Assembly (NCBI GenBank): GCA_009841255.1
Contig: VXMD01000035.1
Location: 4,453 to 68,452, forward strand
Direction of reading: 5' to 3'
Source: Candidatus Poribacteria bacterium
GTDB taxonomy: Bacteria; Poribacteria; WGA-4E; WGA-3G
Length of the DNA stretch: 64,000 bases
Part shown: piece after piece, positions 1-64,000 of the stretch
Layout of the letters: the number at the start of each line of letters is the position of its first letter
Numbering within the stretch: position 1 is the stretch's first letter
Notes under the pieces: model-generated
Told to the model about the DNA's origin: nothing
The model's input: the letters and a program-made list of their open reading frames with translations, nothing else
The model's database searches: none
Program-made: the position numbers and the translations under genes

Positions 1-795
1 AGGTGGGTTGGCGACAGCGAAATCGAAGGTTCTAAGCCTATCAACTTCTGTGAAATCAGGTGCAGCGAGCGTGTTGCCGTGTCGTAAGTCAGCGGTCTCG
101 TTGTCGTGGAGGATCATGTTCATACACGCCAGTGCGTAAGTAGCGTTGTCCTTTTCCTGTCCATAGATACTCAACCCACGGGGCGCGATGTCTGTTGCTT
201 GGAGCAGTAGCGAACCGGAGCCGCAAGCGGGGTCGTAAATCGTTTCATCCTGTTGCGTATCCGGACCGATACCGATGACCTGTGCCATGATGCGGGAGAC
301 TTCGGTGGGTGTGTAGAACTGTCCTTTGCTTTTGCCGGATTCGGTAGCGAAATGCCGCATGAGGTATTCATAAGCATCGCCTAAAAGATCGTCACCTTCC
401 ACCCGATTGGCTCGGAAATCGAGGCTCTCAAATATGGCAACGAGTTTTGTGAGCCGATCCTGCATCTCTTTGCCTCTGCCGAGTTTACTGTCGTCGTTGA
501 AATCTGCCTGATCGATGATGCCTTTGAGGTCGTTCTCCTCGGCGAGTCTTCCGATGATTTTGTTAATTTTGTCTCCGATCTCCTTGTCGCCTTTGAGGTT
601 TGTCATATCGGCGAATCCGCCGCCTTCGGGGACGAAGATGAGTGAGTCGGGATCGCTGGCAGCTTTGTCGGAGACGTATTTCATGAAGAGGAGCGTGAGG
701 ATATAGTCTTTGTATTGGGAGGCATCCATCCCGCCGCGGAGTTCATCGCAACTTTGCCAGAGTGAGGCATAGAGTTGTGATTTTTTTATCGCCAT
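1..795 (-). CDS. hsdM: Type I restriction-modification N6-adenine DNA methyltransferase subunit HsdM, N-terminal 265 aa. The gene runs off the left window edge and was missed by the ORF track because it is truncated.
   Basis: Reverse-strand translation from the ATG at 793-795 gives MAIKKSQLYASLWQSCDELRGGMDASQYKDYILTLLFMKYVSDK...GDAYEYLMRHFATESGKSKGQFYTPTEVSRIMAQVIG...DPACGSGSLL...NPP. This matches the canonical HsdM N-terminus and SAM-binding motifs, and the frame stays open to position 1. Confidence 0.9.
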   Translation of the reverse strand, partial: MAIKKSQLYASLWQSCDELRGGMDASQYKDYILTLLFMKYVSDKAASDPDSLIFVPEGGGFADMTNLKGDKEIGDKINKIIGRLAEENDLKGIIDQADFNDDSKLGRGKEMQDRLTKLVAIFESLDFRANRVEGDDLLGDAYEYLMRHFATESGKSKGQFYTPTEVSRIMAQVIGIGPDTQQDETIYDPACGSGSLLLQATDIAPRGLSIYGQEKDNATYALACMNMILHDNETADLRHGNTLAAPDFTEVDRLRTFDFAVANPP

Positions 796-1094
796 ATTTA
801 AATCCTTTCTTGAGGTTAGGACTTACGTATTTCCTCTTAAAGTCCCCCTGATAAGGGGGATTTAGGGGGTTAAATACAACGGAATATGCCCTTTTCTGTT
901 CAATTTGCGTAAGTCCTGTTGAGGTATTAGGGGAAGTATACCAAAGGCGACCGATTCAGTCAACAGGTTTAGGATAGCGTTAGGGAGGCATTCGGTTTTC
1001 TGATTGTTTTGAGCAGAGGACCGCGACCGGGAGGTCACTCCCACAGCAGGGGACTCAAGCAGAGTCGTGTATGATTATCTCTGCCCGTCTTTTT

Positions 1095-1409
1095 TTACAG
1101 TTGTAGCCATTGACGCACAGCATCTTCAACCGTGGATAATTGCTCGGGCTGAAGATTTCCCAATTTTCTCAAAAACTTTGCTTCTGAGACCGTGACCAGA
1201 CTTTGTGCATCGAAAACACCGGTATCCAGAAATCTCGTTTTTATAAGGATTTCAAATCTTGAACCGCGCGCGCTCGTTGTATGCGTGACAACGGTGACGA
1301 GCGCGCGATCTTGGAGGCGAGCAGGGATGCTAATGACAAGGCAAGGTCTGACCTTGGCTACCATCCCGAGATCAACTAACCAGACTTCTCCTCGGTTTTG
1401 CTTCGGCAT
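1095..1409 (-). CDS. MazF/PemK-family type II toxin (mRNA interferase)
   Basis: MPKQNRGEVWLVDLG...KVRPCLVIS is the typical MazF/Kid N-terminal signature. The start is taken at the internal ATG at 1409; the longer ORF in the track starts at 1454. Confidence 0.65.
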   Translation of the reverse strand: MPKQNRGEVWLVDLGMVAKVRPCLVISIPARLQDRALVTVVTHTTSARGSRFEILIKTRFLDTGVFDAQSLVTVSEAKFLRKLGNLQPEQLSTVEDAVRQWLQL

Positions 1410-1620
1410 CCTCTGTCTCCGTTTTGTCGTGTTCAACGAAAAGTGCGTCAGCAATTTCCGTGAGTGCCTCGTCTGTCAATGGTGGAATCTCCAGCAAAGC
1501 TACTTGCTTTATGATTTCAGAGGCGATCGCATGCTTTTCAATCTCAGGAAGTTGATTAAATGCCTCTAATATGTTCTGTGAGGTTGTGTGCATCCGGGAC
1601 CTCCATAAAGGTGTTACCAA
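1372..1620 (-). CDS. Putative antitoxin or addiction-module component paired with the MazF-like toxin
   Basis: An 82-aa acidic ORF lies immediately upstream of the toxin and overlaps it. Its EAF.QLP.IEKHAIASEII and EALTEIADAL pattern resembles small addiction-module components. The assignment rests on position and pattern only. Confidence 0.4.
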   Translation of the reverse strand: MVTPLWRSRMHTTSQNILEAFNQLPEIEKHAIASEIIKQVALLEIPPLTDEALTEIADALFVEHDKTETEDAEAKPRRSLVS

Positions 1621-2669
1621 TCCTCGTCAAAGAACGGAGTGCTTGGGTAGCTATAGACCCCGCCTTCGTAGTTGCGGAGTTGGATTTCGTCGTCGTCAAA
1701 AGCGACAACTGGGTTAGGAATCAGCGCAATCTTCCCACCCCCACCGGGGGCATCCACGACATAATGCGGCACACCCAGCCCAGAGATATGCCCACGCAAC
1801 GCCGCAACGATGTCTAAGCCTGCCTGCACGGCTGTCCGGAAATGGTCAGTGCCCACGACAAGATCCGCTTGATAGATATAGTAGGGCTTAACTCGGATAC
1901 GCAACAATCCTTTCATCAGTTCCACCATCACATCGGGATCGTCATTCACACCTTTCAGGAGCACTGCTTGGTTACCGAGCGGTATACCGGCATCGGCTAA
2001 CATGCCGCACGCCTTCTCGGTTTCGGGTGTAATCTCGCGGGGATGGTTGAAATGGGTGTTGATATAGAAGGGATGATGCCGTTTCAGGATCGCACACAAC
2101 TCCGGTGTGATACGTTGCGGCAACGTTACGGGGACACGCGAACCGATCCGAATGATTTCCAGATGTTCAATCGCTCGGAGTCCCCCGACAATCAGCTCAA
2201 TCTTTTTATCCGTCAACATGAGCGGGTCACCACCGGAGATGATGACGTCCCGGATCTCTGGATGCGCCTGAATATAGGCGAGGCCCTTCTCAACGTTATC
2301 TTCGGAAATGGAGTGTGGGTCACCGACTTTCCGTTTCCGAGTGCAGAAACGGCAATAGATGGGACACATGTAATTGACATAGAAGAGTGCGCGATCGGGG
2401 TATCGATGCGTTACGTTTGGCACTTCACTATCGTCTTCTTCGTGAAGTGGGTCCTCTACGCCGGTGCTTATCAATTCTCTTGGGTCGGGGACGACCTGTT
2501 TCCAAATCGGGTCACCGGGTTCCTCTATGAGGCTCAGGTAATACGGATTAATGCGGATCGGGAACTCTTTGTGAATCCGCCGCATCTCCTCTAAGTCAAC
2601 ATCAAATGCAGCGGCAAGTTTTTCTGGGGTGTTGACAGTGTCTCTGACGAGACGTTTCCATTCTTCCAT
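1614..2669 (-). CDS. kamA: Lysine 2,3-aminomutase family radical-SAM protein (KamA/EpmB-like)
   Basis: It carries the CPIYCRFCTRK radical-SAM cluster motif and the overall KamA-family pattern (HRYPDRALF...GGDPLML...). The protein is 351 aa. Confidence 0.85.
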   Translation of the reverse strand: MEEWKRLVRDTVNTPEKLAAAFDVDLEEMRRIHKEFPIRINPYYLSLIEEPGDPIWKQVVPDPRELISTGVEDPLHEEDDSEVPNVTHRYPDRALFYVNYMCPIYCRFCTRKRKVGDPHSISEDNVEKGLAYIQAHPEIRDVIISGGDPLMLTDKKIELIVGGLRAIEHLEIIRIGSRVPVTLPQRITPELCAILKRHHPFYINTHFNHPREITPETEKACGMLADAGIPLGNQAVLLKGVNDDPDVMVELMKGLLRIRVKPYYIYQADLVVGTDHFRTAVQAGLDIVAALRGHISGLGVPHYVVDAPGGGGKIALIPNPVVAFDDDEIQLRNYEGGVYSYPSTPFFDEDW

Positions 2670-2836
2670 ATAGTGGGTCCATCCTTTCCAAATTTCCGAT
2701 TAAAGGTATGACTACTGTTTCAGGTTTGCGTTTGAGGGGCGGTTCGTAGTCGTGTGATGTATCGCAGGACCTGAAAGCGCAATGAATTGCGCGACTACGA
2801 ACCAGATTTACCTTCAATTCGAAACTGGATAAAGTA

Positions 2837-3370
2837 CTACGGTGCGACTTCGTAATTTTCGATTGTTACTTTGCTCATGACATCCCGTTCACGGAGTGCG
2901 TCGACCACATCCATGCCTTCAATAACCTTCCCAAACGTGGTGTAGCTACCATTTAGATGCGTATAAGGTGTTGGATCTGCGCTGATGCAGATATAAAATT
3001 GACTTCCCGCTGAGTCGGGGTTCTGTGTCCGTGCCATTGCGACAACACCCTTCTCGTGTACTGGCATCTTGTCCCGAAGTTCTGGGTCTTGGAATTCACC
3101 TGGAATCGTCCACCCGGGTCCGCCTCTCCCTGTTCCCTCTGGATCGCCGCCTTGGATAACAAAACCCGGGACGTATCGATGGAAGATTACACCGTCGTAG
3201 TATCCTGATTCAATGAGCCTCGCAAAGTTCTCTACGGTAGTTGGAGCAGCCTCTGGGTAAAGTTCAATAATGATGTTTCCTTTTTCAGTTTCAATCGTTA
3301 CATAAGGCAGTCGATTGTCATTGCATGAAATAACTGCTGCGAAAAACGCGCTTAATAAACCGAATCGCAT
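2837..3370 (-). CDS. Peptidyl-prolyl cis-trans isomerase, cyclophilin type, with an N-terminal signal peptide
   Basis: The motifs FHRYVPGFVIQGGDP...GGPG and QFYICI are characteristic of the cyclophilin fold. The N-terminus is hydrophobic. Confidence 0.9.
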   Translation of the reverse strand: MRFGLLSAFFAAVISCNDNRLPYVTIETEKGNIIIELYPEAAPTTVENFARLIESGYYDGVIFHRYVPGFVIQGGDPEGTGRGGPGWTIPGEFQDPELRDKMPVHEKGVVAMARTQNPDSAGSQFYICISADPTPYTHLNGSYTTFGKVIEGMDVVDALRERDVMSKVTIENYEVAP

Positions 3371-3711
3371 AATTTGAGTGTGAAAATTTGAGTGTTTTCA
3401 CGAATTCCTTTTAGAGTTTTATCAAAGATTTCCGACGAGTGTATACCTGATAGATAGGTTGAGCAGAAACGATGCGCTCGCCGAAAGTGTAAAGTTGGTA
3501 TACATTATACACTGATTTGCGCGTGAAGTCAAGCAGAATTTTAAAGGCATTCGGTTTCTGTAGACTTTCTATTTTTTCGCGGAAAAACGGAGCGGTTTGC
3601 AACAGATATGTGTCAGAACCTATTTCTTGCCGAGAAAAACAAGAAACTTCTGAGGAGAAGGTGTTCACCTTGACGCTGCCCGTCAGACATGGTATTCTAT
3701 TAATGTAGGAG

Positions 3712-4431
3712 GTGGTTGCAGTGCAAAGCATCTCAACGGAAAATCAAAAAACACACGAACTCTTTGCGGCACTGAAGTTGCTATCGCCGGGGACCTATCT
3801 GAGGGAAGGTATTGATTATATCATCCAAAGTAAGACCGGTGGGCTTGTTGTTTTGGGGGATACGCCAGAGATTCTGAAATTGACAGAAGGCGGTTTTCGG
3901 ATTAATTGCCCCTATACACCGACAGGCTTATATGAGTTGTCAAAGATGGATGGCGCGATTATTCTTTCTGAAGATGTGAAGCGTATCGTGCGCGCGAACG
4001 TAACGTTGAGAACAAGTTCGACAATTCCCTCGAATGAAACAGGACTCCGCCACCGCTCGGCGGATAAATTCGCACGGCAGACTGAACATATTGTCCTCGC
4101 CGTATCACGCAGCCGCAATACGCTTACCCTGTATCTCAAAGATCAACGCTATATCTTCCAAGAGCCTCCTAAATCCACTTGGTCATATTCATCGCCAAAT
4201 GTGCCTCTGGATCAAGGGGTTTCGCAGTCCTCGCTGGAGACACCGCCCTACAAACCTGGAACGGCTCTGAGTAAGATGATGGCTACTGCCGAGGCGCAGT
4301 ATATCCTTGCGGCTTTGGAAGAAAATAAATGGAACATCCAGCGGACAGCAGAAGCATTAGAAGTTGAGCGGAGCAACTTGTACAGGAAAATGAACCGGTA
4401 TGGCATTTCTCGGCCAAGTTCCATGCGCTAA
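3712..4431 (+). CDS. Diadenylate-cyclase (DAC/DisA_N) domain protein with a C-terminal Fis-type helix-turn-helix
   Basis: The DAC motifs DGAIIL and GLRHRSA (DGA ... RHR) are present. The C-terminus, AEAQYILAALEENKWNIQRTAEALEVERSNLYRKM, is a Fis/NtrC-type HTH. GGAGG lies 5-9 nt upstream of the GTG start. Confidence 0.6.
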   Translation: MVAVQSISTENQKTHELFAALKLLSPGTYLREGIDYIIQSKTGGLVVLGDTPEILKLTEGGFRINCPYTPTGLYELSKMDGAIILSEDVKRIVRANVTLRTSSTIPSNETGLRHRSADKFARQTEHIVLAVSRSRNTLTLYLKDQRYIFQEPPKSTWSYSSPNVPLDQGVSQSSLETPPYKPGTALSKMMATAEAQYILAALEENKWNIQRTAEALEVERSNLYRKMNRYGISRPSSMR

Positions 4432-4497
4432 GATTAAATTTGACAGAACACTAATGAACCAGCCACGTAGAAAAAAATAAGCAAAAGGAGTTACAAA

Positions 4498-5826
4498 ATG
4501 AACCAGTTCATCGCTTTAGTACGGAAGGGAAACGTCGCACCCAGTGAAATTTTATGCATTGGGATGCTTCTCGTTTCGCTCAGTTTGGTAGGGTGTGGCG
4601 GAAAGCTCGGCAGCATAGAAATATCGGCAGTTGACACAGCAATCTCGGACGCTGAGGCGGCTATTGCAGCAGCAGTAGAGGCGGATGCACCGACACTCGC
4701 ATCTGATTTGTTTGAAACCGCGCAAGCCAACCTTGCGTCTGCAAAAATAGCACTCGAGGAGAAAAAAGGAAACGAGGCACTCCGTCTCGCGTATCAAGCG
4801 ATAGCGAATGCGACACTCGCACAAACGAATTCCATGAATATCACTAAAAACTCGGAATTGAATACCTCTATACTCCAGAAAGAGGCTGAAGCCGAATCAC
4901 TCCGCGCGACTGTTAACAGTAAAAAGGAGGAACTCGCAGGGCTTCAGTCCGAGATACAAGATGTTCAGAGTGAGGGAACGCAACTGAAACAGACCGTTCG
5001 CGACCTCGAGAAAAAGAATCGTGAGTTAGGCGATACTCGAGCCGCCTATGGAGAACAGGTCGCGCAACTCTCTGAAACTTTAGAGGAGATTCGGGGGCGG
5101 GCACGAAGGGCGGAAACCGAGATCCGTAATTACGGGAGAGAGGTTGCAGAACTCCGTCGGAAACTTGACGTTGCTGACAGAAGGGTTCAAGAGGAAGGAT
5201 ATCAGAAACGGACAGTTATCGCTGAGATAGATTCTCTGAGACGGCAACTCCGCGAACAGGCACAAATCTATACCGAGAAGCTCGCAGAAGCCAGCCAGCA
5301 AAATGCGGGTGCAAAACATGCGGAATACCTCAAACAGAAAGCACAAGAGGCACGGGCGTATGTTGACAGTCAACCGCAGCTCCATCCGACGAAGACGGGT
5401 CGCATTGCCCTTTCGGCAGAACAGATTGCAGCGGGTAAGATGGCACTCAGTAATTGGGAGCGCGCGTGGCAGGCGAAGGACCTCAATGGACACCTTGCCT
5501 ACTATGAACCTAATATTATTGCCGACAAAGTCGTGATTCACGAGAGTAAGGAACATCGAAATAAGATCGATCTCCAGCAACTCGAAGCAGATCTTCACCA
5601 GATGGGCACCCACGCGTGGAGCAAAGCCAAATCCGATACAGAGGTCGAGGGAGAAAGCGTTATCGGTATCCATCGGCTGACCCGCTTGGCGACGCCAGCC
5701 GCAGACGAGAACGCAACGGAGCTCTACAATATTTGGATTCGTGAAGTCTGGATGCATCAAGTGGGTAACGACTGGAGAATCCATCACGAAATCTGGCAAA
5801 TCTATGAGAACGTACCAAATTTCTAA
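4498..5826 (+). CDS. Lipoprotein with a long coiled-coil region and a C-terminal NTF2/SnoaL-like (DUF4440-like) domain
   Basis: There is a lipobox LVGC after a hydrophobic signal and an AGGAG ribosome-binding site. The central part is a heptad-rich E/Q/R region. The C-terminal module WERAWQAKDL...YENVPNF is homologous to repeats in the next gene. Confidence 0.55.
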   Translation: MNQFIALVRKGNVAPSEILCIGMLLVSLSLVGCGGKLGSIEISAVDTAISDAEAAIAAAVEADAPTLASDLFETAQANLASAKIALEEKKGNEALRLAYQAIANATLAQTNSMNITKNSELNTSILQKEAEAESLRATVNSKKEELAGLQSEIQDVQSEGTQLKQTVRDLEKKNRELGDTRAAYGEQVAQLSETLEEIRGRARRAETEIRNYGREVAELRRKLDVADRRVQEEGYQKRTVIAEIDSLRRQLREQAQIYTEKLAEASQQNAGAKHAEYLKQKAQEARAYVDSQPQLHPTKTGRIALSAEQIAAGKMALSNWERAWQAKDLNGHLAYYEPNIIADKVVIHESKEHRNKIDLQQLEADLHQMGTHAWSKAKSDTEVEGESVIGIHRLTRLATPAADENATELYNIWIREVWMHQVGNDWRIHHEIWQIYENVPNF

Positions 5827-5845
5827 TTTTTGCGGAGGTTAAATT

Positions 5846-7249
5846 GTGAACGACGCACAGAACCGGCGAAGCAGCCAAAAGAAATTCACTATACCTCGGA
5901 ACCTGCTGTGGGGAGGGGCGATTGCTGCAATCGTCATCGCTTTTGCTCTATTCCTTGTGGTCTTTATGAGTTCCAGTGAGACCCCTACAGCCTTTTTGGT
6001 GAAGTGGAAAAGTGCCCTCGAATCTGGTGATCCCAAAAGATATGAAGCACTCTGGGTGAAAAGTGCACGCCAACGTCCTGATACAGGCTATCAACGGACT
6101 GTGAAACACCTGAGGAATAGCGTCAATTTTGAGGTCGACCTCGGAGGTGCCAGTCAACCCTATCGAGTACCGCGTTATGCAAACCGTTTCCGAATTGAAG
6201 GGATTCCCATCACAGCGTATCATCCGAGTGAAGCGCAACAGCAGTTACGAAACCTTGTTATTGAAAAGAAAGGGATTATTCAACAGCGGTGGAAAATTGT
6301 CCAAGAGGAGATCGTTGGTAGTGAAATCGCTCCGATGGTGTCAACGTCTCCCACGCAACACCCGAGAACTGCAGAACAGCCTAACAGTCCGGTAGCACCC
6401 TTTGTAATGGCTTGGAAGACCGCGTTAGAGACCCAGAATTTAAAGGCATATACCAACTTATGGGATAAATCTGCCCGGAAAAGCCGAGCCTCAAGTTTTG
6501 GGCGTGCCAGAGACCTGATGTCCCAAACCCATGTCGTCGATCTGACTCGGGCGACTTATACTGCTGTTCCGAGACACAAAAATCGGCACGTGGTTGACAA
6601 CATTCAGATAACTTTGCAGAATGGTAGCGATGTCATTGAGACCCACACCCGCACACTCACGATCGACAAGAAAGGGTTTTTCAGACGAAAATGGAAAATC
6701 ATGAACGATCAAATCAATGTGGCGTCTGAGGCGATCGCACTCGCGCCAGATGTGTCTGGGGTGGATACTGTCTCGGGCAAAGAGTCCGGCGGCACTTTCG
6801 ATGGAAATGCGCCATTGGATACGCACCTCAAAGTGAGACAGGTATTGGGGAAATGGCAGACGGCATGGGAAGAGAAGGACCTAAATACCTATATGTCTAT
6901 CTACTCGGATGAATCACAAATTACCCGTGTGAATGTCCGAGGTGGAAGGGAAACTTCGGTTTATCTTACAAAAGGACAACTCCGCGCGAAGATGAGGAAA
7001 CTTAACACCATGTATGCTGACATCCAGGTCTCCATCTCTAACTTACAGGTTAACGGGGATCGAGCCGTTGCAGATGTGAAGTTTCTACAAAAATTTACGG
7101 GCACACCAGCGAGTGGTAGCCGACCGGCTTACTCCGATTACGGCACTAAAAAACTCAATCTTATGGTAGATCCCACTGACGGACACTGGCGCATTTACGC
7201 CGAGACGTGGAGCCGATACGAGGATGTACCGGACTTTCCAAAAATGTAG
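5846..7249 (+). CDS. Membrane-anchored protein with three NTF2-like (DUF4440/SnoaL-like) repeats
   Basis: One N-terminal transmembrane helix is followed by three modules that begin WKSALESGD, WKTALETQN and WQTAWEEKDL. The last module ends YEDVPDF, like the protein at 4498. The start is GTG with GGAGG upstream. Confidence 0.55.
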   Translation: MNDAQNRRSSQKKFTIPRNLLWGGAIAAIVIAFALFLVVFMSSSETPTAFLVKWKSALESGDPKRYEALWVKSARQRPDTGYQRTVKHLRNSVNFEVDLGGASQPYRVPRYANRFRIEGIPITAYHPSEAQQQLRNLVIEKKGIIQQRWKIVQEEIVGSEIAPMVSTSPTQHPRTAEQPNSPVAPFVMAWKTALETQNLKAYTNLWDKSARKSRASSFGRARDLMSQTHVVDLTRATYTAVPRHKNRHVVDNIQITLQNGSDVIETHTRTLTIDKKGFFRRKWKIMNDQINVASEAIALAPDVSGVDTVSGKESGGTFDGNAPLDTHLKVRQVLGKWQTAWEEKDLNTYMSIYSDESQITRVNVRGGRETSVYLTKGQLRAKMRKLNTMYADIQVSISNLQVNGDRAVADVKFLQKFTGTPASGSRPAYSDYGTKKLNLMVDPTDGHWRIYAETWSRYEDVPDFPKM

Positions 7250-7275
7250 TTGAATAGTTGTCGGAGTTTCCAGTT

Positions 7276-7346
7276 TCCAGTTAAGAGGTTTTCATCTCAT
7301 GAGACATTCCCTCTTGTAACTGGTGACTGGTGACTTCTTTACTGAT
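7276..7346. repeat. Long imperfect palindrome with an internal short tandem repeat (family member 1)
   Basis: The left arm AGTTTCCAGTTTCCAGTTAAGAGG pairs with the right arm CCTCTTGTAACTGGTGACTGGTGACT. It is followed by a CTGATAA x2 direct repeat. The CAGTTACAAGAGG core is related to the elements at 12747 and 48122. Confidence 0.5.
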
Positions 7347-7357
7347 AACTGATAACC

Positions 7358-7765
7358 ATGTACACCGAATACCGAACCAAACGGAAAATCGAGTTCGCTG
7401 ATACCGATATGGCAGGTATCGTCCATTTTACACGGTTTTTTGTTTTTATGGAGACTGCGGAACACGAGTTCCTCCGTAGTTTAGGTACAAGTGTTGCCAC
7501 AGAATGGAGCGGAGATAAGATCGGATGGCCCCGACTCGAGGCTTCCTGTGAATACTTAAGCCCACTCCGATTCGAGGATGAGGTCGACATTCGCCTTCGA
7601 GTTACCAAAAAGGGGACGAAGTCCCTCACCTACGAATTCCATTTTACGCATCAAGGAAAAAACATCGCCCGTGGAAAGATCGCGACAGTGTGCTGTATAA
7701 CGAATCCTGGTGAAAAACTACGCGCAATTCCTATTCCAGATTTCATTTCAGATCAAATTTTTTAA
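7358..7765 (+). CDS. Acyl-CoA thioesterase, YbgC/4HBT hotdog family
   Basis: The N-terminal pattern KIEFADTDMAGIVHFTRFFVFMETAEHEFLRSLG is typical of 4HBT-type thioesterases. Confidence 0.8.
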   Translation: MYTEYRTKRKIEFADTDMAGIVHFTRFFVFMETAEHEFLRSLGTSVATEWSGDKIGWPRLEASCEYLSPLRFEDEVDIRLRVTKKGTKSLTYEFHFTHQGKNIARGKIATVCCITNPGEKLRAIPIPDFISDQIF

Positions 7766-7951
7766 TGATTCCTTGCGGAGAAACAACGTGCGTCTGAACC
7801 CTCAAGAGCGTTTCTTAAATCTGAGGAAATACCCTATCAAAAACCCCTCCACTTCGTTACGGGCTACGTGCTTTTTGTAAAGGCGGAAATACTTGCCGTT
7901 GGTGAGGGTTGTAACTCCATTGCTTTATGGAGCGCAACCAAGGAGTCATAA

Positions 7952-8608
7952 ATGAAAAAGATGCTGAAAGTATCCAATGTATCTAAAGATTTTGGGACAG
8001 TCGAAGTCTTACGGGATATTTCGTTTAGCTTCGGGAGTGGAACGTCTGTTGCCATTACAGGTCCTTCTGGTTCCGGCAAAAGCACGCTTCTGCACATCAT
8101 CGGGACCTTGGAAAAACCGTCTGGTGGCCAAGTTGAAATTAACAACACGGATCCATTTACGCTCTCTGAATCTGAACTGGCGCGCCATCGAAACGCTGTT
8201 ATCGGGTTCGTATTTCAAGAACATCATCTACTTCCACAGTATTCCGTGCTTGAAAATGTTCTGATACCTACACTCGCCTTCAGACAGGAATCTGACGCGA
8301 CCCAACGTGCACATGAACTCCTCAAGCGGGTTGAGCTCACGCATCGGACCTCGCATCGACCCGCTGAGCTTTCAGGGGGTGAACGACAACGCGTTGCGAT
8401 CGCCCGTGCCCTTATCAATCAACCCGATATTCTCCTCTGTGATGAACCGACCGGAAATTTGGATACTACGACTTCCGAAACGATCGCTGATATGCTTTTT
8501 GAGTTACATGGTGTGGAGGAAAATATACTCATCGTTGTTACGCACAATCTCGCACTGGTTGCCCGTTTTCAGCAACACCTGCAGCTTTTAGATGGAACCT
8601 TACTGTAG
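7952..8608 (+). CDS. ABC transporter ATP-binding protein (LolD/MacB-type)
   Basis: It has the Walker A motif GPSGSGKST, the signature LSGGERQRVAIARAL and the Walker B motif LLCDEPTGNLD. Confidence 0.9.
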   Translation: MKKMLKVSNVSKDFGTVEVLRDISFSFGSGTSVAITGPSGSGKSTLLHIIGTLEKPSGGQVEINNTDPFTLSESELARHRNAVIGFVFQEHHLLPQYSVLENVLIPTLAFRQESDATQRAHELLKRVELTHRTSHRPAELSGGERQRVAIARALINQPDILLCDEPTGNLDTTTSETIADMLFELHGVEENILIVVTHNLALVARFQQHLQLLDGTLL

Positions 8609-8760
8609 TTAATTTTCGTAACCGGAGCCCGTAATGAAATGGAGGGCGGATAGGTGGAAGGCACTTTCAGCATAAAAACCACTTAATTACTCCGCAAGGT
8701 ATAATTAAAAATTTTAAATACTTTTGGCAGATACATCTCATCGTCGCGCTTTGCACGGCT

Positions 8761-11700
8761 GTGGCGACGGGTGTGCTTGCGGGCGCATTGATTGTCGGCG
8801 ATTCTGTGCGCGGCAGTCTGAGAAACTTAACAAAGGAACGGCTTGGCACAATCCAACATGCCCTCCTCGCTGACCGTTTTTTCCCGCCCGACATCTTGAA
8901 TCGACAGAACATGGTCTCGGCAATTTTACTGAACGGGACAATCGTTGCGCCGCAAACACAGACGCGATCATCCAGAGTAAACATCTTGGGTGTCCAAGAG
9001 GATTTCTTCGCATTTTGGGAGGGAGATACCGCACCCAGTCTGGATAAAAGGGGTGAACAGCCCTTCAATGCCATTGTCATCAACGAAGCACTACAGAACG
9101 AATTGAGCGTCCATGTCGGCGATACACTCCTCGTGAATGTCCCGCAAGCCGCTGACATCCATCCAGAGTTCCTTCTCGGCGAACGCGACGCATCCGAGGC
9201 TATCCAAAGTTTACGTGTGATTGTGAGTGAGGTTGTTCCGACTGAGAACGCTGGGAGATTTAGTCTTCGCGCACATCAAAGTCTTCCGTTAAACGCTTTC
9301 ATTGCGCTCCCAGTTTTACAAAAAGCATTGGGGCAAGGGGATAGCGTAAATGCCCTGTTTACAGCGGAAGCGGTCCCAATTGCGTCCAACGATCTCGCGT
9401 TGCGCATGGACGCACTCGGCTTGGAAATTCAAGAACGCCGTACTCACTTTGACCTTCAAAGTCAGCAGTATCTCCTTAAACCCATTTTTTCTGATCTTGT
9501 GCTAACGATTGCTGCTGAGAATCGCATTCCAACGCTCCCGACACTCACCTATCTCGCAAATACGATTTCTGCTGAGGGAAAAACCGTTCCATATTCCACA
9601 ATCATCGCGCTGCCTACGGACAAAGGGGCATTTGCGGAATTTCTTAACAGGCATACTACCGAAGCACAGCGATTCAGGGTTGAAAACGCATTAAAAGCGC
9701 ATCGCATTCAGAGCAAGCCGAATGAAATTGTTTTAAACACATGGACGGCAGGAGATCTCGGTGTGGAAGTCGGCGACGAGATCAAAATCACATACGATCG
9801 CGTTGGGACAGGGGAAGAATACACTACGGAAACGGCTCTATTTCGCCTAATAGGGATTCTACCAATTGAGGGTATCGCTGCCGATAGGAACCTCATCCCA
9901 ACCTTTCCCGGTATCCATGAGACTGCTGATATGTCTGAGTGGGAATCCCCATTTCCAATTGATTACTCACTGATTCGCAGTAAAGATGAGGCGTATTGGG
10001 ACGAATACGGTCCAACACCGAAAGCGTTTATTCCGTTGGAAACCGGTAAGCGACTTTGGAAAAACCGCTTCGGCGACCTCACGACGATTCGGTTGGGGAT
10101 CGTGCCAAGTTTGGACCTTCAAGCAACACGCACGCTTTTTGAAACCGAATTCCTCAAAAAGATTCAACCCGAACAGATTGGATTCCGATTCTTAGCCCTT
10201 CAATCTGATGGACTTCAAGCCGCCGCGGGTGCAACAGATTTCGGGATGCTCTTTAGCAGTCTGAGTGCCTTTATCATTGTTGCTGTTGCCTTGTTGGTGG
10301 GAATGCTTTTCCGTATCGGTGTCGAGCAAAGATCGCGTGAGATCGGTATATTGCAAGCGATCGGTTATCCGCTTACCAAAATCCGTCGACGATTCCTTTA
10401 TGAAGGTGTCACCATCGCCGGTATCGGGAGTTTATTCGGGTGTCTGCTGGCAATCGGGTATGCGCAATTGATGATATATGGGTTGCAAACGTGGTGGCTC
10501 CCTGCTATCGGCACACCTTTTATGGAACTTCACGTCGGCGTATGGAGCCTACTGATGGGTGCAATTATCTCACTATCTGTTGTGATGCTCTCTATCCGTT
10601 TGACTGTCTACAAAGTCGGAAACGCCTCCACTGTATCCCTCCTCGCCGGTAAAACCGATTTTGCCGATACAGCTGCAAAAGGCAAATATAGAACGAAGAA
10701 AATGAAACGCCTTGGCTGGTTTGCCGCCGCGATTGGCTTTGGAATCGGTATATGGATAGAACAACCTGTGGTGAGTCTGCTGTTTGTGGCACTGTTGATC
10801 ATCGGTATAGGGGCAGCGGCGTTCGATAAGTGGTTAAAATCACAGAGTGTACCGAAACAGTTGAACAGAATACGGTTCGCCGTCAGAAACGCTGCGCGAC
10901 AACCGGGACGGAGCAAGACCTGTGTTACAACAATCAGTATCGCGTGCTGTATCATCGTCGCCGTGGGGGCAAATCGACACGACGCGTCCCCGGAGACAGA
11001 ATACGCCTTTGTTGCTGAATCCGCGCTCCCTTTGCATCATAACCTAAATACACCGGACGGCAGGTTTGAACTCGGTTTTTCCGATAAAGCTTCTGAACTT
11101 CTGAGTGCGTCGGCGGTCATTCCGTTTCGTGTCCTGCCGGGCGAAGATGTCAGCTGTCTGAATCTCTACCAGCCCCAAAAACCACAAATTTTGGGGGCTT
11201 CTGATGCGATGTTAGACGGAGCCCCTTGGGTCGGCTTGCATCTGGTGGCCACTGAAAACGGCAAAATCCCTGCGATCGGCGATGAAAAGTCGCTGCGTTG
11301 GATTTTGCATCACGACCCCGACGACGATTTCATCGTCCAAGATGAATTTGGAAAGCCGCTCCATCTCGAACTTGAGACGATTGTGAACAGTCTTTTCCAA
11401 AGCCAATTGATTATCTCTGAATCCAATTTCACGAAGTACTTCCCGAGTCAAAGCGGATACCAATTTTTCCTCATCAAAACGCCACCTGATTTGCGGGAGG
11501 AGACGGCACAGGTCTTAGAGGAAACATTAGGGGACTACGGTTTTGATCTTGCGTCTGCGTCCGCACGTTTGGCGAGTTATCGAGCGGTTGAAAATACCTA
11601 TATCTCGACTTTCCAGAGTCTCGGCGGTTTAGGCGTCCTTCTCGGTACTCTCGGATTGGCACTGGTCCTGTTTAGAAATATCATTGAACGTCGCGGCGAA

Positions 11701-11973
11701 TTGGCGACCCTACGTGCCTTCGGATTCCAGCGGCGATTCCTCTCACGGATGCTTTTCCTTGAAAGTTGTTTCCTCCTCGTTATCGGGATGCTTATCGGGG
11801 TTATCGCTGGACTTGCCTCGATTTTCGCTTCGCAGGGACATCTCCCCTCTTTTCCGTGGTTTTCCCTCACAATTACCTTGCTTTTCATCTTCGGTTTTGG
11901 TATAATTGCAAATGGCGTTGCGGTTGCTGTGGCACTCCGAAGTCCACTCTTGGCAACGCTTAAAGCAGAATAA
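8761..11973 (+). CDS. Large FtsX-family ABC permease with duplicated permease domains. The true start is probably upstream, near 8704.
   Basis: The 1070-aa ORF has FtsX-like transmembrane blocks at both the N- and C-terminal ends. The frame is open from 8638, but it has no ATG, GTG or TTG before the first transmembrane helix. The FKYFWQ segment resembles the conserved N-terminal LRLAWRNL segment of this family. Confidence 0.8.
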   Translation: MATGVLAGALIVGDSVRGSLRNLTKERLGTIQHALLADRFFPPDILNRQNMVSAILLNGTIVAPQTQTRSSRVNILGVQEDFFAFWEGDTAPSLDKRGEQPFNAIVINEALQNELSVHVGDTLLVNVPQAADIHPEFLLGERDASEAIQSLRVIVSEVVPTENAGRFSLRAHQSLPLNAFIALPVLQKALGQGDSVNALFTAEAVPIASNDLALRMDALGLEIQERRTHFDLQSQQYLLKPIFSDLVLTIAAENRIPTLPTLTYLANTISAEGKTVPYSTIIALPTDKGAFAEFLNRHTTEAQRFRVENALKAHRIQSKPNEIVLNTWTAGDLGVEVGDEIKITYDRVGTGEEYTTETALFRLIGILPIEGIAADRNLIPTFPGIHETADMSEWESPFPIDYSLIRSKDEAYWDEYGPTPKAFIPLETGKRLWKNRFGDLTTIRLGIVPSLDLQATRTLFETEFLKKIQPEQIGFRFLALQSDGLQAAAGATDFGMLFSSLSAFIIVAVALLVGMLFRIGVEQRSREIGILQAIGYPLTKIRRRFLYEGVTIAGIGSLFGCLLAIGYAQLMIYGLQTWWLPAIGTPFMELHVGVWSLLMGAIISLSVVMLSIRLTVYKVGNASTVSLLAGKTDFADTAAKGKYRTKKMKRLGWFAAAIGFGIGIWIEQPVVSLLFVALLIIGIGAAAFDKWLKSQSVPKQLNRIRFAVRNAARQPGRSKTCVTTISIACCIIVAVGANRHDASPETEYAFVAESALPLHHNLNTPDGRFELGFSDKASELLSASAVIPFRVLPGEDVSCLNLYQPQKPQILGASDAMLDGAPWVGLHLVATENGKIPAIGDEKSLRWILHHDPDDDFIVQDEFGKPLHLELETIVNSLFQSQLIISESNFTKYFPSQSGYQFFLIKTPPDLREETAQVLEETLGDYGFDLASASARLASYRAVENTYISTFQSLGGLGVLLGTLGLALVLFRNIIERRGELATLRAFGFQRRFLSRMLFLESCFLLVIGMLIGVIAGLASIFASQGHLPSFPWFSLTITLLFIFGFGIIANGVAVAVALRSPLLATLKAE

Positions 11974-12134
11974 AGTCTTGATCCACCCGTTTTTGGTCGC
12001 TCAACTTCTTATACGGTATGGTATTGCGGAGGGTCGTCAAGGTCTAGTCTCCAATGCAAACTTTTCCCTTGACGCCCCCTCTAATAGAGGTTACAGATTG
12101 GTTGTAACCGCCTCTTGTCACAGGGAAAAGCAAG

Positions 12135-12737
12135 ATGTCTCACATTCAGTTCAAAACGGTGACTTACATTATATATGTAATCCTATGTGCCTCTTGCCTC
12201 CTGATGCTGAACGGTTGTTCCAGTGACTCCGAGCCAAACACGTCAAGCGCGCTGGATTACACAGAACGCGGATGGCGTTCCTACGAATCAGGGAACTATG
12301 CACAGGCACTGCTCAGTTTTGAGCGCGCAATTAACTTCGATGAAAATCTTGCCGATGCGCATAACGGCATCGGATGGAGTCATCTCAGCCTATCGCTAAA
12401 TCCGCCACTTGCACAAGAAGCCTTCCAGAACGCCGTGCAACTCGATCCCTCAAATGCGGACGCATGGGTTGGACTTGCAAATCTGCTTTTTTTGCGGCAC
12501 AAAGATACCAACGATTTCCGATCCGCTATCCGAGCGATTGATAATGCGTTGCAAGGAGATGCCCAATATCTCTTTCGACACGACTATCGCTCCAACGCCG
12601 AGCTCTATGTGCTTAAGGCAATGTGCTATTACTATCTTGGTGAGGATGCGTCTGCGAAACAGGAAGTTGGCAAGGCACTCCAAATTCAAACGACGAACAG
12701 AACAGCCATCGTGCTACGAGATCTATTGAAAGAATAA
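12135..12737 (+). CDS. TPR-repeat lipoprotein
   Basis: There is a signal peptide with lipobox LNGCSS. TPR-like Y/A/L periodicity appears in segments such as AQALLSFERAINFD and AWVGLANLLF. Confidence 0.65.
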   Translation: MSHIQFKTVTYIIYVILCASCLLMLNGCSSDSEPNTSSALDYTERGWRSYESGNYAQALLSFERAINFDENLADAHNGIGWSHLSLSLNPPLAQEAFQNAVQLDPSNADAWVGLANLLFLRHKDTNDFRSAIRAIDNALQGDAQYLFRHDYRSNAELYVLKAMCYYYLGEDASAKQEVGKALQIQTTNRTAIVLRDLLKE

Positions 12738-12746
12738 AGGATTATT

Positions 12747-12783
12747 AGTTAACAGTTATCGGTCACAAGAAGGACTGTTAAAC
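12747..12783. repeat. GTTAACAGTT-type palindromic element (family member 2)
   Basis: The sequence AGTTAACAGTTATCGGTCACAAGAAGGACTGTTAAAC shares the GTTAACAGTTACAAGAGG core with the element at 48122. Confidence 0.45.
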
Positions 12784-12797
12784 GAGAACCTCTGTAA

Positions 12798-12816
12798 GGG
12801 CGAGGTGACCTCGCCC
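12798..12816 (+). terminator. Perfect 9-bp stem hairpin downstream of the TPR gene
   Basis: GGGCGAGGT-GA-CCTCGCCC. There is no immediate U tract, so its function as an intrinsic terminator is uncertain. Confidence 0.35.
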
Positions 12817-12920
12817 CTACAACTGAAAGGTTTTTCGTAGACGGGGAAGCCCATAAGGGAGACCTCATACTGTTGATTCACCGAACCGACGACTGACAAC
12901 CAATATAAGGAGAAACACAT

Positions 12921-13814
12921 ATGTCCCAGAACGTTATCACGTCTACAGACTTAACGAATTATACACCCGCTCACCGTGGAAAAGTCCGAGATCTGTATGA
13001 CCTTGGAGATGAACTTCTGATTATTTCCACAGATCGTATTTCTGCTTTTGATGTCGTTCTGCCCAACGGAATTCCAGATAAGGGGAAGGTCTTAACCGGT
13101 TTATCCAAATTCTGGTTCAAGCACACCGAATCCGTCGCCGACAATCATCTCATTTCAACGGAGGTCGAAGAGTATCCCGAATCTTTGCAAACTGATGCAG
13201 AACTTCTCAAAGGACGCTCAATGCTTGTCCGTAAAGTCGATCGGGTTGATGTTGAGTGTGTCGTGCGGGGATACCTTGCGGGTTCCGGTTGGTCCTCCTA
13301 TCAGAAGACCGGGGAAATCTGTGGTCAGAAGCTTCCAGACGGACTTCAGGAATCCGATCGACTTCCAGAACTTCTGTTCACACCAACGACCAAAGCCGAA
13401 CAGGGGGAGCATGACGAACCGATCTCCATTGAGGAGATGCGGAACGAGGTCGGTAGTGAACTGACGGATCAGTTGATTGAAATCAGTTTCGCCCTTTTCA
13501 GAGCCGCCAGTGAACACGCCGAAAATGCGGGGATTATCCTCTGTGATACGAAGTTTGAATTCGGACAACGCGACGGGAAACTCATCGTCATTGATGAAGT
13601 CTTCACACCGGACTCCTCTCGGTTCTGGCCCGCGGATCTCTATGAACCCGGTAAACCGCAGCAGAGTTTCGATAAACAGTTCGTGAGGGATTACCTCTCC
13701 GACATCGGTTGGAACAAACAACCACCTGCCCCTGAATTGCCAGAAGATGTTATCTCTAAAACAAGCGAGAAATACCGCGAGGCATATCGCCTCATCGTTG
13801 GTGAAGAACTGTAG
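12921..13814 (+). CDS. purC: Phosphoribosylaminoimidazole-succinocarboxamide synthase (SAICAR synthetase)
   Basis: The motifs GKVRDLYD...LLIISTDRISAFD are PurC hallmarks. The ribosome-binding site is AAGGAGA. Confidence 0.9.
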   Translation: MSQNVITSTDLTNYTPAHRGKVRDLYDLGDELLIISTDRISAFDVVLPNGIPDKGKVLTGLSKFWFKHTESVADNHLISTEVEEYPESLQTDAELLKGRSMLVRKVDRVDVECVVRGYLAGSGWSSYQKTGEICGQKLPDGLQESDRLPELLFTPTTKAEQGEHDEPISIEEMRNEVGSELTDQLIEISFALFRAASEHAENAGIILCDTKFEFGQRDGKLIVIDEVFTPDSSRFWPADLYEPGKPQQSFDKQFVRDYLSDIGWNKQPPAPELPEDVISKTSEKYREAYRLIVGEEL

Positions 13815-13833
13815 CACACGGGAGAGATAGCAG

Positions 13834-15021
13834 ATGACAGGGCCTCTTGATGGAATGAAGGTTTTGGATTTAACCCGAGTTCTCGCCGGTCCCTATGCAA
13901 CGATGCTCCTCGGTGACCTCGGAGCAGAGGTCATCAAGATTGAACAGCCTGGTACAGGGGACGAATCTCGAAATTTCGGTCCCTTCAAAAACGGGTTCAG
14001 TCTCTATTTCATGAGCGTGAATCGCGGAAAGCAGAGCGTGACGCTCAACCTTAAGACTGAACGTGGACAGGCAATATTCAAGCGATTGTTGAAGAAGACC
14101 GATGTCCTTGTTGAGAATTTTCGCCCGGGGACGATGCAAAAATTGGGATTGGATTACGATACACTGAAAGTCGAGCATCCATCACTTATCTACGCCGCGT
14201 GCTCCGGTTTCGGACAAACGGGTCCCTATGCACAGCAAGGTGCCTACGATATGATTATCCAAGGCATGGGGGGTATCATCAGCATTACAGGTGCACCCGA
14301 TGGACCTCCGGTGCGTGTCGGTACCTCTATTAGCGACATCACCGCTGCCCTCTTCACGACAATCGGGGTACTCTCCGCATTGCACCATCGCAACCGAACG
14401 GGTAGTGGACAGTTTGTCGATGTTGCCATGTTGGATAGTCTCGTTGCTGTTTTGGAAAATGCTGTTGTCCGTTATTTTGCTACGGGTGAAGCCCCCAAAC
14501 CTCTTGGTGCGAGGCACCCAGCGATTACACCCTTTGAAGCGTTCGCCTCTGCGGATGGACACGTCATTATTGCGCTCGGGAACGATACCCTCTGGGCAAA
14601 GTTTTGTGAGCATGTTGATCGGCAGGAACTCATCTCCGATGAGCGGTTCCGAACGAACGCTGATCGAACAGAGAACCACGGTGAATTGTTTCCGATTCTC
14701 TCGGAGATTATGTCCCAACGGAAAACCGATGACTGGATTGATGCCTTGGGTGCTATTGGTGTGCCGTGTGGTCCCATCAATGCAATGGACAAAGTCGTCG
14801 ATCACCCGCAAGTGCAAGCGCGGGAGATGATTACACGTGTTGCGCATCACATCACGGGTGAAGTAGAGGTGCCGGGTGTACCGATTAAACTTTCGGAAAC
14901 ACCTGGAAACGTGGACGCTCCCGCACCGAGTCTCGGAGAGCATACAGCTCAGGTCCTAACTGACTTGTTGAAAATGTCTCCAGACGAGGTGGAACAGTTA
15001 AAGCGAGACGGTGTTATTTAA
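13834..15021 (+). CDS. CoA-transferase family III (CaiB/BaiF) protein
   Basis: The N-terminus, LDGMKVLDLTRVLAGPYATMLLGDLGAEVIKIE, is the family III CoA-transferase signature. Confidence 0.85.
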   Translation: MTGPLDGMKVLDLTRVLAGPYATMLLGDLGAEVIKIEQPGTGDESRNFGPFKNGFSLYFMSVNRGKQSVTLNLKTERGQAIFKRLLKKTDVLVENFRPGTMQKLGLDYDTLKVEHPSLIYAACSGFGQTGPYAQQGAYDMIIQGMGGIISITGAPDGPPVRVGTSISDITAALFTTIGVLSALHHRNRTGSGQFVDVAMLDSLVAVLENAVVRYFATGEAPKPLGARHPAITPFEAFASADGHVIIALGNDTLWAKFCEHVDRQELISDERFRTNADRTENHGELFPILSEIMSQRKTDDWIDALGAIGVPCGPINAMDKVVDHPQVQAREMITRVAHHITGEVEVPGVPIKLSETPGNVDAPAPSLGEHTAQVLTDLLKMSPDEVEQLKRDGVI

Positions 15022-15246
15022 GGGTAACGCCAGTTCCCCTTTGTAGCATAACCTGTTAGGTTGTGCATCTTTAATATCAAAACCCGTAGCTCGTATTGTC
15101 CCGCAAGCCCACACGCGGCTTGCGCATGGAGAGCGGATATAAGGAACGCACGTCAAAGTCCAAACGCACGTGTTTTTGCTTGGGGTGTTTTTGCTTGGGT
15201 ATTTCTCCGCAAAGAATCATTAAAAATCCGCAAGGAAAAATAAAAA

Positions 15247-17505
15247 ATGGTAAACGAAACCGCTCAAGTGTTACAGGGTACGGAACCTTTAAGGTTAGAG
15301 GGCGATCTTGCCGCACAGATGGTCGAGGCGCTTGATGGTTATGTGTCTCGGGCAGTGATAGATGCTGTCGACGGTCGGGCAGGGTTGTGGAATCGCGATT
15401 ATAGTTCACACGATGCCTATACCCGGTCTGTCGAACCCAACCGCACGCGGCTTCGGAAACGGATCGGTTGCCTCGATCCACGGCTACCCATTGAGGAACT
15501 CACCTATAGTGCGACGACAAAAACCGCCGCGGAGCTCACAGAAGATGAGAATTATACTGTGTCGCGCGTTCGATGGCAGGTTTTTGATGAGGTGGAGGGC
15601 GAAGGACTCTTATTGGAACCGAAGCATAACGTCCCAATCGCTGCGCAGATTGTTGCCCTACCGGATGCCGATTGGACCTCGGAGATGATAGCAGGAGTAA
15701 CGGATGCATTGCCAGCGAACGCCCAGTTTGCGAGGCGTTTGGCAAGAGTAGGGTGTCGGGTCGTTGTTCCACTACTCATTAACCGGGACGATACCTATTC
15801 AGGAAATCCGGCTCTCGATGCTATGACGAATCAACCGCACCGCGAATTCATCTATCGGATGGCGTTTGAACTCGGAAGACATATCATTGGGTATGAAGTT
15901 CAGAAGGTGTTGTCGTTAATAGACTGGATGTCTCTTTCCGATACGCCGATCGGTGTGATTGGGTACGGCGAGGGTGGATTAATCGCGCTCTACAGTGCGG
16001 CAGTCGATACACGGATTCAGGCGGCAACTGTGAGTGGATATTTCCAATCGAGGCAGGAGGTTTGGCGAGAACCGATCTATCGAAATGTCTGGGGATTACT
16101 ACACGAATTTGGCGATGCTGAAATTGCGAGTCTTGTTGCACCGCGTCCGTTGATTATCGAGACGAGCCGAGGACCGGAAATCGCCGGTCCGCCATCCGTT
16201 CGCGATGGACGCGGTGGTGGCGCGCCCGGTCAGTTGGTATCACCACCGATGCGTGCAGTAGAATCGGAGTTTGAACGTGCCCGCGATTTTTACCAAATGC
16301 TTGACACTGAAGAGGTTTTGCGGCTCGTTTCTCCTGTAGATGGATTACCGGGTTCTGAGGAGACGTTAACCGCTTTGCTGACTGGTCTTGGTGTTGAAAA
16401 CGCACATATTGACAACCACTACCTTCTCTCCACAGACGCAGTTGACGGTTTTGATTACGATACGCGGCAACAGCGGCAGTTTATGCAGTTGGTGAATCTA
16501 TCGCAACGCTTTTTGAGAGAAGCGGCGTCGCGACGGCAGCAATTCTTCTGGGATAAAACCGATACCGCTTCGCTCACGCGGTGGGAGGAAACCTGTACGG
16601 ATGCCAAAGCCTATTTCTGGAACGAGGTCATCGGTAAGTGTCCATCACCCGATGTACCTGCCACCCCGAAGACGCGGCTCATCTATGATGAACCTCTCTG
16701 GAAAGGGTATGAAGTCGTGCTTGATGTTTGGAAGGACGTTTTCGCCTACGGTATCTTGCTCCTTCCGAACGATCTCCAGCCGGGTGAACAGCGTCCCGTT
16801 GTTGTCTGTCAGCACGGCTTAGAGGGACGACCGCAGGATACCGCTGATCCGAGAATAGAATCCGTCTATCACGCCTATGCCGCCCAGTTAGCGGACAGGG
16901 GATTCGTCGTCTACGCCCCACAGAATCCGTACATCGGTCAAGACGCCTTCCGTGTCATCCAACGCAAGGCGAATCCGGTAAAATGGTCACTCTTTTCCTT
17001 GATTGTGCGGCAACATGAGCGGACGCTTGACTGGCTCGCGGAACAACCCTTCGTTGATGCGGATCGAATTGGTTTTTACGGATTATCTTACGGCGGCAAA
17101 ACAGCGATGCGCGTCCCCGCCCTGCTTGAACGCTACGCTTGCTCCATCTGTTCCGCCGATTTCAACGAATGGATCGTCAAAAATGCGACCTATCATTCTC
17201 GGTATAGTTATATGTTCGGGGGTGAGTATGAGATGCCGGAATTCGATTTAGGAAATACCTTTAACTACGGTGAAATGGCGGGATTGATCGCACCACGTCC
17301 GTTTATGGTGGAGCGTGGACATGATGATGGGGTCGCACCAGATGAATGGGTCGCGCACGAGTTCGCTGTCGTGCGTCGGCTTTACGTTCGCTTGGGAATC
17401 GCGGATCGAACGGAGATCGAATTCTTTGATGGCGGACATCAGATTAATTCCGATAAGACGTTCCGGTTCCTGCATCGCCACCTGAATTGGCCCGAACCCC
17501 AGTAG
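15247..17505 (+). CDS. Tandem alpha/beta-hydrolase-fold protein (two esterase or dienelactone-hydrolase-like modules)
   Basis: There are two nucleophile-elbow-like motifs. The first is GYGEGG, with Glu in the Ser position. The second is GLSYGG. Each is followed by a hydrophobic beta-strand context. Confidence 0.5.
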   Translation: MVNETAQVLQGTEPLRLEGDLAAQMVEALDGYVSRAVIDAVDGRAGLWNRDYSSHDAYTRSVEPNRTRLRKRIGCLDPRLPIEELTYSATTKTAAELTEDENYTVSRVRWQVFDEVEGEGLLLEPKHNVPIAAQIVALPDADWTSEMIAGVTDALPANAQFARRLARVGCRVVVPLLINRDDTYSGNPALDAMTNQPHREFIYRMAFELGRHIIGYEVQKVLSLIDWMSLSDTPIGVIGYGEGGLIALYSAAVDTRIQAATVSGYFQSRQEVWREPIYRNVWGLLHEFGDAEIASLVAPRPLIIETSRGPEIAGPPSVRDGRGGGAPGQLVSPPMRAVESEFERARDFYQMLDTEEVLRLVSPVDGLPGSEETLTALLTGLGVENAHIDNHYLLSTDAVDGFDYDTRQQRQFMQLVNLSQRFLREAASRRQQFFWDKTDTASLTRWEETCTDAKAYFWNEVIGKCPSPDVPATPKTRLIYDEPLWKGYEVVLDVWKDVFAYGILLLPNDLQPGEQRPVVVCQHGLEGRPQDTADPRIESVYHAYAAQLADRGFVVYAPQNPYIGQDAFRVIQRKANPVKWSLFSLIVRQHERTLDWLAEQPFVDADRIGFYGLSYGGKTAMRVPALLERYACSICSADFNEWIVKNATYHSRYSYMFGGEYEMPEFDLGNTFNYGEMAGLIAPRPFMVERGHDDGVAPDEWVAHEFAVVRRLYVRLGIADRTEIEFFDGGHQINSDKTFRFLHRHLNWPEPQ

Positions 17506-17578
17506 TGGATAGGTGGTAGGTGCGGCACGGGTTTCTGGTGAAGCCTGCATCCGCTAGCGAGGTCTACAACCTCTTACT

Positions 17579-17717
17579 GAACTGCAAGGTAAAATTAAAA
17601 AAGAGTAAACGGATAATCCGCAGTGCATAGCCCGTAAGCGGAGCGGAGGGCGGGTCTACGGGAAAACGCTCTAAATATCTGATTCTCCTGATCGAACCGC
17701 AAGGTAAAATTAAAAAA
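17579..17717 (+). repeat. Duplicated leader or RBS segment: GAAC(T/C)GCAAGGTAAAATTAAAAAA occurs twice, 115 bp apart
   Basis: The copies lie at 17579-17602 and 17694-17716. The second copy abuts the ATG at 17717. Confidence 0.5.
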
Positions 17718-18775
17718 TGCTTTACGCCATTACTGTAAGCGCAGGACTCGAGACCATCGCACGCGAGGAATTATCCGAACGTTTTGCCGACACAGGGCAT
17801 CTGAAAATCCTTGAACGCAAGCCACAGCGGATCCTCTTCCAATATGCTGGGAACCCGCGTGAACTGCTATCGCTACGGACAGCCGAACATCTCTTTCTCA
17901 TCCTAAAGCGGATACCGAAGATGACCCGCTCACGCAGCTCCCTATCGGCATTAAGCAGTTCGTTGGCGCGCTTCAATTTCAACGAGGCGTTTGCGTGCTG
18001 TCGGCAGGTGGGTATCCGTACGTGGAAACGGATGCCCTTTCGAGTAACAAGTCGGCTCTCAGGAAAACGCAATTTCCGTCGGGTTGATCTCCAGCGCGTG
18101 ATTGAACGGGCATTGTTAGAGAGAGGCTGGTATTCGGGGTCGTCCAAATCGGCTTTAGATATTTGGGCGGAGGTACACGGAGACGATGGCTACATCAGTA
18201 TCAAACTTTCCGCAAACGATATGGCACAACGTCCGTATAAACAAGCGCATATTCCTGCCTCTCTCAAACCGACGTTGGCATACAGTATGGTACGCCTTTC
18301 ACGACCGCATCCAGACGATGTCTTTTTAGACGCCATGTGTGGGGCTGGGACGATCCTTCTGGAACGCGCACTTATCAAACGGTATCGTTACCTGATTGGC
18401 GGTGATGTCTCTATAGACGCTTTAGACGCGACCGCAACGAATTTCGGAAGGAAACATCAGCCGCGCCAATTCTTTCATTGGGACGCACAGGATTTGCCAT
18501 TAGGATCGAACACCGTTGATAAAATTGTCTGTAACCTCCCGTTCGGGGAGACGATCGGAAATGTGCCGCAACTTATGAATCTATATCGTCGGTGTCTCGG
18601 AGAATACCAGCGCGTCCTAAAACCGAGAGGTCGGATGGTGCTGCTCACCTCGCAAGACACGCTGCTTGATGATGAACTCAAGCAACGCCGTTCTCTCAGG
18701 GTTGCCCAGCAATTGACAGTGGATGTCCGAGGGATGCGCGCACGGATATCTGTTATCTGTCCCAAAACCAGATAG
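17717..18775 (+). CDS. THUMP-domain RNA methyltransferase (Trm14/RlmL-like N2-guanine or N6-adenine class)
   Basis: An N-terminal THUMP-like region is followed by the SAM-binding motif DAMCGAGTILLE and the catalytic NPPY-type motif NLPFG. Confidence 0.75.
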   Translation: MLYAITVSAGLETIAREELSERFADTGHLKILERKPQRILFQYAGNPRELLSLRTAEHLFLILKRIPKMTRSRSSLSALSSSLARFNFNEAFACCRQVGIRTWKRMPFRVTSRLSGKRNFRRVDLQRVIERALLERGWYSGSSKSALDIWAEVHGDDGYISIKLSANDMAQRPYKQAHIPASLKPTLAYSMVRLSRPHPDDVFLDAMCGAGTILLERALIKRYRYLIGGDVSIDALDATATNFGRKHQPRQFFHWDAQDLPLGSNTVDKIVCNLPFGETIGNVPQLMNLYRRCLGEYQRVLKPRGRMVLLTSQDTLLDDELKQRRSLRVAQQLTVDVRGMRARISVICPKTR

Positions 18776-18818
18776 GTGCGGTTGAAAGTAGCAAGCATCA
18801 GTAGGTACGGTTTTATGA

Positions 18819-19433
18819 AAAATAAACGGAATAAGTCATATAAGACTTGAAAAAAATAACGCAGTAAGTCTTGATGGATGGACCCGTTTACTGACGATTG
18901 GAGACAAGACATGGCAAAATTATACCATCGAAGTCAAGGTTAAACCACTTCAAAAACACGGTCGCGGAAGTTTAGTGGTTGCGGCGCGAATCAATGAAAC
19001 TTGGCTAATGTTCTGCGAGATTGGTGACGATTTGTTCCCTGAATCAAACGCAAATTGTCGTGTCGGCGATTTCCACGACCTCGTCACAGTCATCCTCTAC
19101 CTTGAAGCTCATCCACCTTTGAGACTGGACACTTGGTATATCCTGAAGTTGAGTGTTAAGGGAGGGACCTTCATTTTTTGGGTAAACGATACAAAAGTTG
19201 TTGAAACTGGACAGGACTTCATTTTCAGGCACGGTGGTCGAGAATTCATTAATCAGAAGGCGGGTAATTTGGATCACTTTCTTACAGGAGGTGTGGGCTT
19301 TGGTCTTACAAGTTATACGGCGAGATTTGATAATATTATCATTACTGGTAAAGGTATCCCAGACAAGGGGAGATTGTCAGTAATGCCCGGAGCGAAGCTT
19401 TCCACAACATGGGGAGATCTGAAGGATTTTTAG
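18819..19433 (+). pseudogene. 5'-truncated DUF1080 (LamG-like jelly-roll, 3-keto-disaccharide hydrolase-like) remnant that ends in the KLSTTWGDLK tail
   Basis: The frame is open from 18819 with DUF1080-like sequence (DGW...W..Y..E). It has no signal peptide and no canonical start before the GTG at 18975. The C-terminus is GAKLSTTWGDLKDF. Confidence 0.45.
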
Positions 19434-19584
19434 AGAAGTATATTGAGGAACACCTATTAGGAGCGATCTCCCGGTCGCGATTCTTAAGTTTGTCTGAGTC
19501 GCGTATGAAAAAGGCGGGGTTACAAATCCCGCCAGCAAAATATATTATCACTCGTGTGGTTTCCCAATCACACTAAGAATATCC

Positions 19585-20670
19585 CTAAATCTCCGGCACT
19601 CTCACCGCAACCTCTTTCCCCGCCGCATGTGATCGGAAAATACCGTCCATAATCACGTTCGTGAGCAGAACACCCTCCGGTGGTATCGGCGACGGAGCGT
19701 CCGCTTTGATGGCTTCACGGAACGCTCTCATCTGTGCTGCCCAGTTATCTTCTTCTGGAAATCCTGAAAACTGGATCGTTGTCATCCCTTCCGGTGGGTC
19801 CGGTGCCGCTGTTAATCCCTCCGATTCGACAAACCGTTTGAGATCACCGGCATACGCATCGGCGTAAATAACCGGTCCATTCAACGAGAATCCCGCTTTC
19901 GTCCCGAGATGGAAATTGCCACCGAGGGAGTCCTGATGCACTGCCCAGGATATCTTGAACACCATGACACCACCATTCTCAAAGCGCACCCACGCCGCAC
20001 CGAACTCTTCGACGTCCATGATACCCCGAAACCTCGGATCTTGCATTGAGATGTAATCCTCGGTGATGGCAGAAACCCGCACCGGCTTCGGATACCCCAT
20101 CGCATACAGTGAAGCGTGCATGTTATAGACACCGATATCGACGGTGGCACCCGCGCCCGCTGTCTTTTTGTAGATGAACGTATGCCCCGGATTCCCGCGT
20201 CGCCTGCACCCCGCAGATTCAGAGTAGTAGATATCGCCGAATAATCCCGCATCGAACGCCTTTCTTAAGAATTGGAGTCTCGGACTAAACGTCGGATTGA
20301 GACCGATTTGTAAGATTTTACCGGATGCCTTTGCTGCGCGGACCATGGCGGTGGCATCAGGAAGCGTCGCCGCCATCGGTTTTTCACAGAGGACGTGTTT
20401 ACCAGCATTCAACGCCGCAACCGTCGGACGCCGGTGCCCTTGATTGTAAGTGCAGACACTCACAGCATCAAGCCCGTCCATTTCGAGCATCTTGTTATAA
20501 CTTGAAAAAGCGTTCTTTTTCGGGACACCCCACTCTTCAGCGGCTTGGTTCGCTTTACTTTTGATGATGTCGCAGACCGCGACGATCTCGAAACCACCGA
20601 CTTTCTCGTATGTGCTCTGGTGTGCACGTGAAATGCCACCTGTGCCAATAATACCGACTCGGACAGTCAT
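19585..20670 (-). CDS. Gfo/Idh/MocA-family NAD(P)-dependent oxidoreductase (tandem paralog A)
   Basis: The Rossmann N-terminus is VGIIGTGGISRAH and the EKP motif is present. Its 361 aa are about 80-85% identical to the neighbouring gene. Confidence 0.9.
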   Translation of the reverse strand: MTVRVGIIGTGGISRAHQSTYEKVGGFEIVAVCDIIKSKANQAAEEWGVPKKNAFSSYNKMLEMDGLDAVSVCTYNQGHRRPTVAALNAGKHVLCEKPMAATLPDATAMVRAAKASGKILQIGLNPTFSPRLQFLRKAFDAGLFGDIYYSESAGCRRRGNPGHTFIYKKTAGAGATVDIGVYNMHASLYAMGYPKPVRVSAITEDYISMQDPRFRGIMDVEEFGAAWVRFENGGVMVFKISWAVHQDSLGGNFHLGTKAGFSLNGPVIYADAYAGDLKRFVESEGLTAAPDPPEGMTTIQFSGFPEEDNWAAQMRAFREAIKADAPSPIPPEGVLLTNVIMDGIFRSHAAGKEVAVRVPEI

Positions 20671-20692
20671 GCTGTTTTCTCCTTGTGCTTTA

Positions 20693-21778
20693 TTAAATTT
20701 CTGGTACGCTCACTGCAACCTCTTTCCCCGATTCATGTGAACGGAAGATGCCATCCATGATGACGTTTGTGAGGAGCACGCCCTCCGGTGGGATCGGAGA
20801 GGGCGCATCCGCTAAGACGACTTCCCGGAATGCGGTCATCTGCGCCTCCCAGACATCGACCTCTGGGAATCCTGAGAAACGGATCGTCGTCATTCCTTCT
20901 GGCGGGTTCGGTTCTGCTGTCAATCCTTCCGATTCGACCAGTTTCTTGAGATCGTCTGTATACGCATCGGCATAGACGACCGGTGCGTCCAAGGAGATGC
21001 CCATCTCTTTACCGAGGCAGAAGCTCGGACCGAGTGAATCCTGATGAATCGCCCAAGAGATTTTGAATACCATCACGCTCCCATCTTCAAACCGGACCCA
21101 TGCGACACCGAACTCTTCAACGTCCATGATACCGCGGAATTGTGGGTCCTGCTGTGAGATGTAATCCTCGGTAATGGCGGAGACTCGCACCGGTTTCGGG
21201 TACCCCATCGCATACAGCGAATTGTGCATATTATAGACACCGATGTCTACGATCGCACCCGCGCCCGCCGTCTTTTTATAGATGAACGTGCGTCCCGGAT
21301 TCCCACGGCGTCTGCCGCCTGAGGACTCGGAATAATAAATATCGCCCAGCAATCCTTCGTCGATCACCTTCTTAGCGAATTGGAGTCTCGGATTAAACGT
21401 GCTATGGAGTCCGATCTGCAAGATTTTGCCCGACGCTTTCGCTGCGCGGACCATCGCTGTGGCATCAGGAAGTGTCGCCGCCATCGGTTTCTCACAGAAG
21501 ACGTGCTTGCCGGCGTTCAACGCCGCAACCGTTGGACGCCGATGTCCTTGGTTGTAGGTGCAAATACTCACAGTGTCGATTTCGTCCATCTCAAGCATTT
21601 TGTTGTAACTGGTGAAGACGTGTTTTTTCGGGACACCCCACTGTTCAGCGGCTTCATTTGCCTTGCTTTTGATGATGTCGCACACTGCGACGATCTCGAA
21701 ACCGCCCACCCTGGCGTAAGTCCGCTGATGCGCACGTGAAATACCGCCTGTGCCAACAATACCGACTCGGATAGTCAT
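20693..21778 (-). CDS. Gfo/Idh/MocA-family NAD(P)-dependent oxidoreductase (tandem paralog B)
   Basis: It has the same architecture and length as 19585-20670. Confidence 0.9.
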   Translation of the reverse strand: MTIRVGIVGTGGISRAHQRTYARVGGFEIVAVCDIIKSKANEAAEQWGVPKKHVFTSYNKMLEMDEIDTVSICTYNQGHRRPTVAALNAGKHVFCEKPMAATLPDATAMVRAAKASGKILQIGLHSTFNPRLQFAKKVIDEGLLGDIYYSESSGGRRRGNPGRTFIYKKTAGAGAIVDIGVYNMHNSLYAMGYPKPVRVSAITEDYISQQDPQFRGIMDVEEFGVAWVRFEDGSVMVFKISWAIHQDSLGPSFCLGKEMGISLDAPVVYADAYTDDLKKLVESEGLTAEPNPPEGMTTIRFSGFPEVDVWEAQMTAFREVVLADAPSPIPPEGVLLTNVIMDGIFRSHESGKEVAVSVPEI

Positions 21779-21905
21779 GTTCTGATCCTCTCATAAACGG
21801 AGTTGAATTGCTAAATGAGTTTAGACGAAATCGGTTTGCAATGCAAGGGAAAAATATGATATACTTCAAGTACATATTCTATATGGTGACGGAAAGGAGG
21901 ATATC

Positions 21906-22547
21906 ATGAGTATTAAAAAACGTTATCACGATTTGCAAAAAGCGAGTCAAATACACCTCGGTTGGCAATGGCTCTTACCATTGCGCGGTGCCGATGCGTA
22001 CCACTTAAAATCGTTACGTATTCCTGATACCGACGAACAATGGGATTTTGATGGTTTGGTGTTAAGCCTTGTCAAGGTACTGATTGATTCCTTGAATGAA
22101 GAATCGCTGAAAAAACTGATTCCTTATGAGAAGCGGGAAGTCCTTAAAGATAAAAGCGGTGTTGCCCTCCTTGAAGATGTCTTGTATTTGAACTGCCTTG
22201 AAGGTGCTGATGTTCATATAGTTTTTCTACGGAAACTAGATAGCCTTCGTTCAAGTGGGGGTGCACAGGGAAAAAGGCAAAATTATTTAAAAATAGCGAA
22301 TCATTTTGGCGTTGAAGATCAGAGTCTACAACACGTTTTTGTCAATACCTTAAACAGTGCCTCGGATGTACTTGATTACTTCATTATCCTTGTAAATAGC
22401 GGACGGATCCGTGAAATCTTTGAAAAGAATCAGATGGAGGCAGGATACGCTATTCTGGATGAGATGATTGGAATGGCACCATCTGATCGAACTGATGGCT
22501 CTGTCAACCACGACGAAGTTATCTATGAATTGCAGTCAAAACCATGA
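21906..22547 (+). CDS. Hypothetical 213-aa protein translationally coupled to the downstream PIN gene (possible antitoxin or partner)
   Basis: It has a strong ribosome-binding site (GAAAGGAGG). Its stop overlaps the start of the next gene (ATGA). Confidence 0.4.
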   Translation: MSIKKRYHDLQKASQIHLGWQWLLPLRGADAYHLKSLRIPDTDEQWDFDGLVLSLVKVLIDSLNEESLKKLIPYEKREVLKDKSGVALLEDVLYLNCLEGADVHIVFLRKLDSLRSSGGAQGKRQNYLKIANHFGVEDQSLQHVFVNTLNSASDVLDYFIILVNSGRIREIFEKNQMEAGYAILDEMIGMAPSDRTDGSVNHDEVIYELQSKP

Positions 22548-22876
22548 TTTTTGTTGATACCGGTGCATGGATTGCTATGCTTAATCCGAACGATCAGTAC
22601 CATCGTGAAGCTGTAGCAATTTATAGACCCTTTCGGCAGCAGAAAACTCAGTTTTTAACCACAGATTATGTAATTGATGAGACTGTCACTCGCCTCAGAT
22701 ATGACACGAACCATTCGATAGCAGTTATATTCTTGGAGCGTATTGAGCGGCTTGTGGAGACAGGTGTTCTAATCCTTGTAGAAATTGATAACCGCATATT
22801 TCGGGGAGCGATAGCACTGTTTCGCCAGTACGACTCTGCACGGTTGTCTTTTACCGATTTCGATGATGGGAATTGA
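22544..22876 (+). CDS. PIN-domain (VapC-like) protein
   Basis: MIFVDTGAWIAMLNPNDQYH...LTTDYVIDETVTRL...SFTDFD places the acidic residues as in PIN domains. Confidence 0.65.
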   Translation: MIFVDTGAWIAMLNPNDQYHREAVAIYRPFRQQKTQFLTTDYVIDETVTRLRYDTNHSIAVIFLERIERLVETGVLILVEIDNRIFRGAIALFRQYDSARLSFTDFDDGN

Positions 22877-23010
22877 TCTGTGCCGGTAGCCTATCTTGCC
22901 TTTTATTTTTTCCCAAAAGATGATCCACTTTAGCCCCGACCGTCGTCCCTCTATAAGGAGGTGCTCTGTGTACGCCCGCTTGCGGTACTGGTTATGGAAG
23001 TTTAAAGGAC

Positions 23011-24378
23011 TCACACACTATAGCGTGTGAAAGATAGAAACGCCCCCGTAAAGAAGACGAGGTTGAATAGAAACAGTAGTAGGATATCCAAACTGGCTTT
23101 GGCGAACGAGGTGGGAAAATCGGAGGGGGTCTCGTCAAACTTTGGAATTTTATCCAAACTTATCTGAAACTCCGACAATTTCTGCCGCTTCGCATCTGCA
23201 AGAAAAATATTGGGATTGAAAGGGTATTCTTCGTATGTGAACTGTAGAAGGCTGCGCCGATATTCGATAGCCTGCTTAAAAAACCGTTCGTAATGTTTGA
23301 TGCCGGTACCCACCAACGTCTCACAGCCGATCTGATAGATCGCCGTTGGGGATATACGGGATATATTCTGGGCGAGTTTCACTTGATGGAGTTGTTGGTT
23401 GCGATATTCATTGTAGATCGCTTGCTGAGCATCGGCGATTTTAGCGGAGCGGGTCAAGGGTTCGCCTCTCGACCAGGTCCGGCTAAATCTACCTTCACCG
23501 TACCGCTTACGGATCTCGTGCATCGTATCATTTGCCCGTCTGGCTATCGTTCCCTCATCGGGGAGTTCTGCCAGTCGACTCGCCAACAATCCACCTGTCC
23601 TCGGGATAAATACCGCGAAACACACCCAAACCAAAAGGAGTAGGACGAGGCTGACCGATGAACTTCTCGTTAGGCAGGAAACCAACAGCCCAAGTGTGGC
23701 GAAGACAGAGATATAGAGAACTGAAAACAGGACAACGCCTCCAATCTGTAGCCAATAGGTCGATTCAAAGGGCAGAACGCCGAAAAGGGCGATGATGAGC
23801 GTGTTCATGCAAACCCCGAGGATTAAAGGAATCGCCAGGCTGATGATTGTGCCGACGTATTTCCCGAAGAGCAGAGTTGCACGAGGCAGCGAATTAGAGA
23901 GACACAGGCGGAGCGTGCCTGTCTCCGCCTCGCCTGAGATGCTGTCATAGGTCATCGCAAACGCCGCGAAACTCAGAATGACGCCGACGGTAAAAACCCA
24001 ATCCAATGCGTCAAACCTCTGGAGCGTGTAGTTTCTCCGCAGGATTGTTTGCGGACCAACAAGTTCAAACGCATCCACTTCAAAGGCATTCGGCAGGTCT
24101 TTTTCGTGTCCTTCAGCGATAAATCCTAATGGACTTGGCGAACGATATATCAACAGGTTTGCACTGGCAACCTCGTGTAAGTTTTTCTGCGCCTTCTTTT
24201 CCAGAAGATCCAGATTTTCGCTGACATTTTCACGGTAATCTGCAATCTGTTGGCGGTAATCGTGGATGTATAGCACGCTTCCCGTCAACATTAAGATGAT
24301 GACAAGCACCAACGTCAGCGCAAAACGGAGGCTTTGTAGATGGTCTAAAAGTTCTCGCCAGATAATTTCACGTAGCAT
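23011..24378 (-). CDS. ABC-2-type transporter permease-like polytopic membrane protein
   Basis: An N-terminal transmembrane helix is followed by a large extracytoplasmic loop and a C-terminal transmembrane bundle. It pairs with an upstream paralog. Confidence 0.55.
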   Translation of the reverse strand: MLREIIWRELLDHLQSLRFALTLVLVIILMLTGSVLYIHDYRQQIADYRENVSENLDLLEKKAQKNLHEVASANLLIYRSPSPLGFIAEGHEKDLPNAFEVDAFELVGPQTILRRNYTLQRFDALDWVFTVGVILSFAAFAMTYDSISGEAETGTLRLCLSNSLPRATLLFGKYVGTIISLAIPLILGVCMNTLIIALFGVLPFESTYWLQIGGVVLFSVLYISVFATLGLLVSCLTRSSSVSLVLLLLVWVCFAVFIPRTGGLLASRLAELPDEGTIARRANDTMHEIRKRYGEGRFSRTWSRGEPLTRSAKIADAQQAIYNEYRNQQLHQVKLAQNISRISPTAIYQIGCETLVGTGIKHYERFFKQAIEYRRSLLQFTYEEYPFNPNIFLADAKRQKLSEFQISLDKIPKFDETPSDFPTSFAKASLDILLLFLFNLVFFTGAFLSFTRYSV

Positions 24379-24382
24379 TTTC

Positions 24383-25921
24383 TCACCTCACCTCGCTTTT
24401 CAGGAACAGCGCTCCGGTAATCAGAAATAGTAAAACGTTGAGAAAAATCAGATAGACTAAATCCGGGAGAGCACCTCCGAGAACGACGTTTCCGCACGTG
24501 GGTCCGCTGGTAAAGACGGGCATGCCACTTAAGTCGAGCGGTTCCACGTCATCCCATTCTTTCGGTGTGAGGTTTTCGAAAAACGCCTCTTCGTCCGAGT
24601 CTACGCGTCCGGCTTGTGAGGGCATATCGTTGAGATCGACGGGCGTGAACCAGCCGATACTTGAAAAAGCGCCCTGTTCCTGCATGTATGCCATCAGTGC
24701 TTTTCGGTAATCCTGTGCTTGCTGGATGAACCGCTCATGCCGTCTCAAATCCGTACCAGACAGACCCGCGGAGATGTTGTAGTAAACCCACGCCGGAGAA
24801 AGTCTGGAGAGGTTTTCAGCCAGAACAGTCTGTCTTTTCAGCGAACGGTAGTATTCCTGATGGAGGTTCCCTATCTGCTCGGCGTATTCAATGCGCTGTG
24901 GAATATAAAATCGGGCACCGTCGAGATACCAGAGCATTGCTTCTCTGGATGCCGTTAGCACTTGGAAAGCGAATGGCAGATTGCCGCTGACCACACCGTA
25001 TCCCGTTGCAAAATACGCGCTACTTCGATGCTTTGCGCCGTAATCCATGACTTTCTCCCAAAATGCTGTCTCGATTGCCGCTCGTTCTATATTAACCACC
25101 GATTTGGAGGGTATCGGTCGAATCTGCTTCGCGACATACACCGCCCCGTTTGGGATGATGAACACAATCACAATCCAGAGGAATAGCAACCAGACGAGTG
25201 CCCTCGCTGACCGATGGGTGATTGCTGAAACCAGCATTGAAAGCAGGAAAAACACGGAAAGGTATAACGCCAAAACCGCGAAGAGTCCGACGAACCGGTT
25301 CCATTCAGAGATGCGAAATTCTATCATCGGGTTTGCGTTTATCAATATAGCCGTGGCTATCCAGCCGACCGCGAGTGGTACGAGGAGGCTCGCCATCCCG
25401 CCGACGTATTTCCCAATCAGGATATGGTATTTCGACACGGGGTTTGATGCCACGAGTGCGAGGGTTCCGCTTTCACGTTCACCGCAGATGACATCGTAAG
25501 CGATGGAAATCACGAACAGGCTGAACGCAATCTGCACCATCAGCACTGCGTCAACAGCGGAAAAAACGTTCAGAAGCGGGTTGCCACCGCCGAGGATTTT
25601 CGCCTCTGTGGGGACATCTTCGTAGGAAACTTTTACCGTGCTTCCGAGCTGCCGCTCCATTCCTAAGCAGATAACGCTTAAGGGTTCAGGCGGTTTTGCT
25701 ACGTCCATCCTCAGATGCGAATACACCTTCACCGCCTCAAGCGCGTTCCCGTGTTCTATCTCTGCCGCATTATGGACGCTGAGTCGCTTCTCGTAATCCT
25801 CCATCAGGACATACGTACTGGCGACGAAAAGCGCGAGACAGATGACCAACCCTATGAGTAGACGGAGGGAGAGGATGTTCTGTGTGAACTCTCTTTTGGC
25901 AATTATCCAGATGGGGGACAT
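24383..25921 (-). CDS. ABC-2-type transporter permease-like polytopic membrane protein
   Basis: It has the same architecture as 23011-24378. No ATPase gene is adjacent. Confidence 0.55.
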   Translation of the reverse strand: MSPIWIIAKREFTQNILSLRLLIGLVICLALFVASTYVLMEDYEKRLSVHNAAEIEHGNALEAVKVYSHLRMDVAKPPEPLSVICLGMERQLGSTVKVSYEDVPTEAKILGGGNPLLNVFSAVDAVLMVQIAFSLFVISIAYDVICGERESGTLALVASNPVSKYHILIGKYVGGMASLLVPLAVGWIATAILINANPMIEFRISEWNRFVGLFAVLALYLSVFFLLSMLVSAITHRSARALVWLLFLWIVIVFIIPNGAVYVAKQIRPIPSKSVVNIERAAIETAFWEKVMDYGAKHRSSAYFATGYGVVSGNLPFAFQVLTASREAMLWYLDGARFYIPQRIEYAEQIGNLHQEYYRSLKRQTVLAENLSRLSPAWVYYNISAGLSGTDLRRHERFIQQAQDYRKALMAYMQEQGAFSSIGWFTPVDLNDMPSQAGRVDSDEEAFFENLTPKEWDDVEPLDLSGMPVFTSGPTCGNVVLGGALPDLVYLIFLNVLLFLITGALFLKSEVR

Positions 25922-25972
25922 CTAAAAGCCTCCGGTTAGTGGTAAAAAAAGCAAGCCGTTCAGGTTGCGAAT

Positions 25973-26308
25973 CTACTCATCAAGTCCTTCTTGTGTTGGT
26001 ATTTTCTGTTTGGCAGCAGTTTCAAACACTGACTGAAGATTCGCCAGAGATGTCGCGATTGATTCCAAAGCCTCTACTTCTCGGATCCGAAGTTCAGCCT
26101 CCTCCGAGGCAGATAACTCGACTTGGTTTGGTTCAGTCTCGTCTGACGTAACCTCGTTTGCCTTGGTCTCTCTTGGCGCAGGGGTGCTAACGGAAAGGTC
26201 ATTGACGTATCTGGAACGCAAATGTATTTTGAGCGTCTCCTGTAGTTCAATAATCTCTGGATCATTTAGGGCTTTCTCAACCACACTGAGTTCCTTCCTA
26301 CTTATCAC
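25973..26308 (-). CDS. Hypothetical acidic 111-aa protein
   Basis: This is an ORF with no recognisable motifs. It lies in the same orientation and operon context as the upstream NTPase gene. Confidence 0.35.
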   Translation of the reverse strand: MISRKELSVVEKALNDPEIIELQETLKIHLRSRYVNDLSVSTPAPRETKANEVTSDETEPNQVELSASEEAELRIREVEALESIATSLANLQSVFETAAKQKIPTQEGLDE

Positions 26309-26357
26309 CAGATTTGCTTGCGGTTTTGGACCATGGATAGGTATTACTGTTTAATTA

Positions 26358-27530
26358 TCATGTTTCTCGATCTAACTCATTTTTTTCTATTTTTATCACG
26401 TACGCTGGATCGATAATGCTCTTTCCCACTTCAAAGTGTTCATCACCAAGGGCTGTGTTAATAGCGTTACGGCATCTTTTATTGATGTTACGAGGGGTCT
26501 TTTTCTCTAAACCTTCCAGAAGCATTTGCAAGGCTGTTGGATCAAATGGATAAGTCAAAGGTAGCTGTTCTGGCAGAGATCCATCTCGGTACTGCGGGTG
26601 CTTGAGAAGCTCCTCTACATATTCGATTGCTTCATCCACTTCTAGTTCTGGAAAGTAGATGACATCAGTGACACGATCTAGTAAAGCACCACCTAAAATT
26701 GTCTCAAGATCCTCATACTCTTCAGGATCCGCAAGGGTCATATTAAGACAAAGGGTGAAATAGTTTGGCAGTCGATCGATCATGTCGCGGAGACCTTGTG
26801 ACACGATGCGAAACTGGGCTGAGGTCAAATAAATCAGATCCTCCATTTCATCAATCCAAAGACAAACGCGTGAAGGGTAAAAAGTTTCGCGATGTGAATC
26901 TAATCCAATTAAACATTGCAGAATACCTGCTAGCACGCGAAATCGATCTTGTGATTTGGTAATATTCCGTGCAATGCCAAGTTTTCTTAATTCAGCTCGA
27001 GTAACGCCTTCCAAAAAATAAGAGCGTAACAAAGCTTGGTTCTCATTGGCCTGCTCTGTTCCCAATAGCCAGAAGGCACGCGCAAGTTCTTCACTATCAA
27101 GAACCCTATGAAGTAAATCCAATGTTTCATCTTCTGATAAATTACCAATGGCATCTCTGATAATTCTGTGGACATGTCTCATTCCAAGCGTATCCAGAAT
27201 ATCAATGTAAAGATCTTCAGCAGGCTTTCCGAGTTCCTTTGGCACGCAAACATTGATTTGAAAAAAGCGATCTTTACCTGCAAGGGACTGAGGCAGATTT
27301 TCCTTATTTCTAAAGTAAAGTGAGGCGTGGGTTTTGCCACCACCCCAAGGACCTTGGTTAAGGATTACCTGAGTAGCAGAATCGGAGAGTGCGACTTCAA
27401 AGACCTCCTCAAATCGTTGTTTTACTTGCTTCATTCCTGCCCAAACAATTTGTTCCGCTTCGGTTGGTGGTGTCAAATCAAAAGGGTTTTTTTTCAAAAA
27501 TACAAGGTTCCAATCAAATTTGCCAATCAT
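26358..27530 (-). CDS. AAA+/ORC-Cdc6-like P-loop NTPase (defense-island component)
   Basis: The Walker A motif VILNQGPWGGGKTHA and the Walker B motif VCLWIDEMEDL are present. The protein is 390 aa. Confidence 0.6.
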   Translation of the reverse strand: MIGKFDWNLVFLKKNPFDLTPPTEAEQIVWAGMKQVKQRFEEVFEVALSDSATQVILNQGPWGGGKTHASLYFRNKENLPQSLAGKDRFFQINVCVPKELGKPAEDLYIDILDTLGMRHVHRIIRDAIGNLSEDETLDLLHRVLDSEELARAFWLLGTEQANENQALLRSYFLEGVTRAELRKLGIARNITKSQDRFRVLAGILQCLIGLDSHRETFYPSRVCLWIDEMEDLIYLTSAQFRIVSQGLRDMIDRLPNYFTLCLNMTLADPEEYEDLETILGGALLDRVTDVIYFPELEVDEAIEYVEELLKHPQYRDGSLPEQLPLTYPFDPTALQMLLEGLEKKTPRNINKRCRNAINTALGDEHFEVGKSIIDPAYVIKIEKNELDRET

Positions 27531-27532
27531 TA

Positions 27533-28207
27533 TTAACTCCTTATGTTCGCATAGGGTGGTAATTGGGAGAGAGTTTCATTAATTTTTTTTAATTTGCTAT
27601 TATAGCATCTTAATCTTTTTGCTGGAACGTCATTTTTGGTTTTACCACCTATACGCCCGTTGATGTCTTTTAAGGCAGCCTCAGCTATTTGAGAATGGAA
27701 TCGGTTCCTGTGTCTGGCAAAAAGATACAGCACAAAGTCAAGAGATGACCAAATTTCTCCAATCCGAAAATTGTTAAACACTCGAAACAAAGAACCATCT
27801 CGTTTTGGATCAGTCGTTTTCAGTTCATTAGTTAAAAAAATGACTTGACGATATCTACCGCTTAAAATTGCGTCTAGTGCAACACAGCAATTATGACATT
27901 CCCCTTGATTTTCGTTACCGTTCAACTTTATATCGAAATGCTGGACAAAAGCCTCCTCCAATTTTTTCAACTTGCTCTCTTGCCCTCTGAAACTCCACAC
28001 CGATTTTTTACATTTGTTTTCCATTCCAGTATCATTTAAATCAGGATGGTCGTGCAATTCGTTGCAGATCGCTTCGCTTAATTGAACATCAAATTCTTCC
28101 CATAGCCATAGCCATAGTTTCTTGTTTGCCACATCAATATCACGCATGTGAATCAATGAATTTGTGTCTGGAATGCACAATAAGCTTGACTTTTTTCTTC
28201 TACTCAT
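27533..28207 (-). CDS. PIN-like putative nuclease
   Basis: LLCIPDTNSLIHM (first-strand Asp), a later E, VALDAIL and IFLTNE match the PIN acidic-residue spacing. The assignment is by pattern only. Confidence 0.4.
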   Translation of the reverse strand: MSRRKKSSLLCIPDTNSLIHMRDIDVANKKLWLWLWEEFDVQLSEAICNELHDHPDLNDTGMENKCKKSVWSFRGQESKLKKLEEAFVQHFDIKLNGNENQGECHNCCVALDAILSGRYRQVIFLTNELKTTDPKRDGSLFRVFNNFRIGEIWSSLDFVLYLFARHRNRFHSQIAEAALKDINGRIGGKTKNDVPAKRLRCYNSKLKKINETLSQLPPYANIRS

Positions 28208-29420
28208 GTCTCCTCACAAAGTAGGATTCATTTTCCCGGGCTGACGTTCTGGCTTCATATCTGTAATTGTCTAATGTACGTGGTTTTTGGAACCATTGAA
28301 TAAGTTCTTGTATATTCGTCAAAAGACGCCATTCTGTCGCGAAACGTATACATAGATACATCGTCCCTTGTGTAAGAGAAATCTTTGGGATGCTAGTTTT
28401 GCGGAACTTATCAAACGCTTCGGGAAGATATTTTTCACAGGCTTTGTGTCGGACTTTGTCATTAACATCTTTCCACTGCCGTAGATCAGCATCACAAATC
28501 ATGAACGGGCTGACTTCTGAAAAAAACTGTGTGTTAAACCATGCCTCTGTGACGTCGGAGATATTAGGATTTTTCAATTTCGGGAAAGTTTTGGTCAAAT
28601 TCTGTCCAGCTTCCGTGAGTTGGTAAATGAAAGTATTTTTTTCTTTTGTTGCATCTAATAACCCAAGATCTAAGAGCCAGTGTAAACGGGAAGGGACTAT
28701 ATAAGCGGCATAACTCTCAGGCTTCCCCCATTCCCTCATAGCCCCAATTTGCCTGTCATGTAAGCGTCTTGTGATATGTTCCTGTGAACTTGTTAAAATT
28801 TTTGCTTCGAGACGCTCCAAAAAAAACTGCTCAAAATTCTTGTGTAGATTTTTGTTGTCGGGGTTTTCAAGCGATTGCACCATATTAATAACAGTTAGCA
28901 GAAAATCAGCGTCCTGTTGTAGAATTTGATAAATGTAAAAAATCCGTTCATCTTCACGAAGGCAGAATAAATTTGGATTTTCATTGGATTTATCATTGAC
29001 CAAACTCAAAAGAATTCTTCCAATTCTTGTTAATTGATAAACATTAGAAATTTGGGAGAGCAGCCCAAACTTAACCGCTAAATCAATATAGTTAATAGCT
29101 AATTGAATCATTCTTTTTTTTTGAATAGAGTGGGCAGCACCTGTTTGATATTTATAGTTTTCGAGATCATTTGTATGAGTATAACTCCAATTTCTTAACT
29201 TAATCGCTAAAACATCTTTACTTAATGGACGTGCTCTCACAAGCCCTAGTATTTGTGATAAATATCTAAGACGACGAACAAGCGAACTAGGGGCACTAAT
29301 GGCACGGTAAGAAATTTTCATAAATATTACTCCTACTTCTGTTCGGAAGTCATACCAAAGATTTTTTACAGTCTGTAACTCTAAATTCTGTACTACCGTT
29401 CTTTTGAATGTAGGACGCAT
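28200..29420 (-). CDS. Hypothetical 406-aa protein, the first gene of the operon divergent from dndC
   Basis: No DGQHR motif is present, so it is not a canonical DndB. It may be helix-rich or winged-helix. Confidence 0.45.
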   Translation of the reverse strand: MRPTFKRTVVQNLELQTVKNLWYDFRTEVGVIFMKISYRAISAPSSLVRRLRYLSQILGLVRARPLSKDVLAIKLRNWSYTHTNDLENYKYQTGAAHSIQKKRMIQLAINYIDLAVKFGLLSQISNVYQLTRIGRILLSLVNDKSNENPNLFCLREDERIFYIYQILQQDADFLLTVINMVQSLENPDNKNLHKNFEQFFLERLEAKILTSSQEHITRRLHDRQIGAMREWGKPESYAAYIVPSRLHWLLDLGLLDATKEKNTFIYQLTEAGQNLTKTFPKLKNPNISDVTEAWFNTQFFSEVSPFMICDADLRQWKDVNDKVRHKACEKYLPEAFDKFRKTSIPKISLTQGTMYLCIRFATEWRLLTNIQELIQWFQKPRTLDNYRYEARTSARENESYFVRRHE

Positions 29421-29556
29421 GAAATTCTGGAAGGTGAATGTCAGTCGGATTCAATATGGCAAGGAACGTTTGCTTCCGTTTAGCAGTCACTAATTGATAT
29501 TTTATCAGGAGTTGCGAATGGTCGCAAGCAAAAAACTGGAGTGTAGATGGAAAAAA

Positions 29557-29586
29557 GTGACATTTTAAACTGAATTATGCTATACT
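29557..29586 (+). promoter_or_regulatory. Candidate sigma70-type promoter for dndC
   Basis: GTGACA-18 nt-TATACT sits 57 nt upstream of the dndC ATG. Confidence 0.3.
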
Positions 29587-29642
29587 TTAGTAAGTGTGAT
29601 AGGTAATCAACCATTATTTTTCTTATGTTAAGGAATTAAATC

Positions 29643-31052
29643 ATGGCAGAAGCACCATACACCATCTTCGATTCGCGTACCCTTGACGATATCCATCGCG
29701 AAATTCAAGAGGTTTATCTTGAAAATGCTCGACCATGGGTTATCGGATATAGTGGTGGAAAAGATTCAACGACTGCTCTCCAGCTTGTTTGGAGTGCTAT
29801 CGCTGACCTGCCGCCTGAACAACGGAAATACCCAATCTATGTGATTTCGTCCGATACACTAGTTGAGACACCGGTAATCGTTAGCTATATTACTGGCACT
29901 TTAGACCGAATTAAGATGATCGCACGTCAACAGAATATGCCGTTTGAGACCTCACTTGTACACCCAAAAGTTGAGGACACCTTCTGGGCTTGTCTCATAG
30001 GCAAAGGGTACCCGGCACCGTATAGTCGTCTGCGCTGGTGCACGGATAAAATGAAAATTCGACCTGCTAACAGGTTTATCTTAGAAAAAGCTTCCGAATA
30101 TGGGGAGGTTATCCTTGTTCTTGGCGTGCGTAAAGGTGAAAGTGCTACACGTGATCAAGTAATGAACCTACATCAAACTAAAAATTCGTTACTTTTGCGG
30201 CATAGTTCACTTCCTAACGCGTTTGTCTACGCACCAATTGTCAATTTTAGTCTGAATGATGTTTGGATGTATTTATTAAGTAATCCTCCACCATGGGGAG
30301 GAGATCATAGGCAACTTGTTACGCTTTACCGGAACGCAAATGGACAGGGAGAATGCCCTCTTGTTGTCGACGAAACCACGCCATCATGCGGTAATAGTCG
30401 ATTTGGATGCTGGACTTGTACTGTTGTTTCTAAAGGTCACTCGATGGAGGGACTAATTGACAGTGGTCAAGATTGGATGTTACCATTACTTGAGTTTCGA
30501 GAGATTCTCATGGAAACTCAGGTACCTGAAAGGAAAGCGGATGTTCGAGAACATAGGAGGCGTAATGGGAAAGTTACAATAGACAAAAACAATGGAAAAT
30601 TGGTGCGTGGCCCTTATACCCTCGAATTCTGTAAAGAACTTTTAAGAAAACTTCTTGAGACTCAACAAAAGGTCCGTTTGATAGGACCTGATCCGAATAT
30701 CGAACTTATCACACATGCAGAACTTGAAGAAATTCGTAAAATTTGGCGAACTGAACGCCAAGATTGGGAGGATGCTGTTCCGCAGATTTACGCTGACGTT
30801 ATTGGTGAACATGAATGGATAGTTGATGATACGGTGGCCTTTTCGGCATCGGACAAGATGTTACTATCTGCAATTTGCGATGAAAAAAAGATACCTGTCA
30901 CTCTCGTGGCAAAATTGTTGGACACAGAACGGCAAATGGATGGTATGAGTCGGCGCGCGAGAATCCAATCTCAAATTGATGCAGTTTTCAGTGAAGATTG
31001 GGAATCAGAAGAAGAGGTTCTTACTGCCTTAAGTATTAGTAATCAACAATGA
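29643..31052 (+). CDS. dndC: DNA phosphorothioation sulfurtransferase DndC (PAPS-reductase-like PP-loop protein)
   Basis: The PP-loop motif GYSGGKDST and the Cys cluster CGNSRFGCWTC are present. The 469-aa gene is followed by overlapping dndD and dndE. Confidence 0.85.
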   Translation: MAEAPYTIFDSRTLDDIHREIQEVYLENARPWVIGYSGGKDSTTALQLVWSAIADLPPEQRKYPIYVISSDTLVETPVIVSYITGTLDRIKMIARQQNMPFETSLVHPKVEDTFWACLIGKGYPAPYSRLRWCTDKMKIRPANRFILEKASEYGEVILVLGVRKGESATRDQVMNLHQTKNSLLLRHSSLPNAFVYAPIVNFSLNDVWMYLLSNPPPWGGDHRQLVTLYRNANGQGECPLVVDETTPSCGNSRFGCWTCTVVSKGHSMEGLIDSGQDWMLPLLEFREILMETQVPERKADVREHRRRNGKVTIDKNNGKLVRGPYTLEFCKELLRKLLETQQKVRLIGPDPNIELITHAELEEIRKIWRTERQDWEDAVPQIYADVIGEHEWIVDDTVAFSASDKMLLSAICDEKKIPVTLVAKLLDTERQMDGMSRRARIQSQIDAVFSEDWESEEEVLTALSISNQQ

Positions 31053-33073
31053 TCCTTCACAAACTTACTCTCAACAATGTTGGTTTGTTCGGTAAATTAC
31101 AAACTGCTCGCCTTACACCGAAGAATGGCAAGCCTTTAATCCTGATTGGAGGGATGAACGGTACTGGAAAAACAACACTGTTGGAAGCCGTTCGCCTCTG
31201 TCTCTATGGTCGCCGGTCATTGGGATCTCGGGTTAGTCAGAATGAATACAACGAGTTCCTTTCTAAAATGATTCATAGGAGTCCTAATTTAGATCTGTCT
31301 CCAAAACAAGCATCTGTGTCGCTTGACTTTGAATATGCGCGTAGTAATGAAAAAATACTATTTCGTGTTGAGCGATCTTGGCAACGCTACGGCAGCGTCG
31401 GTAACATTAAGGAAAAACTAACAATATACGAAAATGATGAATTAAATACAGAGTTTGATGCGGGGCATTGGCAGGACTATCTTGATGAGCTGATACCAAT
31501 TGGTGTATCTCAATTTTTCTTTTTTGACGGTGAGGATATCCAGAAATTGACAGACGATTCCACTCACGATTTGTCCCTTGCTGAATCGATTAAGGCATTG
31601 CTTGGACTTAACTTAGTGGAGCGGTTGCAATCGGATCTGCATATCTATGCAAATCGTTTGGCAAAGCGCAGAAGTCCGGAACCTCTTCAGAAAGAATTTG
31701 AAACTGTAGAATCAGAAATCGAGACTCTTAGGTTGTCCCTCAAGAATGCAGATGAAACCTTAGAATCTATACAGACTGAAATTGAGAAATTAGAGTTGCA
31801 AATTGCGGAACAAGAATCCAAAATCGCCTCAGAAGGTGGGAATTATGGAAAAAAACGAGAAGGTTTGAAACTTCAACAGAAGCAACTCCATACTGAAACT
31901 GAAGAATTAGAAAATCAGATTCGTGACCTATGTGCGGAGTTGTTCCCGTTTGCGCTTGGCCCCGAACTACTCAAGCAGTTAAGAAAGCGGCTGCTTAGAG
32001 AAATTGAATTAAGCGAATGGGAGGCGCAAAATCGTGCCTTGAAAATTCAAAACATGAAACTCCTTGAAACACTTGATTCTGGAGCGTTTTGGGATGATGA
32101 CCTCTTATCAGAATCACAAATTGAAGTAGTTCGGTCCAAGATTGCCCCCCTTTTAAAGACGCAACTTAAACGTCCGGAAGAATTACAAACGTTCAAGAAA
32201 ATTCGGGACCGTTCTGCCTCAGAATATAACCAGTTATTAAAGTGGATTGATGCTTGTCTTAGTGATGTACCTCAAGAATTTCGGAAATTGAACGAAACTT
32301 TAAGAGAAACACACTTAAAACAGCAAAAAGTACAGCAGGCACTTCAAAGAGCACCAGACGAAGATGTACTAAAACCAATGCTTGAAAATCTATCGTCGTT
32401 AAATCAGATGCTTGGACAAGAATGTAAACAAGAAGAGGATACTAACAGATTGATACGTTCTCTGTCTCATCAGTTAGCAGAATCAGAACGTAAACTGGAA
32501 AAAATGTATAACACTCAGCAGCTAGGAACAGTAAACATCCAACGCCAACAACAAGTAAAGGATGTGCAATCAGTACTTTCTACGTATACAACCAAACTTA
32601 CACAAGCAAAAATTGAAACTCTGGGTAATGCTGTTGTCAAAGGCTTTAACCAACTCTCACACAAACCAGACCGAATTAAGCGAATTGAACTTAACCCACA
32701 GACTTTTGCTGTGACACTCTACGATACCTACAACCAACCTCTCTCAAAGGGAGAATTATCTGCCGGTGAAAAGCAAATATATACAACTGCCCTCTTATGG
32801 GGATTGGCAAAAACCTCTGGGAAGGCACTACCAATGATTCTTGATACTCCACTGGGACGTTTGGACGGTAGCCATCGTCGACTCCTTGCTGAACGTTATT
32901 TTCCGTATGCCAGTCATCAAGTGATTTTATTATCAACTGATACTGAAATTGAAAAATCCTTCTTTTCATTGTTGAAACCACATATTTCACACACACTCCA
33001 TTTAGTGTATCAGCAGTCTGAGGCTCGTACCACTATAGAAGATGGCTACTTTAGAGAATTATTATGCGATTAA
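31049..33073 (+). CDS. dndD: DNA phosphorothioation SMC-like ATPase DndD
   Basis: It has the Walker A motif IGGMNGTGKTTLL, a long coiled-coil middle and a C-terminal ABC signature and D-loop region (LSAGEKQ...MILDTPLGRLD). It is 674 aa and overlaps dndC by 4 nt. Confidence 0.85.
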   Translation: MILHKLTLNNVGLFGKLQTARLTPKNGKPLILIGGMNGTGKTTLLEAVRLCLYGRRSLGSRVSQNEYNEFLSKMIHRSPNLDLSPKQASVSLDFEYARSNEKILFRVERSWQRYGSVGNIKEKLTIYENDELNTEFDAGHWQDYLDELIPIGVSQFFFFDGEDIQKLTDDSTHDLSLAESIKALLGLNLVERLQSDLHIYANRLAKRRSPEPLQKEFETVESEIETLRLSLKNADETLESIQTEIEKLELQIAEQESKIASEGGNYGKKREGLKLQQKQLHTETEELENQIRDLCAELFPFALGPELLKQLRKRLLREIELSEWEAQNRALKIQNMKLLETLDSGAFWDDDLLSESQIEVVRSKIAPLLKTQLKRPEELQTFKKIRDRSASEYNQLLKWIDACLSDVPQEFRKLNETLRETHLKQQKVQQALQRAPDEDVLKPMLENLSSLNQMLGQECKQEEDTNRLIRSLSHQLAESERKLEKMYNTQQLGTVNIQRQQQVKDVQSVLSTYTTKLTQAKIETLGNAVVKGFNQLSHKPDRIKRIELNPQTFAVTLYDTYNQPLSKGELSAGEKQIYTTALLWGLAKTSGKALPMILDTPLGRLDGSHRRLLAERYFPYASHQVILLSTDTEIEKSFFSLLKPHISHTLHLVYQQSEARTTIEDGYFRELLCD

Positions 33074-33426
33074 ATCGAATTCAGATATCTGAGGATTCCC
33101 GCAATAAATTGAGCATTCTGAAAGGCCGGACAGGATTGCTACCAAATGTTCTTAGCAGAATCGGGCTGATGCTTTCTCTAACCGAAGCAAATGAACCAGT
33201 CCTTGATGTAGATACTACGGATGGATCTGAATTTAACCGTTTCACACTGATGGGGGAGTGGGACTCGCTGATTATAGCACTGTTGGAGGAAAGAGGTAGT
33301 GTTAATGGTATGATCAAAGATAACGATACTCTGGTCAAATACTTTCGGGCACATCTAAATCGCGGTGTTCTACTGTTGTACAGTCGAGTGAAAGGGATTG
33401 AGGATTTAGTGAATCTTTTGCCTTGA
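33064..33426 (+). CDS. dndE: DNA phosphorothioation protein DndE
   Basis: The 120-aa ORF overlaps the dndD stop. The size and position are canonical for dndE. Confidence 0.65.
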   Translation: MRLNRIQISEDSRNKLSILKGRTGLLPNVLSRIGLMLSLTEANEPVLDVDTTDGSEFNRFTLMGEWDSLIIALLEERGSVNGMIKDNDTLVKYFRAHLNRGVLLLYSRVKGIEDLVNLLP

Positions 33427-33438
33427 CATTCTATTCAA

Positions 33439-33909
33439 CTAAGATATTAAATCTTTGTATGGTTCCCAGTTTAACAATAGATCAACTAAATTTTCAACTC
33501 TATTACCAGGGGCCTCTTCAACCTGTTCTTTAATCACAATAATTCCGCTATTAGCATATCCTTCTGCAATTCTTTGTATTTCTTTTTCATTTGTTAATAC
33601 TTCTGGATTTCCTGTTTTAGCCAGTGCCAAAGCGCGGAGAAGGGCTAAATCGTCCTCTTTAAATACAGTTCTCGCGAAAATATTCCGACGGTTTGTCCCC
33701 AGAGGAACCCATTTTTCCTGAAGGAATCCAATAAACGCGGCCAACATAAATAGGTTTTTCATTCCCTTAAAAGGCGGGTACTTCTCTCCTTCTCGGGATT
33801 CTTTTAGGGTTACATAGAGTGGATGATAGGACTCATCAATATAGACATAGTCTAGGGCTTGTACTTGTTCTGTTGTATTTGTTTCAATGCTTTCAGCAGT
33901 CATTATCAA
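33439..33909 (-). CDS. Hypothetical 156-aa protein, the last gene of the nuclease-helicase/ATPase operon. It has weak DndE-like similarity.
   Basis: An ATGA overlap links it to the upstream ATPase gene. Short local resemblances to DndE in this window: EDDLALLRALALAKTG against EWDSLIIALLEERG, and NRVENLVDLLLN against GIEDLVNLL. Confidence 0.45.
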   Translation of the reverse strand: MIMTAESIETNTTEQVQALDYVYIDESYHPLYVTLKESREGEKYPPFKGMKNLFMLAAFIGFLQEKWVPLGTNRRNIFARTVFKEDDLALLRALALAKTGNPEVLTNEKEIQRIAEGYANSGIIVIKEQVEEAPGNRVENLVDLLLNWEPYKDLIS

Positions 33910-35849
33910 TTTCCATTCTTATGCAATTCGTTGATCGTGGTTATGCTTATCTCATCGTCGAAATGCAATTCGTATTCCGCGCCGATCCGTGGTTCAAGAT
34001 TCCTCCATGCTCGCTCATCAGGTCGTAGTTCCTGGTCTGTAACAAATAAAATCAATTGGCTAGCGATAGAAGGAATGGTTTCGGTAATGTTTTCTTTTGG
34101 TTTATCGGAGAGTTTCGTAAAAGGAGCATCCATTACAATAGGAAAACGCTCTGTCGGCATATTAGACAACTTTTCCTTAACTGCTACTTTTGCTAGAGCA
34201 GCAATGAAAGCAAGGCTCAAAACCTCACGTTCTCCAGCAGATATCTCTGGACTTACCTGTCCATCATAGCGATCAATTACCTGAAGTTCGTAATTTGAAC
34301 TAAGACGTACCTCACGAAATGTATTTTCCTTCCATATCAATTTCTTGAAAATATCGCTGACCTCAATTTCAAGGTCTTTTCGCATATCCTCTTCAAGCGG
34401 GGCATATAATTCTTCCATTGCTGCTGCTGATTCCATAGCAAGCCGTCGACAACACTTCAGACGTTCTGCTTGAACTTCTAAAGATTTTGCCCTATCAATT
34501 TTCTGATCTAATGATTCTATTTCTACTTTGATTTCTTTAAGTCTACCTTTGTCTTGGTTAATCTTCGCTTCTAAATCTCTGATGTCCCGTTCGTATTCTT
34601 CCTGAGTTTTTTTATGTCTCTGGAAGTCATCGTCATCGAAATTTTCAAGAATCTTCTTAATTTCGTCTAAACGTGCTTCATTTGCCTCAATGTCCTTCTC
34701 TAGGCGTTGTTCGTCACTTAGTGTGGATTTAACATCAACAGGGATATTTTCAACCTTAGCCTCCAACAAGCGATTCAAACTGTTTTCTGTTTCTCTTACA
34801 GTAATACCAAACTCGGGAGAAACATTTTGAGAAATCAAATTTTGAATATGTTCATATTCCGGGCTCTCAGGATGAATAGATCTTCCACAAAGACAACGCA
34901 TATGTTCAAGTAAATCGTTCAGAATTGCATCAGGAATTCCGATCGGGGCTTTATTGCTACGGAGAATTGCTAATGCTTTTTCTATAGCAGATTGTGCTAA
35001 AGGGATAAAACCGTCATTAGCGAGTTGCAGAATCTTTTCCTGATACTTATCTTTTTCATCACCAAGCCTTTTCAGATTTGCTTTGATCGCTTTTTGTTCT
35101 TCAAAAAGCCGGCGAGTTTCCGAAAATTGTACAAGCACCTTCTCTAGGTCTTGTTTATGCTTCTGTGCGATTTTAACCTTTTTTACTTTATCTTTGATTT
35201 CCTCTGAAATTTTGACCCAAAGTGCTTCCTTTTCCTCTTTTTCACTAATTAATGCCTTTAATTCGTCCGGCACGTATTTCTTAAATTCACGCTGATAATC
35301 TCGAGTTACCTTTTCTAAATGTGTTATACCACGTTCAAACAACTCTATCCTCAGCACATTATGCACAGCACTTTTGATTTCATCTTCATTTCCTGGTTTG
35401 GCAAAATTATCTATCTTTTCGCCATCAAAAAAGAAGTGAGCACTTACATCTTCAGGAATAATAGACTGGATTTTGTCTGATGCACCAGCATCTAAATCTG
35501 CGGGTTCATTCTCTTTTTCCAGCAAAAAAGTTGGTTTATTATTGCGAAGCCATTGGCATTTCCGTTCTACTCGGTATCTAACATCCTGATCAATAAAACC
35601 TATTTCTACTGAAGTATCAACATTTTTTGCTTGCGCCACAACACGTCTATTCACGAATTCGCGGGTGTTTCCTTTAAAAAATGAATCTCCATACAAACAC
35701 CAGTTAAGAGCAGTAAGCAAAGAAGTTTTTCCTGTGCCATTAACTCCTCTGATGACTGTCACATTGCGATATTTATCAGTAGCAAAATGAATAGTTTGCT
35801 CACCATAATATGGACAGAAATTTTTTAACTTAATATAGTTAAGTATCAT
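33906..35849 (-). CDS. DndD-like SMC/ABC-type ATPase (second paralog)
   Basis: It has the Walker A motif VIRGVNGTGKTSLL, a long coiled coil, and a C-terminal signature and D-loop region (ISAGEREVL...IVMDAPFTKLSD). The N-terminus MILNYIKLKNF parallels the DndD N-terminus MILHKLTLNNV. Confidence 0.75.
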   Translation of the reverse strand: MILNYIKLKNFCPYYGEQTIHFATDKYRNVTVIRGVNGTGKTSLLTALNWCLYGDSFFKGNTREFVNRRVVAQAKNVDTSVEIGFIDQDVRYRVERKCQWLRNNKPTFLLEKENEPADLDAGASDKIQSIIPEDVSAHFFFDGEKIDNFAKPGNEDEIKSAVHNVLRIELFERGITHLEKVTRDYQREFKKYVPDELKALISEKEEKEALWVKISEEIKDKVKKVKIAQKHKQDLEKVLVQFSETRRLFEEQKAIKANLKRLGDEKDKYQEKILQLANDGFIPLAQSAIEKALAILRSNKAPIGIPDAILNDLLEHMRCLCGRSIHPESPEYEHIQNLISQNVSPEFGITVRETENSLNRLLEAKVENIPVDVKSTLSDEQRLEKDIEANEARLDEIKKILENFDDDDFQRHKKTQEEYERDIRDLEAKINQDKGRLKEIKVEIESLDQKIDRAKSLEVQAERLKCCRRLAMESAAAMEELYAPLEEDMRKDLEIEVSDIFKKLIWKENTFREVRLSSNYELQVIDRYDGQVSPEISAGEREVLSLAFIAALAKVAVKEKLSNMPTERFPIVMDAPFTKLSDKPKENITETIPSIASQLILFVTDQELRPDERAWRNLEPRIGAEYELHFDDEISITTINELHKNGN

Positions 35850-36016
35850 TGGGAGTCAACTTCCTTTTCAATGATTTTCTGAATATCTTCAATAATACCG
35901 CGAGGATTTCGCATATGCAGTTTTTGACGTTCAGCTGTAAGGACTTTACGAATCACGTTTTCTATCTGATGAGTTAAGTCTGTCTTTGCTTTAGGTAATT
36001 GTTTTTTTTCTTTCAT
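35846..36016 (-). CDS. Small 56-aa protein, absent from the ORF track, translationally coupled on both sides
   Basis: The sequence is MKEKKQLPKAKTDLTHQIENVIRKVLTAERQKLHMRNPRGIIEDIQKIIEKEVDSQ. Its ATG overlaps the upstream TGA (TGATGA) and its TGA overlaps the downstream ATG (ATGA). Confidence 0.4.
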   Translation of the reverse strand: MKEKKQLPKAKTDLTHQIENVIRKVLTAERQKLHMRNPRGIIEDIQKIIEKEVDSQ

Positions 36017-38082
36017 CAAGCTTCCCCTAACGCTCCCAAAAGGTTGTAATACTTAGCAAGTTCCCATATTTTATCACGTGCCTCAAATTTATTTAAGGCC
36101 ATTCCAGCAAATTCGCTAAATCTCTTTAGTTCGCGTGCAACGATTTTGCGCTCGGTAGCAAATGTTGCAGTTGGATATTGCTGGTAATCCATAGGTGGTA
36201 CAGCGATTAGGTCATGGATCTCTGCGTGTTCTTTACCAAGAGACTGCCTGAGAATCCGTCCACGCCGCTGAATAAATTCCTTCGGATTACTACTGCTCGC
36301 AAGGATATAAGCGGTTCGAGTGCTTGGCACGTCAACGCCTTCGTCCAGACACCTCATTGCTACAAGAGCTTGAAGATGTCCAGATGCGAACATCTTTAAC
36401 AATTCTTGTCTTTTAGCAGCTGATTCCTCCGCAGTGAATTTCGCAATTCGTAATTTCAAATTGGTTAATAATTCAAGAACTGAATCTACTCGTCCAGGAG
36501 CACAGTAAAATAATGTATGATGGAGTGAATCGGTTTTGTCAAATAATAATTCTGCCAACTTTGCCAACTTGTTTTCTGCTCGGTTAAGCAGTGCCGCTCG
36601 TTTTATCAGCAATCGTTCAAGTGCTTCACTTGTCTCACCAGATTCTACCAGATGATAAAGTTTTGAAATCCTTTCTGTGAGACGTTCATACTCCTCAAAT
36701 TCGCTGTCAGTCAACTCAACGAGATATGGATGATAATAGTAAGAACAGAGATATCCCTGTTTAATTGCTTTGTCGAGAGAAAATTCGTAAATTGTATCTC
36801 CAAAATAACTCCTGAGGGCAGCCGTACCTGGTGTGTCAAACCAGCGGTTAGGTGTTGCTGACAAGCCGAGACGGTAATTAAAAACCTCAGTTAATCTCTT
36901 GCCGCTTTGTTCTGCTCCAAGGTGGTGGACTTCATCCGCTACTAAAATAGCATCGCGTTTCAATTTGGAAAGTAATTTCTGCATGGTGTCATTTATAAAA
37001 GTGGTCTGTGTCGTAATAGTACAGACAACATCGCGAACACCATAATTATATCGCACTAAGGCAGTATTAAGCCGATTCACCCAAGTGGCAGAGCTTTTGT
37101 ATGCCAGGATTGGTTCAAATCCAAACCTGACTGCCTCCTCGTACCACTGATCAACGAGGTGCTGATATGGACACGCGATAACTACAAATAAATTTCCTTT
37201 TTCCCCTTTTAGTTTGGAAAGGGCAGAAAGAGCCGTGATCGTTTTACCAGTACCCGTCGCCATTTCCCATAAACCACGACATCTGTTCTTAAACCAAGCA
37301 TCAATCGCTTCAGACTGATACCCTCTTAATACTATGTCTTTTGGTAAATAAGGGGCGGTTTTTTCAATTATTTCTGGTTCATCTGTTGTCTCTGCTTGTT
37401 CTGTTTCATAGACCGTCTGATGGATTAAAAGTTCTTCCGTAACAGCACTTAGGAAATTTACAACATCCAACTTATCCGTGTTATTATCCCACAATTTCTT
37501 AAAATTATCTACTTTTTGTTGGACGCGTTCTTGAGTGTCATCCCATGACCAATGAACATCAATGGATTCAAAATTGTTTAGCAAACCGCCGACAGTTTCA
37601 TTTGATGAACCTGAAAATGCTACGGCGTTGTTATCATCATCTAAAAAGACTCCTATCTTTTCGTGATAGACTGCATGCTGATAATTTGTGTTTGAATCAG
37701 AGGGGAATGCGATTTTAATCTCTAAATGACCATGGGCAATTAACCAAGTGAGTAGCATTAATCTATCATGGGAAACTTGCAGAAAATCGCAGTCAAGGGA
37801 GGAATCTAAATTTTGTTTTCTTGCTTTGTAGCCGTATTGAATCGCCTCAATGTCATCTGACATCAATTTAGGTCCAGTTACCAAACTCATTTGCCCACCA
37901 TGCCGAATAAAAGTGGACAATCCTTTCACGTTCAAAGCAAGACCATTGCTAGTGAAATAGGCAACTGCACGATAATACCGTATGGCGTTTCTCAGACATG
38001 GTGTATAAAAGTCTGTAACAAGATTGGATCCGTCGGAACGATATTCAGATTGTAGCGATAGTTCTCTGAGTGACATAGGCAA
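36016..38082 (-). CDS. PLD-family (HKD) nuclease domain fused to an SF2 DEAD/DEAH-type helicase
   Basis: The single HKD motif is YHEKIGVFLDDDNNAVAFSGSSNET (HxK...D...GSxN). The helicase motifs are I (ATGTGKT), II (DEVHH) and VI (QRRGRILR). The protein is 688 aa. Confidence 0.8.
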   Translation of the reverse strand: MPMSLRELSLQSEYRSDGSNLVTDFYTPCLRNAIRYYRAVAYFTSNGLALNVKGLSTFIRHGGQMSLVTGPKLMSDDIEAIQYGYKARKQNLDSSLDCDFLQVSHDRLMLLTWLIAHGHLEIKIAFPSDSNTNYQHAVYHEKIGVFLDDDNNAVAFSGSSNETVGGLLNNFESIDVHWSWDDTQERVQQKVDNFKKLWDNNTDKLDVVNFLSAVTEELLIHQTVYETEQAETTDEPEIIEKTAPYLPKDIVLRGYQSEAIDAWFKNRCRGLWEMATGTGKTITALSALSKLKGEKGNLFVVIACPYQHLVDQWYEEAVRFGFEPILAYKSSATWVNRLNTALVRYNYGVRDVVCTITTQTTFINDTMQKLLSKLKRDAILVADEVHHLGAEQSGKRLTEVFNYRLGLSATPNRWFDTPGTAALRSYFGDTIYEFSLDKAIKQGYLCSYYYHPYLVELTDSEFEEYERLTERISKLYHLVESGETSEALERLLIKRAALLNRAENKLAKLAELLFDKTDSLHHTLFYCAPGRVDSVLELLTNLKLRIAKFTAEESAAKRQELLKMFASGHLQALVAMRCLDEGVDVPSTRTAYILASSSNPKEFIQRRGRILRQSLGKEHAEIHDLIAVPPMDYQQYPTATFATERKIVARELKRFSEFAGMALNKFEARDKIWELAKYYNLLGALGEA

Positions 38083-38221
38083 TTTCTGTTAAGGTTAATT
38101 AATATCTAACACATTACATTGTAACATATTTTGAAAAAAAAGTCAAAAATTTTCCTGACTTCTTTTTTGTAGAGGGTGTGTAAATATTTTGGCAGCGTCC
38201 TTGAGATGTCCCCTAAAACGT

Positions 38222-38252
38222 AGCACTCCGCTGGAGTGCGGTGTTTTTGGCA
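38222..38252 (+). terminator. Intrinsic-terminator-like hairpin with a U tract in an otherwise gene-free stretch
   Basis: GCACTCC-GCTG-GAGTGC is followed by GGTGTTTTTGG. No plus-strand gene lies upstream, so it could terminate an unannotated short transcript. Confidence 0.3.
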
Positions 38253-38529
38253 TGCCGACGTCTATAGACATATCACGCCTCTGGTGTGAGGAAACCCCTG
38301 ACCCGTTAAGAGGGGTTCCGCTTTATGACTATAGAAACTTGACATCCGTTAATGGAAGTAGTATAATTTATTATAAGAAACGGAGGACACACCAATCTAC
38401 AAAAAAAACGGTATATCACTCGTTTACAAAATGTTACACTTTCCAGCAAATTATTTTTTTGGAAAAAATGATCGGAGAAAAAAATGCCTACGAACCCTTA
38501 CGACCACTATGTTTGTTGCCGATGCGTTT

Positions 38530-38553
38530 TGTACACCAAATGTTACACTGGTG
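38530..38553. promoter_or_regulatory. Perfect 24-bp palindrome (candidate operator) with an extra half-site about 105 bp upstream
   Basis: AAATGTTACAC-TG-GTGTAACATTT is a perfect palindrome. The half-site AAAATGTTACAC recurs at 38423-38434. Both sit in the 812-bp AT-rich gap between the divergent helicase gene and the secreted-protein genes. Confidence 0.4.
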
Positions 38554-38894
38554 TAACATTTTAAGGGATTTTTAATAACAGTAAGTTTAGAATAACTTTC
38601 TAATACGTTAAAAATAGGGTGTCTTTTGCCGGGGAACGTCTCATTGCTCCCGATTTTTGTTTGACAAATTTCTGAAAAAAGTGTAAAATGAATAGTGTGT
38701 GAGTTCGATGAAGCATTTCATCTGATACCTAAACGCGAAAGGTGCCATTAACACCCTCGCTCTTAAACTCACTATCGTAATATATTCTCTAAGAAATGAA
38801 AATTGTGGACTTTGTTTGCAATATCTATGTTTCACAGGTGAGGTTTGGCACTGCAAGCCTCTTAAACTATGATCTAATAGGAGGATCTTTTTAA

Positions 38895-39728
38895 ATGAGA
38901 TTTTTTATGATTGTTGCTGGCGTACTCTGCGCCGCGACTCTTGCTCTCTGGACACCCACAGCTGATGCTGTTCCAAAAGTCGATATTTTTGTCTATACGG
39001 AAATAACGCAGTGGATTGGCCAGGGACAGGCACAAGAACAAGCCGATATATTCATAAAAGAAATGAAGGGCCAAAGAGGTATCGGTGAGATTGTCAATGA
39101 AGACGCCAAAGCTATTGAAAAGTGGACGAAGGATCACACCGAGGAAAAAGGCTATCACCTGATTAGCCTCTACGGTGATTTTCCACCTGAAATTTATCCA
39201 CAAGGCAATAAAGATGAAGATGGTTCCGTTGCTGAGGAATTCCTTGATGCCGGTAATACCTTCTCAAACAGTGCCGACTATTTCTTCTGGGGCTTAGCTG
39301 GAAGAAACCGTGAAGGTGGACTCCAAAACATGATGGATATCCCCGGTATCGTCCAATGGGATGATGACACAGCAATGAAAGTCACAAAGGAAGGGAAAAA
39401 ACTTACACCGACGCTGAAAGATTATGCCACCGATCGTCCGTTTCACGTGGATCAGCTTGCAAAAACAGATTGGGAAGTGGAAATCGCATTCGCTACGGAA
39501 ACAGGGAAATCGACGGGTATGAACCGGTGTGACCCGTGCATCATCCGGAATACGGAAACAGACGCACGTCTCATTCAGGTCTATCAGACGAATGGCCAAG
39601 ACGATCCGAAAGGTAAAGTCCTCTCGGAAATTCTCCTTAACTATTATCTTGAAACGATTGGGGCACTCGATGTAGATCCCCAAGAGAAACTCTCCACAAC
39701 GTGGGGCGATCTTAAATCCAGGAGGTAA
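38895..39728 (+). CDS. Secreted protein of unknown family with the C-terminal KLSTTWGDLK tail (paralog 1)
   Basis: It has a signal peptide (MRFFMIVAGVLCAATLALWTPTADA) and a strong ribosome-binding site (AGGAGG). Its conserved core YGDFPPEIYP...FWGLAGRNREGGLQNMMDI is shared with the next gene. It ends QEKLSTTWGDLKSRR. Confidence 0.6.
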   Translation: MRFFMIVAGVLCAATLALWTPTADAVPKVDIFVYTEITQWIGQGQAQEQADIFIKEMKGQRGIGEIVNEDAKAIEKWTKDHTEEKGYHLISLYGDFPPEIYPQGNKDEDGSVAEEFLDAGNTFSNSADYFFWGLAGRNREGGLQNMMDIPGIVQWDDDTAMKVTKEGKKLTPTLKDYATDRPFHVDQLAKTDWEVEIAFATETGKSTGMNRCDPCIIRNTETDARLIQVYQTNGQDDPKGKVLSEILLNYYLETIGALDVDPQEKLSTTWGDLKSRR

Positions 39729-39734
39729 AATTTA

Positions 39735-40538
39735 ATGCGAAATATTTTTCTTTCACTCACCCTGATTGCGTTACTGGCACTCCCTTTAACGCCTGTCCTT
39801 GCCGCCGGTGAAGTTGCTATCTATACCGGAATCACGCAATGGATTGGTAAGGCGCCAGCTGATGAACAGGCAGAAATTTGTGTCGGTCTGCTCGAAGATG
39901 CGAATATTGCTGTCACATGGTATGATAGCGATGGCCAAGCCGGAGACTTAGCCGATTGGATGGAAAGTGTCACCGGCGACGATGGCTTGGATATCTGTGT
40001 CCTTTACGGTGATTTCCCACCCGAAATCTATCCCGAAGGCAATGCGCAGACCGATGGCTCCATCGCTGAGACTTTCATCGAAACCACCGATGGGGACACT
40101 TTCATCAACCACGCCGATTACATGTTCTGGGGTTTGGCTGGTAGAAATAGAGAAGGTGGACTACAGAACATGATGGACATCGACGGTATTGTGATGTGGG
40201 ACGATGATACGCCTATGGTCGTCACGTCTGAAGGCAGTGCCATTTCTCCAAGTTTAACCGACTATGCATCCGACCGTCCATTCCACACCGATCAACTCGA
40301 CGGCGATTGGGAAATTGAAGTTTCACTCGCACAAAACGACGACGGCACCCGTGCCGATCCGATTATTGTTCGCGATGGGAACCTCGGTAGGCTGATTCCA
40401 ATGATACAGACCAATGGTGGAGATGAACCCAAAGGTGCTATCGCCGCTGAAGTTATCATTTGGCTGATGTCCACAACACCCGTTGAACCTGCTGGTAAAC
40501 TCTCCACGACGTGGGGGGATCTGAAAGCAGTTCGATAG
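39735..40538 (+). CDS. Secreted protein of unknown family with the C-terminal KLSTTWGDLK tail (paralog 2)
   Basis: It has a signal peptide (ALPLTPVLAAGE), the same conserved core, and ends AGKLSTTWGDLKAVR. Confidence 0.6.
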   Translation: MRNIFLSLTLIALLALPLTPVLAAGEVAIYTGITQWIGKAPADEQAEICVGLLEDANIAVTWYDSDGQAGDLADWMESVTGDDGLDICVLYGDFPPEIYPEGNAQTDGSIAETFIETTDGDTFINHADYMFWGLAGRNREGGLQNMMDIDGIVMWDDDTPMVVTSEGSAISPSLTDYASDRPFHTDQLDGDWEIEVSLAQNDDGTRADPIIVRDGNLGRLIPMIQTNGGDEPKGAIAAEVIIWLMSTTPVEPAGKLSTTWGDLKAVR

Positions 40539-40620
40539 TTTAAAAGAAAAGACGGGAGGATGGAAGCAGAGCCGTAGGGTTCAATCTTCCAACCTTCCAG
40601 TCTTTCAATTTTTGTTAGAG

Positions 40621-41520
40621 ATGAGATTTAACGAAGTCACAATTCCCCGCTGGCGCGGTTTCCTAACCTCGCCTCTTGTTCTCTTGATCCTCATGTTTTT
40701 AGCGTTCGCCTGTCGCGAGAGAGCAGATTCCCCCCTCGTTGGTACCCTTCCGATTCAAACAATCACAACCCCCAAAGATGAAGCCGTCATGGTCTATGTC
40801 CCCGCTGGCGAGTTCCTCATGGGAACCAGCGACGCCGACATTGAACGTTTCAAGGAAATTTTTCCGCTCCGCGATATTGCTCGATTCGACAATGAACGTC
40901 CCCAACGTACCGTTTTCGTCGATGCCTTCTACATTGACAAGTATGAAGTAACAAACAAACAATACAAACGATTTCTCGCCGAAACCGGTTATGTTCCCAA
41001 ACACTATCTGGATTATCCGCCGCATAATACACCTGACTTCCCAGCGGCTGTCTTGGAATGGGAAGATGCAGTTGCCTACGTTAATTGGGCAGGTAAAAGG
41101 TTGCCGACAGAGGCTGAGTGGGAGAAAGCGGCTCGCGGGACAGATGGTCGCTTTTGGCCCTGGGGGAATGAATGGGATGGCACAAAGCTCAGCGGAAATG
41201 ATGGCACAGGACTCAAAGATGGATATAAAGAGACTGCACCTATTGGACAGTTTCCGCAAGGCGCGAGTCCTTACGGGGCACATGATATGGCGGGCAACCT
41301 CTGGGAATGGGTGTCGGACTGGTATGATCCGAACTATTACCGGACTTCACCTCCCAATATGAATCCGAAGGGACCCGACACAGGCGATGGACATGTTCTA
41401 AAAGGCGGCGGTTGGGCAGAAAATTTGGATTTTACGCGATGTGCCAGCCGTCAGGGCGGAAACCCCGGATCTCTCATACGAGGGTTTCGATGCGTGATAG
41501 ACGCGCCACCTGGAGAGTAG
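40621..41520 (+). CDS. Formylglycine-generating-enzyme (FGE/SUMF1, DUF323) family protein, membrane-anchored or secreted
   Basis: An N-terminal transmembrane or signal segment is followed by an FGE-sulfatase-domain pattern: RVLKGGGW-like (HVLKGGGWAE), AHDMAGNLWEWV and the C-terminal RGFRCV. Confidence 0.75.
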   Translation: MRFNEVTIPRWRGFLTSPLVLLILMFLAFACRERADSPLVGTLPIQTITTPKDEAVMVYVPAGEFLMGTSDADIERFKEIFPLRDIARFDNERPQRTVFVDAFYIDKYEVTNKQYKRFLAETGYVPKHYLDYPPHNTPDFPAAVLEWEDAVAYVNWAGKRLPTEAEWEKAARGTDGRFWPWGNEWDGTKLSGNDGTGLKDGYKETAPIGQFPQGASPYGAHDMAGNLWEWVSDWYDPNYYRTSPPNMNPKGPDTGDGHVLKGGGWAENLDFTRCASRQGGNPGSLIRGFRCVIDAPPGE

Positions 41521-41731
41521 CGTTAACAGAAGTTCCCTTAATTCTGATTCTCTCCTTCATAAAATTTCAGAGTAAACTTCTCAAGAACCTTCAGGCGAAA
41601 TCCCTCAAAACCCAGTGGTAGTACAGGCGCATGCTCTTTTTCTAACCTATCACTTTTCGGGTTTACTCTGAATACTCTGAAATTCACACGATTTCATTTT
41701 CTGATTTACGCGCCTTTGACCCGTCGCGAAT

Positions 41732-41761
41732 TTGACATCTGTTTTTGTGCTATGCTATACT
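41732..41761 (+). promoter_or_regulatory. Candidate sigma70 promoter
   Basis: TTGACA-18 nt-TATACT lies upstream of the 41823 gene. Confidence 0.35.
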
Positions 41762-41822
41762 TTATAATAGGTAGACGAGTATAAGAGACCTGCGCAAGGA
41801 GGACGGATATATCGAAAGGCAC

Positions 41823-42338
41823 GTGAAAGTTTCAACCACCGTTACTTATCCGCCAGGAATCATTAAAAAACAGATTATCACGCATGCAGACCCAGATCTT
41901 GATGCGATTGTTAGCGCATGGATCGCCCAAGATTTTCTCTTCAAGGGGCACGCGTCAGAGGTCCTATTTGTGAGCCGAAAAGTGCCCGAGAAACGCATGC
42001 AGCATGCCGATTGTGTGGTGGATGTCGGGAACACATACATCCCTGAAAACTACCGCTTCGATCACAAGCCTCCCGCGTTTCAGAATAGAAATAGCACCTG
42101 TGCGACCCGACTCATTTGGGAATATTTACGCGACACTGGTGCCGATGTCGCACACCTTGAACCTTTGGTGCAGATTACATATCAAGGCGATACACACCGA
42201 AATTCAGATGCGCTCAAACAGAGTCGAATCGACGGTCCACATGCGGAATTAAAGAAACTAAAATCAGGACATACAGAAACAACAGAGGTCTATCGACAGA
42301 TGGTTCTCTATCTGAGGAGTTATACAAAAAACCTATGA
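41823..42338 (+). CDS. Hypothetical protein with a DHH-family-like N-terminal motif
   Basis: ITHADPDLDAIVSA resembles DHH phosphoesterase motif I-II, but the protein is short (171 aa). Confidence 0.35.
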   Translation: MKVSTTVTYPPGIIKKQIITHADPDLDAIVSAWIAQDFLFKGHASEVLFVSRKVPEKRMQHADCVVDVGNTYIPENYRFDHKPPAFQNRNSTCATRLIWEYLRDTGADVAHLEPLVQITYQGDTHRNSDALKQSRIDGPHAELKKLKSGHTETTEVYRQMVLYLRSYTKNL

Positions 42339-43645
42339 AGCAGTTTACATGTTTACTCATTGCCCTATTTGTTCTGGCAGTCGTGCCAGCCAAATACGCA
42401 AGTGCCGATGAATGGCACCAGTGGCGTGGTGAAGACCGAGAAGGCGTTTGGAATGAAACCGGCATCATCGAAAAATTTGAAGAAACAGAAGTCCCGATCC
42501 GTTGGCGTGTGCCTATCGGCAGTGGCTATAGCGGACCGAGCGTCGCGAATGGACGTGTATACGTTACAGACAGGCTCACAAAGCCGAAACAGGTTGAACG
42601 CGTTCACTGTTTCGATTGGGAGACGGGTGAATCCATCTGGTCCTACACCTACGATTGCGTATACAAGATTGACTATACAGCGGGACCCCGTGCGACTGTG
42701 ACTGTGCATGATGGACTCGCTTATGCATTGGGCGCGATGGGACATCTGCACTGTTTCGATGCTGCCACGGGTGAGGTCGTATGGAAAAGAGATCTCAATA
42801 CCGAATATGACATCAATATGCCTATCTGGGGCATTGCATGTGCACCTATTGTCGAGGCGGAAAACGTCATCGTCCAAATTGGCGGCAAGCCGAACGCGTG
42901 TATCGTCGCATTTAACCGAAAAACTGGCGAAGAGGTGTGGAAAGCACTTGACGATAACGCCTCTTATTCCGCACCGATTGTTATTACGCAAGCAGGTAAA
43001 CGTGTCCTCATCTGCTGGACAGGTGCCAATATCGCAGCACTTGATCCGCAGACCGGGGCAGTGCACTGGCTCTATCCGTTTCCACCGGAGAGTTTCGAGA
43101 TCGCGATTGCTACGCCTATTTTCGATCAGAATGAATTGTTCGTTACCGAGTTCCGTCAAGGTTCTCTTCTTCTGAAGTTACCACAAGATCAATTGACGGT
43201 AGAACTCGGCTGGCACCGTAAGGGCAAAAATGAACAGAATACCGACGCCCTTCAGACGACAATGGCGACTCCCGTGCGTTTTGGGGATTACATCTACGGT
43301 GTGGATAGTTACGGGGAACTCCGCTGTCTGGATGCCCGGAATGGGGATCGGGTTTGGGAAGACCTCTCCGCCGTGCGGAAAGCGCGCTGGAGCAATATCC
43401 ATCTCGTCAAGCATCCCGCTTCATCGGATAACAAAGTCTGGATGTTCAATGAACACGGCGAACTCCTCATTACAGAACTCTCCCCTGAAGGACTGAATAT
43501 TATCAGCCGAGCCAAATTGATCGAACCGACACGCGACCAACTCAACCGAAGAGGCGGTGTTACATGGGCACACCCTGCGTTTGCCTATAAACACGTCTTC
43601 GCTCGGAACGATAACGAACTCGTTTGCGCCGATTTAGAAAAGTAA
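42335..43645 (+). CDS. PQQ-like beta-propeller repeat protein (BamB-like), secreted
   Basis: There is a signal peptide, a WRGEDREGVW pattern and repeated GxxVyV/A...G.L.a.Da.tG propeller blades. Confidence 0.75.
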   Translation: MKQFTCLLIALFVLAVVPAKYASADEWHQWRGEDREGVWNETGIIEKFEETEVPIRWRVPIGSGYSGPSVANGRVYVTDRLTKPKQVERVHCFDWETGESIWSYTYDCVYKIDYTAGPRATVTVHDGLAYALGAMGHLHCFDAATGEVVWKRDLNTEYDINMPIWGIACAPIVEAENVIVQIGGKPNACIVAFNRKTGEEVWKALDDNASYSAPIVITQAGKRVLICWTGANIAALDPQTGAVHWLYPFPPESFEIAIATPIFDQNELFVTEFRQGSLLLKLPQDQLTVELGWHRKGKNEQNTDALQTTMATPVRFGDYIYGVDSYGELRCLDARNGDRVWEDLSAVRKARWSNIHLVKHPASSDNKVWMFNEHGELLITELSPEGLNIISRAKLIEPTRDQLNRRGGVTWAHPAFAYKHVFARNDNELVCADLEK

Positions 43646-43669
43646 AATATAAAGACGGAGGTTAAAATA

Positions 43670-46663
43670 TTGGATGCGACCCGAATGCCGGAGGTAGATT
43701 TACGTCCCGGCGACCAACTGCACGGTTTTGAAGTAAAAGCCGTCACACCGATCGACGAATTGCGAGCAGTGACGCTCGAATTGGCACACCAACAGAGCGG
43801 TGCCCGTTTACTACATCTCTATACAAACGACACTGAGAATCTCTTCTCCATTAATTTTCCGACCCCACCCGCAGATGATACAGGTGTCCCGCATATTCTG
43901 GAGCACGCCGTTTTAGCAGGTTCCCAGAAATTCCCGGTGAAAGAACCTTTCTTTGAGATGATTAAAATGAGCATGGCAACCTTTATCAACGCCATGACAA
44001 GTTCCGATTTTACCTGTTATCCGGTATCGAGCAACGTCAAAAAAGATCTCTTCAATTTAGCTGAAGTCTACTTTGACGCAGTTTTCCATCCGTTATTGAC
44101 GGAAAACACCTTCAAGCGTGAGGGACATCACCTCGCACCCGTTGATCCAGAAAATCCCACCGGCGATCTAAAAATAACAGGTATTGTCTATAACGAGATG
44201 AAAGGGGTATTCTCGGATCCCGAAGCTCGGTTGTATCGATCAATGATGTGTCAGCTCCTTCCCGATACGCTTTATGCCTGTGAATCCGGTGGTGACCCAG
44301 ATGCCATCCCGGACTTGACGTACGCGCAGCTCAAAGGGTTCCATGAAACCTATTATCACCCAAGTAACGGCTATTTCATTCTCTATGGAGACATTCCAAC
44401 GAGCGACTATCTCAGCTTCCTCGCGGATAAGTTGGATAAAATCCCAAAAAACGCTGCGAGTGCGACCCTGCGTCCGTTGCGACCGGAGGTTACACATCAA
44501 CCCAAGTGGGATACGCCACGGATTGTAACGGATACCTATCCTATTGGTGTAGATGAAACGCTCACAGAAAAGGCGTATCTCTCGCTCAGTTGGATCATTG
44601 GCGACGCGACCCGCCCAGAAGAAGTTGCCTTAGGGCAGATTTTGAGTCTCATTCTGGTCGGTAATGAAGGTGCCCCCCTCCGTAAGGTGATTATCGATTC
44701 TAAACTCGGTGCGGATCTCGTCTATTCTGGTGCTAGTTCCATTGGACCTGCAGCCATCTTTTATCTCATTCTCAAAGGAAGTGAAGCCGATCGCGCTGAA
44801 GCCTTTACGCAATTAGTAACCGATACCCTGACGCAGGTTGCAGACGCAGAGATTGATAGTGATAAGGTGGAAGCCGCGTTCCAGCAAGCGACCTATCATT
44901 ACCAAGAAGTCGCTTCGATGTTCCCGCTCCGCATGCTTTATCGTGTCCTCGAAGGGTGGATCTATGAAAAAGATTCGGACACTTTCCTAAAAATGGGAAA
45001 AACCCTTGCTGATGTTCGTCAGCAGTGGCTGGAAAACCCATCAATTTTCAACGACTTCATCCGCGAGAAATTCATTGAGAACCCACACCGCTTGACCAAT
45101 ATCCTATCGCCGGATCGGGATATGCAGGCGGAAATGGAGGCTGAACTCGCCGAACGGATGAAAGAGACGCGCGCACAACTCACGGATGAAGAGGTCCAAC
45201 GCATTGCCGCCGATGCCGCTGAACTGGAACGTCTCAACGGTATGCCTAATTCACCCGAAGCCCTCGCGAAACTGCCACAACTCCAAGTCAGCGATCTGCC
45301 TGAAAAACCGAAACATATCCCGACAACGGTCGAGACTGTCGGGGGGCGCGATCTGCTTCGCAACGATGTTTTTGCCAATGGTGTTAACTACCTCGTACTC
45401 AACTTCGATTTAAAAGGGTTACCGCAGCATCTTTGGACCTATCTACCCAGATATGCTGACGCTATTAGCAAACTCGGTGCCGCTGATATGAGTTATGAGG
45501 AGATGGCACAACGAACATCGGCGGTTACCGGCGGGATCGGGTGTTCGATGGGGTTCAGCACACGTACGCTTGACGCACGTCGTTCCTTGCAAAATATGCG
45601 GTTTCATCTCAAAGCACTTGATGGCAAAATGGACGCTGCACTCGGGGTCTTACGGGATCTACTTTTCGCTGTGAATCCGCGCGATACAGAACGTCTTCGG
45701 GATGTTTTGGTGCAAGCCGTCGCTGAATATCAGACAGAGATGATTCACGACGGATCAAGTACAGCAATTCATCACGCCTCACGTGGGCTTTCGTCAAATG
45801 CACATCTTGCCGAAATAATTTATGGGTTACCGCAACTCCACAACAGCGAGACGCTGCTCAACGATTTTGACGAACTTAATACCGACCTTATGGGTCATAT
45901 AGAAGAGATTCGCGATTTCCTGTTAACACGTGGACGCGTGACCGCCAGTTTCACCGGTTCCGATACCGCCTTTGACACAACGCGAACCAAACTCAGTGAA
46001 TGGCTTGACGCGATGCGGGACGAACCTGTTACTTCAGAATCGATCGCGTTTCAGCAGTTTGATACACCACCGCGGGAGGGGTTAGCGGGTCCGATTCAAA
46101 TTGCACACTGTGCACACGTAATGCCAGCACCCCACTATTCGCATCCGGATTCAGCACTGCTAACGATCGGTGCACATCTTATTCGACTGGATTACATACT
46201 GAGTGAAATCCGCTTTAAAGGTAATGCTTACGGCGCACGGTTCACCTATAGTCCATATGATGCAGTACTCTCCCAATCTTCGTATCGCGACCCACACGTC
46301 GCACGCACAATCAATGTCTTCGAGCAAACTGTTGACTACGTTAAAGAGGTCAAATGGACACAGACAGACATAGATCGCGCCATTATCGCTACAGCGAAAG
46401 ACGGTGAGAAACCGATCCGTCCAAGCCAAGCTGCAAGCGGTGCACTGAGTCAACATCTCGTTGGGCAGACGCGCGAGATGCGAGAGGAACGCTACGCACA
46501 ACTCCGCCAAGCAACACCTCCTGAAGTCAAGCGGGCACTTCTACAACTCTTGGAGGGAAACCGAGATAAAGCCGCAGTGTGTGTCGTTTCAAGTCGTGAA
46601 AAATTGGAGGCTGCGAATCGTGAGTTGGCACAGCCCTTGGTCATTGAGGACATTGTAGCCTAA
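43670..46663 (+). CDS. M16-family zinc metallopeptidase, M16C/PreP-like (insulinase-type)
   Basis: The inverted zinc motif HILEHAVLAGSQKFP (HxxEH) is present. The protein is 997 aa, with the two-half clam architecture typical of M16C. Confidence 0.85.
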   Translation: MDATRMPEVDLRPGDQLHGFEVKAVTPIDELRAVTLELAHQQSGARLLHLYTNDTENLFSINFPTPPADDTGVPHILEHAVLAGSQKFPVKEPFFEMIKMSMATFINAMTSSDFTCYPVSSNVKKDLFNLAEVYFDAVFHPLLTENTFKREGHHLAPVDPENPTGDLKITGIVYNEMKGVFSDPEARLYRSMMCQLLPDTLYACESGGDPDAIPDLTYAQLKGFHETYYHPSNGYFILYGDIPTSDYLSFLADKLDKIPKNAASATLRPLRPEVTHQPKWDTPRIVTDTYPIGVDETLTEKAYLSLSWIIGDATRPEEVALGQILSLILVGNEGAPLRKVIIDSKLGADLVYSGASSIGPAAIFYLILKGSEADRAEAFTQLVTDTLTQVADAEIDSDKVEAAFQQATYHYQEVASMFPLRMLYRVLEGWIYEKDSDTFLKMGKTLADVRQQWLENPSIFNDFIREKFIENPHRLTNILSPDRDMQAEMEAELAERMKETRAQLTDEEVQRIAADAAELERLNGMPNSPEALAKLPQLQVSDLPEKPKHIPTTVETVGGRDLLRNDVFANGVNYLVLNFDLKGLPQHLWTYLPRYADAISKLGAADMSYEEMAQRTSAVTGGIGCSMGFSTRTLDARRSLQNMRFHLKALDGKMDAALGVLRDLLFAVNPRDTERLRDVLVQAVAEYQTEMIHDGSSTAIHHASRGLSSNAHLAEIIYGLPQLHNSETLLNDFDELNTDLMGHIEEIRDFLLTRGRVTASFTGSDTAFDTTRTKLSEWLDAMRDEPVTSESIAFQQFDTPPREGLAGPIQIAHCAHVMPAPHYSHPDSALLTIGAHLIRLDYILSEIRFKGNAYGARFTYSPYDAVLSQSSYRDPHVARTINVFEQTVDYVKEVKWTQTDIDRAIIATAKDGEKPIRPSQAASGALSQHLVGQTREMREERYAQLRQATPPEVKRALLQLLEGNRDKAAVCVVSSREKLEAANRELAQPLVIEDIVA

Positions 46664-46689
46664 ACCGCTTGAGGCACGTATATTTTCCG

Positions 46690-46761
46690 TCGGTAGGTGC
46701 GGTTTCTAACCGCTTTACGTATGCATATCTTTCCTCGGTAGGTGCGGTTTCTAACCGCACC
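46690..46761. repeat. Two direct copies of the 24-bp hairpin repeat TCGGTAGGTGCGGTTTCTAACCGC
   Basis: The copies lie at 46690-46713 and 46735-46758, each a GGTGCGGTT/AACCGCACC stem. The same family occurs at 57614-57639, 17512-17545 (degenerate) and 53441-53464 (variant). Confidence 0.6.
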
Positions 46762-46792
46762 GCTCTTAGGAGAAAAAAGAAAGGAATTAGAA

Positions 46793-48112
46793 ATGAAGAG
46801 AATCGCAATTTTGACCTTGTGTATCTTTGCTTTGGCAGTGATTGCGGCAAGCGCATCGCAGCCTGTAGGTTTCGAGAAGAACTGGCACCATTGGCGAGGA
46901 CCGCACGCGACGGGTGTCGCGATTGATGCGAATCCGCCCACGATGTGGAGTGAAACTGAAAACATCCGTTGGAAAATCGCTATTCCCGGGACCGGACATG
47001 CCGCGCCAATTATTTGGGAAGACAAAATTTTCATCCAAACCGCTATTGAGGGTAAGGAAGAGAAGTCTGCGGATGACAATCCATTCGGAGGCTTCTTTCA
47101 AAGAGATAGCGGTCCCAAGTATAAATTTGATCTCCTTGCCATCAATCGAAGCGACGGGAGTATTTTGTGGCAGAAAACGCTGCGAGAGATAAATCCGCAC
47201 GAGGGGACACACCGAGATGCCACTTTCGCTTCAAACTCGCCGGTTACCGACGGTGAGCATATCTACGCGTATTTCGGTTCGCGCGGACTCTACTGTGTTG
47301 ATATGATGGGCAATGTGAAGTGGGAAAAAGAGGTCGGCACCATGTATAAACGTAACACCTTCGGTGAAGGAAGTTCACCCGTTCTCCACGGCAACACGCT
47401 CGTCATCGTTCAGGACCATGAAGGGAATTCCTTTATCACCGCACTCGACAAGCGGACGGGTGATGTCCTGTGGAAGACTGACCGTAATGAAAGAACGACT
47501 TGGTTTTCACCGATTGTCGTTGAACAGGATGGGAAACCTCAGGTGGTTACGACAGGCACAAATCGTGTCCGTAGCTACGATTTGGAAACCGGTGAACTTT
47601 TATGGGAAGGCGATGGTTTAACTGCCAATGCTATCCCGTCACCTGTCGCTGCCGATGGGTTCGCTTATGTGATGAGCGGCTTCCGAGGCAGTGAATTGCG
47701 GGCAGTTCACCTTGCAAAGGCGATGGGGGATATCAGCGGTTCAGAGGCAGTCGTCTGGGAACACGGTCGGGATACACCTTATGTGCCATCACCGCTCCTT
47801 TATGGGGATATACTCTATTTCTTGAAAAGCAACGACGGTATCCTCTCTGCTTTCGATACCAAGACGGGAAAGGCGCACTACGGTCCGAAACGGTTACAGG
47901 GTGTTTCGGGCGTCTACGCTTCGATCGTTGGCGCAGCGGATCGCGTCTATATCGCCGGCCGGAACGGAACCGTGAACGTTGTCCAACACGGTCCCGAATT
48001 CACAATCATAGCGGAAAATACGTTAGACGATAGTTTCAACGCATCGCCTGCGCTTGTGGGTTCGGAGTTATACCTCCGTGGCGGCCAGTATCTCTACTGC
48101 ATCGCGGAATAA
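46793..48112 (+). CDS. PQQ-like beta-propeller repeat protein, secreted
   Basis: It has the signal peptide MKRIAILTLCIFALAVIAASAS and is homologous to 42335-43645. The 46742 start in the track would overlap the hairpin repeat, so the ATG at 46793 is preferred. Confidence 0.75.
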   Translation: MKRIAILTLCIFALAVIAASASQPVGFEKNWHHWRGPHATGVAIDANPPTMWSETENIRWKIAIPGTGHAAPIIWEDKIFIQTAIEGKEEKSADDNPFGGFFQRDSGPKYKFDLLAINRSDGSILWQKTLREINPHEGTHRDATFASNSPVTDGEHIYAYFGSRGLYCVDMMGNVKWEKEVGTMYKRNTFGEGSSPVLHGNTLVIVQDHEGNSFITALDKRTGDVLWKTDRNERTTWFSPIVVEQDGKPQVVTTGTNRVRSYDLETGELLWEGDGLTANAIPSPVAADGFAYVMSGFRGSELRAVHLAKAMGDISGSEAVVWEHGRDTPYVPSPLLYGDILYFLKSNDGILSAFDTKTGKAHYGPKRLQGVSGVYASIVGAADRVYIAGRNGTVNVVQHGPEFTIIAENTLDDSFNASPALVGSELYLRGGQYLYCIAE

Positions 48113-48121
48113 ATAGTTGTC

Positions 48122-48203
48122 GGTTAACAGTTGTTGGTTAACAGTTACAAGAGGGCTTTGTGAAACGGGTGCCTCTTAACTGTTAACTGTTAACTGTTAA
48201 CTG
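48122..48203. repeat. Long palindromic element with GTTAACAGTT and AACTGTTAAC tandem units (family member 3), lying between convergent genes
   Basis: GGTTAACAGTTGTTGGTTAACAGTTACAAGAGGG...CCTCTTAACTGTTAACTGTTAACTGTTAACTG. It is a likely bidirectional terminator or a REP/MITE-like element. Confidence 0.55.
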
Positions 48204-48211
48204 AGTACTCC

Positions 48212-48958
48212 CTAATACGTTGCTCTCCCACCGCTGACATCGTAGCACTGTCCTGTCACGAAACTCGCTTCATCTGATGCCAAGAAATTTACCACAGCCG
48301 CAACCTCCTCCGGTTTCCCGACACGTCCCAATGGAATCTTACTCACCATATAATCGACAGTTGACTGTGCCATACCGTCCAAAATCGGCGTTTGGATCAC
48401 CGCGGGCGATACCGCATTTACACGGATATTATAGTCCGTTACCTCTTTCGCAAGTGCTTTCGTTAGGGTGATGACACCTCCCTTAGACACCGAATAAGGA
48501 ATGAGCGTCGGATTGCCCTCTTTCCCAGCAATGGAGGCGATGTTCACAATCCTGCCGTAGTCCTGCGCAATCATCGGACGGATGACCGCTTTACAACAGA
48601 GGAAAACACCGGTGAGGTTTACGCCGATCACGGCATCCCAATCCGCCTCTTCTAAATCGGTGAGTGGGAGTGTCCGTCCCGCAATACCCGCATTGTTGAC
48701 GAGGATGTCAACACGACCAAAGGTGGATATAACCTTCTCAACAGCGGCATTAACATCATTGGACTGTGTAACATCGGCTTGAACGGGCATTGCACTGCCG
48801 CCAGTCCCTTCAATTTCCCCTGCCACAGATGCTGCCGCATCCATGTTCAAATCCAAGACAGCAACGTTTGCCCCAGCGTTCGCAAGCCTCATAGCGATCG
48901 CTTTGCCGATACCCTGTCCTGCGCCTGTCACAATCGCAATTTTATCCGTTAGATTCAT
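48212..48958 (-). CDS. Short-chain dehydrogenase/reductase (FabG-like)
   Basis: The motifs TGAGQGIGKAIA and NNAG are present, and the length is typical for an SDR. Confidence 0.9.
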   Translation of the reverse strand: MNLTDKIAIVTGAGQGIGKAIAMRLANAGANVAVLDLNMDAAASVAGEIEGTGGSAMPVQADVTQSNDVNAAVEKVISTFGRVDILVNNAGIAGRTLPLTDLEEADWDAVIGVNLTGVFLCCKAVIRPMIAQDYGRIVNIASIAGKEGNPTLIPYSVSKGGVITLTKALAKEVTDYNIRVNAVSPAVIQTPILDGMAQSTVDYMVSKIPLGRVGKPEEVAAVVNFLASDEASFVTGQCYDVSGGRATY

Positions 48959-49511
48959 TAAAATCCCTCCCTTTCAGAAAATCGTCTAATTCTATTCCAA
49001 AAGCATCCGCTATCCGGTTGACGTAACAGAAAAAGCCAACGACCTCCACAATAGCGAAGAGTGCTTCGTCAGTGAGTCCGTAACCGCGGAGGTGTTCCAA
49101 GTCCGCCTGTGTCACGGTAGATGCTTCCTTTGTCACTTTGACTGCAAATTCGAGAATCGCCTTTGTCGTTTCGTCAACATCAGCCCTCTGAAAATCCGTC
49201 ACAATCTGTGAAATCTGATCGTCTGTGAATTGATCCCGCAACTCATCGGCGTGCGCTATTATTCAGTAGTGACATTCGTTCACTTTTGATACAACGGTAG
49301 CGATCATTTCCCGTTGCATCCGACTCAGTGGGCAGTCCGGGTCGTGCATCACGATTTTGTAGAGTTCAACGAAGGCGCGCATGCTTTTCGGACGCACACT
49401 GAAAAGTTTGACGATATTGTAAAGCTGCCCCGCCCGTGCAATTGCCGCCTCATATTCTTCTTTCACGATGCCGGTAGCATCTGCCGCATCTACGGTTTGG
49501 ATCCATGCCAT
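48942..49511 (-). CDS. AhpD-like / carboxymuconolactone-decarboxylase-family peroxidase-related protein with an in-frame TGA (candidate selenocysteine) at 49263-49265
   Basis: The 82-aa and 99-aa ORFs in the track are in the same frame, separated only by one TGA. Translating through the TGA gives ...E(x11)C-H-Y-U-I-I-A-H..., which exactly matches the AhpD catalytic motif E(x)11CxxC(x)3H with Sec in place of the second Cys. The C-terminal half (TKAILEFAVKVT...LRGYGLTDEALFAIVEVVGFFCYVNRIADAFG) is the conserved CMD-domain tail. Confidence 0.55.
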
Positions 49512-49514
49512 ATT

Positions 49515-50744
49515 CTATTCTCCAATCACAACGCCGTATTCACCAACAACGGCGCCTTTGTGTCCGGTTTGGTAGTGTAGATGTCTTTCGCCAACAATCG
49601 GTTGTGTGCTTTGCACTTCAACCGTGCCACGCACTTTCCCCATTGCGCCTTCATCCATATCTACACAGCAGAGCGGTTTAATCTGGCGATGCACTTGCCG
49701 CTGGATATGTCCTTGTCGGTTTCGGACGATGACATTGACAAAGGCGTCTGCTTCCCCGACGTTAAGGAATCGGAACCAGTCCCAGGCACCCCCCGCAATT
49801 TCAGGGAAAAAGAGTCGGATGCCAATCTGTCCGCCCTCCACCGATGCACCGGGTAGATCGATAATGGCTGTCCCACTTTGCATGTGTCGTTCCGCGACAA
49901 CCGGTTGATTGCTCCGCACTTCTACGGAGGATTTCACTTTAATGTCATCCATAGGGGGTGTCCAACACTCAAAAGGCCTGAGTCGATCCCGTTTTTTTGT
50001 CCATGTCGATTCTGCGTTGTCATCTTTCCGTGCGATCATTGTTACTTCTGCATCTTCTCTTCCGACGTTAACAATCACAACCCAATCTTCCCATGCAGGA
50101 CCGACCTCCGGGAAAAAGAGCGTCCGGGGCGCATCCGCAATTACCTGTCCAAATTGCCCGACAGATGTCTTGCCGCCTTGATAGTGGAGATGGCGTTCCC
50201 CAACAATCGGTTGTGAACTTTGCATCTCAACTGTGCCTGTGACGTTACCCATAACCCTTTCATTGAGATCCCAACAACAGAGAGGTTCGATGACATGGTG
50301 TCGTTGCCTGAGCACATCGCCGTTCCTATTTCGGACGGTGATATTGACGTGTGCCTCCGCCTCACCGACATTTAGCACTCGAAACCAGTCGTGGGCACCA
50401 GAGACCAACTCCGGAAAGAAGAGTCTCTGTCCGACGGTTCCGTATTCTGGTGCCGCGCCAACAAAATCGAGCACATTCGTGTCCTTATGCATGTGCCGTT
50501 CTGCCACAATCGGTTGGTCCGCAGTGAACTGCATTGAGGAGTTCGTTTTAATTTCCTCAACGTCCGGTATCCAGGACTCAAAGGAACTTATTGTTTTCTC
50601 CGCAGACCAAGTAGGGTGCCCGTTGTCGGCATGCCTCGCGATTGCAGTCACACGGGTATCTTCAGTTCCTACGTTCGTGACTTGGACCCAGTCTTGCCAT
50701 TCGGGTCCCACCTCTGGGAAATAAAGGGTCGTTGCACCTGCCAT
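49515..50744 (-). CDS. Protein of four ~100-aa tandem repeats with conserved QPIV(G/A)ERH(L/M)H and PLCC(W/V)D motifs. The family is unknown.
   Basis: The internal repeats run LFFPE(L/V)..W.DWF..LNVGEA.A.VN..VRNR.G...RQ.H..I.PLCC.D......G.V.GTVE.QS.QPIVGERHLHYQ. There is no signal peptide. It is the first gene of an operon with the AhpD-like and SDR genes. Confidence 0.55.
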   Translation of the reverse strand: MAGATTLYFPEVGPEWQDWVQVTNVGTEDTRVTAIARHADNGHPTWSAEKTISSFESWIPDVEEIKTNSSMQFTADQPIVAERHMHKDTNVLDFVGAAPEYGTVGQRLFFPELVSGAHDWFRVLNVGEAEAHVNITVRNRNGDVLRQRHHVIEPLCCWDLNERVMGNVTGTVEMQSSQPIVGERHLHYQGGKTSVGQFGQVIADAPRTLFFPEVGPAWEDWVVIVNVGREDAEVTMIARKDDNAESTWTKKRDRLRPFECWTPPMDDIKVKSSVEVRSNQPVVAERHMQSGTAIIDLPGASVEGGQIGIRLFFPEIAGGAWDWFRFLNVGEADAFVNVIVRNRQGHIQRQVHRQIKPLCCVDMDEGAMGKVRGTVEVQSTQPIVGERHLHYQTGHKGAVVGEYGVVIGE

Positions 50745-50945
50745 TGCTGCCTCCTCTTTAAAGTCTTTTCTGTTACGATACGCACTCGCAAAGTGTAATT
50801 TAAGAATCTCGTATTGGAGATGACTGTTACTATTTTAACTTGCATATATTTATCTTTTCCACTACAATTTTGGTTCAATGCCATTTAGTCCACATCTATT
50901 AAATGGCGCTCGCAATTCTACTACACATCTTGAGGAGAATATTCT

Positions 50946-51233
50946 ATGGCAGCGAAGAAACTCTCAGACGCTGAAATTCAGGAAAACTTGGGACAGCTCA
51001 ACGGCTGGACTGTGGAAGACGGTAAGTTACACAAAGAATTCCAGTTTGATACCTTTGTTACGGCGTTCGGTTTTATGGCACAACTCGCCTTAATTGCTGA
51101 ATCGATGAACCACCATCCGGAATGGTTTAACGTCTATAACCGCGTGACGATTGACCTGATGACCCACGATGCGGGCGGCATCAGCGAGCTTGATTTCCAG
51201 TGGGCAAAGCACGCAGATGCGATAAGTGGTTAA
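50946..51233 (+). CDS. phhB: Pterin-4a-carbinolamine dehydratase
   Basis: The NHHPEW motif is present, and the length (95 aa) and overall pattern are typical. Confidence 0.8.
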
Positions 51234-51281
51234 GCCGGTTTGCTATAGGCGGAAATGACCTAATAGGTACGGGAGAGACGC

Positions 51282-52229
51282 ATGGATAATACAAAAGTCT
51301 TGATTGGCAGTCGGCAAGAATCAGAAATTGAGGCGATGCTATCGGATGTTCCCCCAGGGGTTGAAGTTCGCTTTTTACCACACGGTGAATCCTTGCGTGA
51401 CCACATCGCTGATGTTCATATTTTATTTGGACACCTTAGCGAGGATGCGATGCAAGAAGCAATGGCATTGCGTTGGGTGCACCAACCCCATGCAGGGGTT
51501 GAAGGATTTATGTATCCCGCATTCAAAGCGAGCGAGGTCATACTCACCAACTGTCGAGGCTTGTATGGCACACAAATCGCCGAGCACGCCTTTGCCTTGC
51601 TTTTATCCATAACGCGTCGGATTCCCGATCAATTGGAATTTATGAAGACGAAGCATTGGGAACGCGTTTCGTGTGTTGAACTAGCAGGCATGACGATGGG
51701 GATTCTCGGACTCGGTGGCATCGGACGGGCGATCGCCGCACGCGCACAGGCGTTTGAATTTAATGTTATTGCGGCTGATGTAGAACCGATTGATAAACCC
51801 GATCTCGTCTCAGAACTTTACAGTTTAGAGGGATTGATGGCGTTCTTGGCGAAATCGAACATTGTCATGGTGTGTTGTCCAAGTACCCCCGAAACGCATA
51901 AACTCCTATCGGATGCGCAATTTAATCAGATGCCCGATGCGAGTTACCTCGTAAATGTCAGTCGTGGCAAGATTATTGACGAAACCGCATTGCTAACCGC
52001 ACTTCAGAACGGGAAATTAGCTGGGGCAGGACTGGATGTAACGTATACGGAACCCTGTCCACCGGAAAGCCCGTTGTGGGAGCAACAGAACGTGATTCTG
52101 ACCTCACACAGTGCGGGGTCCTCGCAGCACATCCGGAGACGTGCCATGCAACTTTTTATAGACAATCTACACCGTTACGTGAAAGGTGAGCCTTTAATCA
52201 ACGTCGTTGACAAGCAGAAGGGATATTAA
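51282..52229 (+). CDS. D-isomer-specific 2-hydroxyacid dehydrogenase family protein
   Basis: It has the NAD-binding motif GLGGIGRAIA and the catalytic R/E/H arrangement. Confidence 0.85.
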   Translation: MDNTKVLIGSRQESEIEAMLSDVPPGVEVRFLPHGESLRDHIADVHILFGHLSEDAMQEAMALRWVHQPHAGVEGFMYPAFKASEVILTNCRGLYGTQIAEHAFALLLSITRRIPDQLEFMKTKHWERVSCVELAGMTMGILGLGGIGRAIAARAQAFEFNVIAADVEPIDKPDLVSELYSLEGLMAFLAKSNIVMVCCPSTPETHKLLSDAQFNQMPDASYLVNVSRGKIIDETALLTALQNGKLAGAGLDVTYTEPCPPESPLWEQQNVILTSHSAGSSQHIRRRAMQLFIDNLHRYVKGEPLINVVDKQKGY

Positions 52230-52351
52230 ATTAGTCCAAGTTGCTATCTGATATGTCTTAAAGCGTTTAACCACAGATTTTTCGAGGAAAAGCATCTTCT
52301 CATACCCCATAGGGGTATTATATCTATAGAAAAACATAGAACGGAGGAAAA

Positions 52352-53425
52352 ATGAGCCAGAAAACGTATCGTGCCGCAGCAATCGGGCATACAGGTGCCG
52401 GCAACTTTGGGCATGGACTCCACACCCCATATAAAAATATAGAGAACGTTGAATTTATCGCTGTTTCGGATCCGAACGAAGAGGGTCGGGAAAAGGCAGC
52501 CGCGGAGGCAGGTGCCTTGCGAAGTTACGCCGATTATCGGGATATGCTTGAGAAAGAGGATCTTGATATTGTGAGCGTCTGTCCCCGTTGGACCTCAGAT
52601 CACGTTGCTATGATAACTGCGTGTCTTGAAGCAGGCTGCAGCGTCTACAGTGAGAAGCCGATGACGAGTACACTCGCCGATGGTGATATAATCGTTGAAA
52701 CAGCAAAAGCACACGGATTAAAGGTTGCTGTGGCGCACCAAGCGGTCTATCTACCGGCAACACATGCGATTAAAAAGATGCTCGACGACGGGAAAATCGG
52801 CACAATCCAAGCCATCCACGCTAGCGGTAAACAGGATCATCGCGGGGGTGGTGAGGATATGATTGTTCTCGGCACCCACACGTTTAATATGATGCGTTTC
52901 TTCGTCGGTGATGTCGCGTGGATGCAGTCCCACGTTACCACAAACGGAAAAGAAGTGGCGTCTGGTGGCGACCACGAACCGACGGAACCTGTTGGACCCG
53001 TCGCGGGTGATTGCATCAACAGTTACTTCGCTTTCAAAAGCGGTGTCTCTGGCTTTTTTGAATCCCGGAGAGATCAGGCTGGCTCCGGCAGATACGGCAT
53101 GGAGATTGTCGGTAGCGAAGGCATTTTCTCGCTCCGTGGTGATGTTGCAAACCGACTCATGGTCTATCCATATCCGGTACTGCTCCCTTCAAATCCGGGT
53201 CAGGAGTGGGAGGCAATCGACTTGGACCAGACACCTTTCTCCAGTGGAAATGAACTCGCCATTCGTGATCTGATTGATGCGATTGAGAACGACCGGAAAC
53301 CGATATCTGCAGCCGAAGACGCCGTCGCCGCCTTGGAAATGATCCTCGGTGCCTACGAATCTCAACTGTCAGGACAGCGGGTCTCCTTCCCAGTCGCAAA
53401 CCGTGAGCATCCTTTGAGCAGATAA
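52352..53425 (+). CDS. Gfo/Idh/MocA-family oxidoreductase
   Basis: The N-terminus AAIGHTGAGNFGHG is a Rossmann fold, and the EKP motif is present. Confidence 0.85.
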   Translation: MSQKTYRAAAIGHTGAGNFGHGLHTPYKNIENVEFIAVSDPNEEGREKAAAEAGALRSYADYRDMLEKEDLDIVSVCPRWTSDHVAMITACLEAGCSVYSEKPMTSTLADGDIIVETAKAHGLKVAVAHQAVYLPATHAIKKMLDDGKIGTIQAIHASGKQDHRGGGEDMIVLGTHTFNMMRFFVGDVAWMQSHVTTNGKEVASGGDHEPTEPVGPVAGDCINSYFAFKSGVSGFFESRRDQAGSGRYGMEIVGSEGIFSLRGDVANRLMVYPYPVLLPSNPGQEWEAIDLDQTPFSSGNELAIRDLIDAIENDRKPISAAEDAVAALEMILGAYESQLSGQRVSFPVANREHPLSR

Positions 53426-53440
53426 CGTGTGCCTCTTCGC

Positions 53441-53464
53441 TGGCGGGGTTTGTAACCCCGCCAA
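53441..53464. terminator. GGTTT-N-TAACC-type hairpin (TGGCGGGGTTTGTAACCCCGCCAA) between convergent genes
   Basis: It has a perfect 9-bp GC-rich stem. It is a variant of the hairpin-repeat family. Confidence 0.45.
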
Positions 53465-53471
53465 TACCTTC

Positions 53472-54194
53472 CTATACCGGTATTACCTTCCGAACACCAT
53501 TTTCATAACGCACCTGATAGTCGGAATCCGGTACATCCATTGCGCGGACAGCCAACTCACCGAACGTAATCAATGGCTCGGAAAGCAGAAGCAGTTCATC
53601 GAGTGATTCGGTCGGTGTCTTATCCGTTGTATCCAACACAATCTTACGTCCTTTTTGTGTAAACAGAGATCTGTCAATTTCCTCCTGAAAAAGGCGGTTG
53701 AGCGTTGGGATATCGGCTTCCTTGATAATCTGATATTCGTGTGGATCTGTTGCCATCCGTTCCTTAATCGCCTCATCGCTGGCGGTGACATGGATCATCA
53801 CGACATCTGGTAGGCGTGCTTCAATCACCTGTGTTTCGTAGCCGCGCTGTGCATTGATGTGATATTTCGAGTAGTATGGGCTTTCTGGGTCCTCTCCATA
53901 GAAGGATGAGTAAACAAGTTCCTCGATATGCCACCCTGCGATGAGAGTATTTGGATAGTTTCTAATCACTTCTACATGATACTGAAGCTGCATCCGCTGC
54001 ATCCGTTCCTTCACATCGTCTGGGAAATTTACATACGCCGCCCTCGATTCTGGACTGAGCGATGAGTCGGGGATAGTGAAGTGATCATCGACGTGGACGG
54101 TCAATTTCCGATGCCGATAATAGTCGGTCATCAGGTCTACCAGTGTCGATTTTCCAGCATATTCGATCCCCACAAAAATACATCTCATAAACAA
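53472..54194 (-). CDS. Hypothetical P-loop NTPase or kinase-like protein
   Basis: An N-terminal Walker A motif is present (GIEYAGKSTL). Confidence 0.45.
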   Translation of the reverse strand: MFMRCIFVGIEYAGKSTLVDLMTDYYRHRKLTVHVDDHFTIPDSSLSPESRAAYVNFPDDVKERMQRMQLQYHVEVIRNYPNTLIAGWHIEELVYSSFYGEDPESPYYSKYHINAQRGYETQVIEARLPDVVMIHVTASDEAIKERMATDPHEYQIIKEADIPTLNRLFQEEIDRSLFTQKGRKIVLDTTDKTPTESLDELLLLSEPLITFGELAVRAMDVPDSDYQVRYENGVRKVIPV

Positions 54195-54297
54195 TACCTC
54201 GCTATAGTTTCATAAATAGATAATCTTCTACATCTCCTGTCCTTGTACTTATCACGAAACAGAAAAAGTGTCAAAGATTATTCCTGTTGCTGATCCC

Positions 54298-54326
54298 TTG
54301 ACAATGGCACATCTGCAAGGTATAAT
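54298..54326 (+). promoter_or_regulatory. Consensus sigma70 promoter
   Basis: TTGACA-17 nt-TATAAT is a perfect consensus, 38 nt upstream of the 54364 start. AGGAG lies at 54352. Confidence 0.5.
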
Positions 54327-54363
54327 AATCATAACCTGGAGGATTTTAAGTTAGGAGATCCAC

Positions 54364-54666
54364 ATGACAAAAATTCAGACCGTCGAAATCTACGATTCAG
54401 AATACGAGACAACCTATACTGCCCACATCCAAAGAAACGGCGACGGATGGATAGGGTGGATACAGGAACATCCGAAAGTGAAATGTGAAGAGCACACGAA
54501 GGAAACTTTGCTGGAAACTCTTGAAAATACGCTTTATGAAACTTTAGAAGCCGACTGGGAAACTTGGGATAAGCAGATCGAGGAAGACATAAAATCCGGT
54601 AGATTTGATAGGCTTCGCGAGGAAACTCTTGAGGATTTACGGGCAGGTAGGTGCAAAGATTTATAA
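54364..54666 (+). CDS. HicB-like (UPF0150) antitoxin-type small protein with no adjacent HicA
   Basis: YDSEYETTYTAHIQRNGDGWIGWIQEHPKVKCEEHTKETLLETLENTL matches the HicB N-domain pattern. Confidence 0.4.
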   Translation: MTKIQTVEIYDSEYETTYTAHIQRNGDGWIGWIQEHPKVKCEEHTKETLLETLENTLYETLEADWETWDKQIEEDIKSGRFDRLREETLEDLRAGRCKDL

Positions 54667-54690
54667 AATTTACTTCACAGATTACATACC

Positions 54691-55683
54691 ATGATAACAA
54701 TCGGTAACCTCAACATTCCAAATTTCCCACTCTTGCTCGCACCGATGGAAGATGTAAGCGATCCACCGTTCCGTGCCGTCTGCAAAGAGAACGGGGCGGA
54801 TCTCATGTACACGGAATTCATCTCCTCCGAGGCACTCATCCGAGATGCCGCACCGAGTGTCGCAAAATTAGACATTTTTGAAGTCGAAAGACCGATTGGG
54901 ATCCAAATTTTTGGGCACAATATCGATTCCATGCGCGCTTCTATCGAAATCACGGAGAAGGTCCGACCCGATATCATTGACATTAACTATGGGTGTCCCG
55001 TTAAAAAGGTTACGTGTAAAGGCGCAGGTGCCGGTATCCTACAAGACATCCCCAAGATGGTGAAAATGACGGCAGAGATGGTGAAAGCCACGGATCTACC
55101 GGTAACCGTCAAAACGCGACTCGGCTGGGACGATAAAACGAAATACATCGTTGAAGTGGCGGAGCGGCTGCAGGATGTCGGGATCCGAGCGATTGCTATC
55201 CACGGCAGAACCCGGCGACAGATGTATAAAGGCGATGCCGATTGGACACTCATCGGTAGAATCAAAGACAACCCGCGTATGACGATCCCTGTCTTCGGCA
55301 ACGGTGACGTTGATAGTCCACAAAAAGCAGCGCAGATGCGGCGACAATACGGTGTTGATGGTATTATGATCGGGCGCGCTGCGATCGGTTACCCCTGGAT
55401 TTTCAATGAAATCAAACACTATTTCGCAACCGGCGAGTTACTCGCGTCCCCTTCAATAGATGAACGGATTGCCGTTTTTAGAAAGCACCTCGATTTCTCG
55501 ATCAAATGGAAAGGCTTAAAACTCGGTATCCTTGAGATGCGTAGGCATTATAGCAATTATTTTAGGGGCATCCCGCACGTTAAGCCCTTTCGCTATCGCC
55601 TCGTCACCTGCGATAGTTACGACGGTGTTTTAGACATTGTGTCGGAACTCCGAATGCATGCCCTAACGTTAGGTTTTTCATAA
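54691..55683 (+). CDS. dusB: tRNA-dihydrouridine synthase
   Basis: LLAPMEDVSDPPFR...INYGCP...K.R.G..D is the Dus-family TIM-barrel pattern. Confidence 0.85.
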   Translation: MITIGNLNIPNFPLLLAPMEDVSDPPFRAVCKENGADLMYTEFISSEALIRDAAPSVAKLDIFEVERPIGIQIFGHNIDSMRASIEITEKVRPDIIDINYGCPVKKVTCKGAGAGILQDIPKMVKMTAEMVKATDLPVTVKTRLGWDDKTKYIVEVAERLQDVGIRAIAIHGRTRRQMYKGDADWTLIGRIKDNPRMTIPVFGNGDVDSPQKAAQMRRQYGVDGIMIGRAAIGYPWIFNEIKHYFATGELLASPSIDERIAVFRKHLDFSIKWKGLKLGILEMRRHYSNYFRGIPHVKPFRYRLVTCDSYDGVLDIVSELRMHALTLGFS

Positions 55684-55802
55684 AAATAAGATTCAAAGGT
55701 CTCTCCTATACGGGATTCAGGGATACTCAAAAAACGCTTGACTTGAAAACCACATAATATTATCATATAGCCAAACTATATCTCCGCAGTAAAGGACCTC
55801 GA

Positions 55803-56627
55803 ATGGATAAAATACCCTTTATGAAACTCAGTGGTGCAGGCAATGACTTCGTCATCATCAATAATTTGGCGGGAATCGTTGATAGCACCGATACAGATTT
55901 TGTGCAAAAACTCTGCCAACGCCGTATGTCCGTCGGGGCTGATGGTGTGCTCCTCGTCGAAAAGGCAGATGACGTTGACTTTCGCATGCGCTACTTCAAT
56001 GCTGACGGCGGTGAGGTGGAAACGTGCGGGAACGGTGCACGATGTATCTCCAAATTCGCCTATCTGAATGGGCTCGTGTCCGAACAGATGCGATTTCTGA
56101 CGAACGCCGGGATTTATGAATCCGAAATAGTCGGTCAGAACGTTAAAGTACGTATGAGCGATCCTACGGACATCCGACTCAACGTGCCACTCCAATTGGC
56201 AGATGGAATGCACACGATCGGATTCGCGAATAGTGGCGTGCCGCACGTCGTCTTCTTCGTTGAGGATTTAGAAGGAACGGATGTCTTTGACTTGGGACAG
56301 CAGACGCGGTATCACAACGATTTCAAACCCGCTGGCACCAACGCCAATTTTATCCGAATTCAGTCCCCAGGGTTAATTGATATTCGGACCTATGAGCGCG
56401 GTGTTGAAGACGAAACGCTCGCTTGTGGCACCGGGTCAATCGCTTCTGCTATTGTTGCGGCGACGTTAGGAAAGGTCGTATCTCCGGTTGCCGTCAAAAC
56501 GGCGAGTGGGGTCGAATTGAAGATTCACTTCGATGTGGAGAACGGTGAAGCACAAAACGTCTATCTTGAAGGCGATGCTCGTGTGATCTATGTCGGTGAA
56601 CTCACAACAGACGCATGGAATTATTAG
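55803..56627 (+). CDS. dapF: Diaminopimelate epimerase
   Basis: FMKLSGAGNDFVIINNL and the two-Cys active-site context (ETCGNGARC, ACGTGS) are present. Confidence 0.9.
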   Translation: MDKIPFMKLSGAGNDFVIINNLAGIVDSTDTDFVQKLCQRRMSVGADGVLLVEKADDVDFRMRYFNADGGEVETCGNGARCISKFAYLNGLVSEQMRFLTNAGIYESEIVGQNVKVRMSDPTDIRLNVPLQLADGMHTIGFANSGVPHVVFFVEDLEGTDVFDLGQQTRYHNDFKPAGTNANFIRIQSPGLIDIRTYERGVEDETLACGTGSIASAIVAATLGKVVSPVAVKTASGVELKIHFDVENGEAQNVYLEGDARVIYVGELTTDAWNY

Positions 56628-56710
56628 AAAGTCATAGGCACATACCATCGTGCCGGAACCTAAAGTAAGAGGCACACGCCGTGTGCCGTAGACAGCAAGG
56701 AGAACTGTAC

Positions 56711-57586
56711 ATGTTTCAAGGCTCTTATGTTGCACTCGTCACACCGTTTAAGGACGATGAATCGCTTGACGAAGCGAAACTCAAGGAACTGATTCAATTT
56801 CAGCTTGACGGCGGTACACACGGCATCGTCCCGTGTGGCACAACAGGTGAATCCCCTGCGCTGTCTGAGGCTGAACATGATAGGGTGATAGAACTCACCG
56901 TTGAAACTGTGAATGGGAAAGTGCCTATTATCGCGGGTACAGGGTCCAACTCAACGACACGCACGTTGCGCGCAACAGAGCATGCCAAAGCTGCGGGCGC
57001 GGATGCGGCGCTGATTGTTACGCCCTATTACAACAAGCCTACGCAAGAAGGGTTGTATGCCCACTACATGAAAATCGCTGACACAGTGGACATCCCGATC
57101 GTCATCTACAACGTTCCGGGACGTTGTGGTACCGACATCCTTTCACCCACGATTGCCCGGCTGGCTGAACATCCAAACATCATCGCACTCAAGGAAGCGA
57201 CGGGTGAACTCAAACGCGCCAGTGAGGTTGTCGATTTATGTCCCGATGATTTCGTTGTGCTTTCGGGCGATGATGTGAACACACTGCCGATCATGGCTGT
57301 CGGCGGTAAAGGCGTGATTTCCGTTGTGGCGAACATCGCACCCGCAGATGTCGCCGAGATGTGCAATGCTTTCCACGCCGGGAATCTTGAACTGGCACGC
57401 AAACTCCACTACAAAACGTTGGCACTGGCAGTGGATCTCTTTATTGAGACGAACCCGATTCCTGCGAAAACCGCCCTCCAACTGATGGGCAAACTCAATG
57501 GGAAATTGCGGTTGCCGCTCGCACCGATGGAGCCCGCGAACCTTGAGTCCTTACGCAAGACGGTTTCGGAAGCGGGGTTGATTTAA
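56711..57586 (+). CDS. dapA: 4-hydroxy-tetrahydrodipicolinate synthase
   Basis: MFQGSYVALVTPF...GTTGES...YNVP is the DapA signature. The internal ATG is preferred over the 56681 start in the track. Confidence 0.9.
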   Translation: MFQGSYVALVTPFKDDESLDEAKLKELIQFQLDGGTHGIVPCGTTGESPALSEAEHDRVIELTVETVNGKVPIIAGTGSNSTTRTLRATEHAKAAGADAALIVTPYYNKPTQEGLYAHYMKIADTVDIPIVIYNVPGRCGTDILSPTIARLAEHPNIIALKEATGELKRASEVVDLCPDDFVVLSGDDVNTLPIMAVGGKGVISVVANIAPADVAEMCNAFHAGNLELARKLHYKTLALAVDLFIETNPIPAKTALQLMGKLNGKLRLPLAPMEPANLESLRKTVSEAGLI

Positions 57587-57613
57587 TCTGAAGTCCGAAT
57601 TCTCTCCAAGCCT

Positions 57614-57639
57614 GGTAGGCACGGTTTCCTAACCGTGCC
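57614..57639. repeat. Hairpin repeat GGTAGGCACGGTTTCCTAACCGTGCC, a member of the same family as the copies at 46690
   Basis: The stem is GGCACGGTT/AACCGTGCC. It lies immediately after the dapA stop. Confidence 0.55.
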
Positions 57640-57706
57640 GGGCATCTTAAAAAAATCGATATATTTATTTACGCTTCGTATAGGTTGTGCTATAAGGAGA
57701 CGGAAA

Positions 57707-57970
57707 GTGAACGAAAATGTATTTGATGGATTTGCTGTGAAGGTGTTTCTTGATGAAGATGGGGATTATTTGGCTCATTTTGTCGAGATGCCGAACGTGT
57801 CAGCATTTGCAAATACGCCTGAGGATGCCTTGAAAGAACGCGCTGTGGCTTGGCAAGGTGTTAAAGAGAGTTATCGCAAACATAGCGAACTTATACCGCA
57901 AGCATCCCTACTGAGAACGGAAGGAAACTCTCTCAATATCCCTGAAGAATCGCAGCATGAATCGCAGTGA
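57707..57970 (+). CDS. hicB: HicB-family antitoxin (copy 1)
   Basis: NVFDGFAVKVFLDEDGDYLAHFVEMPNVSAFANTPEDAL is the UPF0150/HicB pattern. It has a GTG start with an AAGGAGA ribosome-binding site, and it overlaps the hicA start. Confidence 0.6.
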   Translation: MNENVFDGFAVKVFLDEDGDYLAHFVEMPNVSAFANTPEDALKERAVAWQGVKESYRKHSELIPQASLLRTEGNSLNIPEESQHESQ

Positions 57971-58205
57971 AGCCTTGCTACACAAGGCGCGACGAAATCC
58001 GAATGGCTTGAAATTCAGAGAGTTTGAACGACTTATGCGTCGGTATGGTTGGACACAGCGCCGCCAACGTGGGAGTCACCGAACTTGGTACTCACCGGAG
58101 GGATACAGGATCATTGTTCAACCTGAGCGCTCGATGGCAAAGGGCTACCAAGTTCGACAATTTCTTAGACAATACAACAAGGAAGCAGCAAATGAAAACG
58201 AATAA
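57957..58205 (+). CDS. hicA: HicA-family toxin (mRNA interferase)
   Basis: The 82-aa sequence LKFREFERLMRRYGWTQRRQRGSHRTWYSPEGYRIIVQPE is the HicA pattern. Confidence 0.7.
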   Translation: MNRSEALLHKARRNPNGLKFREFERLMRRYGWTQRRQRGSHRTWYSPEGYRIIVQPERSMAKGYQVRQFLRQYNKEAANENE

Positions 58206-58599
58206 CCACGACGATTTTGACGGATTCATGATTAATGTATTCTTTGATGAAGATGGTGATTATCTGGCACATCTCGTGGAACTTCCCAATGTCTCTGCTT
58301 TCGGTGCGACGCCTTCCGAGGCACTGACTGAATTGAAAACCGCTTGGGAGTTGATGAAAGAATGTTATCAAGCGGATGGTGAACCTTTGCCACAAGCTCC
58401 CTCGCGCAAAGGTTACGAAGGTCCGCTCAATATCCCTGTTGATGCTCAATTGTATCATGCCTTGGCAGACGAAGCAGCAAAGTCTGGAATGAGCCTTTAC
58501 GCACTTGTAGCACAAAAACTGTCTGAACCAGTCTCAGCCGATGGTAACAGGAACCACTTGTCAAGAAAACTCAACTCAAAATCCCTATCCGAACCATAG
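58192..58599 (+). CDS. hicB: HicB-family antitoxin (copy 2, extended C-terminus)
   Basis: FDGFMINVFFDEDGDYLAHLVELPNVSAFGATPSEAL is nearly identical to the N-domain of copy 1. The ATG at 58192 overlaps the hicA stop. Confidence 0.6.
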   Translation: MKTNNHDDFDGFMINVFFDEDGDYLAHLVELPNVSAFGATPSEALTELKTAWELMKECYQADGEPLPQAPSRKGYEGPLNIPVDAQLYHALADEAAKSGMSLYALVAQKLSEPVSADGNRNHLSRKLNSKSLSEP

Positions 58600-58682
58600 A
58601 ATAATTGGTGTTAGGCAATCTAACGAAAAGAATGAGTTTACTCATAAGTGATTGGCAGTGGAAAAATAAATAAAAAAACGCG

Positions 58683-59348
58683 ATGGTTGCGTTTGTTATC
58701 GATGTGGATTTGATAAAAAATCTGCATATTCATCATATTTTGCCTATTAAAAGAAATTTCAATCGTATTGAGGATACCATTGTAAAAAATCCTCTAATCA
58801 TTGTTGAGTGTAAAGCCTTAGGAAACAAGGGAGATGGTATTGAACAGTTGAAGGGTTACTTATGTGCAAGAGATACGCCTTTCGGTATATTGGCAGTAGG
58901 TCCCAAACAAGGTAATTGGAAATATCATAAGAACCATGGCGGCTACAAATTTGAAACGCTTTCTCCTCGTAAAACTTTTGAAACTCAAGTTACTGACCGA
59001 GTAAATAGTGAAGCGACTGTGGCAGGAAAAATTGAAGAACGTGTTAATCAAGCAATAGAAAAGCAGAAGAACAAATTGCAAGCAGATTTCCAGAAGAGAG
59101 TAACAGATTTGGAGGATAATCAGCAAAAGCAGAAGAACAAACTTGAACAAAAACTCAGATTCGAATACAAAAATAATGAAACAAACTTGCAAGCAGATTT
59201 CCAGAAGAGAGTAACAGATTTGGAGGGTAATCAGCAAAAGTTGCTGAATGAAGCCCGAAAAGATAGTTTCAAAAATGGATTTTGGGCCGGTGCTATTAGC
59301 ATTGTTGTTCTAGTTATTGTAGTTGCAATTGCTGCCTCATGCGGTTAA
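58683..59348 (+). CDS. PD-(D/E)xK (HsdR_N/Mrr-like) N-terminal domain protein with a tandem-repeat coiled coil and a C-terminal transmembrane anchor
   Basis: NPLIIVECK is a nuclease-like core. The 21-aa unit KQKNKLQADFQKRVTDLE(D/G)NQQ occurs twice. There is a C-terminal hydrophobic helix. Confidence 0.45.
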   Translation: MVAFVIDVDLIKNLHIHHILPIKRNFNRIEDTIVKNPLIIVECKALGNKGDGIEQLKGYLCARDTPFGILAVGPKQGNWKYHKNHGGYKFETLSPRKTFETQVTDRVNSEATVAGKIEERVNQAIEKQKNKLQADFQKRVTDLEDNQQKQKNKLEQKLRFEYKNNETNLQADFQKRVTDLEGNQQKLLNEARKDSFKNGFWAGAISIVVLVIVVAIAASCG

Positions 59349-59441
59349 AAAGTTAACTGTGGTAAACCGAAAAAATAAATCGACATCTTAATATGTCTAT
59401 AGTCGTAGATAATGTTCTGTCTGGTACTCCAATAGAGGGCT

Positions 59442-60080
59442 ATGTCTGAGAATTGTCCAAAACTTGATATAATAATGAGTTATAGCAATTTCACCTTAGA
59501 ATCAGCATTAGCGGCGTTTCAATTGGAAAAGGCTGAATCCGCAGGCACCTTTTCTGAAGTAGAGCCAATTTCTCCAAGTGACTATCTCACAATTGGATTG
59601 GCGAAAAAAGTTCCCTTGGCAGCCGCTATCGGAACCGAAAAGGCACGCTCCGAACTCATTGTCGCTGACGTACTGGTTGAACTCCGGGAAAAATTCAACT
59701 ACCGTATCAGTTTTTTCTCAGGAATTGACTTTAATGTCGATCTGGAAAGCGACTTAACAGGAGTTTGTGATTTTTTAGTGAGTCTGTCACCAGGACAACT
59801 TTTTTTAGAGGCCCCCATCATCGTTCTTGTTGAAACGAAGAAAGACGATCCCAAACTCGGACTTGGGCAGTGTGTTGCCGAGATGATCGCTGCCCAACGT
59901 TTTAACGCTGAAAAGGGTAATGACATCCCATCTGTTTATGGGGTTGCCACGACGGGTACAGAATGGCAATTCCTCAAATTAGCGGAAAAGCGTCTACAGA
60001 TTGATATGGAAATTTATCCGATCCAGCAGTGCGACAAAATCCTCGGTATCCTCTCCAGTATGGTTGCCCAAAAAGCATGA
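59442..60080 (+). CDS. Hypothetical PD-(D/E)xK-like protein
   Basis: GVCDFLVS...APIIVLVETKKDD matches the D...E.K core arrangement. Confidence 0.4.
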   Translation: MSENCPKLDIIMSYSNFTLESALAAFQLEKAESAGTFSEVEPISPSDYLTIGLAKKVPLAAAIGTEKARSELIVADVLVELREKFNYRISFFSGIDFNVDLESDLTGVCDFLVSLSPGQLFLEAPIIVLVETKKDDPKLGLGQCVAEMIAAQRFNAEKGNDIPSVYGVATTGTEWQFLKLAEKRLQIDMEIYPIQQCDKILGILSSMVAQKA

Positions 60081-60113
60081 CGCTCCCCCAATGACACAGC
60101 GCGGATCCTCGTT

Positions 60114-61433
60114 TTACGCCCAAAATTTGTCTGGCAACAGTCGATGCACCGTATCAATCACCAGCTGCTCAACCCCTGGCGCGAATCGGGTCGGTGGGCC
60201 AAAATAGAGCATCGCGCCACCACCTTCATAGCCGCCCTCGGCTAACACCCGCTCCGACGGAATATAGCACGGAAACGCGTTTGAATACGCACCCACCCAC
60301 AGTCTTTCAGCATCTAACTCACTTTTCAGACGCAGCGAATAATCGACAACCACCTCGCTCGCAAGGAAAACAATGGCGAGTTCCTCGCCGAATCGCCACG
60401 CTTGTACCGGATAGGAAAGTTCCGTCTGCAAGGGCAGTCCTTTCTGAAGGCGTTCGAGATGCTTTTGGGCGTGATAGGCATCGTGACCACCTCCCGCCAC
60501 ACGTGCCTCCCACTCTTCACGGGTCGGTAGTGTGTCAAAAGGCAGATTAACCCTTTCAAAAACTCCCGTCGGGACGTTAGAGATCGGTTTCGAGTCTCTT
60601 TTCAGGAGCCGCTGAACCTCCTCTGAGAGTGCTTCTCCGTGTGCTTGTGCATACGCAAGACGGGTACTGAAGACCTCTTCTTCTCCATCCGGCATCGGCA
60701 TCATCCGCGATTCAGGATTCGCATCGGCACCGCATCCGATGGAGATGAGAGCGGTTACGCCGGGGAGTGCCTCTTGGATCGCTTCTTGTGCAAATCCTGC
60801 CCAGTCTCCACAGATATGATTGTCTGTGCCTGCCAACGTCGTGCAATGGCAGGCGTAACTTGCCCACACGGCGCGGAGGGTGCCGTCCATACTTGTGATT
60901 TGCATACACGGTAACGAATGGTCTACCGGTCCGCCTTCAGTGCGCCGATTTTTTGCGAAATTGAGTTCACCGATGCTCCAATGCAAACGTGAGGGTTCAC
61001 GGTTCGCAAGTGCCTCCAATGCCACGGCTTCCATCCAGTCCTTAAATTGCGCGGTGTACCGATCTATCGTTTTCTGCTGCTCGGGGGGTATATCCGAACT
61101 AAACAGGAAAGGCGCGGCGTTTGTTAGGCAGGGAGCACTGTGTGTATGTGTAAAGCACGCCGCGAAATGTGCACGTGAGATGCCTGTCTTCTCCTTGATC
61201 CGGTCGGATACTTCTTCGGTCAATTCATCCGGTAAGCCGCAATTTTCGACCGTCACTAAGACGACGGGTTCATCTGCATCACCGCCGATAGCGAGTGCCT
61301 TCGCCCATATCTGCTGGATGATACCGTCGGATTCCGCCCTCCGACTCCCGTAACCACTCAGTCGAATTGGATAATCTGGCGTAATATCTACTTCAGCGAC
61401 ACCAACCTGAATAACGTTATTTCTATCTGCCAT
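60114..61433 (-). CDS. Neutral/alkaline-ceramidase-like hydrolase (putative)
   Basis: VGVAEVDITPDYPIRLSGYG resembles the ceramidase N-terminal domain. Confidence 0.5.
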   Translation of the reverse strand: MADRNNVIQVGVAEVDITPDYPIRLSGYGSRRAESDGIIQQIWAKALAIGGDADEPVVLVTVENCGLPDELTEEVSDRIKEKTGISRAHFAACFTHTHSAPCLTNAAPFLFSSDIPPEQQKTIDRYTAQFKDWMEAVALEALANREPSRLHWSIGELNFAKNRRTEGGPVDHSLPCMQITSMDGTLRAVWASYACHCTTLAGTDNHICGDWAGFAQEAIQEALPGVTALISIGCGADANPESRMMPMPDGEEEVFSTRLAYAQAHGEALSEEVQRLLKRDSKPISNVPTGVFERVNLPFDTLPTREEWEARVAGGGHDAYHAQKHLERLQKGLPLQTELSYPVQAWRFGEELAIVFLASEVVVDYSLRLKSELDAERLWVGAYSNAFPCYIPSERVLAEGGYEGGGAMLYFGPPTRFAPGVEQLVIDTVHRLLPDKFWA

Positions 61434-61452
61434 GTGAGGTTACCTCCTTGCA

Positions 61453-62619
61453 TTAGAAGCATAAGGTGAATGCGAATAGATGTCTGTAGAATTCATAGGT
61501 GAAATCTTCGAGCATCAGGGTGTATTCTAGATACGTCGTTCCAAGCCTGAGTCCCGTACCGACTGAAAAATCGGAAGTTGCATGTGTACGTCTCGTGCCG
61601 ATTCGGAGTGCTACAGTTTTCGGGACCGGACTGAGCCATGTTTTCTGAAATTCGCTGCCAACGGCAAAATTTATTCCCTTTTGCCCAAAGTCCCGCCAAA
61701 GATCTGCTGCGACTGTAATCCATTCCAAGGGTTCATAAGCGATACCGATGCCGGCTCGGAAAGGCAGAGGTTCCACCAAATCTGCGCGCAGGAGATTTTC
61801 AAAGAGGACGCCTACCAGCAGCGGTGGGTTCGCCTGCGCTGTATCAAACCATATCCGACGTTGAAACCCGATGTCCAGTTCGAATCGGTTGACTGTTCTC
61901 TCAAGCGTCGGTTGTCGTTCGTGGACGATGTCCCGGACTCTGTCTCCAAATTGAAGTTCTTCAACGATTGCCTGAATCAGTTCTTCGGGTGCGCCTACAT
62001 CTACTTCGGGTCCGTGACGTGCTTCCAAATTTAAAGTCGAAATCGCCGTTCCGCGCTTTACAACTTGTCTCAACAATCTAAGCCGCAGACCCGCAGCGGA
62101 TTTTCCCAGTTCGCGGCTGAATCCTATGACCCAACTCCTGTCTTGGCGTAAGTCGTAGCGTGTGAACAGATCCGTTGTGGCGGAAAATTGACGCGAGTTT
62201 CGATTGTATTCCGCACGGGTGCTTTCAAGTGTGAAGTTCGCAAAATTTGTAAATCTCGCAGTATACCCAACACTCGCACCCCATTTACCAAATGTGTGTG
62301 AATAGTAGAGCGTTGGCGAAATGTCGGCATTGGCTTCGGCAACAAATTGTATAGTGCCGTGTTTCGGGAGTTATGTCCAGTGAATATTTTAAGCGGTAAT
62401 ACCGAGTGCGAGGTTGTGGTGCTTTACATGCACAAGCGCTGCTGGATTCCCAAATATGCCTCCGTCCTCTGCGGACGTTGCGATACGAGTGCCGCCCATT
62501 CCAGCAATGCGTAGCATCTCATTCGCCATACTCAGCGGTGGTCCCACAGTGGCTGAGAAGCAAAGTGCTAAGAAGAGAGTACTGAAGTAGGACCAGCGTG
62601 CTCTACTGTGAATCCACAC
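61453..62619 (-). pseudogene. Outer-membrane beta-barrel protein gene interrupted by two in-frame TAA codons (62389-62391 and 62371-62373)
   Basis: The signal-peptide segment (62619-62392) and the beta-barrel body, which ends in a C-terminal Phe, are in one continuous frame apart from ...ALGITA*NIHWT*LPKHG.... The body has no start codon of its own. Confidence 0.5.
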
Positions 62620-63523
62620 GCATCACCTCAGCGAAAATATCTTCTAACGTATGTTTCACCCCTCGGAGCTGACGCACCTGGACCCCTGTCTCATGCGCAA
62701 GTTTGAAGAAGAATGTTGTTTCTGTCTGCTCCTGACTGTCAGACGTAACCCGCAGGCGTTTATCGGGATGGAGTTCAACCTGAAAGTTGTGGTGTTCCAA
62801 AGCGGTGATATAAGCTTCATTGTCCCCCACAATCTTCAAATCAAAAGAGTGTCCTTTGTTCTCTTTGAGTGCGTGTATCTGTCCTTGAATAGCGACACTA
62901 CCGTGTGATAGTGCAACAATCTCTTGACATGCGAACTCCACATCCGGGAGCAGATGCGAGGATAAGATGACGTTGATGTTTTTGTCGATTGCTATGTCCT
63001 TGACGAGTTCGAGCATCTCTTCTCTACCGCTTGTATCCATTCCGTTTGTGGGTTCGTCGAGAAGGAGTAGCTTCGGGTCATGGACCAGTGCCTGTGCTAA
63101 CTTTACACGCTGTTTCATGCCTGTGGAGTATCCGTCTACGGTTCGATAGCGTTCTTCGTCTAAACCGACGTAATAGAGGACCTCGTGTGCGCGTTGCAAC
63201 GCATCTCGTCTCGGCATTCCACAGAGTTCTCCGGCATAGGAGACGAATTGGACGGCGTTCATACCCGGAATTAAGCATTCGTCCTCCGGCATGTACCCAA
63301 CTTGTTGCCGAATTTCCAACGCATCCGTCTGCACATCCAGCCCGAATACAGTGGCTGTGCCTTGGTTGGGTTTCAGGAAGCCGAGGAGTGTTTTTATTAA
63401 AGTACTTTTGCCCGCGCCGTTGGGTCCGAGTAAACCGACAGCACCGCCCTGGACTCGCAGTGAAAGGTTATCTAATGCGGTCGTCGTGCCAAATAAAAGT
63501 GAGACATTTTTTACTTCAATCAT
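62603..63523 (-). CDS. ABC transporter ATP-binding protein (ABC-2/GldA-like)
   Basis: It has the Walker A motif GPNGAGKSTL, the signature YSTGMKQRVKLAQAL and the Walker B motif LLLDEPTNGMD. Confidence 0.9.
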   Translation of the reverse strand: MIEVKNVSLLFGTTTALDNLSLRVQGGAVGLLGPNGAGKSTLIKTLLGFLKPNQGTATVFGLDVQTDALEIRQQVGYMPEDECLIPGMNAVQFVSYAGELCGMPRRDALQRAHEVLYYVGLDEERYRTVDGYSTGMKQRVKLAQALVHDPKLLLLDEPTNGMDTSGREEMLELVKDIAIDKNINVILSSHLLPDVEFACQEIVALSHGSVAIQGQIHALKENKGHSFDLKIVGDNEAYITALEHHNFQVELHPDKRLRVTSDSQEQTETTFFFKLAHETGVQVRQLRGVKHTLEDIFAEVMRVDSQ

Positions 63524-63552
63524 TATTTAAGTCATTGAGTTTCCGACAGGAT

Positions 63553-64000
63553 TTAGTGTTCGTTCTTATGATTAACAGGACGAAAGGTTCTTTTTACACG
63601 GGTACTTATCTGCGTTAGGATTTCATAAGAAATAGTTCCGGCACGCTGAGCAATTTCATCAACCGTAATTTCCGCGTTTCCCTGTTTCCCGATCAGCACG
63701 ACTGCGTCCCCGATAGATATCTTGTCTGCAGGTTCCAGTTGCACCACACTCACGTCCATGCAAACCCTTCCGATAATCGGACGGCGCATCCCATTAATCA
63801 ACACCTCACCGATACCAGATAGCGAGCGCGGATACCCGTCACCATAGCCTATCTGCACCATTGCCACGCCGGTTTGATTAGGTGCTTTATAGGTCAATCC
63901 GTAGCTTACACCTTCCCCTTCTGAAATAGAGCCTATCCAACCGATACGCGCCTTCCATGTCAGGGTAGGTTTGAGTGTGACAGGTTTTTCAGATGCAGGA
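63553..64000 (-). CDS. alr: Alanine racemase, C-terminal part (the gene continues past the right window edge)
   Basis: GRVCMDVSVV...GDAVVLIG.QG...ITVDEIA..AGTISYEILTQISTRVKR is the Alr C-terminal beta-domain. The frame stays open to 64000. Confidence 0.8.
   Translation of the reverse strand, partial: PASEKPVTLKPTLTWKARIGWIGSISEGEGVSYGLTYKAPNQTGVAMVQIGYGDGYPRSLSGIGEVLINGMRRPIIGRVCMDVSVVQLEPADKISIGDAVVLIGKQGNAEITVDEIAQRAGTISYEILTQISTRVKRTFRPVNHKNEH

Follow-up and report, generated by a model that had tools for sequence, protein, structure and literature searches.

A conserved three-gene cassette encoding a predicted PIN nuclease and a P-loop ATPase is probably an undescribed partner of DNA phosphorothioate systems

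What is the function of three genes that diverge from the DNA phosphorothioate (PT) modification genes dndCDE in a Candidatus Poribacteria genome? The described restriction partners of PT systems are DndFGH, SspE, SspFGH, PbeABCD and DndI, and the way in which PT status is read is poorly understood. A preliminary description of the 64,000-nucleotide stretch of DNA analysed here (the window) suggested that the three genes, which we term T1, T2 and T3, might replace DndB or might constitute an independent, unclassified defense system. We found no prior description of this trio in the literature. Here, we show that the trio is encountered almost only beside or inside PT gene clusters, in many phyla, and it is therefore probably an undescribed partner of these DNA-sulfur systems.

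The three genes lie on the minus strand, arranged like a single operon that diverges from dndC, with the coordinates given before confirmed for T2 (27533..28207, 224 aa) and T3 (26358..27530, 390 aa). The reading frames of T1 and T2 share 8 nt, and 2 nt separate T2 from T3. The 406-aa protein originally assigned to T1 exists as an open reading frame (28200..29420), but the real T1 (28200..29321) is probably a protein of 373 aa that starts at 29321, because every homologue begins at MKISYRAI, which corresponds to this start, and because AGGAG is located 8 nt upstream of its ATG, while no Shine-Dalgarno-like sequence precedes the start at 29420. The N-terminal extension gained from the latter is not conserved. 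Judged by their sequence conservation across phyla, T1, T2 and T3 are genuine genes and not chance ORFs. The acidic 111-aa ORF that had been counted with them (T4, 25973..26308, minus strand, pI 4.55) is present, but it has no homologue at any related locus and thus falls outside the conserved unit; we have ruled it out as a fourth component.

Directly to the right of the trio are dndC (29643-31052; TIGR03183, 553.6 bits), dndD (31049-33073; TIGR03185, 514.8 bits) and dndE (33064-33426; TIGR03184, 76.4 bits) on the plus strand, all above the model cut-offs and called DndC, DndD and DndE by PADLOC, which make up the PT modification module of this locus. The intergenic region between T1 and dndC (29322..29642) holds one promoter-like site per direction, GTGACA-18-TATACT with an extended TG (29557-29586, plus strand) and TTGCGA-17-TAAAAT with TG (29527-29499, minus strand), both of which are consensus matches only, with a total count that does not exceed the shuffled expectation. 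On the opposite side of dndCDE a pbeABCD-like restriction module is found on the minus strand (33439..38082). It consists of PbeA with PLD and helicase parts (36016-38082, PADLOC 812 bits), a small 57-aa ORF in the PbeB position (35846-36019), PbeC (33906-35849, PADLOC 388 bits) and a dnd_assoc_4-like protein of 156 aa (33439-33909). The NCBIfam models TIGR04095 (561 bits, cut-off 600) and TIGR04062 (46 bits, cut-off 74) remain below threshold in this module. Neither an SspE homologue nor a cysteine desulfurase (dndA) is encoded in the window.

The T2 protein (pI 9.1) is modelled with a PIN alpha/beta/alpha fold that resembles VapC and is extended by helices at the C-terminus. On proper alignment the acidic residues expected of a PIN active site are conserved: D14 and E50 are found in 35 of 35 sequences, the motif T126-[D/N]127-[D/E]128 always carries an acidic residue at position 128 in this set, 32 of the sequences have D or E at position 157, and E103 is invariant. 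In the window, T2 carries N127, E128 and D157. This is the acidic pattern of PIN domains, in which a D follows strand 1, an E lies in the helix, a D/E follows strand 3 and another D/E completes the set of four. The Pfam PIN model gave no match to T2 at E<=0.1, and hence its PIN membership is argued from fold and motifs only. We predict that T2 is a candidate PIN-domain nuclease, as proposed before, and the effector of the trio. PIN domains are mostly RNases and therefore DNA restriction is not implied for T2. We also considered T2 as a VapBC toxin and rejected this, since such toxins have about 130 aa and belong to two-gene units, while T2 has 224 aa and is encoded between a 373-aa winged-helix protein and an ATPase in a three-gene unit.

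The acidic T3 protein (pI 4.9) contains the Walker A motif GPWGGGKT noted previously and, after an insertion of around 155 residues, the Walker B motif LWIDEMED. Among 41 family members the consensus GPxGGGKT and hhWxDExE is invariant or nearly so, including G60, G63, G65, K66 and T67 in Walker A and W225, D227, E228 and E230 in Walker B. The same holds for N263, R286 and R347, which by spacing only are candidates for sensor-1, arginine finger and sensor-2. The intact Walker motifs thus support the earlier assignment of T3 as a P-loop NTPase, while the further assignment to the AAA+ class is plausible on indirect grounds. The window T3 itself has no Pfam match and its profile retrieved no sequence from the PDB. 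Sub-threshold matches within the family are to AAA_22 (7 of 16 members) and TniB (4 of 16), and distant relatives exceed the 22.2-bit cut-off of PF10923 (BrxC_BrxD) with 27.0, 25.0 and 22.4 bits. T3 may well be an AAA+ protein of the ORC/Cdc6-BrxC/BrxD type. Its profile matches 629 clusters (50% identity) at E<=1e-3. A TniB-like transposon function was dismissed; the TniB matches are sub-threshold and neither transposase nor TniQ context is seen in the annotated neighbourhoods.

The basic T1 protein (pI 9.4) gave nothing in Pfam, NCBIfam and PADLOC except a weak winged-helix (wHTH) hint, and no DUF4007 (PF13182) match in Pfam. Its predicted model, however, carries tandem winged-helix domains and is similar to the modules with several winged helices by which FokI, N.BspD6I and SspB recognise DNA; it fits two to three consecutive wHTH domains that superpose on modules of the FokI/BpuJI/SspB/DndG/BrxA type. 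DndG belongs to the same triple-wHTH class as FokI and SspB and has been proposed to act in target recognition or modification discrimination in DndFGH (PMC10853773). T1 is predicted to be a subunit for DNA recognition or discrimination.

Members of the trio family are present in 44 GTDB species-representative genomes from about ten phyla and on 79 metagenome contigs, the latter from a scan seeded with the T3 alignment. All three genes are found at 34 of the 44 GTDB loci, and a PT-modification gene is held by 31 of the 44 GTDB and 36 of the 79 metagenome loci. When only those GTDB loci are considered that carry the complete trio and extend at least 5 kb to either side of it, 25 of 27 adjoin PT-modification genes and the 26th (L016) has sspFGH and a cysteine desulfurase. 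The PT partner is mostly sspBCD, and dndCDE is the partner in a nested Poribacteria clade; gene-neighbourhood comparison confirmed that the operon is conserved next to dnd in other genomes as well. At 13 GTDB loci the trio lies -52 to +71 bp away from the neighbouring PAPS-reductase gene, and often the trio belongs to the same operon as the PT genes, with overlapping junctions or junctions of a few nucleotides. Its content is constant and its order varies between loci, with sspD-T1T2T3-sspB-sspC (L061, L070-L073, L078), sspB-sspC-T1T2T3-sspD (L113, L114) and sspBCD-T1-T3-T2 (L055) as examples. At two loci (L050, L051) the trio adjoins BREX-4-like PglZ and BrxL genes. Two cultured bacteria carry the trio, Confluentibacter sediminis DSL-48 (L039; NZ_QKPO01000017.1, region 84362-105393, with sspBCD) and Pseudanabaena sp. 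'Roaring Creek' (L016). A tblastn search of a plasmid collection with T1 and T3 gave no match.

This distribution bears directly on the proposal of an independent defense or toxin-like system, in which a PIN effector and an ATPase sensor would merely be co-localised with PT genes in defense islands. The trio locus of the window is a low-GC island (GC 0.40 versus 0.49), and ATPase and PIN pairs such as HEC-03 are known defense systems (bioRxiv 10.1101/2024.01.29.577857). In addition, PT genes are absent from the vicinity of a distant T2-T3 sub-clade and of L028, L032, where the trio is next to a NACHT gene, L043 and L091, and T3 relatives that are still more remote are accompanied by methyltransferases and DUF87 (L053). 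However, the linkage at the fully flanked complete loci is specific to PT genes rather than to varied defense genes, and it is tight, often inside ssp operons. Only about 10% of genomes possess a PT system (PMC12914056). We consider an independent system quite improbable.

The second earlier proposal, that the trio replaces DndB as regulator of PT modification, is suggested by its position upstream of and divergent from dndC, by the predicted DNA-binding wHTH protein T1 and by the reported lack of a DGQHR protein. The latter holds for the whole window, where the six-frame translation contains no DGQHR or DGQ[HQ]R motif and the DndB HMM detects no homologue. Yet a DndB gene (PF14072) coexists with the trio at L001 and L006, which largely refutes this reading, and the family is ancestrally linked to Ssp systems, which lack DndB and account for most of its members. 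Among T1-T4 no match to the DndB models PF14072 and TIGR03233 was found, and three proteins including a nuclease and an ATPase are far more than a repressor would need. A DndB replacement is hardly credible. Co-occurrence is also seen with SspE (L017, L052), SspFGH (L016, L045, L069, L071) and PbeABCD (the window, L005, L010), and thus the trio need not be "the" restriction arm. Together with the missing similarity to the models of these proteins, these combinations argue that the trio neither replaces DndB nor constitutes a system of its own, while its description as unclassified was correct, as Pfam, NCBIfam and PADLOC hold no match.

A different role within PT systems would be to help target the modification machinery, as an accessory or as an alternative to the usual targeting proteins. 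T1 with its SspB-like fold and T3, taking the part of SspC, would bring the PAPS-reductase enzyme SspD or DndC to DNA, T2 would nick, and SspB/SspC or DndD/DndE would give way to the trio at minimal loci. The location inside ssp operons, directly beside the PAPS-reductase gene, fits this equally well, and at three loci (L025, L029, L035) a PAPS reductase is the only PT gene seen beside the trio. At most loci, however, a full sspBCD or dndCDE set already exists, so that T1 and T3 would be redundant, and a conserved PIN active site is unexpected in a sulfur-insertion pathway. Homology at the sequence level is not seen either: the T1 HMM gave no significant match to E. coli SspB, and hhalign returned probabilities of 6.7% for T1 against an alignment of 20 SspB sequences and 11.9% for T3 against SspC, with local wHTH and P-loop matches only. 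Moreover, E. coli acquires PT modification when it is given nothing but the SspABCD or DndBCDE genes, which hence suffice in a heterologous host (PMC8092258). From this sufficiency, and from L040, where dndCDE and pbe are kept and only a T3 remnant is left, the trio would be dispensable for modification. We regard the accessory role as possible but rather unlikely. If the trio nevertheless serves modification, the accepted minimal gene sets would change. From the same three minimal loci one may go further and propose that PAPS reductase and trio constitute a self-contained four-gene PT restriction-modification system. T1 as reader and T3 as ATPase would then both guide the insertion of sulfur and license cleavage by the PIN nuclease. 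This would add a third targeting apparatus to those of PT systems, without sequence relationship to DndDE and SspBC and stacked on Ssp or Dnd at the larger loci. This proposal appears unlikely to us.

With somewhat better than even confidence, we favor the view that the trio is a module of PT systems, ancestrally linked to SspBCD and here to DndCDE, and most likely an additional effector arm acting in restriction or abortive infection. T1 would bind DNA through its tandem winged helices, as in FokI, N.BspD6I and SspB, and read the sequence or the PT status. The BrxC/BrxD-like T3 would spend ATP to assemble or switch a complex of the three proteins on DNA, and T2 would then cut nucleic acid, DNA or RNA, of invaders that lack the host PT pattern. 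Host DNA would be spared because it is marked by DndCDE or SspBCD, and we infer that activity is PT dependent and confers a defense phenotype. In the window, the trio and the PbeABCD-like module flank dndCDE, so that one modification module may serve two effector modules. Such an arrangement is known for SspE and SspFGH. SspE, SspFGH or Pbe genes were not detected at 17 of the 20 GTDB Ssp-linked loci, and at L002 and L009 dndCDE is accompanied by the trio alone; the trio is thus often the sole candidate effector at its locus. No known restriction partner accompanies 84% of sspBCD clusters (PMC8092258), and an effector arm that is small, widespread and non-homologous to the known partners, with predicted reader, nuclease and ATPase, would fill part of this gap. 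It would also offer a compact system of about 3 kb in which PT discrimination can be studied.

Several known systems share features with the trio. DndFGH and SspFGH are three-gene units adjacent to PT modification genes as well, and they bring together a Walker A NTPase, a nuclease activity and a subunit that binds DNA, as predicted for the trio. However, their nuclease is a REase and not a PIN protein, SspH has an FtsK/SpoIIIE domain while the trio is devoid of FtsK/HerA or helicase domains, and SspF, SspG and SspH have 605, 510 and 1794 aa compared to 373, 224 and 390 aa. The T1-T3 HMMs gave negative bit scores against SspF, SspG and SspH of E. coli C10. We had considered that the trio is SspFGH, given three genes with a Walker A protein beside sspBCD, and rejected this on the missing similarity, the sizes and the genuine sspFGH beside the trio at L016. 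For DndFGH/DptFGH, NCBIfam and PADLOC gave no match to T1-T3 at E<=0.1, where PADLOC v2 may not hold every DndF, DndG and DndH model. The trio is also distinct from SspB and SspC, in addition to which it occurs, and from BrxA with BrxC/BrxD of BREX; a PIN subunit of their own is lacking in both BREX and Ssp systems. PbeABCD resembles the trio as a separate operon that flanks dndCDE and is paired with Dnd modification, but its PLD-helicase, ABC/SMC-like ATPase and small proteins are entirely unlike T1-T3, and the Pbe models of PADLOC match only the genes at 33906-38082. HEC-03 and VapBC share the PIN domain, with the VapC-like fold in T2 and an NTPase partner as in ATPase and PIN pairs. The ATPase of HEC-03, however, is of the ABC type, and HEC-03 is found within Hma systems (bioRxiv 10.1101/2024.01.29.577857), while in VapBC a small antitoxin is present and an ATPase is lacking. 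The HEC and PDC models of PADLOC do not match the trio, whose additional protein T1 and linkage to PT genes set it further apart from HEC-03 and VapBC. TdpABC is composed of the PAPS-reductase-like TdpC, the hexameric ATPase TdpA and the nuclease TdpB. The minimal loci with PAPS reductase and trio resemble this system in that one modification enzyme is joined by an ATPase-nuclease pair.

The window carries, divergent from dndCDE, three minus-strand genes that belong to a widespread and unnamed three-gene family, a consistent companion of phosphorothioate (PT) modification systems. The four ORFs of the preliminary description were recovered in an ORF check of the window at exactly the coordinates it had assigned, all on the minus strand: T1 (28200..29420, 406 aa), T2 (27533..28207, 224 aa), T3 (26358..27530, 390 aa) and T4 (25973..26308, 111 aa). 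An 8-nt overlap joins T1 to T2, and T3 follows T2 after 2 nt, thus the trio looks translationally coupled. The start of T1 is most likely at 29321, giving a predicted protein of 373 aa, since all 83 homologues start with MKISYRAI, an AGGAG lies 8 nt 5' of this ATG and the 33-residue N-terminal extension of the longer ORF lacks conservation among homologues. T4 had been described as an acidic ORF following the three genes. It is indeed acidic (pI 4.55), but an HMM search of the ORFs of related loci returned zero homologues, and hence T4 is placed outside the unit.

The trio is located in a low-GC island of ~13 kb (about 25.95-38.9 kb; GC 0.40 vs. 0.49 elsewhere in the window). To its right lie dndC, dndD and dndE, each exceeding its NCBIfam cut-off, and past these, on the minus strand, a PbeABCD-like module of PbeA (PLD-helicase), a 57-aa ORF, PbeC and a 156-aa dnd_assoc_4-like protein. 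The 57-aa ORF (35846..36019, minus strand) bridges the PbeA-PbeC gap with a 4-nt overlap to each, the place expected for the small PbeB, and the module looks complete, with A, B, C and the 156-aa D-like protein. Within the window, neither a DGQHR motif nor a DndB homologue, SspE homologue or cysteine desulfurase was found. Residues ~407-449 of DndC (29643..31052, plus strand) match the 'Sp-DndD' small-protein domain (PF20306) below threshold (E 1.7e-4), and the PADLOC PbeB model is also weakly matched; judged from these similarities, DndC appears to carry a small Dnd/Pbe-associated protein as a C-terminal fusion. On its left, the island (~25950..38900) meets ABC-2 permease and GFO/IDH/MocA genes, and on its right an FGE-sulfatase gene. 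Genes of these types also flank the trio in L001, L002, L003 and L052, all from other Poribacteria, which suggests that the trio-dndCDE-pbe block sits in a recurrent insertion neighbourhood. At the right edge, two adjacent paralogues of ~270 aa each (38895..39728 and 39735..40538, plus strand) have hydrophobic, signal-peptide-like N-termini and the common core 'GDFPPEIYP...GGLQNMMDI'; the first has no Pfam match. Just outside the island, a 213-aa ORF without Pfam match shares its end with the gene of a 110-aa VapC-type PIN protein (PF01850, above cut-off; 21906..22876 for both, plus strand), and the two may be an unrelated toxin-antitoxin pair. A second GC dip (0.41) at 58001..60000 holds ORFs at 58683..59348 (221 aa, no Pfam match) and 59442..60080.

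At E<=0.1, T1-T3 had no match in Pfam, NCBIfam or PADLOC except for a weak winged-helix hint in T1, and the operon remains unclassified, as first proposed. Every homologue in public databases is named 'hypothetical', and the nearest come from Candidatus Poribacteria, sponge symbionts. The AF2 model of T1 (pLDDT 85.4, pTM 0.88) has three winged-helix units in a chain; in Foldseek, the recognition domains of N.BspD6I and BpuJI were also near the top, with low TM (~0.3). According to Rakesh, Aravind and Krishnan (PMC10853773), FokI, SspB and DndG have this multi-winged-helix module in common, and they propose that it serves to recognise targets or to tell modification states apart. At the sequence level, T1 does not belong to DUF4007 (hhalign probability 6.7%). 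For T2, the suggested PIN-like character is borne out by an alignment of 35 members from many phyla, in which the catalytic acidic residues are kept: D14, E50 and G102-E103 are invariant, the motif T126-[D/N]127-[D/E]128 has an acidic residue at 128 in every member, and position 157 is acidic in 32/35. The P-loop NTPase assignment of T3 was likewise correct: it carries GPWGGGKT (Walker A) and LWIDEMED (Walker B), and family-wide the key residues of both motifs are invariant or nearly so. N263, R286 and R347 are also conserved, in a spacing that would fit sensor-1, arginine finger and sensor-2. T3 family members match AAA_22 and TniB below threshold, and a profile search of 1.84 billion representatives gave 629 matches at E<=1e-3, among which distant relatives exceed the Pfam BrxC_BrxD cut-off. 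Based on these residues and matches, T3 probably is a stand-alone AAA+ ATPase of the ORC/Cdc6 type, similar to BrxD. In a single metagenomic protein fragment of 342 aa (P0398), a T2-like PIN domain, present as its C-terminal half, and a T3-like ATPase, present as its N-terminus, share one chain, through either a T2::T3 fusion or the loss of a stop codon.

A GTDB scan with one genome per species yielded 44 loci and a metagenome scan 79 further contigs, whose ORFs were searched with HMMs built for this analysis. The GTDB loci come from Poribacteria, Gammaproteobacteria, Acidobacteriota, Cyanobacteria, Chloroflexota, Bacteroidota, Chlorobiota, Desulfobacterota, Myxococcota and Verrucomicrobiota; all three genes are together in 34/44, and 31/44 have a PT-modification gene (at least two of sspB/C/D in 20, dndC plus dndD in 7, a PAPS reductase alone in 3, and sspB alone, at a contig end, in 1). 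When only complete trios with at least 5 kb on each side are considered, 25/27 are PT-linked. PT systems are present in ~10% of genomes (PMC12914056), and therefore this linkage cannot be chance. One of the two unlinked loci, L016 (15-12310) from the cultured Pseudanabaena sp. 'Roaring Creek', is a co-directional series of sspF-sspG-sspH-T1-T2-T3-cysteine desulfurase-ParA-like ATPase; sspBCD was not found within the 16 kb examined, and the contig runs ~14 kb further upstream. The other, L028 (8181-11155), is the sole one of the 27 without any PT-related gene nearby (none within 8 kb). It is a complete but diverged trio in a Poribacteria genome (OZ251518.1) that elsewhere holds a T3-only remnant divergent from dndC-dndD-dndE-pbe (L040:9902-11191). 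PT genes are also lacking in a distant T2-T3 sub-clade, which comprises Thiomargarita, Parabeggiatoa and some metagenome contigs, and in a few further loci; more distant T3 relatives occur together with methyltransferases. That the trio is an independent, merely co-localised defense system, as once considered, is unlikely given how regularly it accompanies PT genes. In a neighbour-joining tree of T3, the Dnd-linked Poribacteria clade, window included, is nested in Ssp-linked diversity, and hence the Dnd association is derived; L123 and L127 form a second, distant Dnd-linked lineage. The preliminary description had also offered the trio as a DndB replacement. L001/L006 hold DndB, dndCDE and the trio together, and the Ssp systems have no DndB, so that a DndB-like regulator is very improbable.

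Gene content is constant among trio loci and order is variable. We found sspB-C-D-T1-T2-T3, in which T1 lies -52 to +71 bp from the PAPS-reductase gene, as well as sspD-T1-T2-T3-sspB-sspC, sspB-sspC-T1-T2-T3-sspD, sspBCD-T1-T3-T2, and trios divergent from sspB or, as in the window, from dndC. In metagenome contigs with the second order (L061, L069-L073, L078), sspD is ~2x its usual length (1.7-2.1 kb), presumably with an extra N-terminal domain as known in some SspD and BrxP proteins (PMC12839542). BREX-type-4-like PglZ and BrxL genes adjoin the trio in L050 and L051; in L050 (1693-20886), sspA-B-C-D-T1-T2-T3 is directly followed by a DUF4007 fragment, a 1557-aa protein, PglZ and BrxL, so that Ssp system, trio and BREX-type-4-like set form one co-directional block. 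The main rival explanation, that the trio serves modification as an accessory or as another means of targeting, draws on the constant adjacency of a PAPS-reductase gene, on trios embedded inside ssp operons and on three minimal loci where a lone PAPS-reductase gene (SspD-like or DndC-like) lies directly 5' of T1-T2-T3 (L025:7243-11227, L029:7299-11092, L035:6881-12063). We regard it as possible, though doubtful. L025 lies between rhomboid and DUF218 genes at one end and a LacI gene at the other end, and in L035 an HNH endonuclease gene lies directly 3' of T3.

Modification modules act without the trio in published work (PMC8092258), and L040 keeps dndCDE-pbe with its T3 remnant only. Within 10 kb, 17/20 Ssp-linked GTDB loci showed no further known effector, and neither did L002/L009, which have dndCDE and the trio only. 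Together with the predicted reader, ATPase and nuclease parts, these observations lead us to favor, with some reserve, a PT-coupled effector module. T1, as a multi-winged-helix reader, would tell DNA apart by its PT status or its sequence, T3, as a switch or loader, would use ATP to assemble the complex or to activate it, and T2, the predicted nuclease, would cleave invader nucleic acid, DNA or RNA, the nearest PIN structures being mostly RNases. One DndCDE module in the window would then serve both the trio and PbeABCD, for which SspE plus SspFGH is a precedent (PMC8092258).

The comparative-genomics papers and reviews searched name DndFGH/SspFGH, SspE, PbeABCD, DndI and assorted single nucleases as partners of PT modification, with PIN proteins only as occasional peripheral 'backup' RNases (PMC10853773, PMC12839542, PMC12707154). 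No earlier description of the three-gene unit was found in the open-access literature searched. T1-T3 matched no curated model of DndFGH, PbeABCD or SspE, and none of the PADLOC candidate systems was matched; L017 and L052 have both the trio and SspE-like genes. The trio is also distinct from SspFGH: SspF, SspG and SspH of E. coli C10 (605, 510 and 1794 aa) show no similarity to the trio, and true sspFGH occurs alongside it in L016, L045, L069 and L071. The trio is thus new as a partner module of PT-based defense that is non-homologous to the known partners. It should be of clear interest to specialists, and cultured carriers permit direct testing. Its logic would be that of the known PT restriction complexes: in DndFGH, likewise, the winged-helix protein is DndG, and it is combined with a nuclease as well as NTPase and translocase functions.

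Follow-up and report, generated by a model that had tools for sequence, protein, structure and literature searches.

An important question for the locus described here is whether four tightly packed minus-strand genes, encoding proteins of 686/688, 56, 647 and 154/156 aa and lying beside the phosphorothioation (PT) genes dndCDE of Candidatus Poribacteria, a sponge symbiont, constitute a new PT-linked restriction module, as a preliminary description had proposed. We analyzed the operon in the context of the surrounding 64 kb of DNA (the window). The operon is already known: it is PbeABCD, which was reported in 2019 as an antiviral partner of dndCDE, and is not a new system. It is very probably a bacterial member of this family, also named the CxC-ABC-ATPase/DndE-anchored system with an HKD-SF2 effector, carried here with dndCDE. 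The earlier proposal of a PT-linked defense module of this make-up stands, but its novelty is refuted by homology to PbeABCD.

The features of the island carrying dndCDE and pbeABCD, which is low in GC, are collected in Table 1. The tail-to-tail arrangement of the operon with dndCDE is confirmed, with a gap of 12 nt between pbeD and dndE. Because neighboring genes in the order A-small-C-D overlap or are nearly contiguous and a single conserved promoter-like site is present, pbeABCD is predicted to form one four-gene transcription unit adjoining dndCD(E). The candidate promoter is located within the 70–83 nt 5′ of pbeA, a segment that is 79–84% identical in 10 related Poribacteria loci. Small ORFs also occur 5′ of pbeA, of 41 aa in the window and 56 aa in the related locus L003. 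The two versions match over only ~10 residues and diverge beyond, so a conserved upstream gene was rejected and what is conserved is probably the nucleotide sequence. RNAalifold found zero covarying pairs in this intergenic region, and there are no Rfam matches in 25–41 kb of the window. As for possible mobile-element boundaries, no tRNA genes are present in the window and no flanking repeats were found.

Table 1. Features of the PT island, in window coordinates
Feature	Position	Strand	Description
casABC cassette	26358–29321	−	Adjacent, not part of Pbe; divergent from dndC
casC	26358–27530	−	390 aa; ORC/TniB-like AAA+ ATPase
casB	27533–28207	−	224 aa; PIN-like protein, conserved D-E-E-D/E tetrad
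casA	28200–29321	−	373 aa; predicted tandem winged-helix DNA binder, BrxA/FokI-recognition type
dndC	29643–31052	+	TIGR03183, 554 bits, above cut-off; PADLOC DndC
dndD	31049–33073	+	TIGR03185, 515 bits, above cut-off; PADLOC DndD
dndE	33064–33426	+	TIGR03184, 76 bits, above cut-off; PADLOC DndE; convergent with pbeD
pbeD	33439–33903	−	154-aa clade-2 DndE-like protein, 'DNA phosphorothioation-associated protein 4'
pbeC	33906–35849	−	647 aa; CxC-clade ABC ATPase, DndD/Rad50-like paralogue; PADLOC PbeC
PbeC Walker B/D-loop	34122–34139	−	Motif scan
PbeC SAGE signature	34230–34241	−	Motif scan
PbeC CLC zinc-hook motif	34887–34895	−	Residues 319–321 of 647; motif scan
PbeC Walker A	35724–35747	−	Motif scan
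pbeB	35846–36016	−	56-aa lysine-rich small protein; ORF overlaps both flanking genes
pbeA	36016–38076	−	N-terminal single-HKD (PLD-type) nuclease domain and XPB/Rad25-like SF2 helicase; PADLOC PbeA
PbeA HKD motif	37636–37665	−	HEKIGVFLDD, the sole HKD motif; motif scan
Candidate operon promoter	38118–38146	−	TTGACT, 17 nt, TACAAT with upstream TG; consensus scan

PbeA matches the PADLOC PbeA model (PDLC02707) with an E-value of 1.1e-244, residues 4–671 covering model positions 1–671 of 672; an alternative TTG start is present at 38082. Pfam identifies ResIII and Helicase_C domains, plus a weak PLDc_2, and XPB/RAD25 are the nearest solved helicases (E 5e-28). In a motif scan the HKD motif, with His138 and Lys140 and followed by GSSN at 37600–37611, is intact. 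So are motifs I, II, III and VI of the helicase, whose Walker A lysine is Lys278. The original view of this protein as a single-HKD PLD nuclease joined to an SF2 helicase was correct, as was that of PbeC as a DndD paralogue. PbeC matches PADLOC PbeC (PDLC02741, E 1.9e-116) over its full length, its heads are 30% identical to those of the window DndD, and its Walker A, signature and Walker B motifs are intact. The CxC zinc-hook motif that marks this ATPase clade is present and, from its mid-protein location, is assumed to lie at the coiled coil's apex.

PbeD, also rightly suspected to be DndE-like, is a member of Pfam PF27807/TIGR04062 ('DNA phosphorothioation-associated protein 4') and corresponds to the clade-2 DndE cognate with two ribbon-helix-helix units, its gene directly following pbeC. 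No PADLOC model matches PbeD and pairwise BLASTP against the window DndE gives nothing significant (E 7); DndE is the top match to its structural model among 48,164 chains. PbeB has no match in any profile library searched, PADLOC included. It fits the description of PbeB as a small protein of about 55–70 aa that evolves fast and whose gene separates pbeA from pbeC, and it aligns with same-position small ORFs of Poribacteria loci and of two annotated plasmids. Counterparts at this position, in related loci and on annotated cyanobacterial and haloarchaeal plasmids, have a common R-x-V-L-x-x-E motif.

Could the operon still be an undescribed PT-linked restriction module that differs from DndFGH, from SspE/SspFGH and from PbeABCD? 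The lack of PADLOC matches for PbeB and PbeD is in its favor, as are three NCBIfam scores just under their curated cut-offs: 561 against 600 bits for PbeA with TIGR04095 (dnd_restrict_1), 221 against 245.85 bits for PbeC with TIGR03185 (DndD), and 46 against 74.25. However, we assign the operon to PbeABCD because the PbeA and PbeC models match at full length, PbeD matches PF27807/TIGR04062, and gene order, sizes, domains and motifs agree with those published. In addition, PbeB and PbeD align with equivalents beside annotated PbeA homologues on plasmids, and RefSeq plasmids have genes in matching order that are annotated as 'DNA phosphorothioation system restriction enzyme', hypothetical, AAA ATPase and 'DNA phosphorothioation-associated protein 4'. 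The probability that the module is undescribed is thus close to nil. The preliminary description was wrong in holding that gene content and sizes are unlike those of PbeABCD, and the clear homology that it had named as refuting novelty was found.

The operon resembles the DndCDEA-PbeABCD system of Haloterrigena jeotgali A29 (Xiong et al. 2019, PMC6459918) in its A-B-C-D order adjoining dndCDE, in a PbeA composed of PLD/HKD and helicase domains, in an AAA_23-type ABC ATPase as PbeC, and in a small PbeB (66 aa there, 56 aa here) and a PbeD of 152 aa there and 154 aa here. It differs in having a bacterial host and being known from sequence alone, in its convergent orientation with dndE at the 12-nt spacing, in an extra three-gene cassette divergent from dndC, and in the absence of dndA; neither dndA, nor any other cysteine desulfurase, nor dndB was found within the window. 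The CxC ABC-ATPase/clade-2 DndE systems (Krishnan et al. 2020; Rakesh, Aravind and Krishnan 2024, PMC10853773) are PbeABCD under another name, and likewise combine a CxC zinc-hook ATPase and a DndE cognate whose loops and C-terminal helix are long with an HKD endoDNase-SF2 helicase fusion and a small fast-evolving protein. Many of them, unlike the Poribacteria locus, carry a cytosine methylase, either replacing or beside Dnd genes.

DndFGH and SspFGH occupy an equivalent place beside PT modification genes and are likewise presumed to restrict unmarked DNA, but show no homology to the four pbe genes. DndF, DndG and DndH models are absent from the PADLOC and NCBIfam matches listed for the four operon proteins. 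The longest of these is 688 aa, whereas DndH is a large protein with an FtsK/HerA ATPase, and no gene here has the sizes of sspF, sspG and sspH (about 1.8, 1.5 and 5.4 kb). On model matches and sizes, an identity as DndFGH, SspE or SspFGH was rejected. Type I/III restriction R subunits and the HKD-helicase effectors of BREX-related type-2 systems also couple an SF2 translocase to a nuclease, but their partners are methyltransferase/specificity subunits or BrxC/PglZ, rather than an ABC ATPase and a DndE-like protein. As such, the operon adds one further instance of PbeABCD, in sponge-symbiont Poribacteria, and changes little.

Whether the system depends on PT is disputed in the literature (PMC6459918 versus PMC10853773), and the Poribacteria relatives bear on this point. 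The same pbe operon is found in 16 related Poribacteria genomes, and pbeA, pbeC and pbeD are accompanied by convergent dndE-dndD in all 15 loci having enough flank, with dndC also present where the flank reaches. Across these loci, identity to the window sorts pbeBCD and dndCDE jointly into two classes: 75–85 versus 43–49% for PbeC, 71–85 versus 42–55% for PbeD, 90–93 versus 72–75% for DndC and 77–90 versus 59–67% for DndD. PbeA, in contrast, is 80–86% identical in 11 of the 16 compared loci, drawn from both classes, and 66–77% identical in five class-2 loci. PbeA may be an interchangeable constant effector, with pbeBCD and dndCDE exchanged together as one specificity cassette. Chimeras between islands with a near-constant PbeA but class-switching PbeBCD and DndCDE could test which Pbe subunits read the PT motif.

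The linkage to dnd genes expected from the preliminary description holds in Poribacteria. The occurrence without dnd genes in most genomes, which that description had named as a second refuting result, is partly seen across prokaryotes: among 553 PbeAC pairs, dndCD is located within 10 kb of only 42% (PMC6459918). The other 58% favor a reading in which the PbeABCD-family module is independent of PT, a stand-alone CxC-ABC/HKD-helicase system that merely shares an island with dndCDE and acts, for example, as a suicide effector released once a phage removes PbeB. Indeed, Rakesh et al. (2024) argue that the system can act alone or with methylases, and describe CxC systems without Dnd or with methylases (PMC10853773). 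The module is paired with a methyltransferase on the haloarchaeal plasmid L115, and the Poribacteria island is itself a mosaic: the genes that separate pbeD from dndE vary among its relatives. (GmrSD was considered as the usual insert at this position and rejected, being present only in L006 and L007.) Three observations make PT independence unlikely: protection by the archaeal system needed PT modification and PT-modified virus escaped it (PMC6459918), pbe is convergent with dnd in every Poribacteria locus with enough flank, and the class of pbeBCD switches with that of dndCDE, as matched specificities would give.

For a PT-linked PbeABCD, family membership suggests that DndCDE and a cysteine desulfurase encoded outside the window would place phosphorothioate on host DNA. 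PbeC, a Rad50/DndD-like ABC ATPase, may dimerize via its CxC zinc hook. With PbeD as a DNA binder of the DndE-like, double ribbon-helix-helix type, it would survey DNA in search of the cognate mark or motif. This role is supported by the switching of PbeC and PbeD with the DndCDE class while PbeA stays constant. PbeA is the likely effector, an SF2 translocase whose single HKD half-site would need that of a second copy to form an active site. It would keep unmodified invading DNA from replicating, probably by nicking or cleavage, as the intact HKD motif suggests. PT-dependent inhibition of viral DNA replication has been demonstrated only for the H. jeotgali system, where all four pbe genes were required and DNA cleavage was not seen (PMC6459918). 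PbeB, a small helical protein, is essential in that system (PMC6459918) and could serve as an adaptor or as a brake.

As paralogues of DndD and DndE, PbeC and PbeD could alternatively form a second modification-type scanning pair that directs DNA modification and not restriction; CxC–DndE pairs are sometimes linked to cytosine methylases (PMC10853773). However, the operon contains no modification enzyme, the sole catalytic partner being the HKD nuclease–helicase with intact motifs, and deletion of any pbe gene abolished defense in the archaeal system (PMC6459918). We consider a modification role highly improbable.

In our view, the cassette divergent from dndC is a more interesting part of the island than the operon. 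The names casA, casB and casC are working names only and are unrelated to CRISPR. None of the three proteins has a significant match in any profile library searched, profiles of casB and casC retrieved nothing significant from PDB sequences, and no description of the cassette was found in the literature. In other phyla, casABC is co-directional inside ssp operons, in the order sspD-casABC-sspB-sspC-sspA or sspB-sspC-sspD-casABC. A DndC/SspD-type PAPS reductase lay within 10 kb of casA in 10 of 11 cases seen here; the casA family numbers 498 representatives. In fold, casA is similar to BrxA and to the recognition domain of FokI, an architecture also assigned to SspB in the literature. Descent of casA and casC as diverged SspB and SspC paralogues is unsupported, the hhalign probabilities being 2.8% for casA with DUF4007 (SspB) and 4% for casC with the SspC ATPase. 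The cassette is not SspFGH, because its genes measure 1.1, 0.7 and 1.2 kb and because a typical SspFGH-sized trio (MAD7, FtsK) adjoins casABC as separate genes in locus L025; SspH has an FtsK-like C-terminus.

It is possible, at somewhat less than an even chance, that casABC is a third, undescribed PT-linked module in the island. If so, it would be a sensor/effector or targeting unit common to the Dnd and Ssp phosphorothioation systems. A known restriction partner is missing from about 84% of sspBCD clusters (PMC8092258), and casABC, with its repeated occurrence within ssp operons and beside dndC, offers a concrete candidate for one of these missing partners.

The region at 33439-38082 holds four consecutive minus-strand ORFs, pbeA to pbeD, convergent with the phosphorothioate (PT) modification genes dndCDE, and the preliminary description of this layout was accurate apart from start-codon details. 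It had placed overlaps at all junctions. These are present at pbeA/pbeB, where TGATG shares one base between stop and start, and at pbeB/pbeC (ATGA, 4 nt), but pbeC and pbeD are separated by a 2-nt gap (TGAtaATG) with the ATG start of pbeD, and a TTGA overlap arises only with the TTG start. The ATG is the choice of the gene callers and agrees with the N-terminal length of the closest homologue. A 32-nt inverted repeat (31517-31548 and 35404-35435, 72% complementary) falls in DndD and PbeC at the conserved FFFDGE segment; it reflects the paralogy of these two proteins and is not a structural element.

Coordinates of features in the window and of inserts in related Poribacteria islands (locus handle before the coordinates)
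Feature	Coordinates	Strand	Remarks
pbeA	36016..38082	-	ORF; 688 aa from TTG, 686 aa from ATG at 38076
pbeB	35846..36016	-	ORF, 56 aa
pbeC	33906..35849	-	ORF, 647 aa
pbeD	33439..33903	-	ORF; 154 aa from ATG, 156 aa with upstream TTG
dndC	29643-31052	+	above NCBIfam cut-off
dndD	31049-33073	+	above NCBIfam cut-off
dndE	33064-33426	+	above NCBIfam cut-off
Promoter-like site of pbe operon	38146-38118	-	TTGACT-17-TACAAT
Perfect sigma-70 consensus	38339-38367	+	TTGACA, 17 nt, TATAAT; in 812-nt intergenic region upstream of pbeA
casA	28200-29321	-	373 aa; tandem winged-helix protein, BrxA/FokI-recognition-like fold
casB	27533-28207	-	224 aa; PIN-like protein
casC	26358-27530	-	390 aa; AAA+ ATPase, Walker A GPWGGGKTH
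Acidic ORF	25973-26308	-	111 aa; directly downstream of casC
Tandem paralogous genes	38895-39728 and 39735-40538	+	277 and 267 aa, signal-peptide-like N-termini
Class-2 pbeD-dndE insert	L006 10643-12418		GmrSD
Class-2 pbeD-dndE insert	L012 14928-17701		GHKL-type ATPase and 372-aa partner
Class-2 pbeD-dndE insert	L014 14787-16570		DndB-like 428-aa and 166-aa protein
Class-2 pbeD-dndE insert	L018 14722-16461		579-588-aa unknowns
Class-2 pbeD-dndE insert	L020 14882-15700		HTH_3 protein

PbeA, read from its ATG, matches the PADLOC PbeA model PDLC02707 almost end to end (E 1.1e-244, residues 4-671 on model positions 1-671 of 672) and scores 561 bits against NCBIfam TIGR04095, 'DNA phosphorothioation system restriction enzyme', slightly under the cut-off of 600. 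PbeC matches the PADLOC PbeC models over its full length (E 2e-116) and stays under the cut-off of the DndD model (221 versus 245.85 bits). Pfam PF27807 (DNA_S_mod_dnd_assoc_4) is recorded for PbeD on the same contig and for 26/26 homologues, and PbeD reaches 46 bits against TIGR04062, 'DNA phosphorothioation-associated protein 4', under the cut-off of 74.25. Pairwise BLASTP of PbeD against DndE of the window and a profile search of PDB sequences were both negative, and PbeB had no match in any HMM library searched. The motifs of the large proteins are intact: PbeA has a single HKD (H138, K140 and D146, then GSSN), Walker A GTGKT, DEVH, SATP and QRRGRILR, and PbeC has Walker A GVNGTGKT, a mid-protein CLC at 319-321, the signature SAGE and Walker B IVMDAP.

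The published modules have the same features. In the description by Rakesh, Aravind and Krishnan (2024, PMC10853773), PbeA is a fusion of an HKD endoDNase and an SF2 helicase, PbeB is small and evolves rapidly, PbeC is an ABC ATPase of the CxC type that has a zinc hook, and PbeD is a DndE cognate; every feature listed there is also present in the window operon. The four-gene cassette of the dndCDEA-pbeABCD system in Haloterrigena jeotgali encodes a 66-aa PbeB and a 152-aa PbeD (Xiong et al. 2019, PMC6459918), compared with 56 and 154 aa here. The order PbeA, small ORF, AAA ATPase and ~152-aa protein is also found on RefSeq plasmids from Pseudanabaena and Haloprofundus, the former with the annotations 'DNA phosphorothioation system restriction enzyme' and 'DNA phosphorothioation-associated protein 4'. 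PbeB and PbeD of the window can be aligned with the small proteins of these plasmids (common motifs RxVLxxE and IAExYANxG). Judged from sequence, the four-gene operon is PbeABCD, because of the model matches, the motifs, the published features and the same order with alignable small proteins on plasmids. The preliminary description had proposed a candidate new PT-linked restriction module with content and sizes unlike PbeABCD, to be refuted by homology to that system. This was wrong: HMM searches place PbeA and PbeC with the PADLOC PbeABCD models and PbeD in PF27807, and the operon agrees with published PbeABCD. It is an ordinary new instance of a known module, and existing HMM libraries would label such a locus automatically.

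For its action, the published account appears best supported. DndCDE, with a cysteine desulfurase encoded elsewhere, would mark host DNA; a PbeC dimer with PbeD would scan DNA; PbeA would translocate and stop replication of unmarked DNA; and PbeB would be an essential small partner. Neither a dndA-type cysteine desulfurase nor dndB was detected within the 64-kb window. In H. jeotgali, all four pbe genes are needed, protection from virus SNJ1 is ~10^4-fold and PT-dependent, and SNJ1 replication is blocked with no detectable DNA cleavage (PMC6459918); four-gene essentiality, PT dependence and replication arrest all come from this archaeal system. We infer possible DNA cleavage by the PbeA HKD domain only from its intact motif.

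The exact PbeA sequence lies on an 82-kb sponge-metagenome scaffold, and scanning genomes for PbeA gave hits of 66-88% identity in 16 Candidatus Poribacteria genomes. The 15 Poribacteria loci with sufficient flanking sequence all have pbeA followed by pbeC and pbeD and, downstream, a convergent dndE-dndD, with dndC too where the flank reaches. The linkage is looser across prokaryotes, where dndCD lies within 10 kb of PbeAC in only 42% of 553 pairs (Xiong et al., PMC6459918); co-occurrence with dndCDE, a check proposed in the preliminary description, is strict in these Poribacteria loci and partial across prokaryotes. One plasmid pbe example is paired with a methyltransferase instead of dnd. 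The main alternative, that the pbe module acts without PT, is made less likely here by the strict linkage in Poribacteria.

A second observation also speaks against PT-independent action here, namely that pbeBCD co-varies with dndCDE. Comparison of 16 related loci (Poribacteria islands L002-L023) with window 29643-38076 as the one reference separates two classes. Identities to the window in classes 1 and 2 are 75-85% and 43-49% for PbeC, 71-85% and 42-55% for PbeD, 90-93% and 72-75% for DndC, and 77-90% and 59-67% for DndD, whereas for PbeA 11 of the 16 loci, drawn from both classes, show 80-86% and five class-2 loci show 66-77%. This pattern suggests a largely constant PbeA effector gene beside pbeBCD and dndCDE that are swapped as one block, as would be expected if PbeC-PbeD read a motif or mark written by DndD-DndE; it is a correlation from 16 related loci and one reference, and it fits the co-evolution already described for ABC-ATPase/DndE pairs (PMC10853773). 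We consider this contrast one of two items worth passing on. In class-2 relatives, variable genes occupy the space from the dndE end to the pbeD stop, which measures 12 nt in the window.

The 70-83 nt upstream of pbeA, including the promoter-like site, are 79-84% identical in ten related loci. Farther into the 812-nt intergenic region, at 38429-38561, AAATGTTACAC occurs three times as an exact copy and nowhere else in the window; two of these copies make the palindrome AAATGTTACACTGGTGTAACATTT at 38538-38561. The sigma-70 and AAATGTTACAC motifs are conserved in the islands L002, L003 and L017. Since the region has no convincing ORF, covariation or Rfam match, it may be an operator or encode a small transcript.

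The other item, a by-product that may matter more than the pbe operon, is a cassette for which we use the working names casA, casB and casC (unrelated to CRISPR). It lies divergent from dndC within the same low-GC island as pbe and dnd, keeps its order and position in class-1 islands and is absent from class-2 islands. None of the proteins has a significant match in Pfam, NCBIfam or PADLOC. Among 21 diverse casB sequences, D14, E50 and G102-E103 are invariant and D127 nearly so (E in the window), and the recurrent Pfam matches, weak and in 6/21 members, are to PIN families only; a general presence of PIN nucleases at the margins of Dnd neighbourhoods has been noted (Rakesh et al., PMC10853773). 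Some casC members show weak AAA_22 and TniB matches. A search of 1.84 billion proteins yielded 498 representatives of the casA family at E <= 1e-3. Compared as profiles, neither casA and SspB nor casC and SspC gave a significant match, and identity with SspFGH was rejected on gene size (~1.8, 1.5 and 5.4 kb for SspFGH). For the 111-aa ORF beyond casC no library gave a match, and the related loci examined lack it.

Distant homologues (30-45% identity) adjoin ssp genes. In the loci L027 and L029 they diverge from sspB(DUF4007)-sspC-sspD, in the locus L031 they follow immediately after sspD, and in Pseudanabaena a cysteine desulfurase lies on one side and an SspFGH-sized trio on the other. Scanning metagenomes with the casC ATPase alignment gave 80 loci, in which the trio is co-directionally embedded wherever flanks allow, with gaps of a few bases, either as sspD-casA-casB-casC-sspB-sspC-cysteine desulfurase or as sspB-sspC-sspD-casA-casB-casC; such embedding inside ssp PT operons is seen in other phyla. 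PT genes adjoin the cassette in 10/11 metagenome loci that have 3 kb or more on each side and in 33/51 whose flank extends 2 kb or more on one side. Full-text literature searches found no published description of this ssp/dnd-associated cassette, which may act in restriction or in sensing, or may be accessory to modification.

The low-GC island itself (window ~26000-40000, GC 0.375-0.42 versus ~0.50 in the flanks) occupies the same chromosomal site in several Poribacteria genomes, and a search for signs of a mobile element gave no tRNA, no integrase and no flanking repeats. GFO_IDH_MocA genes border it on one side, and two tandem secreted-protein paralogues with an FGE-sulfatase gene border it on the other. 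The paralogues match no Pfam family; they form DNA repeats 72-90% identical and are kept beside the FGE-sulfatase gene in many Poribacteria genomes.

Follow-up and report, generated by a model that had tools for sequence, protein, structure and literature searches.

The question raised by this locus is whether the single TGA that interrupts an AhpD-like gene of Candidatus Poribacteria is a stop codon or a codon for selenocysteine (Sec). In the window, by which we mean the whole 64-kb stretch of DNA that was analysed, the ORF list gives two same-frame pieces, one of 82 aa (49263..49511) and one of 99 aa that begins with TTG (48942..49241). Translation confirmed that the TGA between them is the sole internal stop in a frame of 189 codons, as the first-pass annotation had described for this ORF pair while omitting its minus-strand orientation. 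Around the stop, the translation reads REMIATVVSKVNECHY*IIAH, in which E68 is followed after eleven residues by C80-H-Y-[TGA]-I-I-A-H87, and the read-through motif E-x11-C-H-Y-U-I-I-A-H holds exactly as it had been written. The signature columns E68, C80, Y82, U83 and H87 are invariant in the family alignment, and the match to the motif is far beyond chance. A scan of the window for further ORF pairs that share a frame and are linked by a TGA returned 76 mechanical candidates, among which none besides the AhpD-like locus lies in a real gene or carries a redox motif. The features discussed below are collected in Table 1.

Table 1. Positions of the predicted selenoprotein gene, its candidate recoding signal and its neighbours in the window
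Feature	Position	Strand	Remarks
Predicted AhpD-like selenoprotein gene	48942..49511	minus	189 codons; ATG 49511..49509, stop TAA 48944..48942
In-frame UGA, codon 83, predicted Sec	49263..49265	minus	Second Cys position of the motif C80-H-Y-U83
Catalytic signature E68-x11-C80-x-Y82-U83-x3-H87	49251..49310	minus	Translation and alignment columns
Predicted bacterial SECIS hairpin	49226..49245	minus	Folding, covariation and RNAalifold
Hairpin 5' arm, UGAGUUG	49239..49245	minus	nt 21-27, counting U of UGA as 1
Hairpin apical loop, CGGGAU	49233..49238	minus	nt 28-33
Hairpin 3' arm, CAAUUCA	49226..49232	minus	nt 34-40
Gene for 409-aa protein, upstream	49515..50744	minus	Ends 3 nt before the selenoprotein ATG; conserved partner in the main clade of Poribacteria
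Short-chain dehydrogenase/reductase (SDR, FabG-like), downstream	48212..48958	minus	17-nt overlap between its start and the 3' end of the selenoprotein gene; conserved partner

To place the read-through protein in a family, profile searches were run with Cys substituted at stop codon 83. The protein matched TIGR01926 (NCBIfam, peroxidase-related enzyme) with 146.6 bits against a cut-off of 81.8, and the alignment runs from end to end, with residues 2-174 on profile positions 1-174 of 178. This score above the curated cut-off bears out the AhpD-like, peroxidase-related identity proposed at first sight, and the AhpD core domain TIGR00778 and Pfam CMD were matched as well. The true AhpD model TIGR00777 remained below its cut-off (18.1 bits vs 191.95), and so did the model NF041238 AhpD_rel_CFYUT (seleno)protein (78.1 bits vs 175), whose match is limited to the C-terminal half of a 357-position profile. 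When the family profile was compared with the PDB, the closest solved structures were 2pfx, 3c1l (Mlr4105), 2oyo, 2prr and the AhpD structure 6k40, with E values of 1e-36 to 1e-42 over about 160 residues. Their alignments cross the UGA position, where the solved proteins have C-x-Y-C. A CMD-fold protein named 'Debrominase Bmp8' appeared as a distant PDB relative (E 1e-6).

We then compared the UGA column among related loci. TGA is present in 79 of 91 loci and TGC or TGT, both Cys codons, in the other 12, a ratio that reflects search patterns favouring the AhpD-like CxxU subfamily and does not estimate a population frequency. The ten distinct metagenome orthologues carry TGA at the same codon without exception. 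The genome scan, with one genome per species, returned 80 loci, and TGA is found in all 35 best-scoring ones (L014-L048), of which 34 are titled Poribacteria and one (L029) 'uncultured bacterium'; the best genome orthologue, with 92% identity, lies on the Candidatus Poribacteria chromosome OZ244804.1. Hosts of the TGA form include Poribacteria, Planctomycetota, Acidobacteriota, Chloroflexota, Neomarinimicrobiota, Halanaerobium saccharolyticum, Cloacimonadota, Binatia and others. The comparison with orthologues that the first-pass annotation had proposed also revealed Cys at this position, not only in the 12 TGC/TGT loci but as CxYC in two further homologues (P0008 and P0009) and in 2pfx and 3c1l.

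The coding sequence on either side of the UGA was compared in the same way. Relative to the window, the median pN/pS was 0.15 for the part before the UGA and 0.26 for the part after it, and among the closest relatives it was 0.05 upstream and 0.13-0.22 downstream. These ratios indicate that purifying selection acts on both halves of the gene. The residues directly after the UGA, including the motif residue His87, are conserved. The first start-like codon after the UGA occurs anywhere from codon +1 to codon +50 across the orthologues, with no conserved restart codon among them, and the one in the window, a TTG at +8, lies past the conserved His and inside the stem of the hairpin described below. 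Independent starts, which a two-gene arrangement in the orthologues would have displayed, were therefore not seen.

Downstream of the UGA, the window contains a small hairpin whose third stem pair is a G-U wobble. Among the closest Poribacteria, this third pair forms a series of G-C (GAG/CTC), G-U (GAG/TTC, the window) and A-U (GAA/TTC). To evaluate the covariation, we used an ungapped set of 57 sequences that combined the window with its metagenome orthologues and the genome loci of highest rank, without selection for structure. In the hairpin register, 93.7% of the cells are paired, compared with 28-42% in registers slid by 1-3 nt; over all covariation runs, no slid register exceeded 44%. 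Compensatory changes on both sides occur in six of the seven pairs, for example GAGUUG/CAACUC, GGAUCUC/GAGGUCC, GACUUC/GAAGUC and AGCCUC/GAGGCU, and neither the observed pairing nor the covariation score was reached by any of 500 shuffles. RNAalifold, run independently, predicts the same six-pair helix. Full 6/6 pairing in this register is found in 54 of 75 distinct Sec-type sequences and in none of the 13 Cys-type sequences (Fisher p = 8e-7), in which pairing never exceeds 4/6. Every one of the 54 fully pairing Sec-type sequences has the loop CG[G/U]GNN; loop position 2 is G in 57/57 sequences, and the next base is G or U in the 54 fully paired ones. Sixteen of the remaining Sec-type sequences have an alternative hairpin, with a stem of nt 16-20/24-28 and a loop G[G/U][C/U] at nt 21-23.

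The published model of the bacterial SECIS element describes a loop of 3-9 nt, an upper stem of 4-16 bp, a UGA-to-loop distance of 16-37 nt, a G within the first two loop positions that is usually followed by G or U, and a folding energy of -7.5 kcal/mol or lower (PMC13188914). The geometry of the window hairpin fits this model, with a 6-nt loop, a stem of 6-7 bp, G at loop position 2 and a spacing of 24 nt. Its best fold (nt 4-55) has -6.8 kcal/mol against the limit of -7.5, and its 6-bp core, at -4.0 kcal/mol, is the weakest of the 54 (median -6.5, best -9.5) because the third pair is a wobble. Among eight orthologue folds of 48 nt, one (L007) has -6.9 kcal/mol and the seven others -8.0 to -13.3; two orthologues (L010 and L013) fold into a different hairpin, and single-sequence folding recovers the hairpin in most orthologues. 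For the window segments of 48 and 71 nt that follow the UGA, the folding energy is no better than that of shuffles (z +0.45 and +0.97), so folding by itself is uninformative and the case for a SECIS element rests on the covariation. Searches of Rfam at gathering and permissive thresholds gave no SECIS or other family match; the sole match was a chance CRISPR-repeat (E 3.9). The search for a bSECIS hairpin downstream of the UGA, which had been suggested as a check, thus ended with a SECIS-like hairpin that is backed by covariation and not by folding alone.

The machinery for Sec insertion was also sought. tRNA scans detected no tRNAs at all in the window or in 31 Poribacteria loci, tblastn with E. 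coli queries gave no match to SelA, SelB or SelD at E <=1e-3 in the window or in 93 loci, and family scans found none of the three among the other ORFs of the window. For the phylum, COG1921 (SelA), COG3276 (SelB) and COG0709 (SelD) are recorded for the Poribacteria bins bin44 and bin70, and also for the single-cell genome Poribacteria WGA-3G, in a published table (Slaby et al. 2017, Table S4; PMC5649159). A Sec-type Group 4 hydrogenase has been reported from Poribacteria in a 2026 survey (PMC13582414). It would be hard to explain otherwise than by such machinery why the UGA is kept in all 35 top loci, with no Cys form among them.

According to the above-described analysis, the single frame, the family match, the conserved UGA, the Cys homologues, the purifying selection and the covarying hairpin all lead to the selenoprotein reading, and the probable selenoprotein of the first-pass annotation is supported, with all completed checks from its list pointing the same way. 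We estimate with about 90% probability that the locus is one gene for a 189-residue AhpD-like (TIGR01926, COG2128, CMD-fold) redox protein with selenocysteine as residue 83; as judged from sequence, the in-frame UGA very probably encodes this residue.

Other readings of the same UGA have to be weighed against this one. If the codon were delivered as Cys by a SelC*-type tRNA (tRNA-ReC) together with SelB, the product would be an ordinary CxxC protein, and the conserved UGA, the SECIS hairpin and the Cys homologues would be equally compatible with such recoding; tRNAs that decode a SECIS-associated UGA as Cys are indeed described, in literature cited in PMC13582414. However, the mechanism is rare, no tRNA-ReC was seen in the window or the scanned loci, and the AhpD-like family is catalogued as a selenoprotein family (PMC13188914). 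Moreover, to keep a UGA and a SECIS at 79 loci from many phyla just to insert Cys would bring no evident gain over the TGC used by 12 homologues, and we regard Cys recoding as highly unlikely. Reading the UGA as a sense codon for Trp or Gly in the genetic code of the organism has in its favour that the deposited JGI gene calls of two distant homologues (P0011 and P0012) show W here. But homologues carry Cys in that column, not Trp or Gly, and TGA serves as an ordinary stop elsewhere in the window: DndC (29643-31052) ends in TGA and forms an ATGA junction with DndD (31049-), and TGA likewise closes a DndD-like gene (33906-35849) and a dnd restriction gene (36016-38082), in each case exactly where the family profile ends. 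The ORFs of the window are long and unbroken under table 11. The ordinary use of TGA, including the ATGA junction, had been pointed out from the start; these genuine stops exclude a recoded genetic code, and the probability left to a sense-codon UGA is practically nil.

The remaining reading takes the UGA at face value, as the end of an 82-aa N-terminal fragment followed by a C-terminal fragment of 99-106 aa with its own start, either as two separate genes or as one gene that a nonsense mutation has disrupted. The locus looks like this in every public gene call examined, all of which split it into two ORFs; GenBank names both of them 'peroxidase [Candidatus Poribacteria bacterium]', with the accessions MYC76392.1 for the 82-aa piece and MYC76391.1 for the 99-aa piece. 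Against it, 79 loci belonging to many phyla have a stop at this codon and it is TGA every time, and the CMD/TIGR01926 domain runs across it, as does the catalytic motif. Purifying selection has conserved the stretch that separates the UGA from the first possible start, His87 included, the first start-like codon shifts from ortholog to ortholog between +1 and +50, and that of the window falls within the hairpin stem. A pseudogene would not give a downstream pN/pS of 0.13-0.26. The downstream purifying selection and the varying start codons strongly disfavour both a pseudogene and a two-gene arrangement, and we give a divided gene only a very slim chance, smaller than that of Cys recoding.

Under the selenoprotein reading, the likely roles of the redox residues can be approached through AhpD of M. 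tuberculosis. Its proton relay consists of Glu118, Cys130, His132, Cys133 and His137, and PA0269 has Tyr in place of His132 (PMC3141380). The residues E68, C80, Y82, U83 and H87 of the window protein correspond to these five positions, with Tyr replacing His132 as in PA0269. In M. tuberculosis AhpD, Cys133, the second Cys of the CxxC motif, is exposed at the base of a cleft and cross-links to Cys61 of AhpC, and Cys130 is partly buried; for Burkholderia AhpD, the opposite weighting of the two Cys has been noted (PMC6626918). Because Cys133 is the exposed, AhpC-linking Cys, Sec83 would by analogy stand in the attacking position, and most likely it attacks and Cys80 resolves. This assignment fits the general rule that Sec takes the place of the catalytic Cys. 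The first-pass annotation had called the replaced residue the resolving Cys, a label that is probably wrong given that Cys133 of M. tuberculosis AhpD is the exposed attacker (PMC6626918).

In the mechanism that we infer, which comprises Sec insertion and its dependence on SelB, the roles of the redox residues, the physiological substrate and co-transcription with the neighbours, the UGA at codon 83 would be read by SelB bound to Sec-tRNA(Sec). SelB would be recruited by the small hairpin that lies 18 nt downstream of the UGA and exposes the apical loop CGGGAU. In the protein, C80-x-x-U83 may form a selenenylsulfide/selenol-thiol redox centre that is served by a proton relay of Glu68, Tyr82 and His87. 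Sec83 would attack an oxidised partner, which could be a peroxiredoxin-type disulfide or sulfenate or a small oxidised substrate, and Cys80 would then resolve the adduct between Sec83 and this partner.

The selenoprotein gene is probably co-transcribed with the upstream gene for the 409-aa repeat protein and the downstream SDR gene. A promoter and terminator scan of positions 48000-51100 gave counts equal to the shuffle expectation. In the main Poribacteria clade, the trio is conserved along with a divergent gene for pterin-4a-carbinolamine dehydratase; among the fetched loci, neither a second Poribacteria clade nor other phyla share the arrangement. The family scan gave no match for the 409-aa protein, and its named homologues are hypothetical proteins of Poribacteria. 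Its confident AlphaFold model (pLDDT 93.3, pTM 0.91) consists of four tandem beta-sandwich repeats, which singly match TM1070 (1nc7) and the Anabaena sensory rhodopsin transducer (2ii9). Family scans found no gene for AhpC or another peroxiredoxin beside the selenoprotein gene or elsewhere in the window. It is possible, though we think it improbable, that the protein is not an AhpC-recycling AhpD but a selenol/thiol reductase of a Poribacteria-specific module composed of the protein with four TM1070/ASRT-like repeats, the Sec-containing AhpD-like protein and the SDR. One conceivable job of such a module, suggested by the parallel with the CMD-fold 'Debrominase Bmp8', would be the reductive dehalogenation of brominated metabolites of the sponge host. 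Sec-dependent deiodinases offer another parallel to this idea, as a lead only.

The type of selenoprotein itself has been known since 2005. An 'AhpD-like protein, COG2128, CxxU' was presented as a new selenoprotein family, with 27 sequences, in the Sargasso Sea study (PMC1088965), the AhpD-like family was the fourth most abundant selenoprotein family in the GOS data, with 299 sequences (PMC2398784), and a 2026 review has the entry 'AhpD-like protein, TIGR01926, CxxU' (PMC13188914). The statement that a CxxU AhpD-like protein is a recognised bacterial selenoprotein type is thus well documented in these catalogues. Our literature search found no published mention of an AhpD-like selenoprotein in Poribacteria, and what is new here is the sponge-associated Poribacteria host and the split of the gene in GenBank into two 'peroxidase' ORFs. 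General knowledge of selenoproteins is unchanged by this locus, and its main value lies in annotation. Gene calls of GenBank, ENA, JGI and Logan split the gene or render the UGA as Trp, and this misannotation extends to at least 35 genomes, almost all of Poribacteria, as well as to many other phyla. Through such fragmented gene calls, the active-site residue and half of the domain are lost from downstream analyses. It seems that Sec decoding is fixed across the sampled sponge-associated Poribacteria, in line with reports that sponge symbionts are enriched in SelA and SelB. In addition, the locus provides a SECIS supported by covariation, with a series of G-C, G-U and A-U pairs within one clade and two placements within one protein family, and both the series and the alternative placements could be used for training SECIS predictors.

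Compared with known systems, the window gene is closest to the AhpD-like CxxU family, named 'AhpD-like 1' in ocean metagenome surveys, with which it shares the TIGR01926 match, the Sec at the second motif position, the existence of Cys-containing homologues and a SECIS-type hairpin in the coding region just after the UGA. It differs from the catalogued family in its host, a member of the candidate phylum Poribacteria, and in its clade-specific three-gene arrangement. The solved peroxidase-related proteins, whose function is uncharacterised according to their depositors, share with it the sequence REMIA-VVS-xN-C-xYC-xxAH column for column; they have Cys throughout, whereas Sec is predicted in the window protein. 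M. tuberculosis AhpD has the same E-x11-C-x2-C-x3-H signature and belongs to the same all-helical CMD fold family. However, the motif of the window protein lies in the N-terminal half, as it does in PA0269 and the TIGR01926 proteins, and the gene has no adjacent ahpC, whereas M. tuberculosis AhpD has AhpC as its partner. As for the recoding signal, no bulged U was identified in the window hairpin in the comparison with the SECIS of the E. coli fdhF type, and the hairpin is short (6-7 bp) and without sequence similarity to that element. What it has in common with the fdhF-type SECIS and the bSECISearch consensus is a stem-loop that follows the UGA directly, within the ORF, and whose small apical loop carries G and then G/U near its 5' side.

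Among the more distant Sec-type loci of the AhpD-like family, that is, those with TGA at the predicted selenocysteine codon (L013, L065, L066, L070, L073, L076, L078, L081, L083-L087 and L092), the predicted SECIS hairpin at nt 21-40, counted from the U of the UGA, is absent, whereas an alternative 5-bp hairpin, whose 3-nt loop reads GGC, GUU or GUC, occupies nt 16-28. The hosts include Halanaerobiales, Cloacimonadota, Binatia and Syntrophobacteraceae, among others. Two different SECIS placements therefore occur within one protein family.

Two Sec-type paralogues occur a few kilobases apart in three of these loci, which belong to Binatia, a deltaproteobacterial MAG and Syntrophobacteraceae, and the paired motifs are CSY-U-MTAH and CRF-U-TVAH. 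In the JGI gene calls P0011 and P0012 (L013, 325-777), the in-frame TGA is rendered as Trp (CSYWMTAH). Translation of this region under table 11 does not yield the deposited protein; therefore, the Trp results from misannotation of a selenoprotein gene. Additionally, a 90%-identity cluster (representative P0133) groups the 82-aa N-terminal fragment, GenBank's split-off first half of the selenoprotein, with the unrelated 409-aa upstream protein, and this grouping may stem from some fused gene call in the collection.

Elsewhere in the window, positions 29643-38082 hold a DNA phosphorothioation (dnd) cluster, in which the restriction enzyme gene scored 561 bits against TIGR04095, slightly below the cut-off of 600. 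The FGE-sulfatase and PQQ/BamB-like genes near the selenoprotein are typical of reported Poribacteria gene content.

Features of the window and paralogue pairs of three loci
Feature	Position	Strand	Remark
GFO/IDH/MocA-type oxidoreductases	19585-20670; 20693-21778	-	tandem paralogous pair, 361 aa each
DndC	29643-31052	+	
DndD	31049-33073	+	
DndE	33064-33426	+	
DndD-like SMC ATPase	33906-35849	-	faces DndC/DndD/DndE
DNA phosphorothioation system restriction enzyme	36016-38082	-	TIGR04095; faces DndC/DndD/DndE
Protein with an FGE-sulfatase (formylglycine-generating-enzyme) domain; two PQQ/BamB-like beta-propeller proteins	40612-41520; 42335-43645; 46742-48112	+	near selenoprotein locus
409-aa protein	49515-50744	-	no Pfam or NCBIfam match
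Third GFO/IDH/MocA-type member	52352-53425		
Paralogues, L073	7301; 10252		
Paralogues, L081	4904; 10252		
Paralogues, L086	4223; 6089		

The named homologues of the 409-aa protein are only "hypothetical protein" entries from Poribacteria. In its AlphaFold model (pLDDT 93.3), four beta-sandwich repeats follow one another in tandem, an ERH(M/L)H motif occurs in every repeat, and single modeled repeats are similar to TM1070 (1nc7; TM 0.70) and to the Anabaena sensory rhodopsin transducer (2ii9). The three GFO/IDH/MocA-type genes agree with the COG0673 dehydrogenase expansion in Poribacteria listed by Slaby et al. (Table S4, PMC5649159).

Follow-up and report, generated by a model that had tools for sequence, protein, structure and literature searches.

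The ASRAH superfamily was defined by de Souza, Iyer and Aravind (2009; PMC2739507). Among its members, ASRT and TM1070 are tetramers, while other families occur as dyads or tetrads; the predicted ligands of the domains are sugars or other small molecules, and the published gene contexts are sugar-metabolism operons (PMC2739507). In the founding study, all intracellular members were solo domains, and tetrads were limited to secreted amidase fusions (PMC2739507). Activities reported for ASRT from experiment are rhodopsin binding and DNA binding (PMC8660804). In the ASRT/TM1070 homotetramer, the ligand cleft lies on one sheet face and its walls are completed by the adjacent subunit. A second group relevant here is that of DUF5719, for which a literature search found no paper mentioning the name. 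The DUF5719-type families, which are the dyads and tetrads of the 2009 study, comprise lipoproteins of Actinobacteria, amidase fusions of Chloroflexi and numerous large secreted proteins.

A four-repeat protein of Candidatus Poribacteria

The gene analyzed here lies in a window (the whole stretch of DNA under study) of 64,000 nucleotides, is complete and is preceded by a Shine-Dalgarno sequence (Table 1). Its product has 409 amino acids (45.7 kDa, pI 5.5, net charge about −15) and contains five cysteines in total. In agreement with the earlier note, which had called it an uncharacterized four-repeat protein, every source labels it "hypothetical", and it rises above the threshold of no Pfam or NCBIfam model; for the full protein, Pfam returned sub-threshold noise and the weak ASRT match described below. 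A phmmer search of PDB sequences with the full protein gave no match, and the individual repeats returned only scattered noise against Pfam. Sequence analysis of the 409 residues found no signal peptide, lipobox or anchoring module, and neither a hydrophobic nor a transmembrane segment. The N-terminus reads MAGATTLYFPE, with strand 1 beginning at residue 6. On the basis of the missing signal peptide and hydrophobic segment and of this early first strand, the protein is predicted to be cytoplasmic.

The presence of four repeats of about 100 residues is borne out, as each of the six pairwise local alignments far outscores shuffled sequences (z = 17 to 56). The repeats are not four like copies, however, but alternate as two types in the order A-B-A-B. 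Identity is 49% between A1 and A2 and 64% between B1 and B2, and about 33-47% between A and B over the aligned part. A search for a tandem repeat at the DNA level found none in the gene, indicating that the duplication is ancient and has left a trace in the protein sequence alone. The segments DWF.VLNVGEA and PLCC, previously ascribed to every repeat, are confined to both B repeats; the A repeats read W.DWV.V.NVG and lack the cysteine pair. Similarly, the C-terminal QPIV(G/A)ERH(L/M)H(Y/K) described for each repeat needs amendment for the third one, which reads QPVVAERHMQ in the window and has H for this last Q in most homologues, while ERH itself is found in all four.

Table 1. Positions of the gene, its repeats and its neighbours within the window
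Feature	Position	Strand	Basis and details
Shine-Dalgarno AGGAGG	50750-50755	-	5 nt 5' of ATG; direct sequence reading
Four-domain ASRAH protein gene, complete	49515-50744	-	ORF list; TAG stop 49515-49517 included
Repeat A1, ASRAH type A	50424-50732	-	residues 5-107; LYFPE, W16-x-D18-W19, N24, E82-R-H84-x-H86
Repeat B1, ASRAH type B	50124-50423	-	residues 108-207; LFFPE, D119-W, N125, C156-C157, E183-R-H185-x-H187-Y
Repeat A2, ASRAH type A	49815-50123	-	residues 208-310; LFFPE, W218-x-D220-W221, N226, E285-R-H287-x-Q289
Repeat B2, ASRAH type B	49518-49814	-	residues 311-409; LFFPE, D322-W, N328, C359-C360, E386-R-H388-x-H390-Y
E-x-H-x-H strand motif, copy 1	50487-50501	-	E82-H86; alignment
E-x-H-x-H strand motif, copy 2	50184-50198	-	E183-H187; alignment
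E-x-H-x-H strand motif, copy 3	49878-49892	-	E285-Q289; alignment
E-x-H-x-H strand motif, copy 4	49575-49589	-	E386-H390; alignment
AhpD-like "peroxidase-related" gene	48942-49511	-	TIGR01926, 146.6 bits; in-frame TGA (C-H-Y-U); ATG 49509-49511
SDR (FabG / glucose-1-dehydrogenase-like)	48212-48958	-	above NCBIfam subfamily cut-offs for glucose 1-dehydrogenase and FabG

Fold and relatives of the repeats

The full-length AF2 model is all-beta and forms one rigid body (pLDDT 93.8, pTM 0.90), and its sole specific match in the PDB is TM1070 (1nc7; probability 1.00, TMt 0.70, rmsd 2.2 Å). Other full-length Foldseek matches, namely complement C3/C4/C5, alpha-2-macroglobulin, GH2 enzymes and toxin pores, were discarded as generic multi-beta-sandwich matches with TM < 0.2. 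A single repeat, B1, was modelled with eight strands (pLDDT 89.8). Its top 19 PDB matches are exclusively 1nc7 and 2ii7/8/9/a, that is TM1070 and ASRT (TMq 0.61-0.80, probability 1.00), followed by a sharp drop; with 1nc7 the TMq is 0.78-0.80. The next-best structural neighbours of the single repeat are beta-sandwich CBMs, at TM of about 0.5. Such CBMs (Ruminococcus flavefaciens 5FU2 and 5AOT; CBM4 in PMC2739507) resemble ASRAH domains in being small sandwiches that bind their ligand on the face of a sheet, and the conserved Trp/Asp/Arg/His-rich surfaces typical of their sugar sites have similar counterparts in the repeats. Their strand topology differs from that of ASRAH (PMC2739507), however, their TM is much lower, they share no sequence relationship with the repeats, and the 409-residue protein carries no fused catalytic partner.

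At the sequence level, a profile of the repeats matched 883 cluster representatives at E ≤ 1e-3 (hmmsearch), and proteins annotated as DUF5719 or ASRT were recovered at E 1e-25 to 1e-11. When ten large matches from outside the Poribacteria were scanned, Pfam DUF5719 was present in all ten and ASRT in six, and the DUF5719/ASRT stretches coincided with the repeat-profile matches in all four proteins that were cross-checked. By hhalign, the repeats align with DUF5719-type repeats (97.0%, P 9.1e-11, 82 columns) and these with the ASRT family (97.7%, P 2e-12); the direct alignment of the repeats with the ASRT family is in register (78%, P 1.8e-5). Pfam ASRT (PF07100) gives a weak match to residues 117-153 of the protein, within B1 (12.7 bits against a cut-off of 25, E 0.13), and does so in only three of 28 family members; for Pfam DUF5719 (PF18986) no match was reported with the query or any of the 28. 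A near-threshold match to Pfam YnhH-like (PF23642) occurs in eight of the 28, covering the last strand and linker in one member with reported coordinates; a literature search on the name turned up only an unrelated acronym. In the PDB, the repeat profile matched chalcone synthase, which was dismissed as chance, and nothing else.

Conservation was assessed in an alignment of 28 family members, down to 39% identity, and in one of 44 repeats. The Asn at the end of strand 2 (N24, N125, N226, N328) is invariant in both alignments and is aligned with an Asn of ASRT and DUF5719. Whereas neither fold nor family had been recognized before, an AlphaFold model of one repeat was now run, and the PDB matches of the single repeat, together with the profile links to DUF5719 and ASRT and the conserved Asn, identify each repeat as an ASRAH (ASRT/DUF5719) beta-sandwich. 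The earlier note would have been refuted in full by a well-known domain of established function; the domain has proved to be known and named, while its function is a computational prediction only. The Trp expected in strand 1 of the superfamily is replaced by Leu or Ile in front of F-F-P-E (RLFFPE, TLYFPE, KIYFPQ), the corresponding segments being KWFFPD in ASRT and WYFAEG in DUF5719. This is a hydrophobic substitution, which weakens the case for ASRAH membership without excluding it.

In common with the ASRT-like family (ASRT of Anabaena, 2II7; Thermotoga TM1070, 1NC7), the repeats have the same eight-stranded beta-sandwich (TM 0.6-0.8), the strand-2 Asn, FFP(D/E) in strand 1 and a (P)(I/V)V strand before the C-terminus. 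Both are cytoplasmic, with a four-unit assembly as the putative functional form, made of four subunits in ASRT and, as predicted, of four fused domains here: ASRT and TM1070 are solo proteins of 115-130 residues, whereas four tandem A-B-A-B domains form a single rigid AF2 body in the present protein, and dyads occur in the same family. Strand 2 also differs, since the SHEshChhN of ASRT, with its ligand-contacting His and Cys, corresponds to (W/A)-x-D-W-(V/F)-(Q/R)-x-x-N in the family, where this His and Cys are not conserved. The rhodopsin context of ASRT is absent. ASRT has been reported to bind and loop double-stranded DNA and to affect reporter expression (PMC8660804), and given the common fold a DNA-binding regulator, bending promoter DNA as a pseudo-tetramer, could be envisaged. 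We consider this very unlikely, because the DNA contacts of ASRT are made by a free C-terminal tail (R109, Q110, N113; PMC8660804) whose equivalents here are inter-domain linkers, and because the protein is strongly acidic.

The nearest sequence relatives are the DUF5719-type repeats, which share the period of about 105 residues, the tandem tetrads and GG...G in the linker. Their motifs can be equated with those of the family as YFAEG with LFFPE, F-x-E-W with x-x-D-W, QNP with LNV and AER with (G/A)ER. In the large relatives, the ASRAH domains form contiguous arrays with a 105-residue period, four matched stretches being present in most (HMMER); under a more stringent cut-off per domain, four are counted in 56 of them and three in 54. 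The tetrad of these proteins is usually a C-terminal appendage to other modules, for example beta-helix/NosD or TIG, while here it constitutes the whole protein, which falls below the Pfam threshold and has neither signal peptide or lipobox nor terminal extensions. In one large relative whose N-terminus was read (P0186), the N-terminus resembles a signal peptide. Weak similarities to an S-layer Slr4 model were also seen. A structural or envelope-associated protein that binds cell-surface polysaccharide, like the secreted DUF5719 tetrads, would fit these relatives; with no export or anchoring signal and a domain starting at residue 6, it is highly improbable for the protein described here.

Homologues that are named or assigned to a genome all belong to Candidatus Poribacteria (153 relatives among species genomes), so that the family is apparently restricted to this phylum. 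Length is nearly constant among 152 homologues. Two-repeat versions of about 205 residues occur on several independent contigs, and one short contig carries a possible single-domain gene.

Neighbouring genes

The gene, an AhpD-like "peroxidase-related" gene and an SDR gene lie head-to-tail on the same strand with no convincing terminator between them, which upholds the array described previously. The gap to the AhpD-like open reading frame is indeed 3 nt, and the AhpD-like and SDR frames overlap by 17 nt. Promoter and terminator scans around the locus gave nothing better than shuffled sequences.

The in-frame TGA of the AhpD-like gene is kept in all 52 full-length orthologues; simple folding gave no significant signal for a SECIS-like hairpin behind it (z 0.95). 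The tie to this selenoprotein gene is nevertheless weaker than had been supposed: among the 80 closest genomes, about 25 (roughly a third) lack it or retain a remnant only, and it is absent from the four more distant genome contexts that were read. As a conserved feature, a functional operon of the two genes was therefore rejected, the gene being a variable neighbour of the ASRAH gene and not a conserved partner.

The SDR gene, on the other hand, is retained throughout the sponge-symbiont clade (identity of at least 73%), lying directly downstream at each locus for which the contig extends that far. Where the AhpD-like gene is missing, it often follows the ASRAH gene at only 3-10 nt. This linkage is missing in the four more distant Poribacteria contexts that were read and may be simple synteny within one clade.

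Conserved residues and candidate ligand sites

The E-R-H-x-H motif, with the third-repeat variant given above, and the strand-2 D-W and Asn are common to all four repeats. Among the 28 members, E-R-H is invariant in repeats 1, 3 and 4, while in repeat 2 the Glu and both His are invariant and the Arg is at least 90% conserved. Over the 44 aligned repeats, the Glu and the first His are invariant and the Arg and second His at least 90% conserved. In both the full-length and the single-repeat AF2 models, the Glu and the two His alternate along one beta-strand and thus point to the same face. E-x-H-x-H is specific to the family: the hhalign alignment places A-E-R-P-M-Y of the DUF5719-type relatives at the equivalent site, that is E-x-P-x-Y in AERPMYF against (G/A)ERHxH(Y). 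Through the same DUF5719-type repeats, the motif Glu corresponds to an invariant Gln of the ASRT family.

No cysteine is found among the invariant columns of the 28 members. PLCC is confined to the B repeats of the sponge-symbiont clade, its place being taken elsewhere by PLGFW, PKGFW, PMGWW and similar sequences. The redox reading of the di-cysteine in the earlier note fails, as the pair is clade-specific and not conserved across the family.

The reading that we favour, if by a modest measure, is that of a cytoplasmic, stand-alone A-B-A-B ASRAH tetrad acting as a single-chain, pseudo-tetrameric and non-catalytic binder or sensor of a small molecule. Four ASRT-type subunits would be fused in one chain and fold as a rigid intramolecular pseudo-tetramer, a packing that, like the lining of the pockets, we infer from strand alternation and the alignment with TM1070. 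The clefts would be lined by D-W-x-R/Q of strand 2, which takes the place of the H and C that contact the ligand in TM1070, and by the last strand with its E-x-H-x-H face. The ligand is expected to be small and polar, most probably a sugar or sugar-derived metabolite, sugar binding being a predicted property of ASRAH domains in general. In the sponge-symbiont clade the protein may act jointly with the SDR encoded downstream. Against this proposal count the absence of the ligand-contacting His and Cys of ASRT, the loss of the strand-1 Trp and the fact that a conserved E-x-H-x-H on one strand face also resembles a metal site.

Indeed, this (nearly) invariant, family-specific arrangement in all four repeats could provide each domain with a Glu/His/His transition-metal site, the metal being stored, sensed or used, possibly together with the AhpD-like selenoprotein, whose gene lies just downstream in the window, as it also does in about 52 related genomes. 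A metalloprotein or redox protein of this kind seems unlikely, as the cysteine pair is not conserved, the AhpD-like gene is evidently dispensable, neither ASRT nor TM1070 has a known metal site, and Trp, Asp, Arg, His and Glu are just as typical of carbohydrate-binding sites. The same invariant polar residues in all four domains, and the tight coupling to the SDR gene in one clade, might also be expected of an enzyme on the ASRAH scaffold, with catalytic Glu, His and Asp in, for example, an isomerase, epimerase or hydrolase acting on the substrate of the SDR. This we judge decidedly improbable: no catalytic ASRAH domain is known, tetrads appended C-terminally to beta-helix/NosD or TIG modules are typical of binding modules, and distant family members lack the SDR link. 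A more far-reaching version, which we regard as quite unlikely, is that the Poribacteria lineage evolved the E-x-H-x-H strands into metal or catalytic centres on a binding scaffold. Together with the SDR, and with the AhpD-like selenoprotein where present, they would then serve a pathway specific to sponge symbionts, and concerted evolution would have maintained the similarity of the two halves of the protein, owing to their joint action as a symmetric pair. If true, this would be the first ASRAH-fold metalloprotein or enzyme.

With the non-catalytic tetrad as the preferred reading, a "hypothetical" protein of Candidatus Poribacteria, whose members are uncultivated symbionts of sponges, gains a fold and a superfamily, along with a function that can be tested. 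The family adds a new architecture to ASRAH, namely intracellular stand-alone dyads and tetrads, which were not described in the founding study. As a rigid single chain with four non-identical putative sites, the protein could suit structural and ligand-screening work. Two roles are considered for ASRT-like proteins, sugar sensor and DNA-binding transducer, and the two- and four-domain chains of the Poribacteria, with possibly a single-domain gene, constitute a natural test of the ASRT tetramer as the functional unit.

Repeat anatomy and predicted fold

The earlier note had described the product of the ASRAH gene as an uncharacterised protein of four ~100-aa repeats, and as a whole this observation proved largely right. 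The open reading frame is preceded by an AGGAGG ribosome-binding site, read from the sequence 5 nt 5' of the ATG. Cuts at residues 107, 207 and 310 delimit four units of ~100 residues each, and all six pairwise comparisons stand out from shuffled controls (z = 17-56). Two kinds of repeat alternate as A-B-A-B: B1 and B2 are 64% identical and A1 and A2 49%, against 33-47% for A versus B over the aligned part. A search for a DNA-level repeat in the gene found none. Of the motifs previously ascribed to every repeat, (Q)P(I/V)V(G/A)ERH is indeed common to all four units, whereas DWF.xLNVGEA and the PLCC pair are confined to the B units; the A units carry W-x-D-W-V and lack the cysteine pair.

AlphaFold2, supplied with an alignment of 28 family members, returned an all-beta model (mean pLDDT 93.8, pTM 0.90). 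A pTM this high in a chain of four domains implies that their relative placement is predicted to be fixed, as a rigid body. When the full-length model was compared with the PDB using Foldseek, one specific match was obtained, TM1070 of Thermotoga maritima (1NC7; prob 1.00, target-normalised TM 0.70, 2.2 Å, 107 columns); the remaining matches, all at TM below 0.2, were rejected as generic proteins with several beta-sandwiches. A model of a single B repeat (pLDDT 89.8) has eight strands; its top 19 PDB matches are all TM1070 or ASRT (TM 0.6-0.8), and scores then fall to ~0.5 or lower, with FlgD and several CBMs of Ruminococcus next in the list.

Membership of the ASRAH superfamily

The ASRAH superfamily was defined starting from ASRT (de Souza, Iyer and Aravind 2009; PMC2739507). 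Single-sequence and profile-versus-sequence searches of Pfam, NCBIfam and the PDB gave no link to a family, their sole hint being a weak ASRT match (E 0.13, residues 117-153). A profile built from 44 repeats and searched against 1.84 billion cluster representatives matched 883 proteins at E ≤ 1e-3. Matches beyond the Poribacteria family are large proteins of 500-3000 aa, most with four HMMER-matched stretches, which are contiguous, usually C-terminal and have a period of 105 aa; at i-E below 0.01, four domains were counted in 56 proteins, three in 54 and two in 15. All ten large proteins scanned against Pfam contain DUF5719 and six also ASRT, and the Pfam matches coincide with the profile-matched residues in all four that were cross-checked.

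In profile-profile comparisons, the repeats align with DUF5719-type repeats (97.0%, P 9.1e-11, 82 columns), the latter with an ASRT-family alignment of PDB sequences and their homologues (97.7%, P 2e-12), and the repeats directly with the ASRT family in an unchanged register (78%, P 1.8e-5). As judged by sequence profiles, these comparisons form a coherent chain from the repeats through the DUF5719 type to ASRT. Motifs correspond along it: LFFPE of the Poribacteria family is matched by YFAEG in DUF5719-type repeats and FFPDG in the ASRT family, D-W by E-W and (H)E, the strand-2 Asn by Asn in both, and (G/A)-E-R by A-E-R and (M)-Q. Together with the structural match to TM1070, this chain supersedes the former view that fold and family were unrecognised. 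The repeats are members of the ASRAH superfamily, nearest to DUF5719-type repeats and outside both Pfam families (ASRT, DUF5719) as modelled at present.

Diagnostic of ASRAH domains are a strand-1 Trp and, at the end of strand 2, an almost invariant Asn (PMC2739507). In the present repeats the Asn is invariant, and Leu or Ile stands in place of the Trp. The strand-2 His and Cys of TM1070/ASRT give way to a conserved Trp and Arg/Gln (D-W-x-(R/Q)-x-x-N), and the superfamily strand A-E-R-P-M-Y-F becomes (G/A)-E-R-H-x-H-(Y), in which Glu, His and His take every other position of the strand and thus all lie on one face.

Three ASRAH families were recognised in 2009, namely intracellular solo proteins (tetramers in crystals), four-domain secreted amidase fusions and two-domain actinobacterial lipoproteins (PMC2739507). 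In the ASRAH protein the tetrad is the whole protein, and no signal peptide or hydrophobic segment was found in it; the tetrad is therefore intracellular, located in the cytoplasm, an architecture missing from that classification. A surface role is less likely.

Conservation and gene neighbourhood

A search of ~5.8 billion proteins returned 152 homologues, nearly all of 408-418 aa and with no name beyond 'hypothetical protein'; those with an organism name are Candidatus Poribacteria. Scanning one genome per species gave 153 relatives, the best 80 of which are all Poribacteria MAGs. Every named or genome-assigned homologue is poribacterial.

Across the 28-member alignment, which reaches down to 39% identity, E-R-H never varies in repeats 1, 3 and 4; repeat 2 keeps E and both H without exception, with R conserved to at least 90%. 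The second His, two residues past E-R-H, is likewise invariant in the B units, whereas A1 retains it to at least 90% and A2 varies (Q289 in the window protein). W-x-D-W of the A units and D(-W) of the B units are among the invariant positions, as is the Asn six residues past their Asp. No cysteine is invariant in this alignment, and outside the closest clade the PLCC pair is replaced by PLGFW, PKGFW or PMGWW, so that the redox, di-cysteine reading suggested earlier fails. Eight members, the homologue P0091 among them, come close to the threshold of Pfam PF23642 ('YnhH-like'; best 26.5 bits, cut-off 27). In P0091 the match covers residues 176-211, the last strand plus linker (QPIVGERHxHY..GG...G), and a literature search on this family found nothing that explains the relationship.

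Complete two-repeat genes encode proteins of ~205 aa with the same E-R-H-x-H motifs as the tetrad. One such dyad, P0132, occurs on six contigs, one of them of 94.5 kb, and another, P0130, was seen in two data sources, on three contigs in all; the single-domain form is less certain. Halves A1B1 and A2B2 of one tetrad are 57-59% identical, above the 43-48% of same-position units across Poribacteria clades, and unit comparison shows no positional signal left between clades. The likeness of the halves points to either gene conversion between them or repeated AB-to-ABAB duplication from dyad ancestors.

As described before, 3 nt separate the ASRAH gene from the AhpD-like (peroxidase-related) gene, which overlaps the SDR gene by 17 nt. 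Judged by this spacing, co-transcription in the window is plausible; promoter and terminator scans of the locus were uninformative. Wherever the contig extends far enough, loci of the clade with 73% or higher identity all have the SDR gene directly downstream. A full-length AhpD-like gene intervenes in ~52 of these loci; in ~25 it is absent or a fragment, and the SDR gene starts a few nt past the stop. Remnants in some close relatives are C-terminal or N-terminal fragments between the ASRAH and SDR genes. Neither gene is found in four more distant Poribacteria contexts, and no partner is common to all of these.

Within the motif C-(H/D/Y)-Y-U, the reading frame of the AhpD-like gene contains a TGA. 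All 52 full-length orthologues from related Poribacteria (loci L010-L089) have TGA at this codon of the alignment, with flanks conserved on both sides, which strongly suggests that the TGA encodes a genuine selenocysteine. With Cys substituted at this codon, the protein scores 146.6 bits against TIGR01926. Simple folding of the 70 nt past the TGA gave no significant hairpin (z 0.95).

Upstream and divergent lie two genes that also occur in a 75%-identical relative; in the window an extra ORF separates them. Elsewhere in the window, a 45-nt unit occurs twice in tandem (82% identical), each copy ending in palindrome-forming GGTGCGGTTTCTAACCGC(ACC). The repeats are located at the 3' end of an M16-peptidase gene, extend into the listed start of a PQQ-like beta-propeller ORF, and look like a REP-type intergenic hairpin.

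Coordinates of the features in the window and at homologous loci (L-numbers)
Feature	Locus	Position	Strand	Remark
ASRAH gene	window	49515..50744	minus	ORF, 409 codons
AhpD-like gene	window	48942-49511	minus	in-frame TGA
SDR gene	window	48212-48958	minus	
Pterin-4a-carbinolamine dehydratase gene	window	50946-51233	plus	
Same gene, relative	L002	4492-4779		
Gfo/Idh/MocA oxidoreductase gene	window	52352-53425	plus	
Same gene, relative	L002	3377-4450		
Extra ORF	window	51282-52229		2-hydroxyacid-dehydrogenase-like, by ORF translation alone
Tandem 45-nt repeats	window	46663-46761		
Two-repeat gene	L094	4001-4612		
Two-repeat gene	L092	401-1030		
Two-repeat gene	L090	976-1593		
Single-repeat gene	L091	123-434		103 aa; seen once, on 630-bp contig
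AhpD-like gene loss/decay	L002/L003	6228-6413		
AhpD-like gene loss/decay	L039, L064, L065			
AhpD-like gene loss/decay	L037-L045 and others			

Proposed role of the four-domain chain

A tetramer-like assembly, in which a neighbouring subunit completes a ligand cleft on the sheet face, was argued to be possible for all ASRAH domains, and sugar or small-molecule binding was predicted on two grounds, the operon contexts and a diol bound in TM1070 beside the strand-2 His and Cys (PMC2739507). The best-supported reading of the ASRAH protein is a single-chain pseudo-tetramer of such domains. Clefts between the domains, lined by strand-2 D-W-x-R/Q and the last-strand E-x-H-x-H face, would hold the ligand, a small polar molecule and probably a sugar or related metabolite. 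Fold, homology, the rigid body of four domains, cytoplasmic location and distribution are shown by the analysis, whereas geometry, pocket, ligand and partner are inferred. The main rival draws on the same conserved strand, since E-x-H-x-H could instead make up a metal site.

Binding of DNA is less likely: ASRT itself contacts DNA, but through a free C-terminal tail that has no counterpart in the ASRAH protein, which is moreover strongly acidic (pI 5.5, charge about -15). Folded as a pseudo-tetramer, the chain would serve as a binding or sensing protein, and sponge-clade members may work with the SDR, whose scores exceed the cut-offs of the NCBIfam subfamilies for glucose 1-dehydrogenase and for FabG-like reductases; an enzymatic role for the ASRAH protein itself is less likely. 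Though unannotated, it looks like an ordinary member of a domain superfamily that is already known; its architecture, a stand-alone tetrad, is new, and it has a conserved motif of its own.
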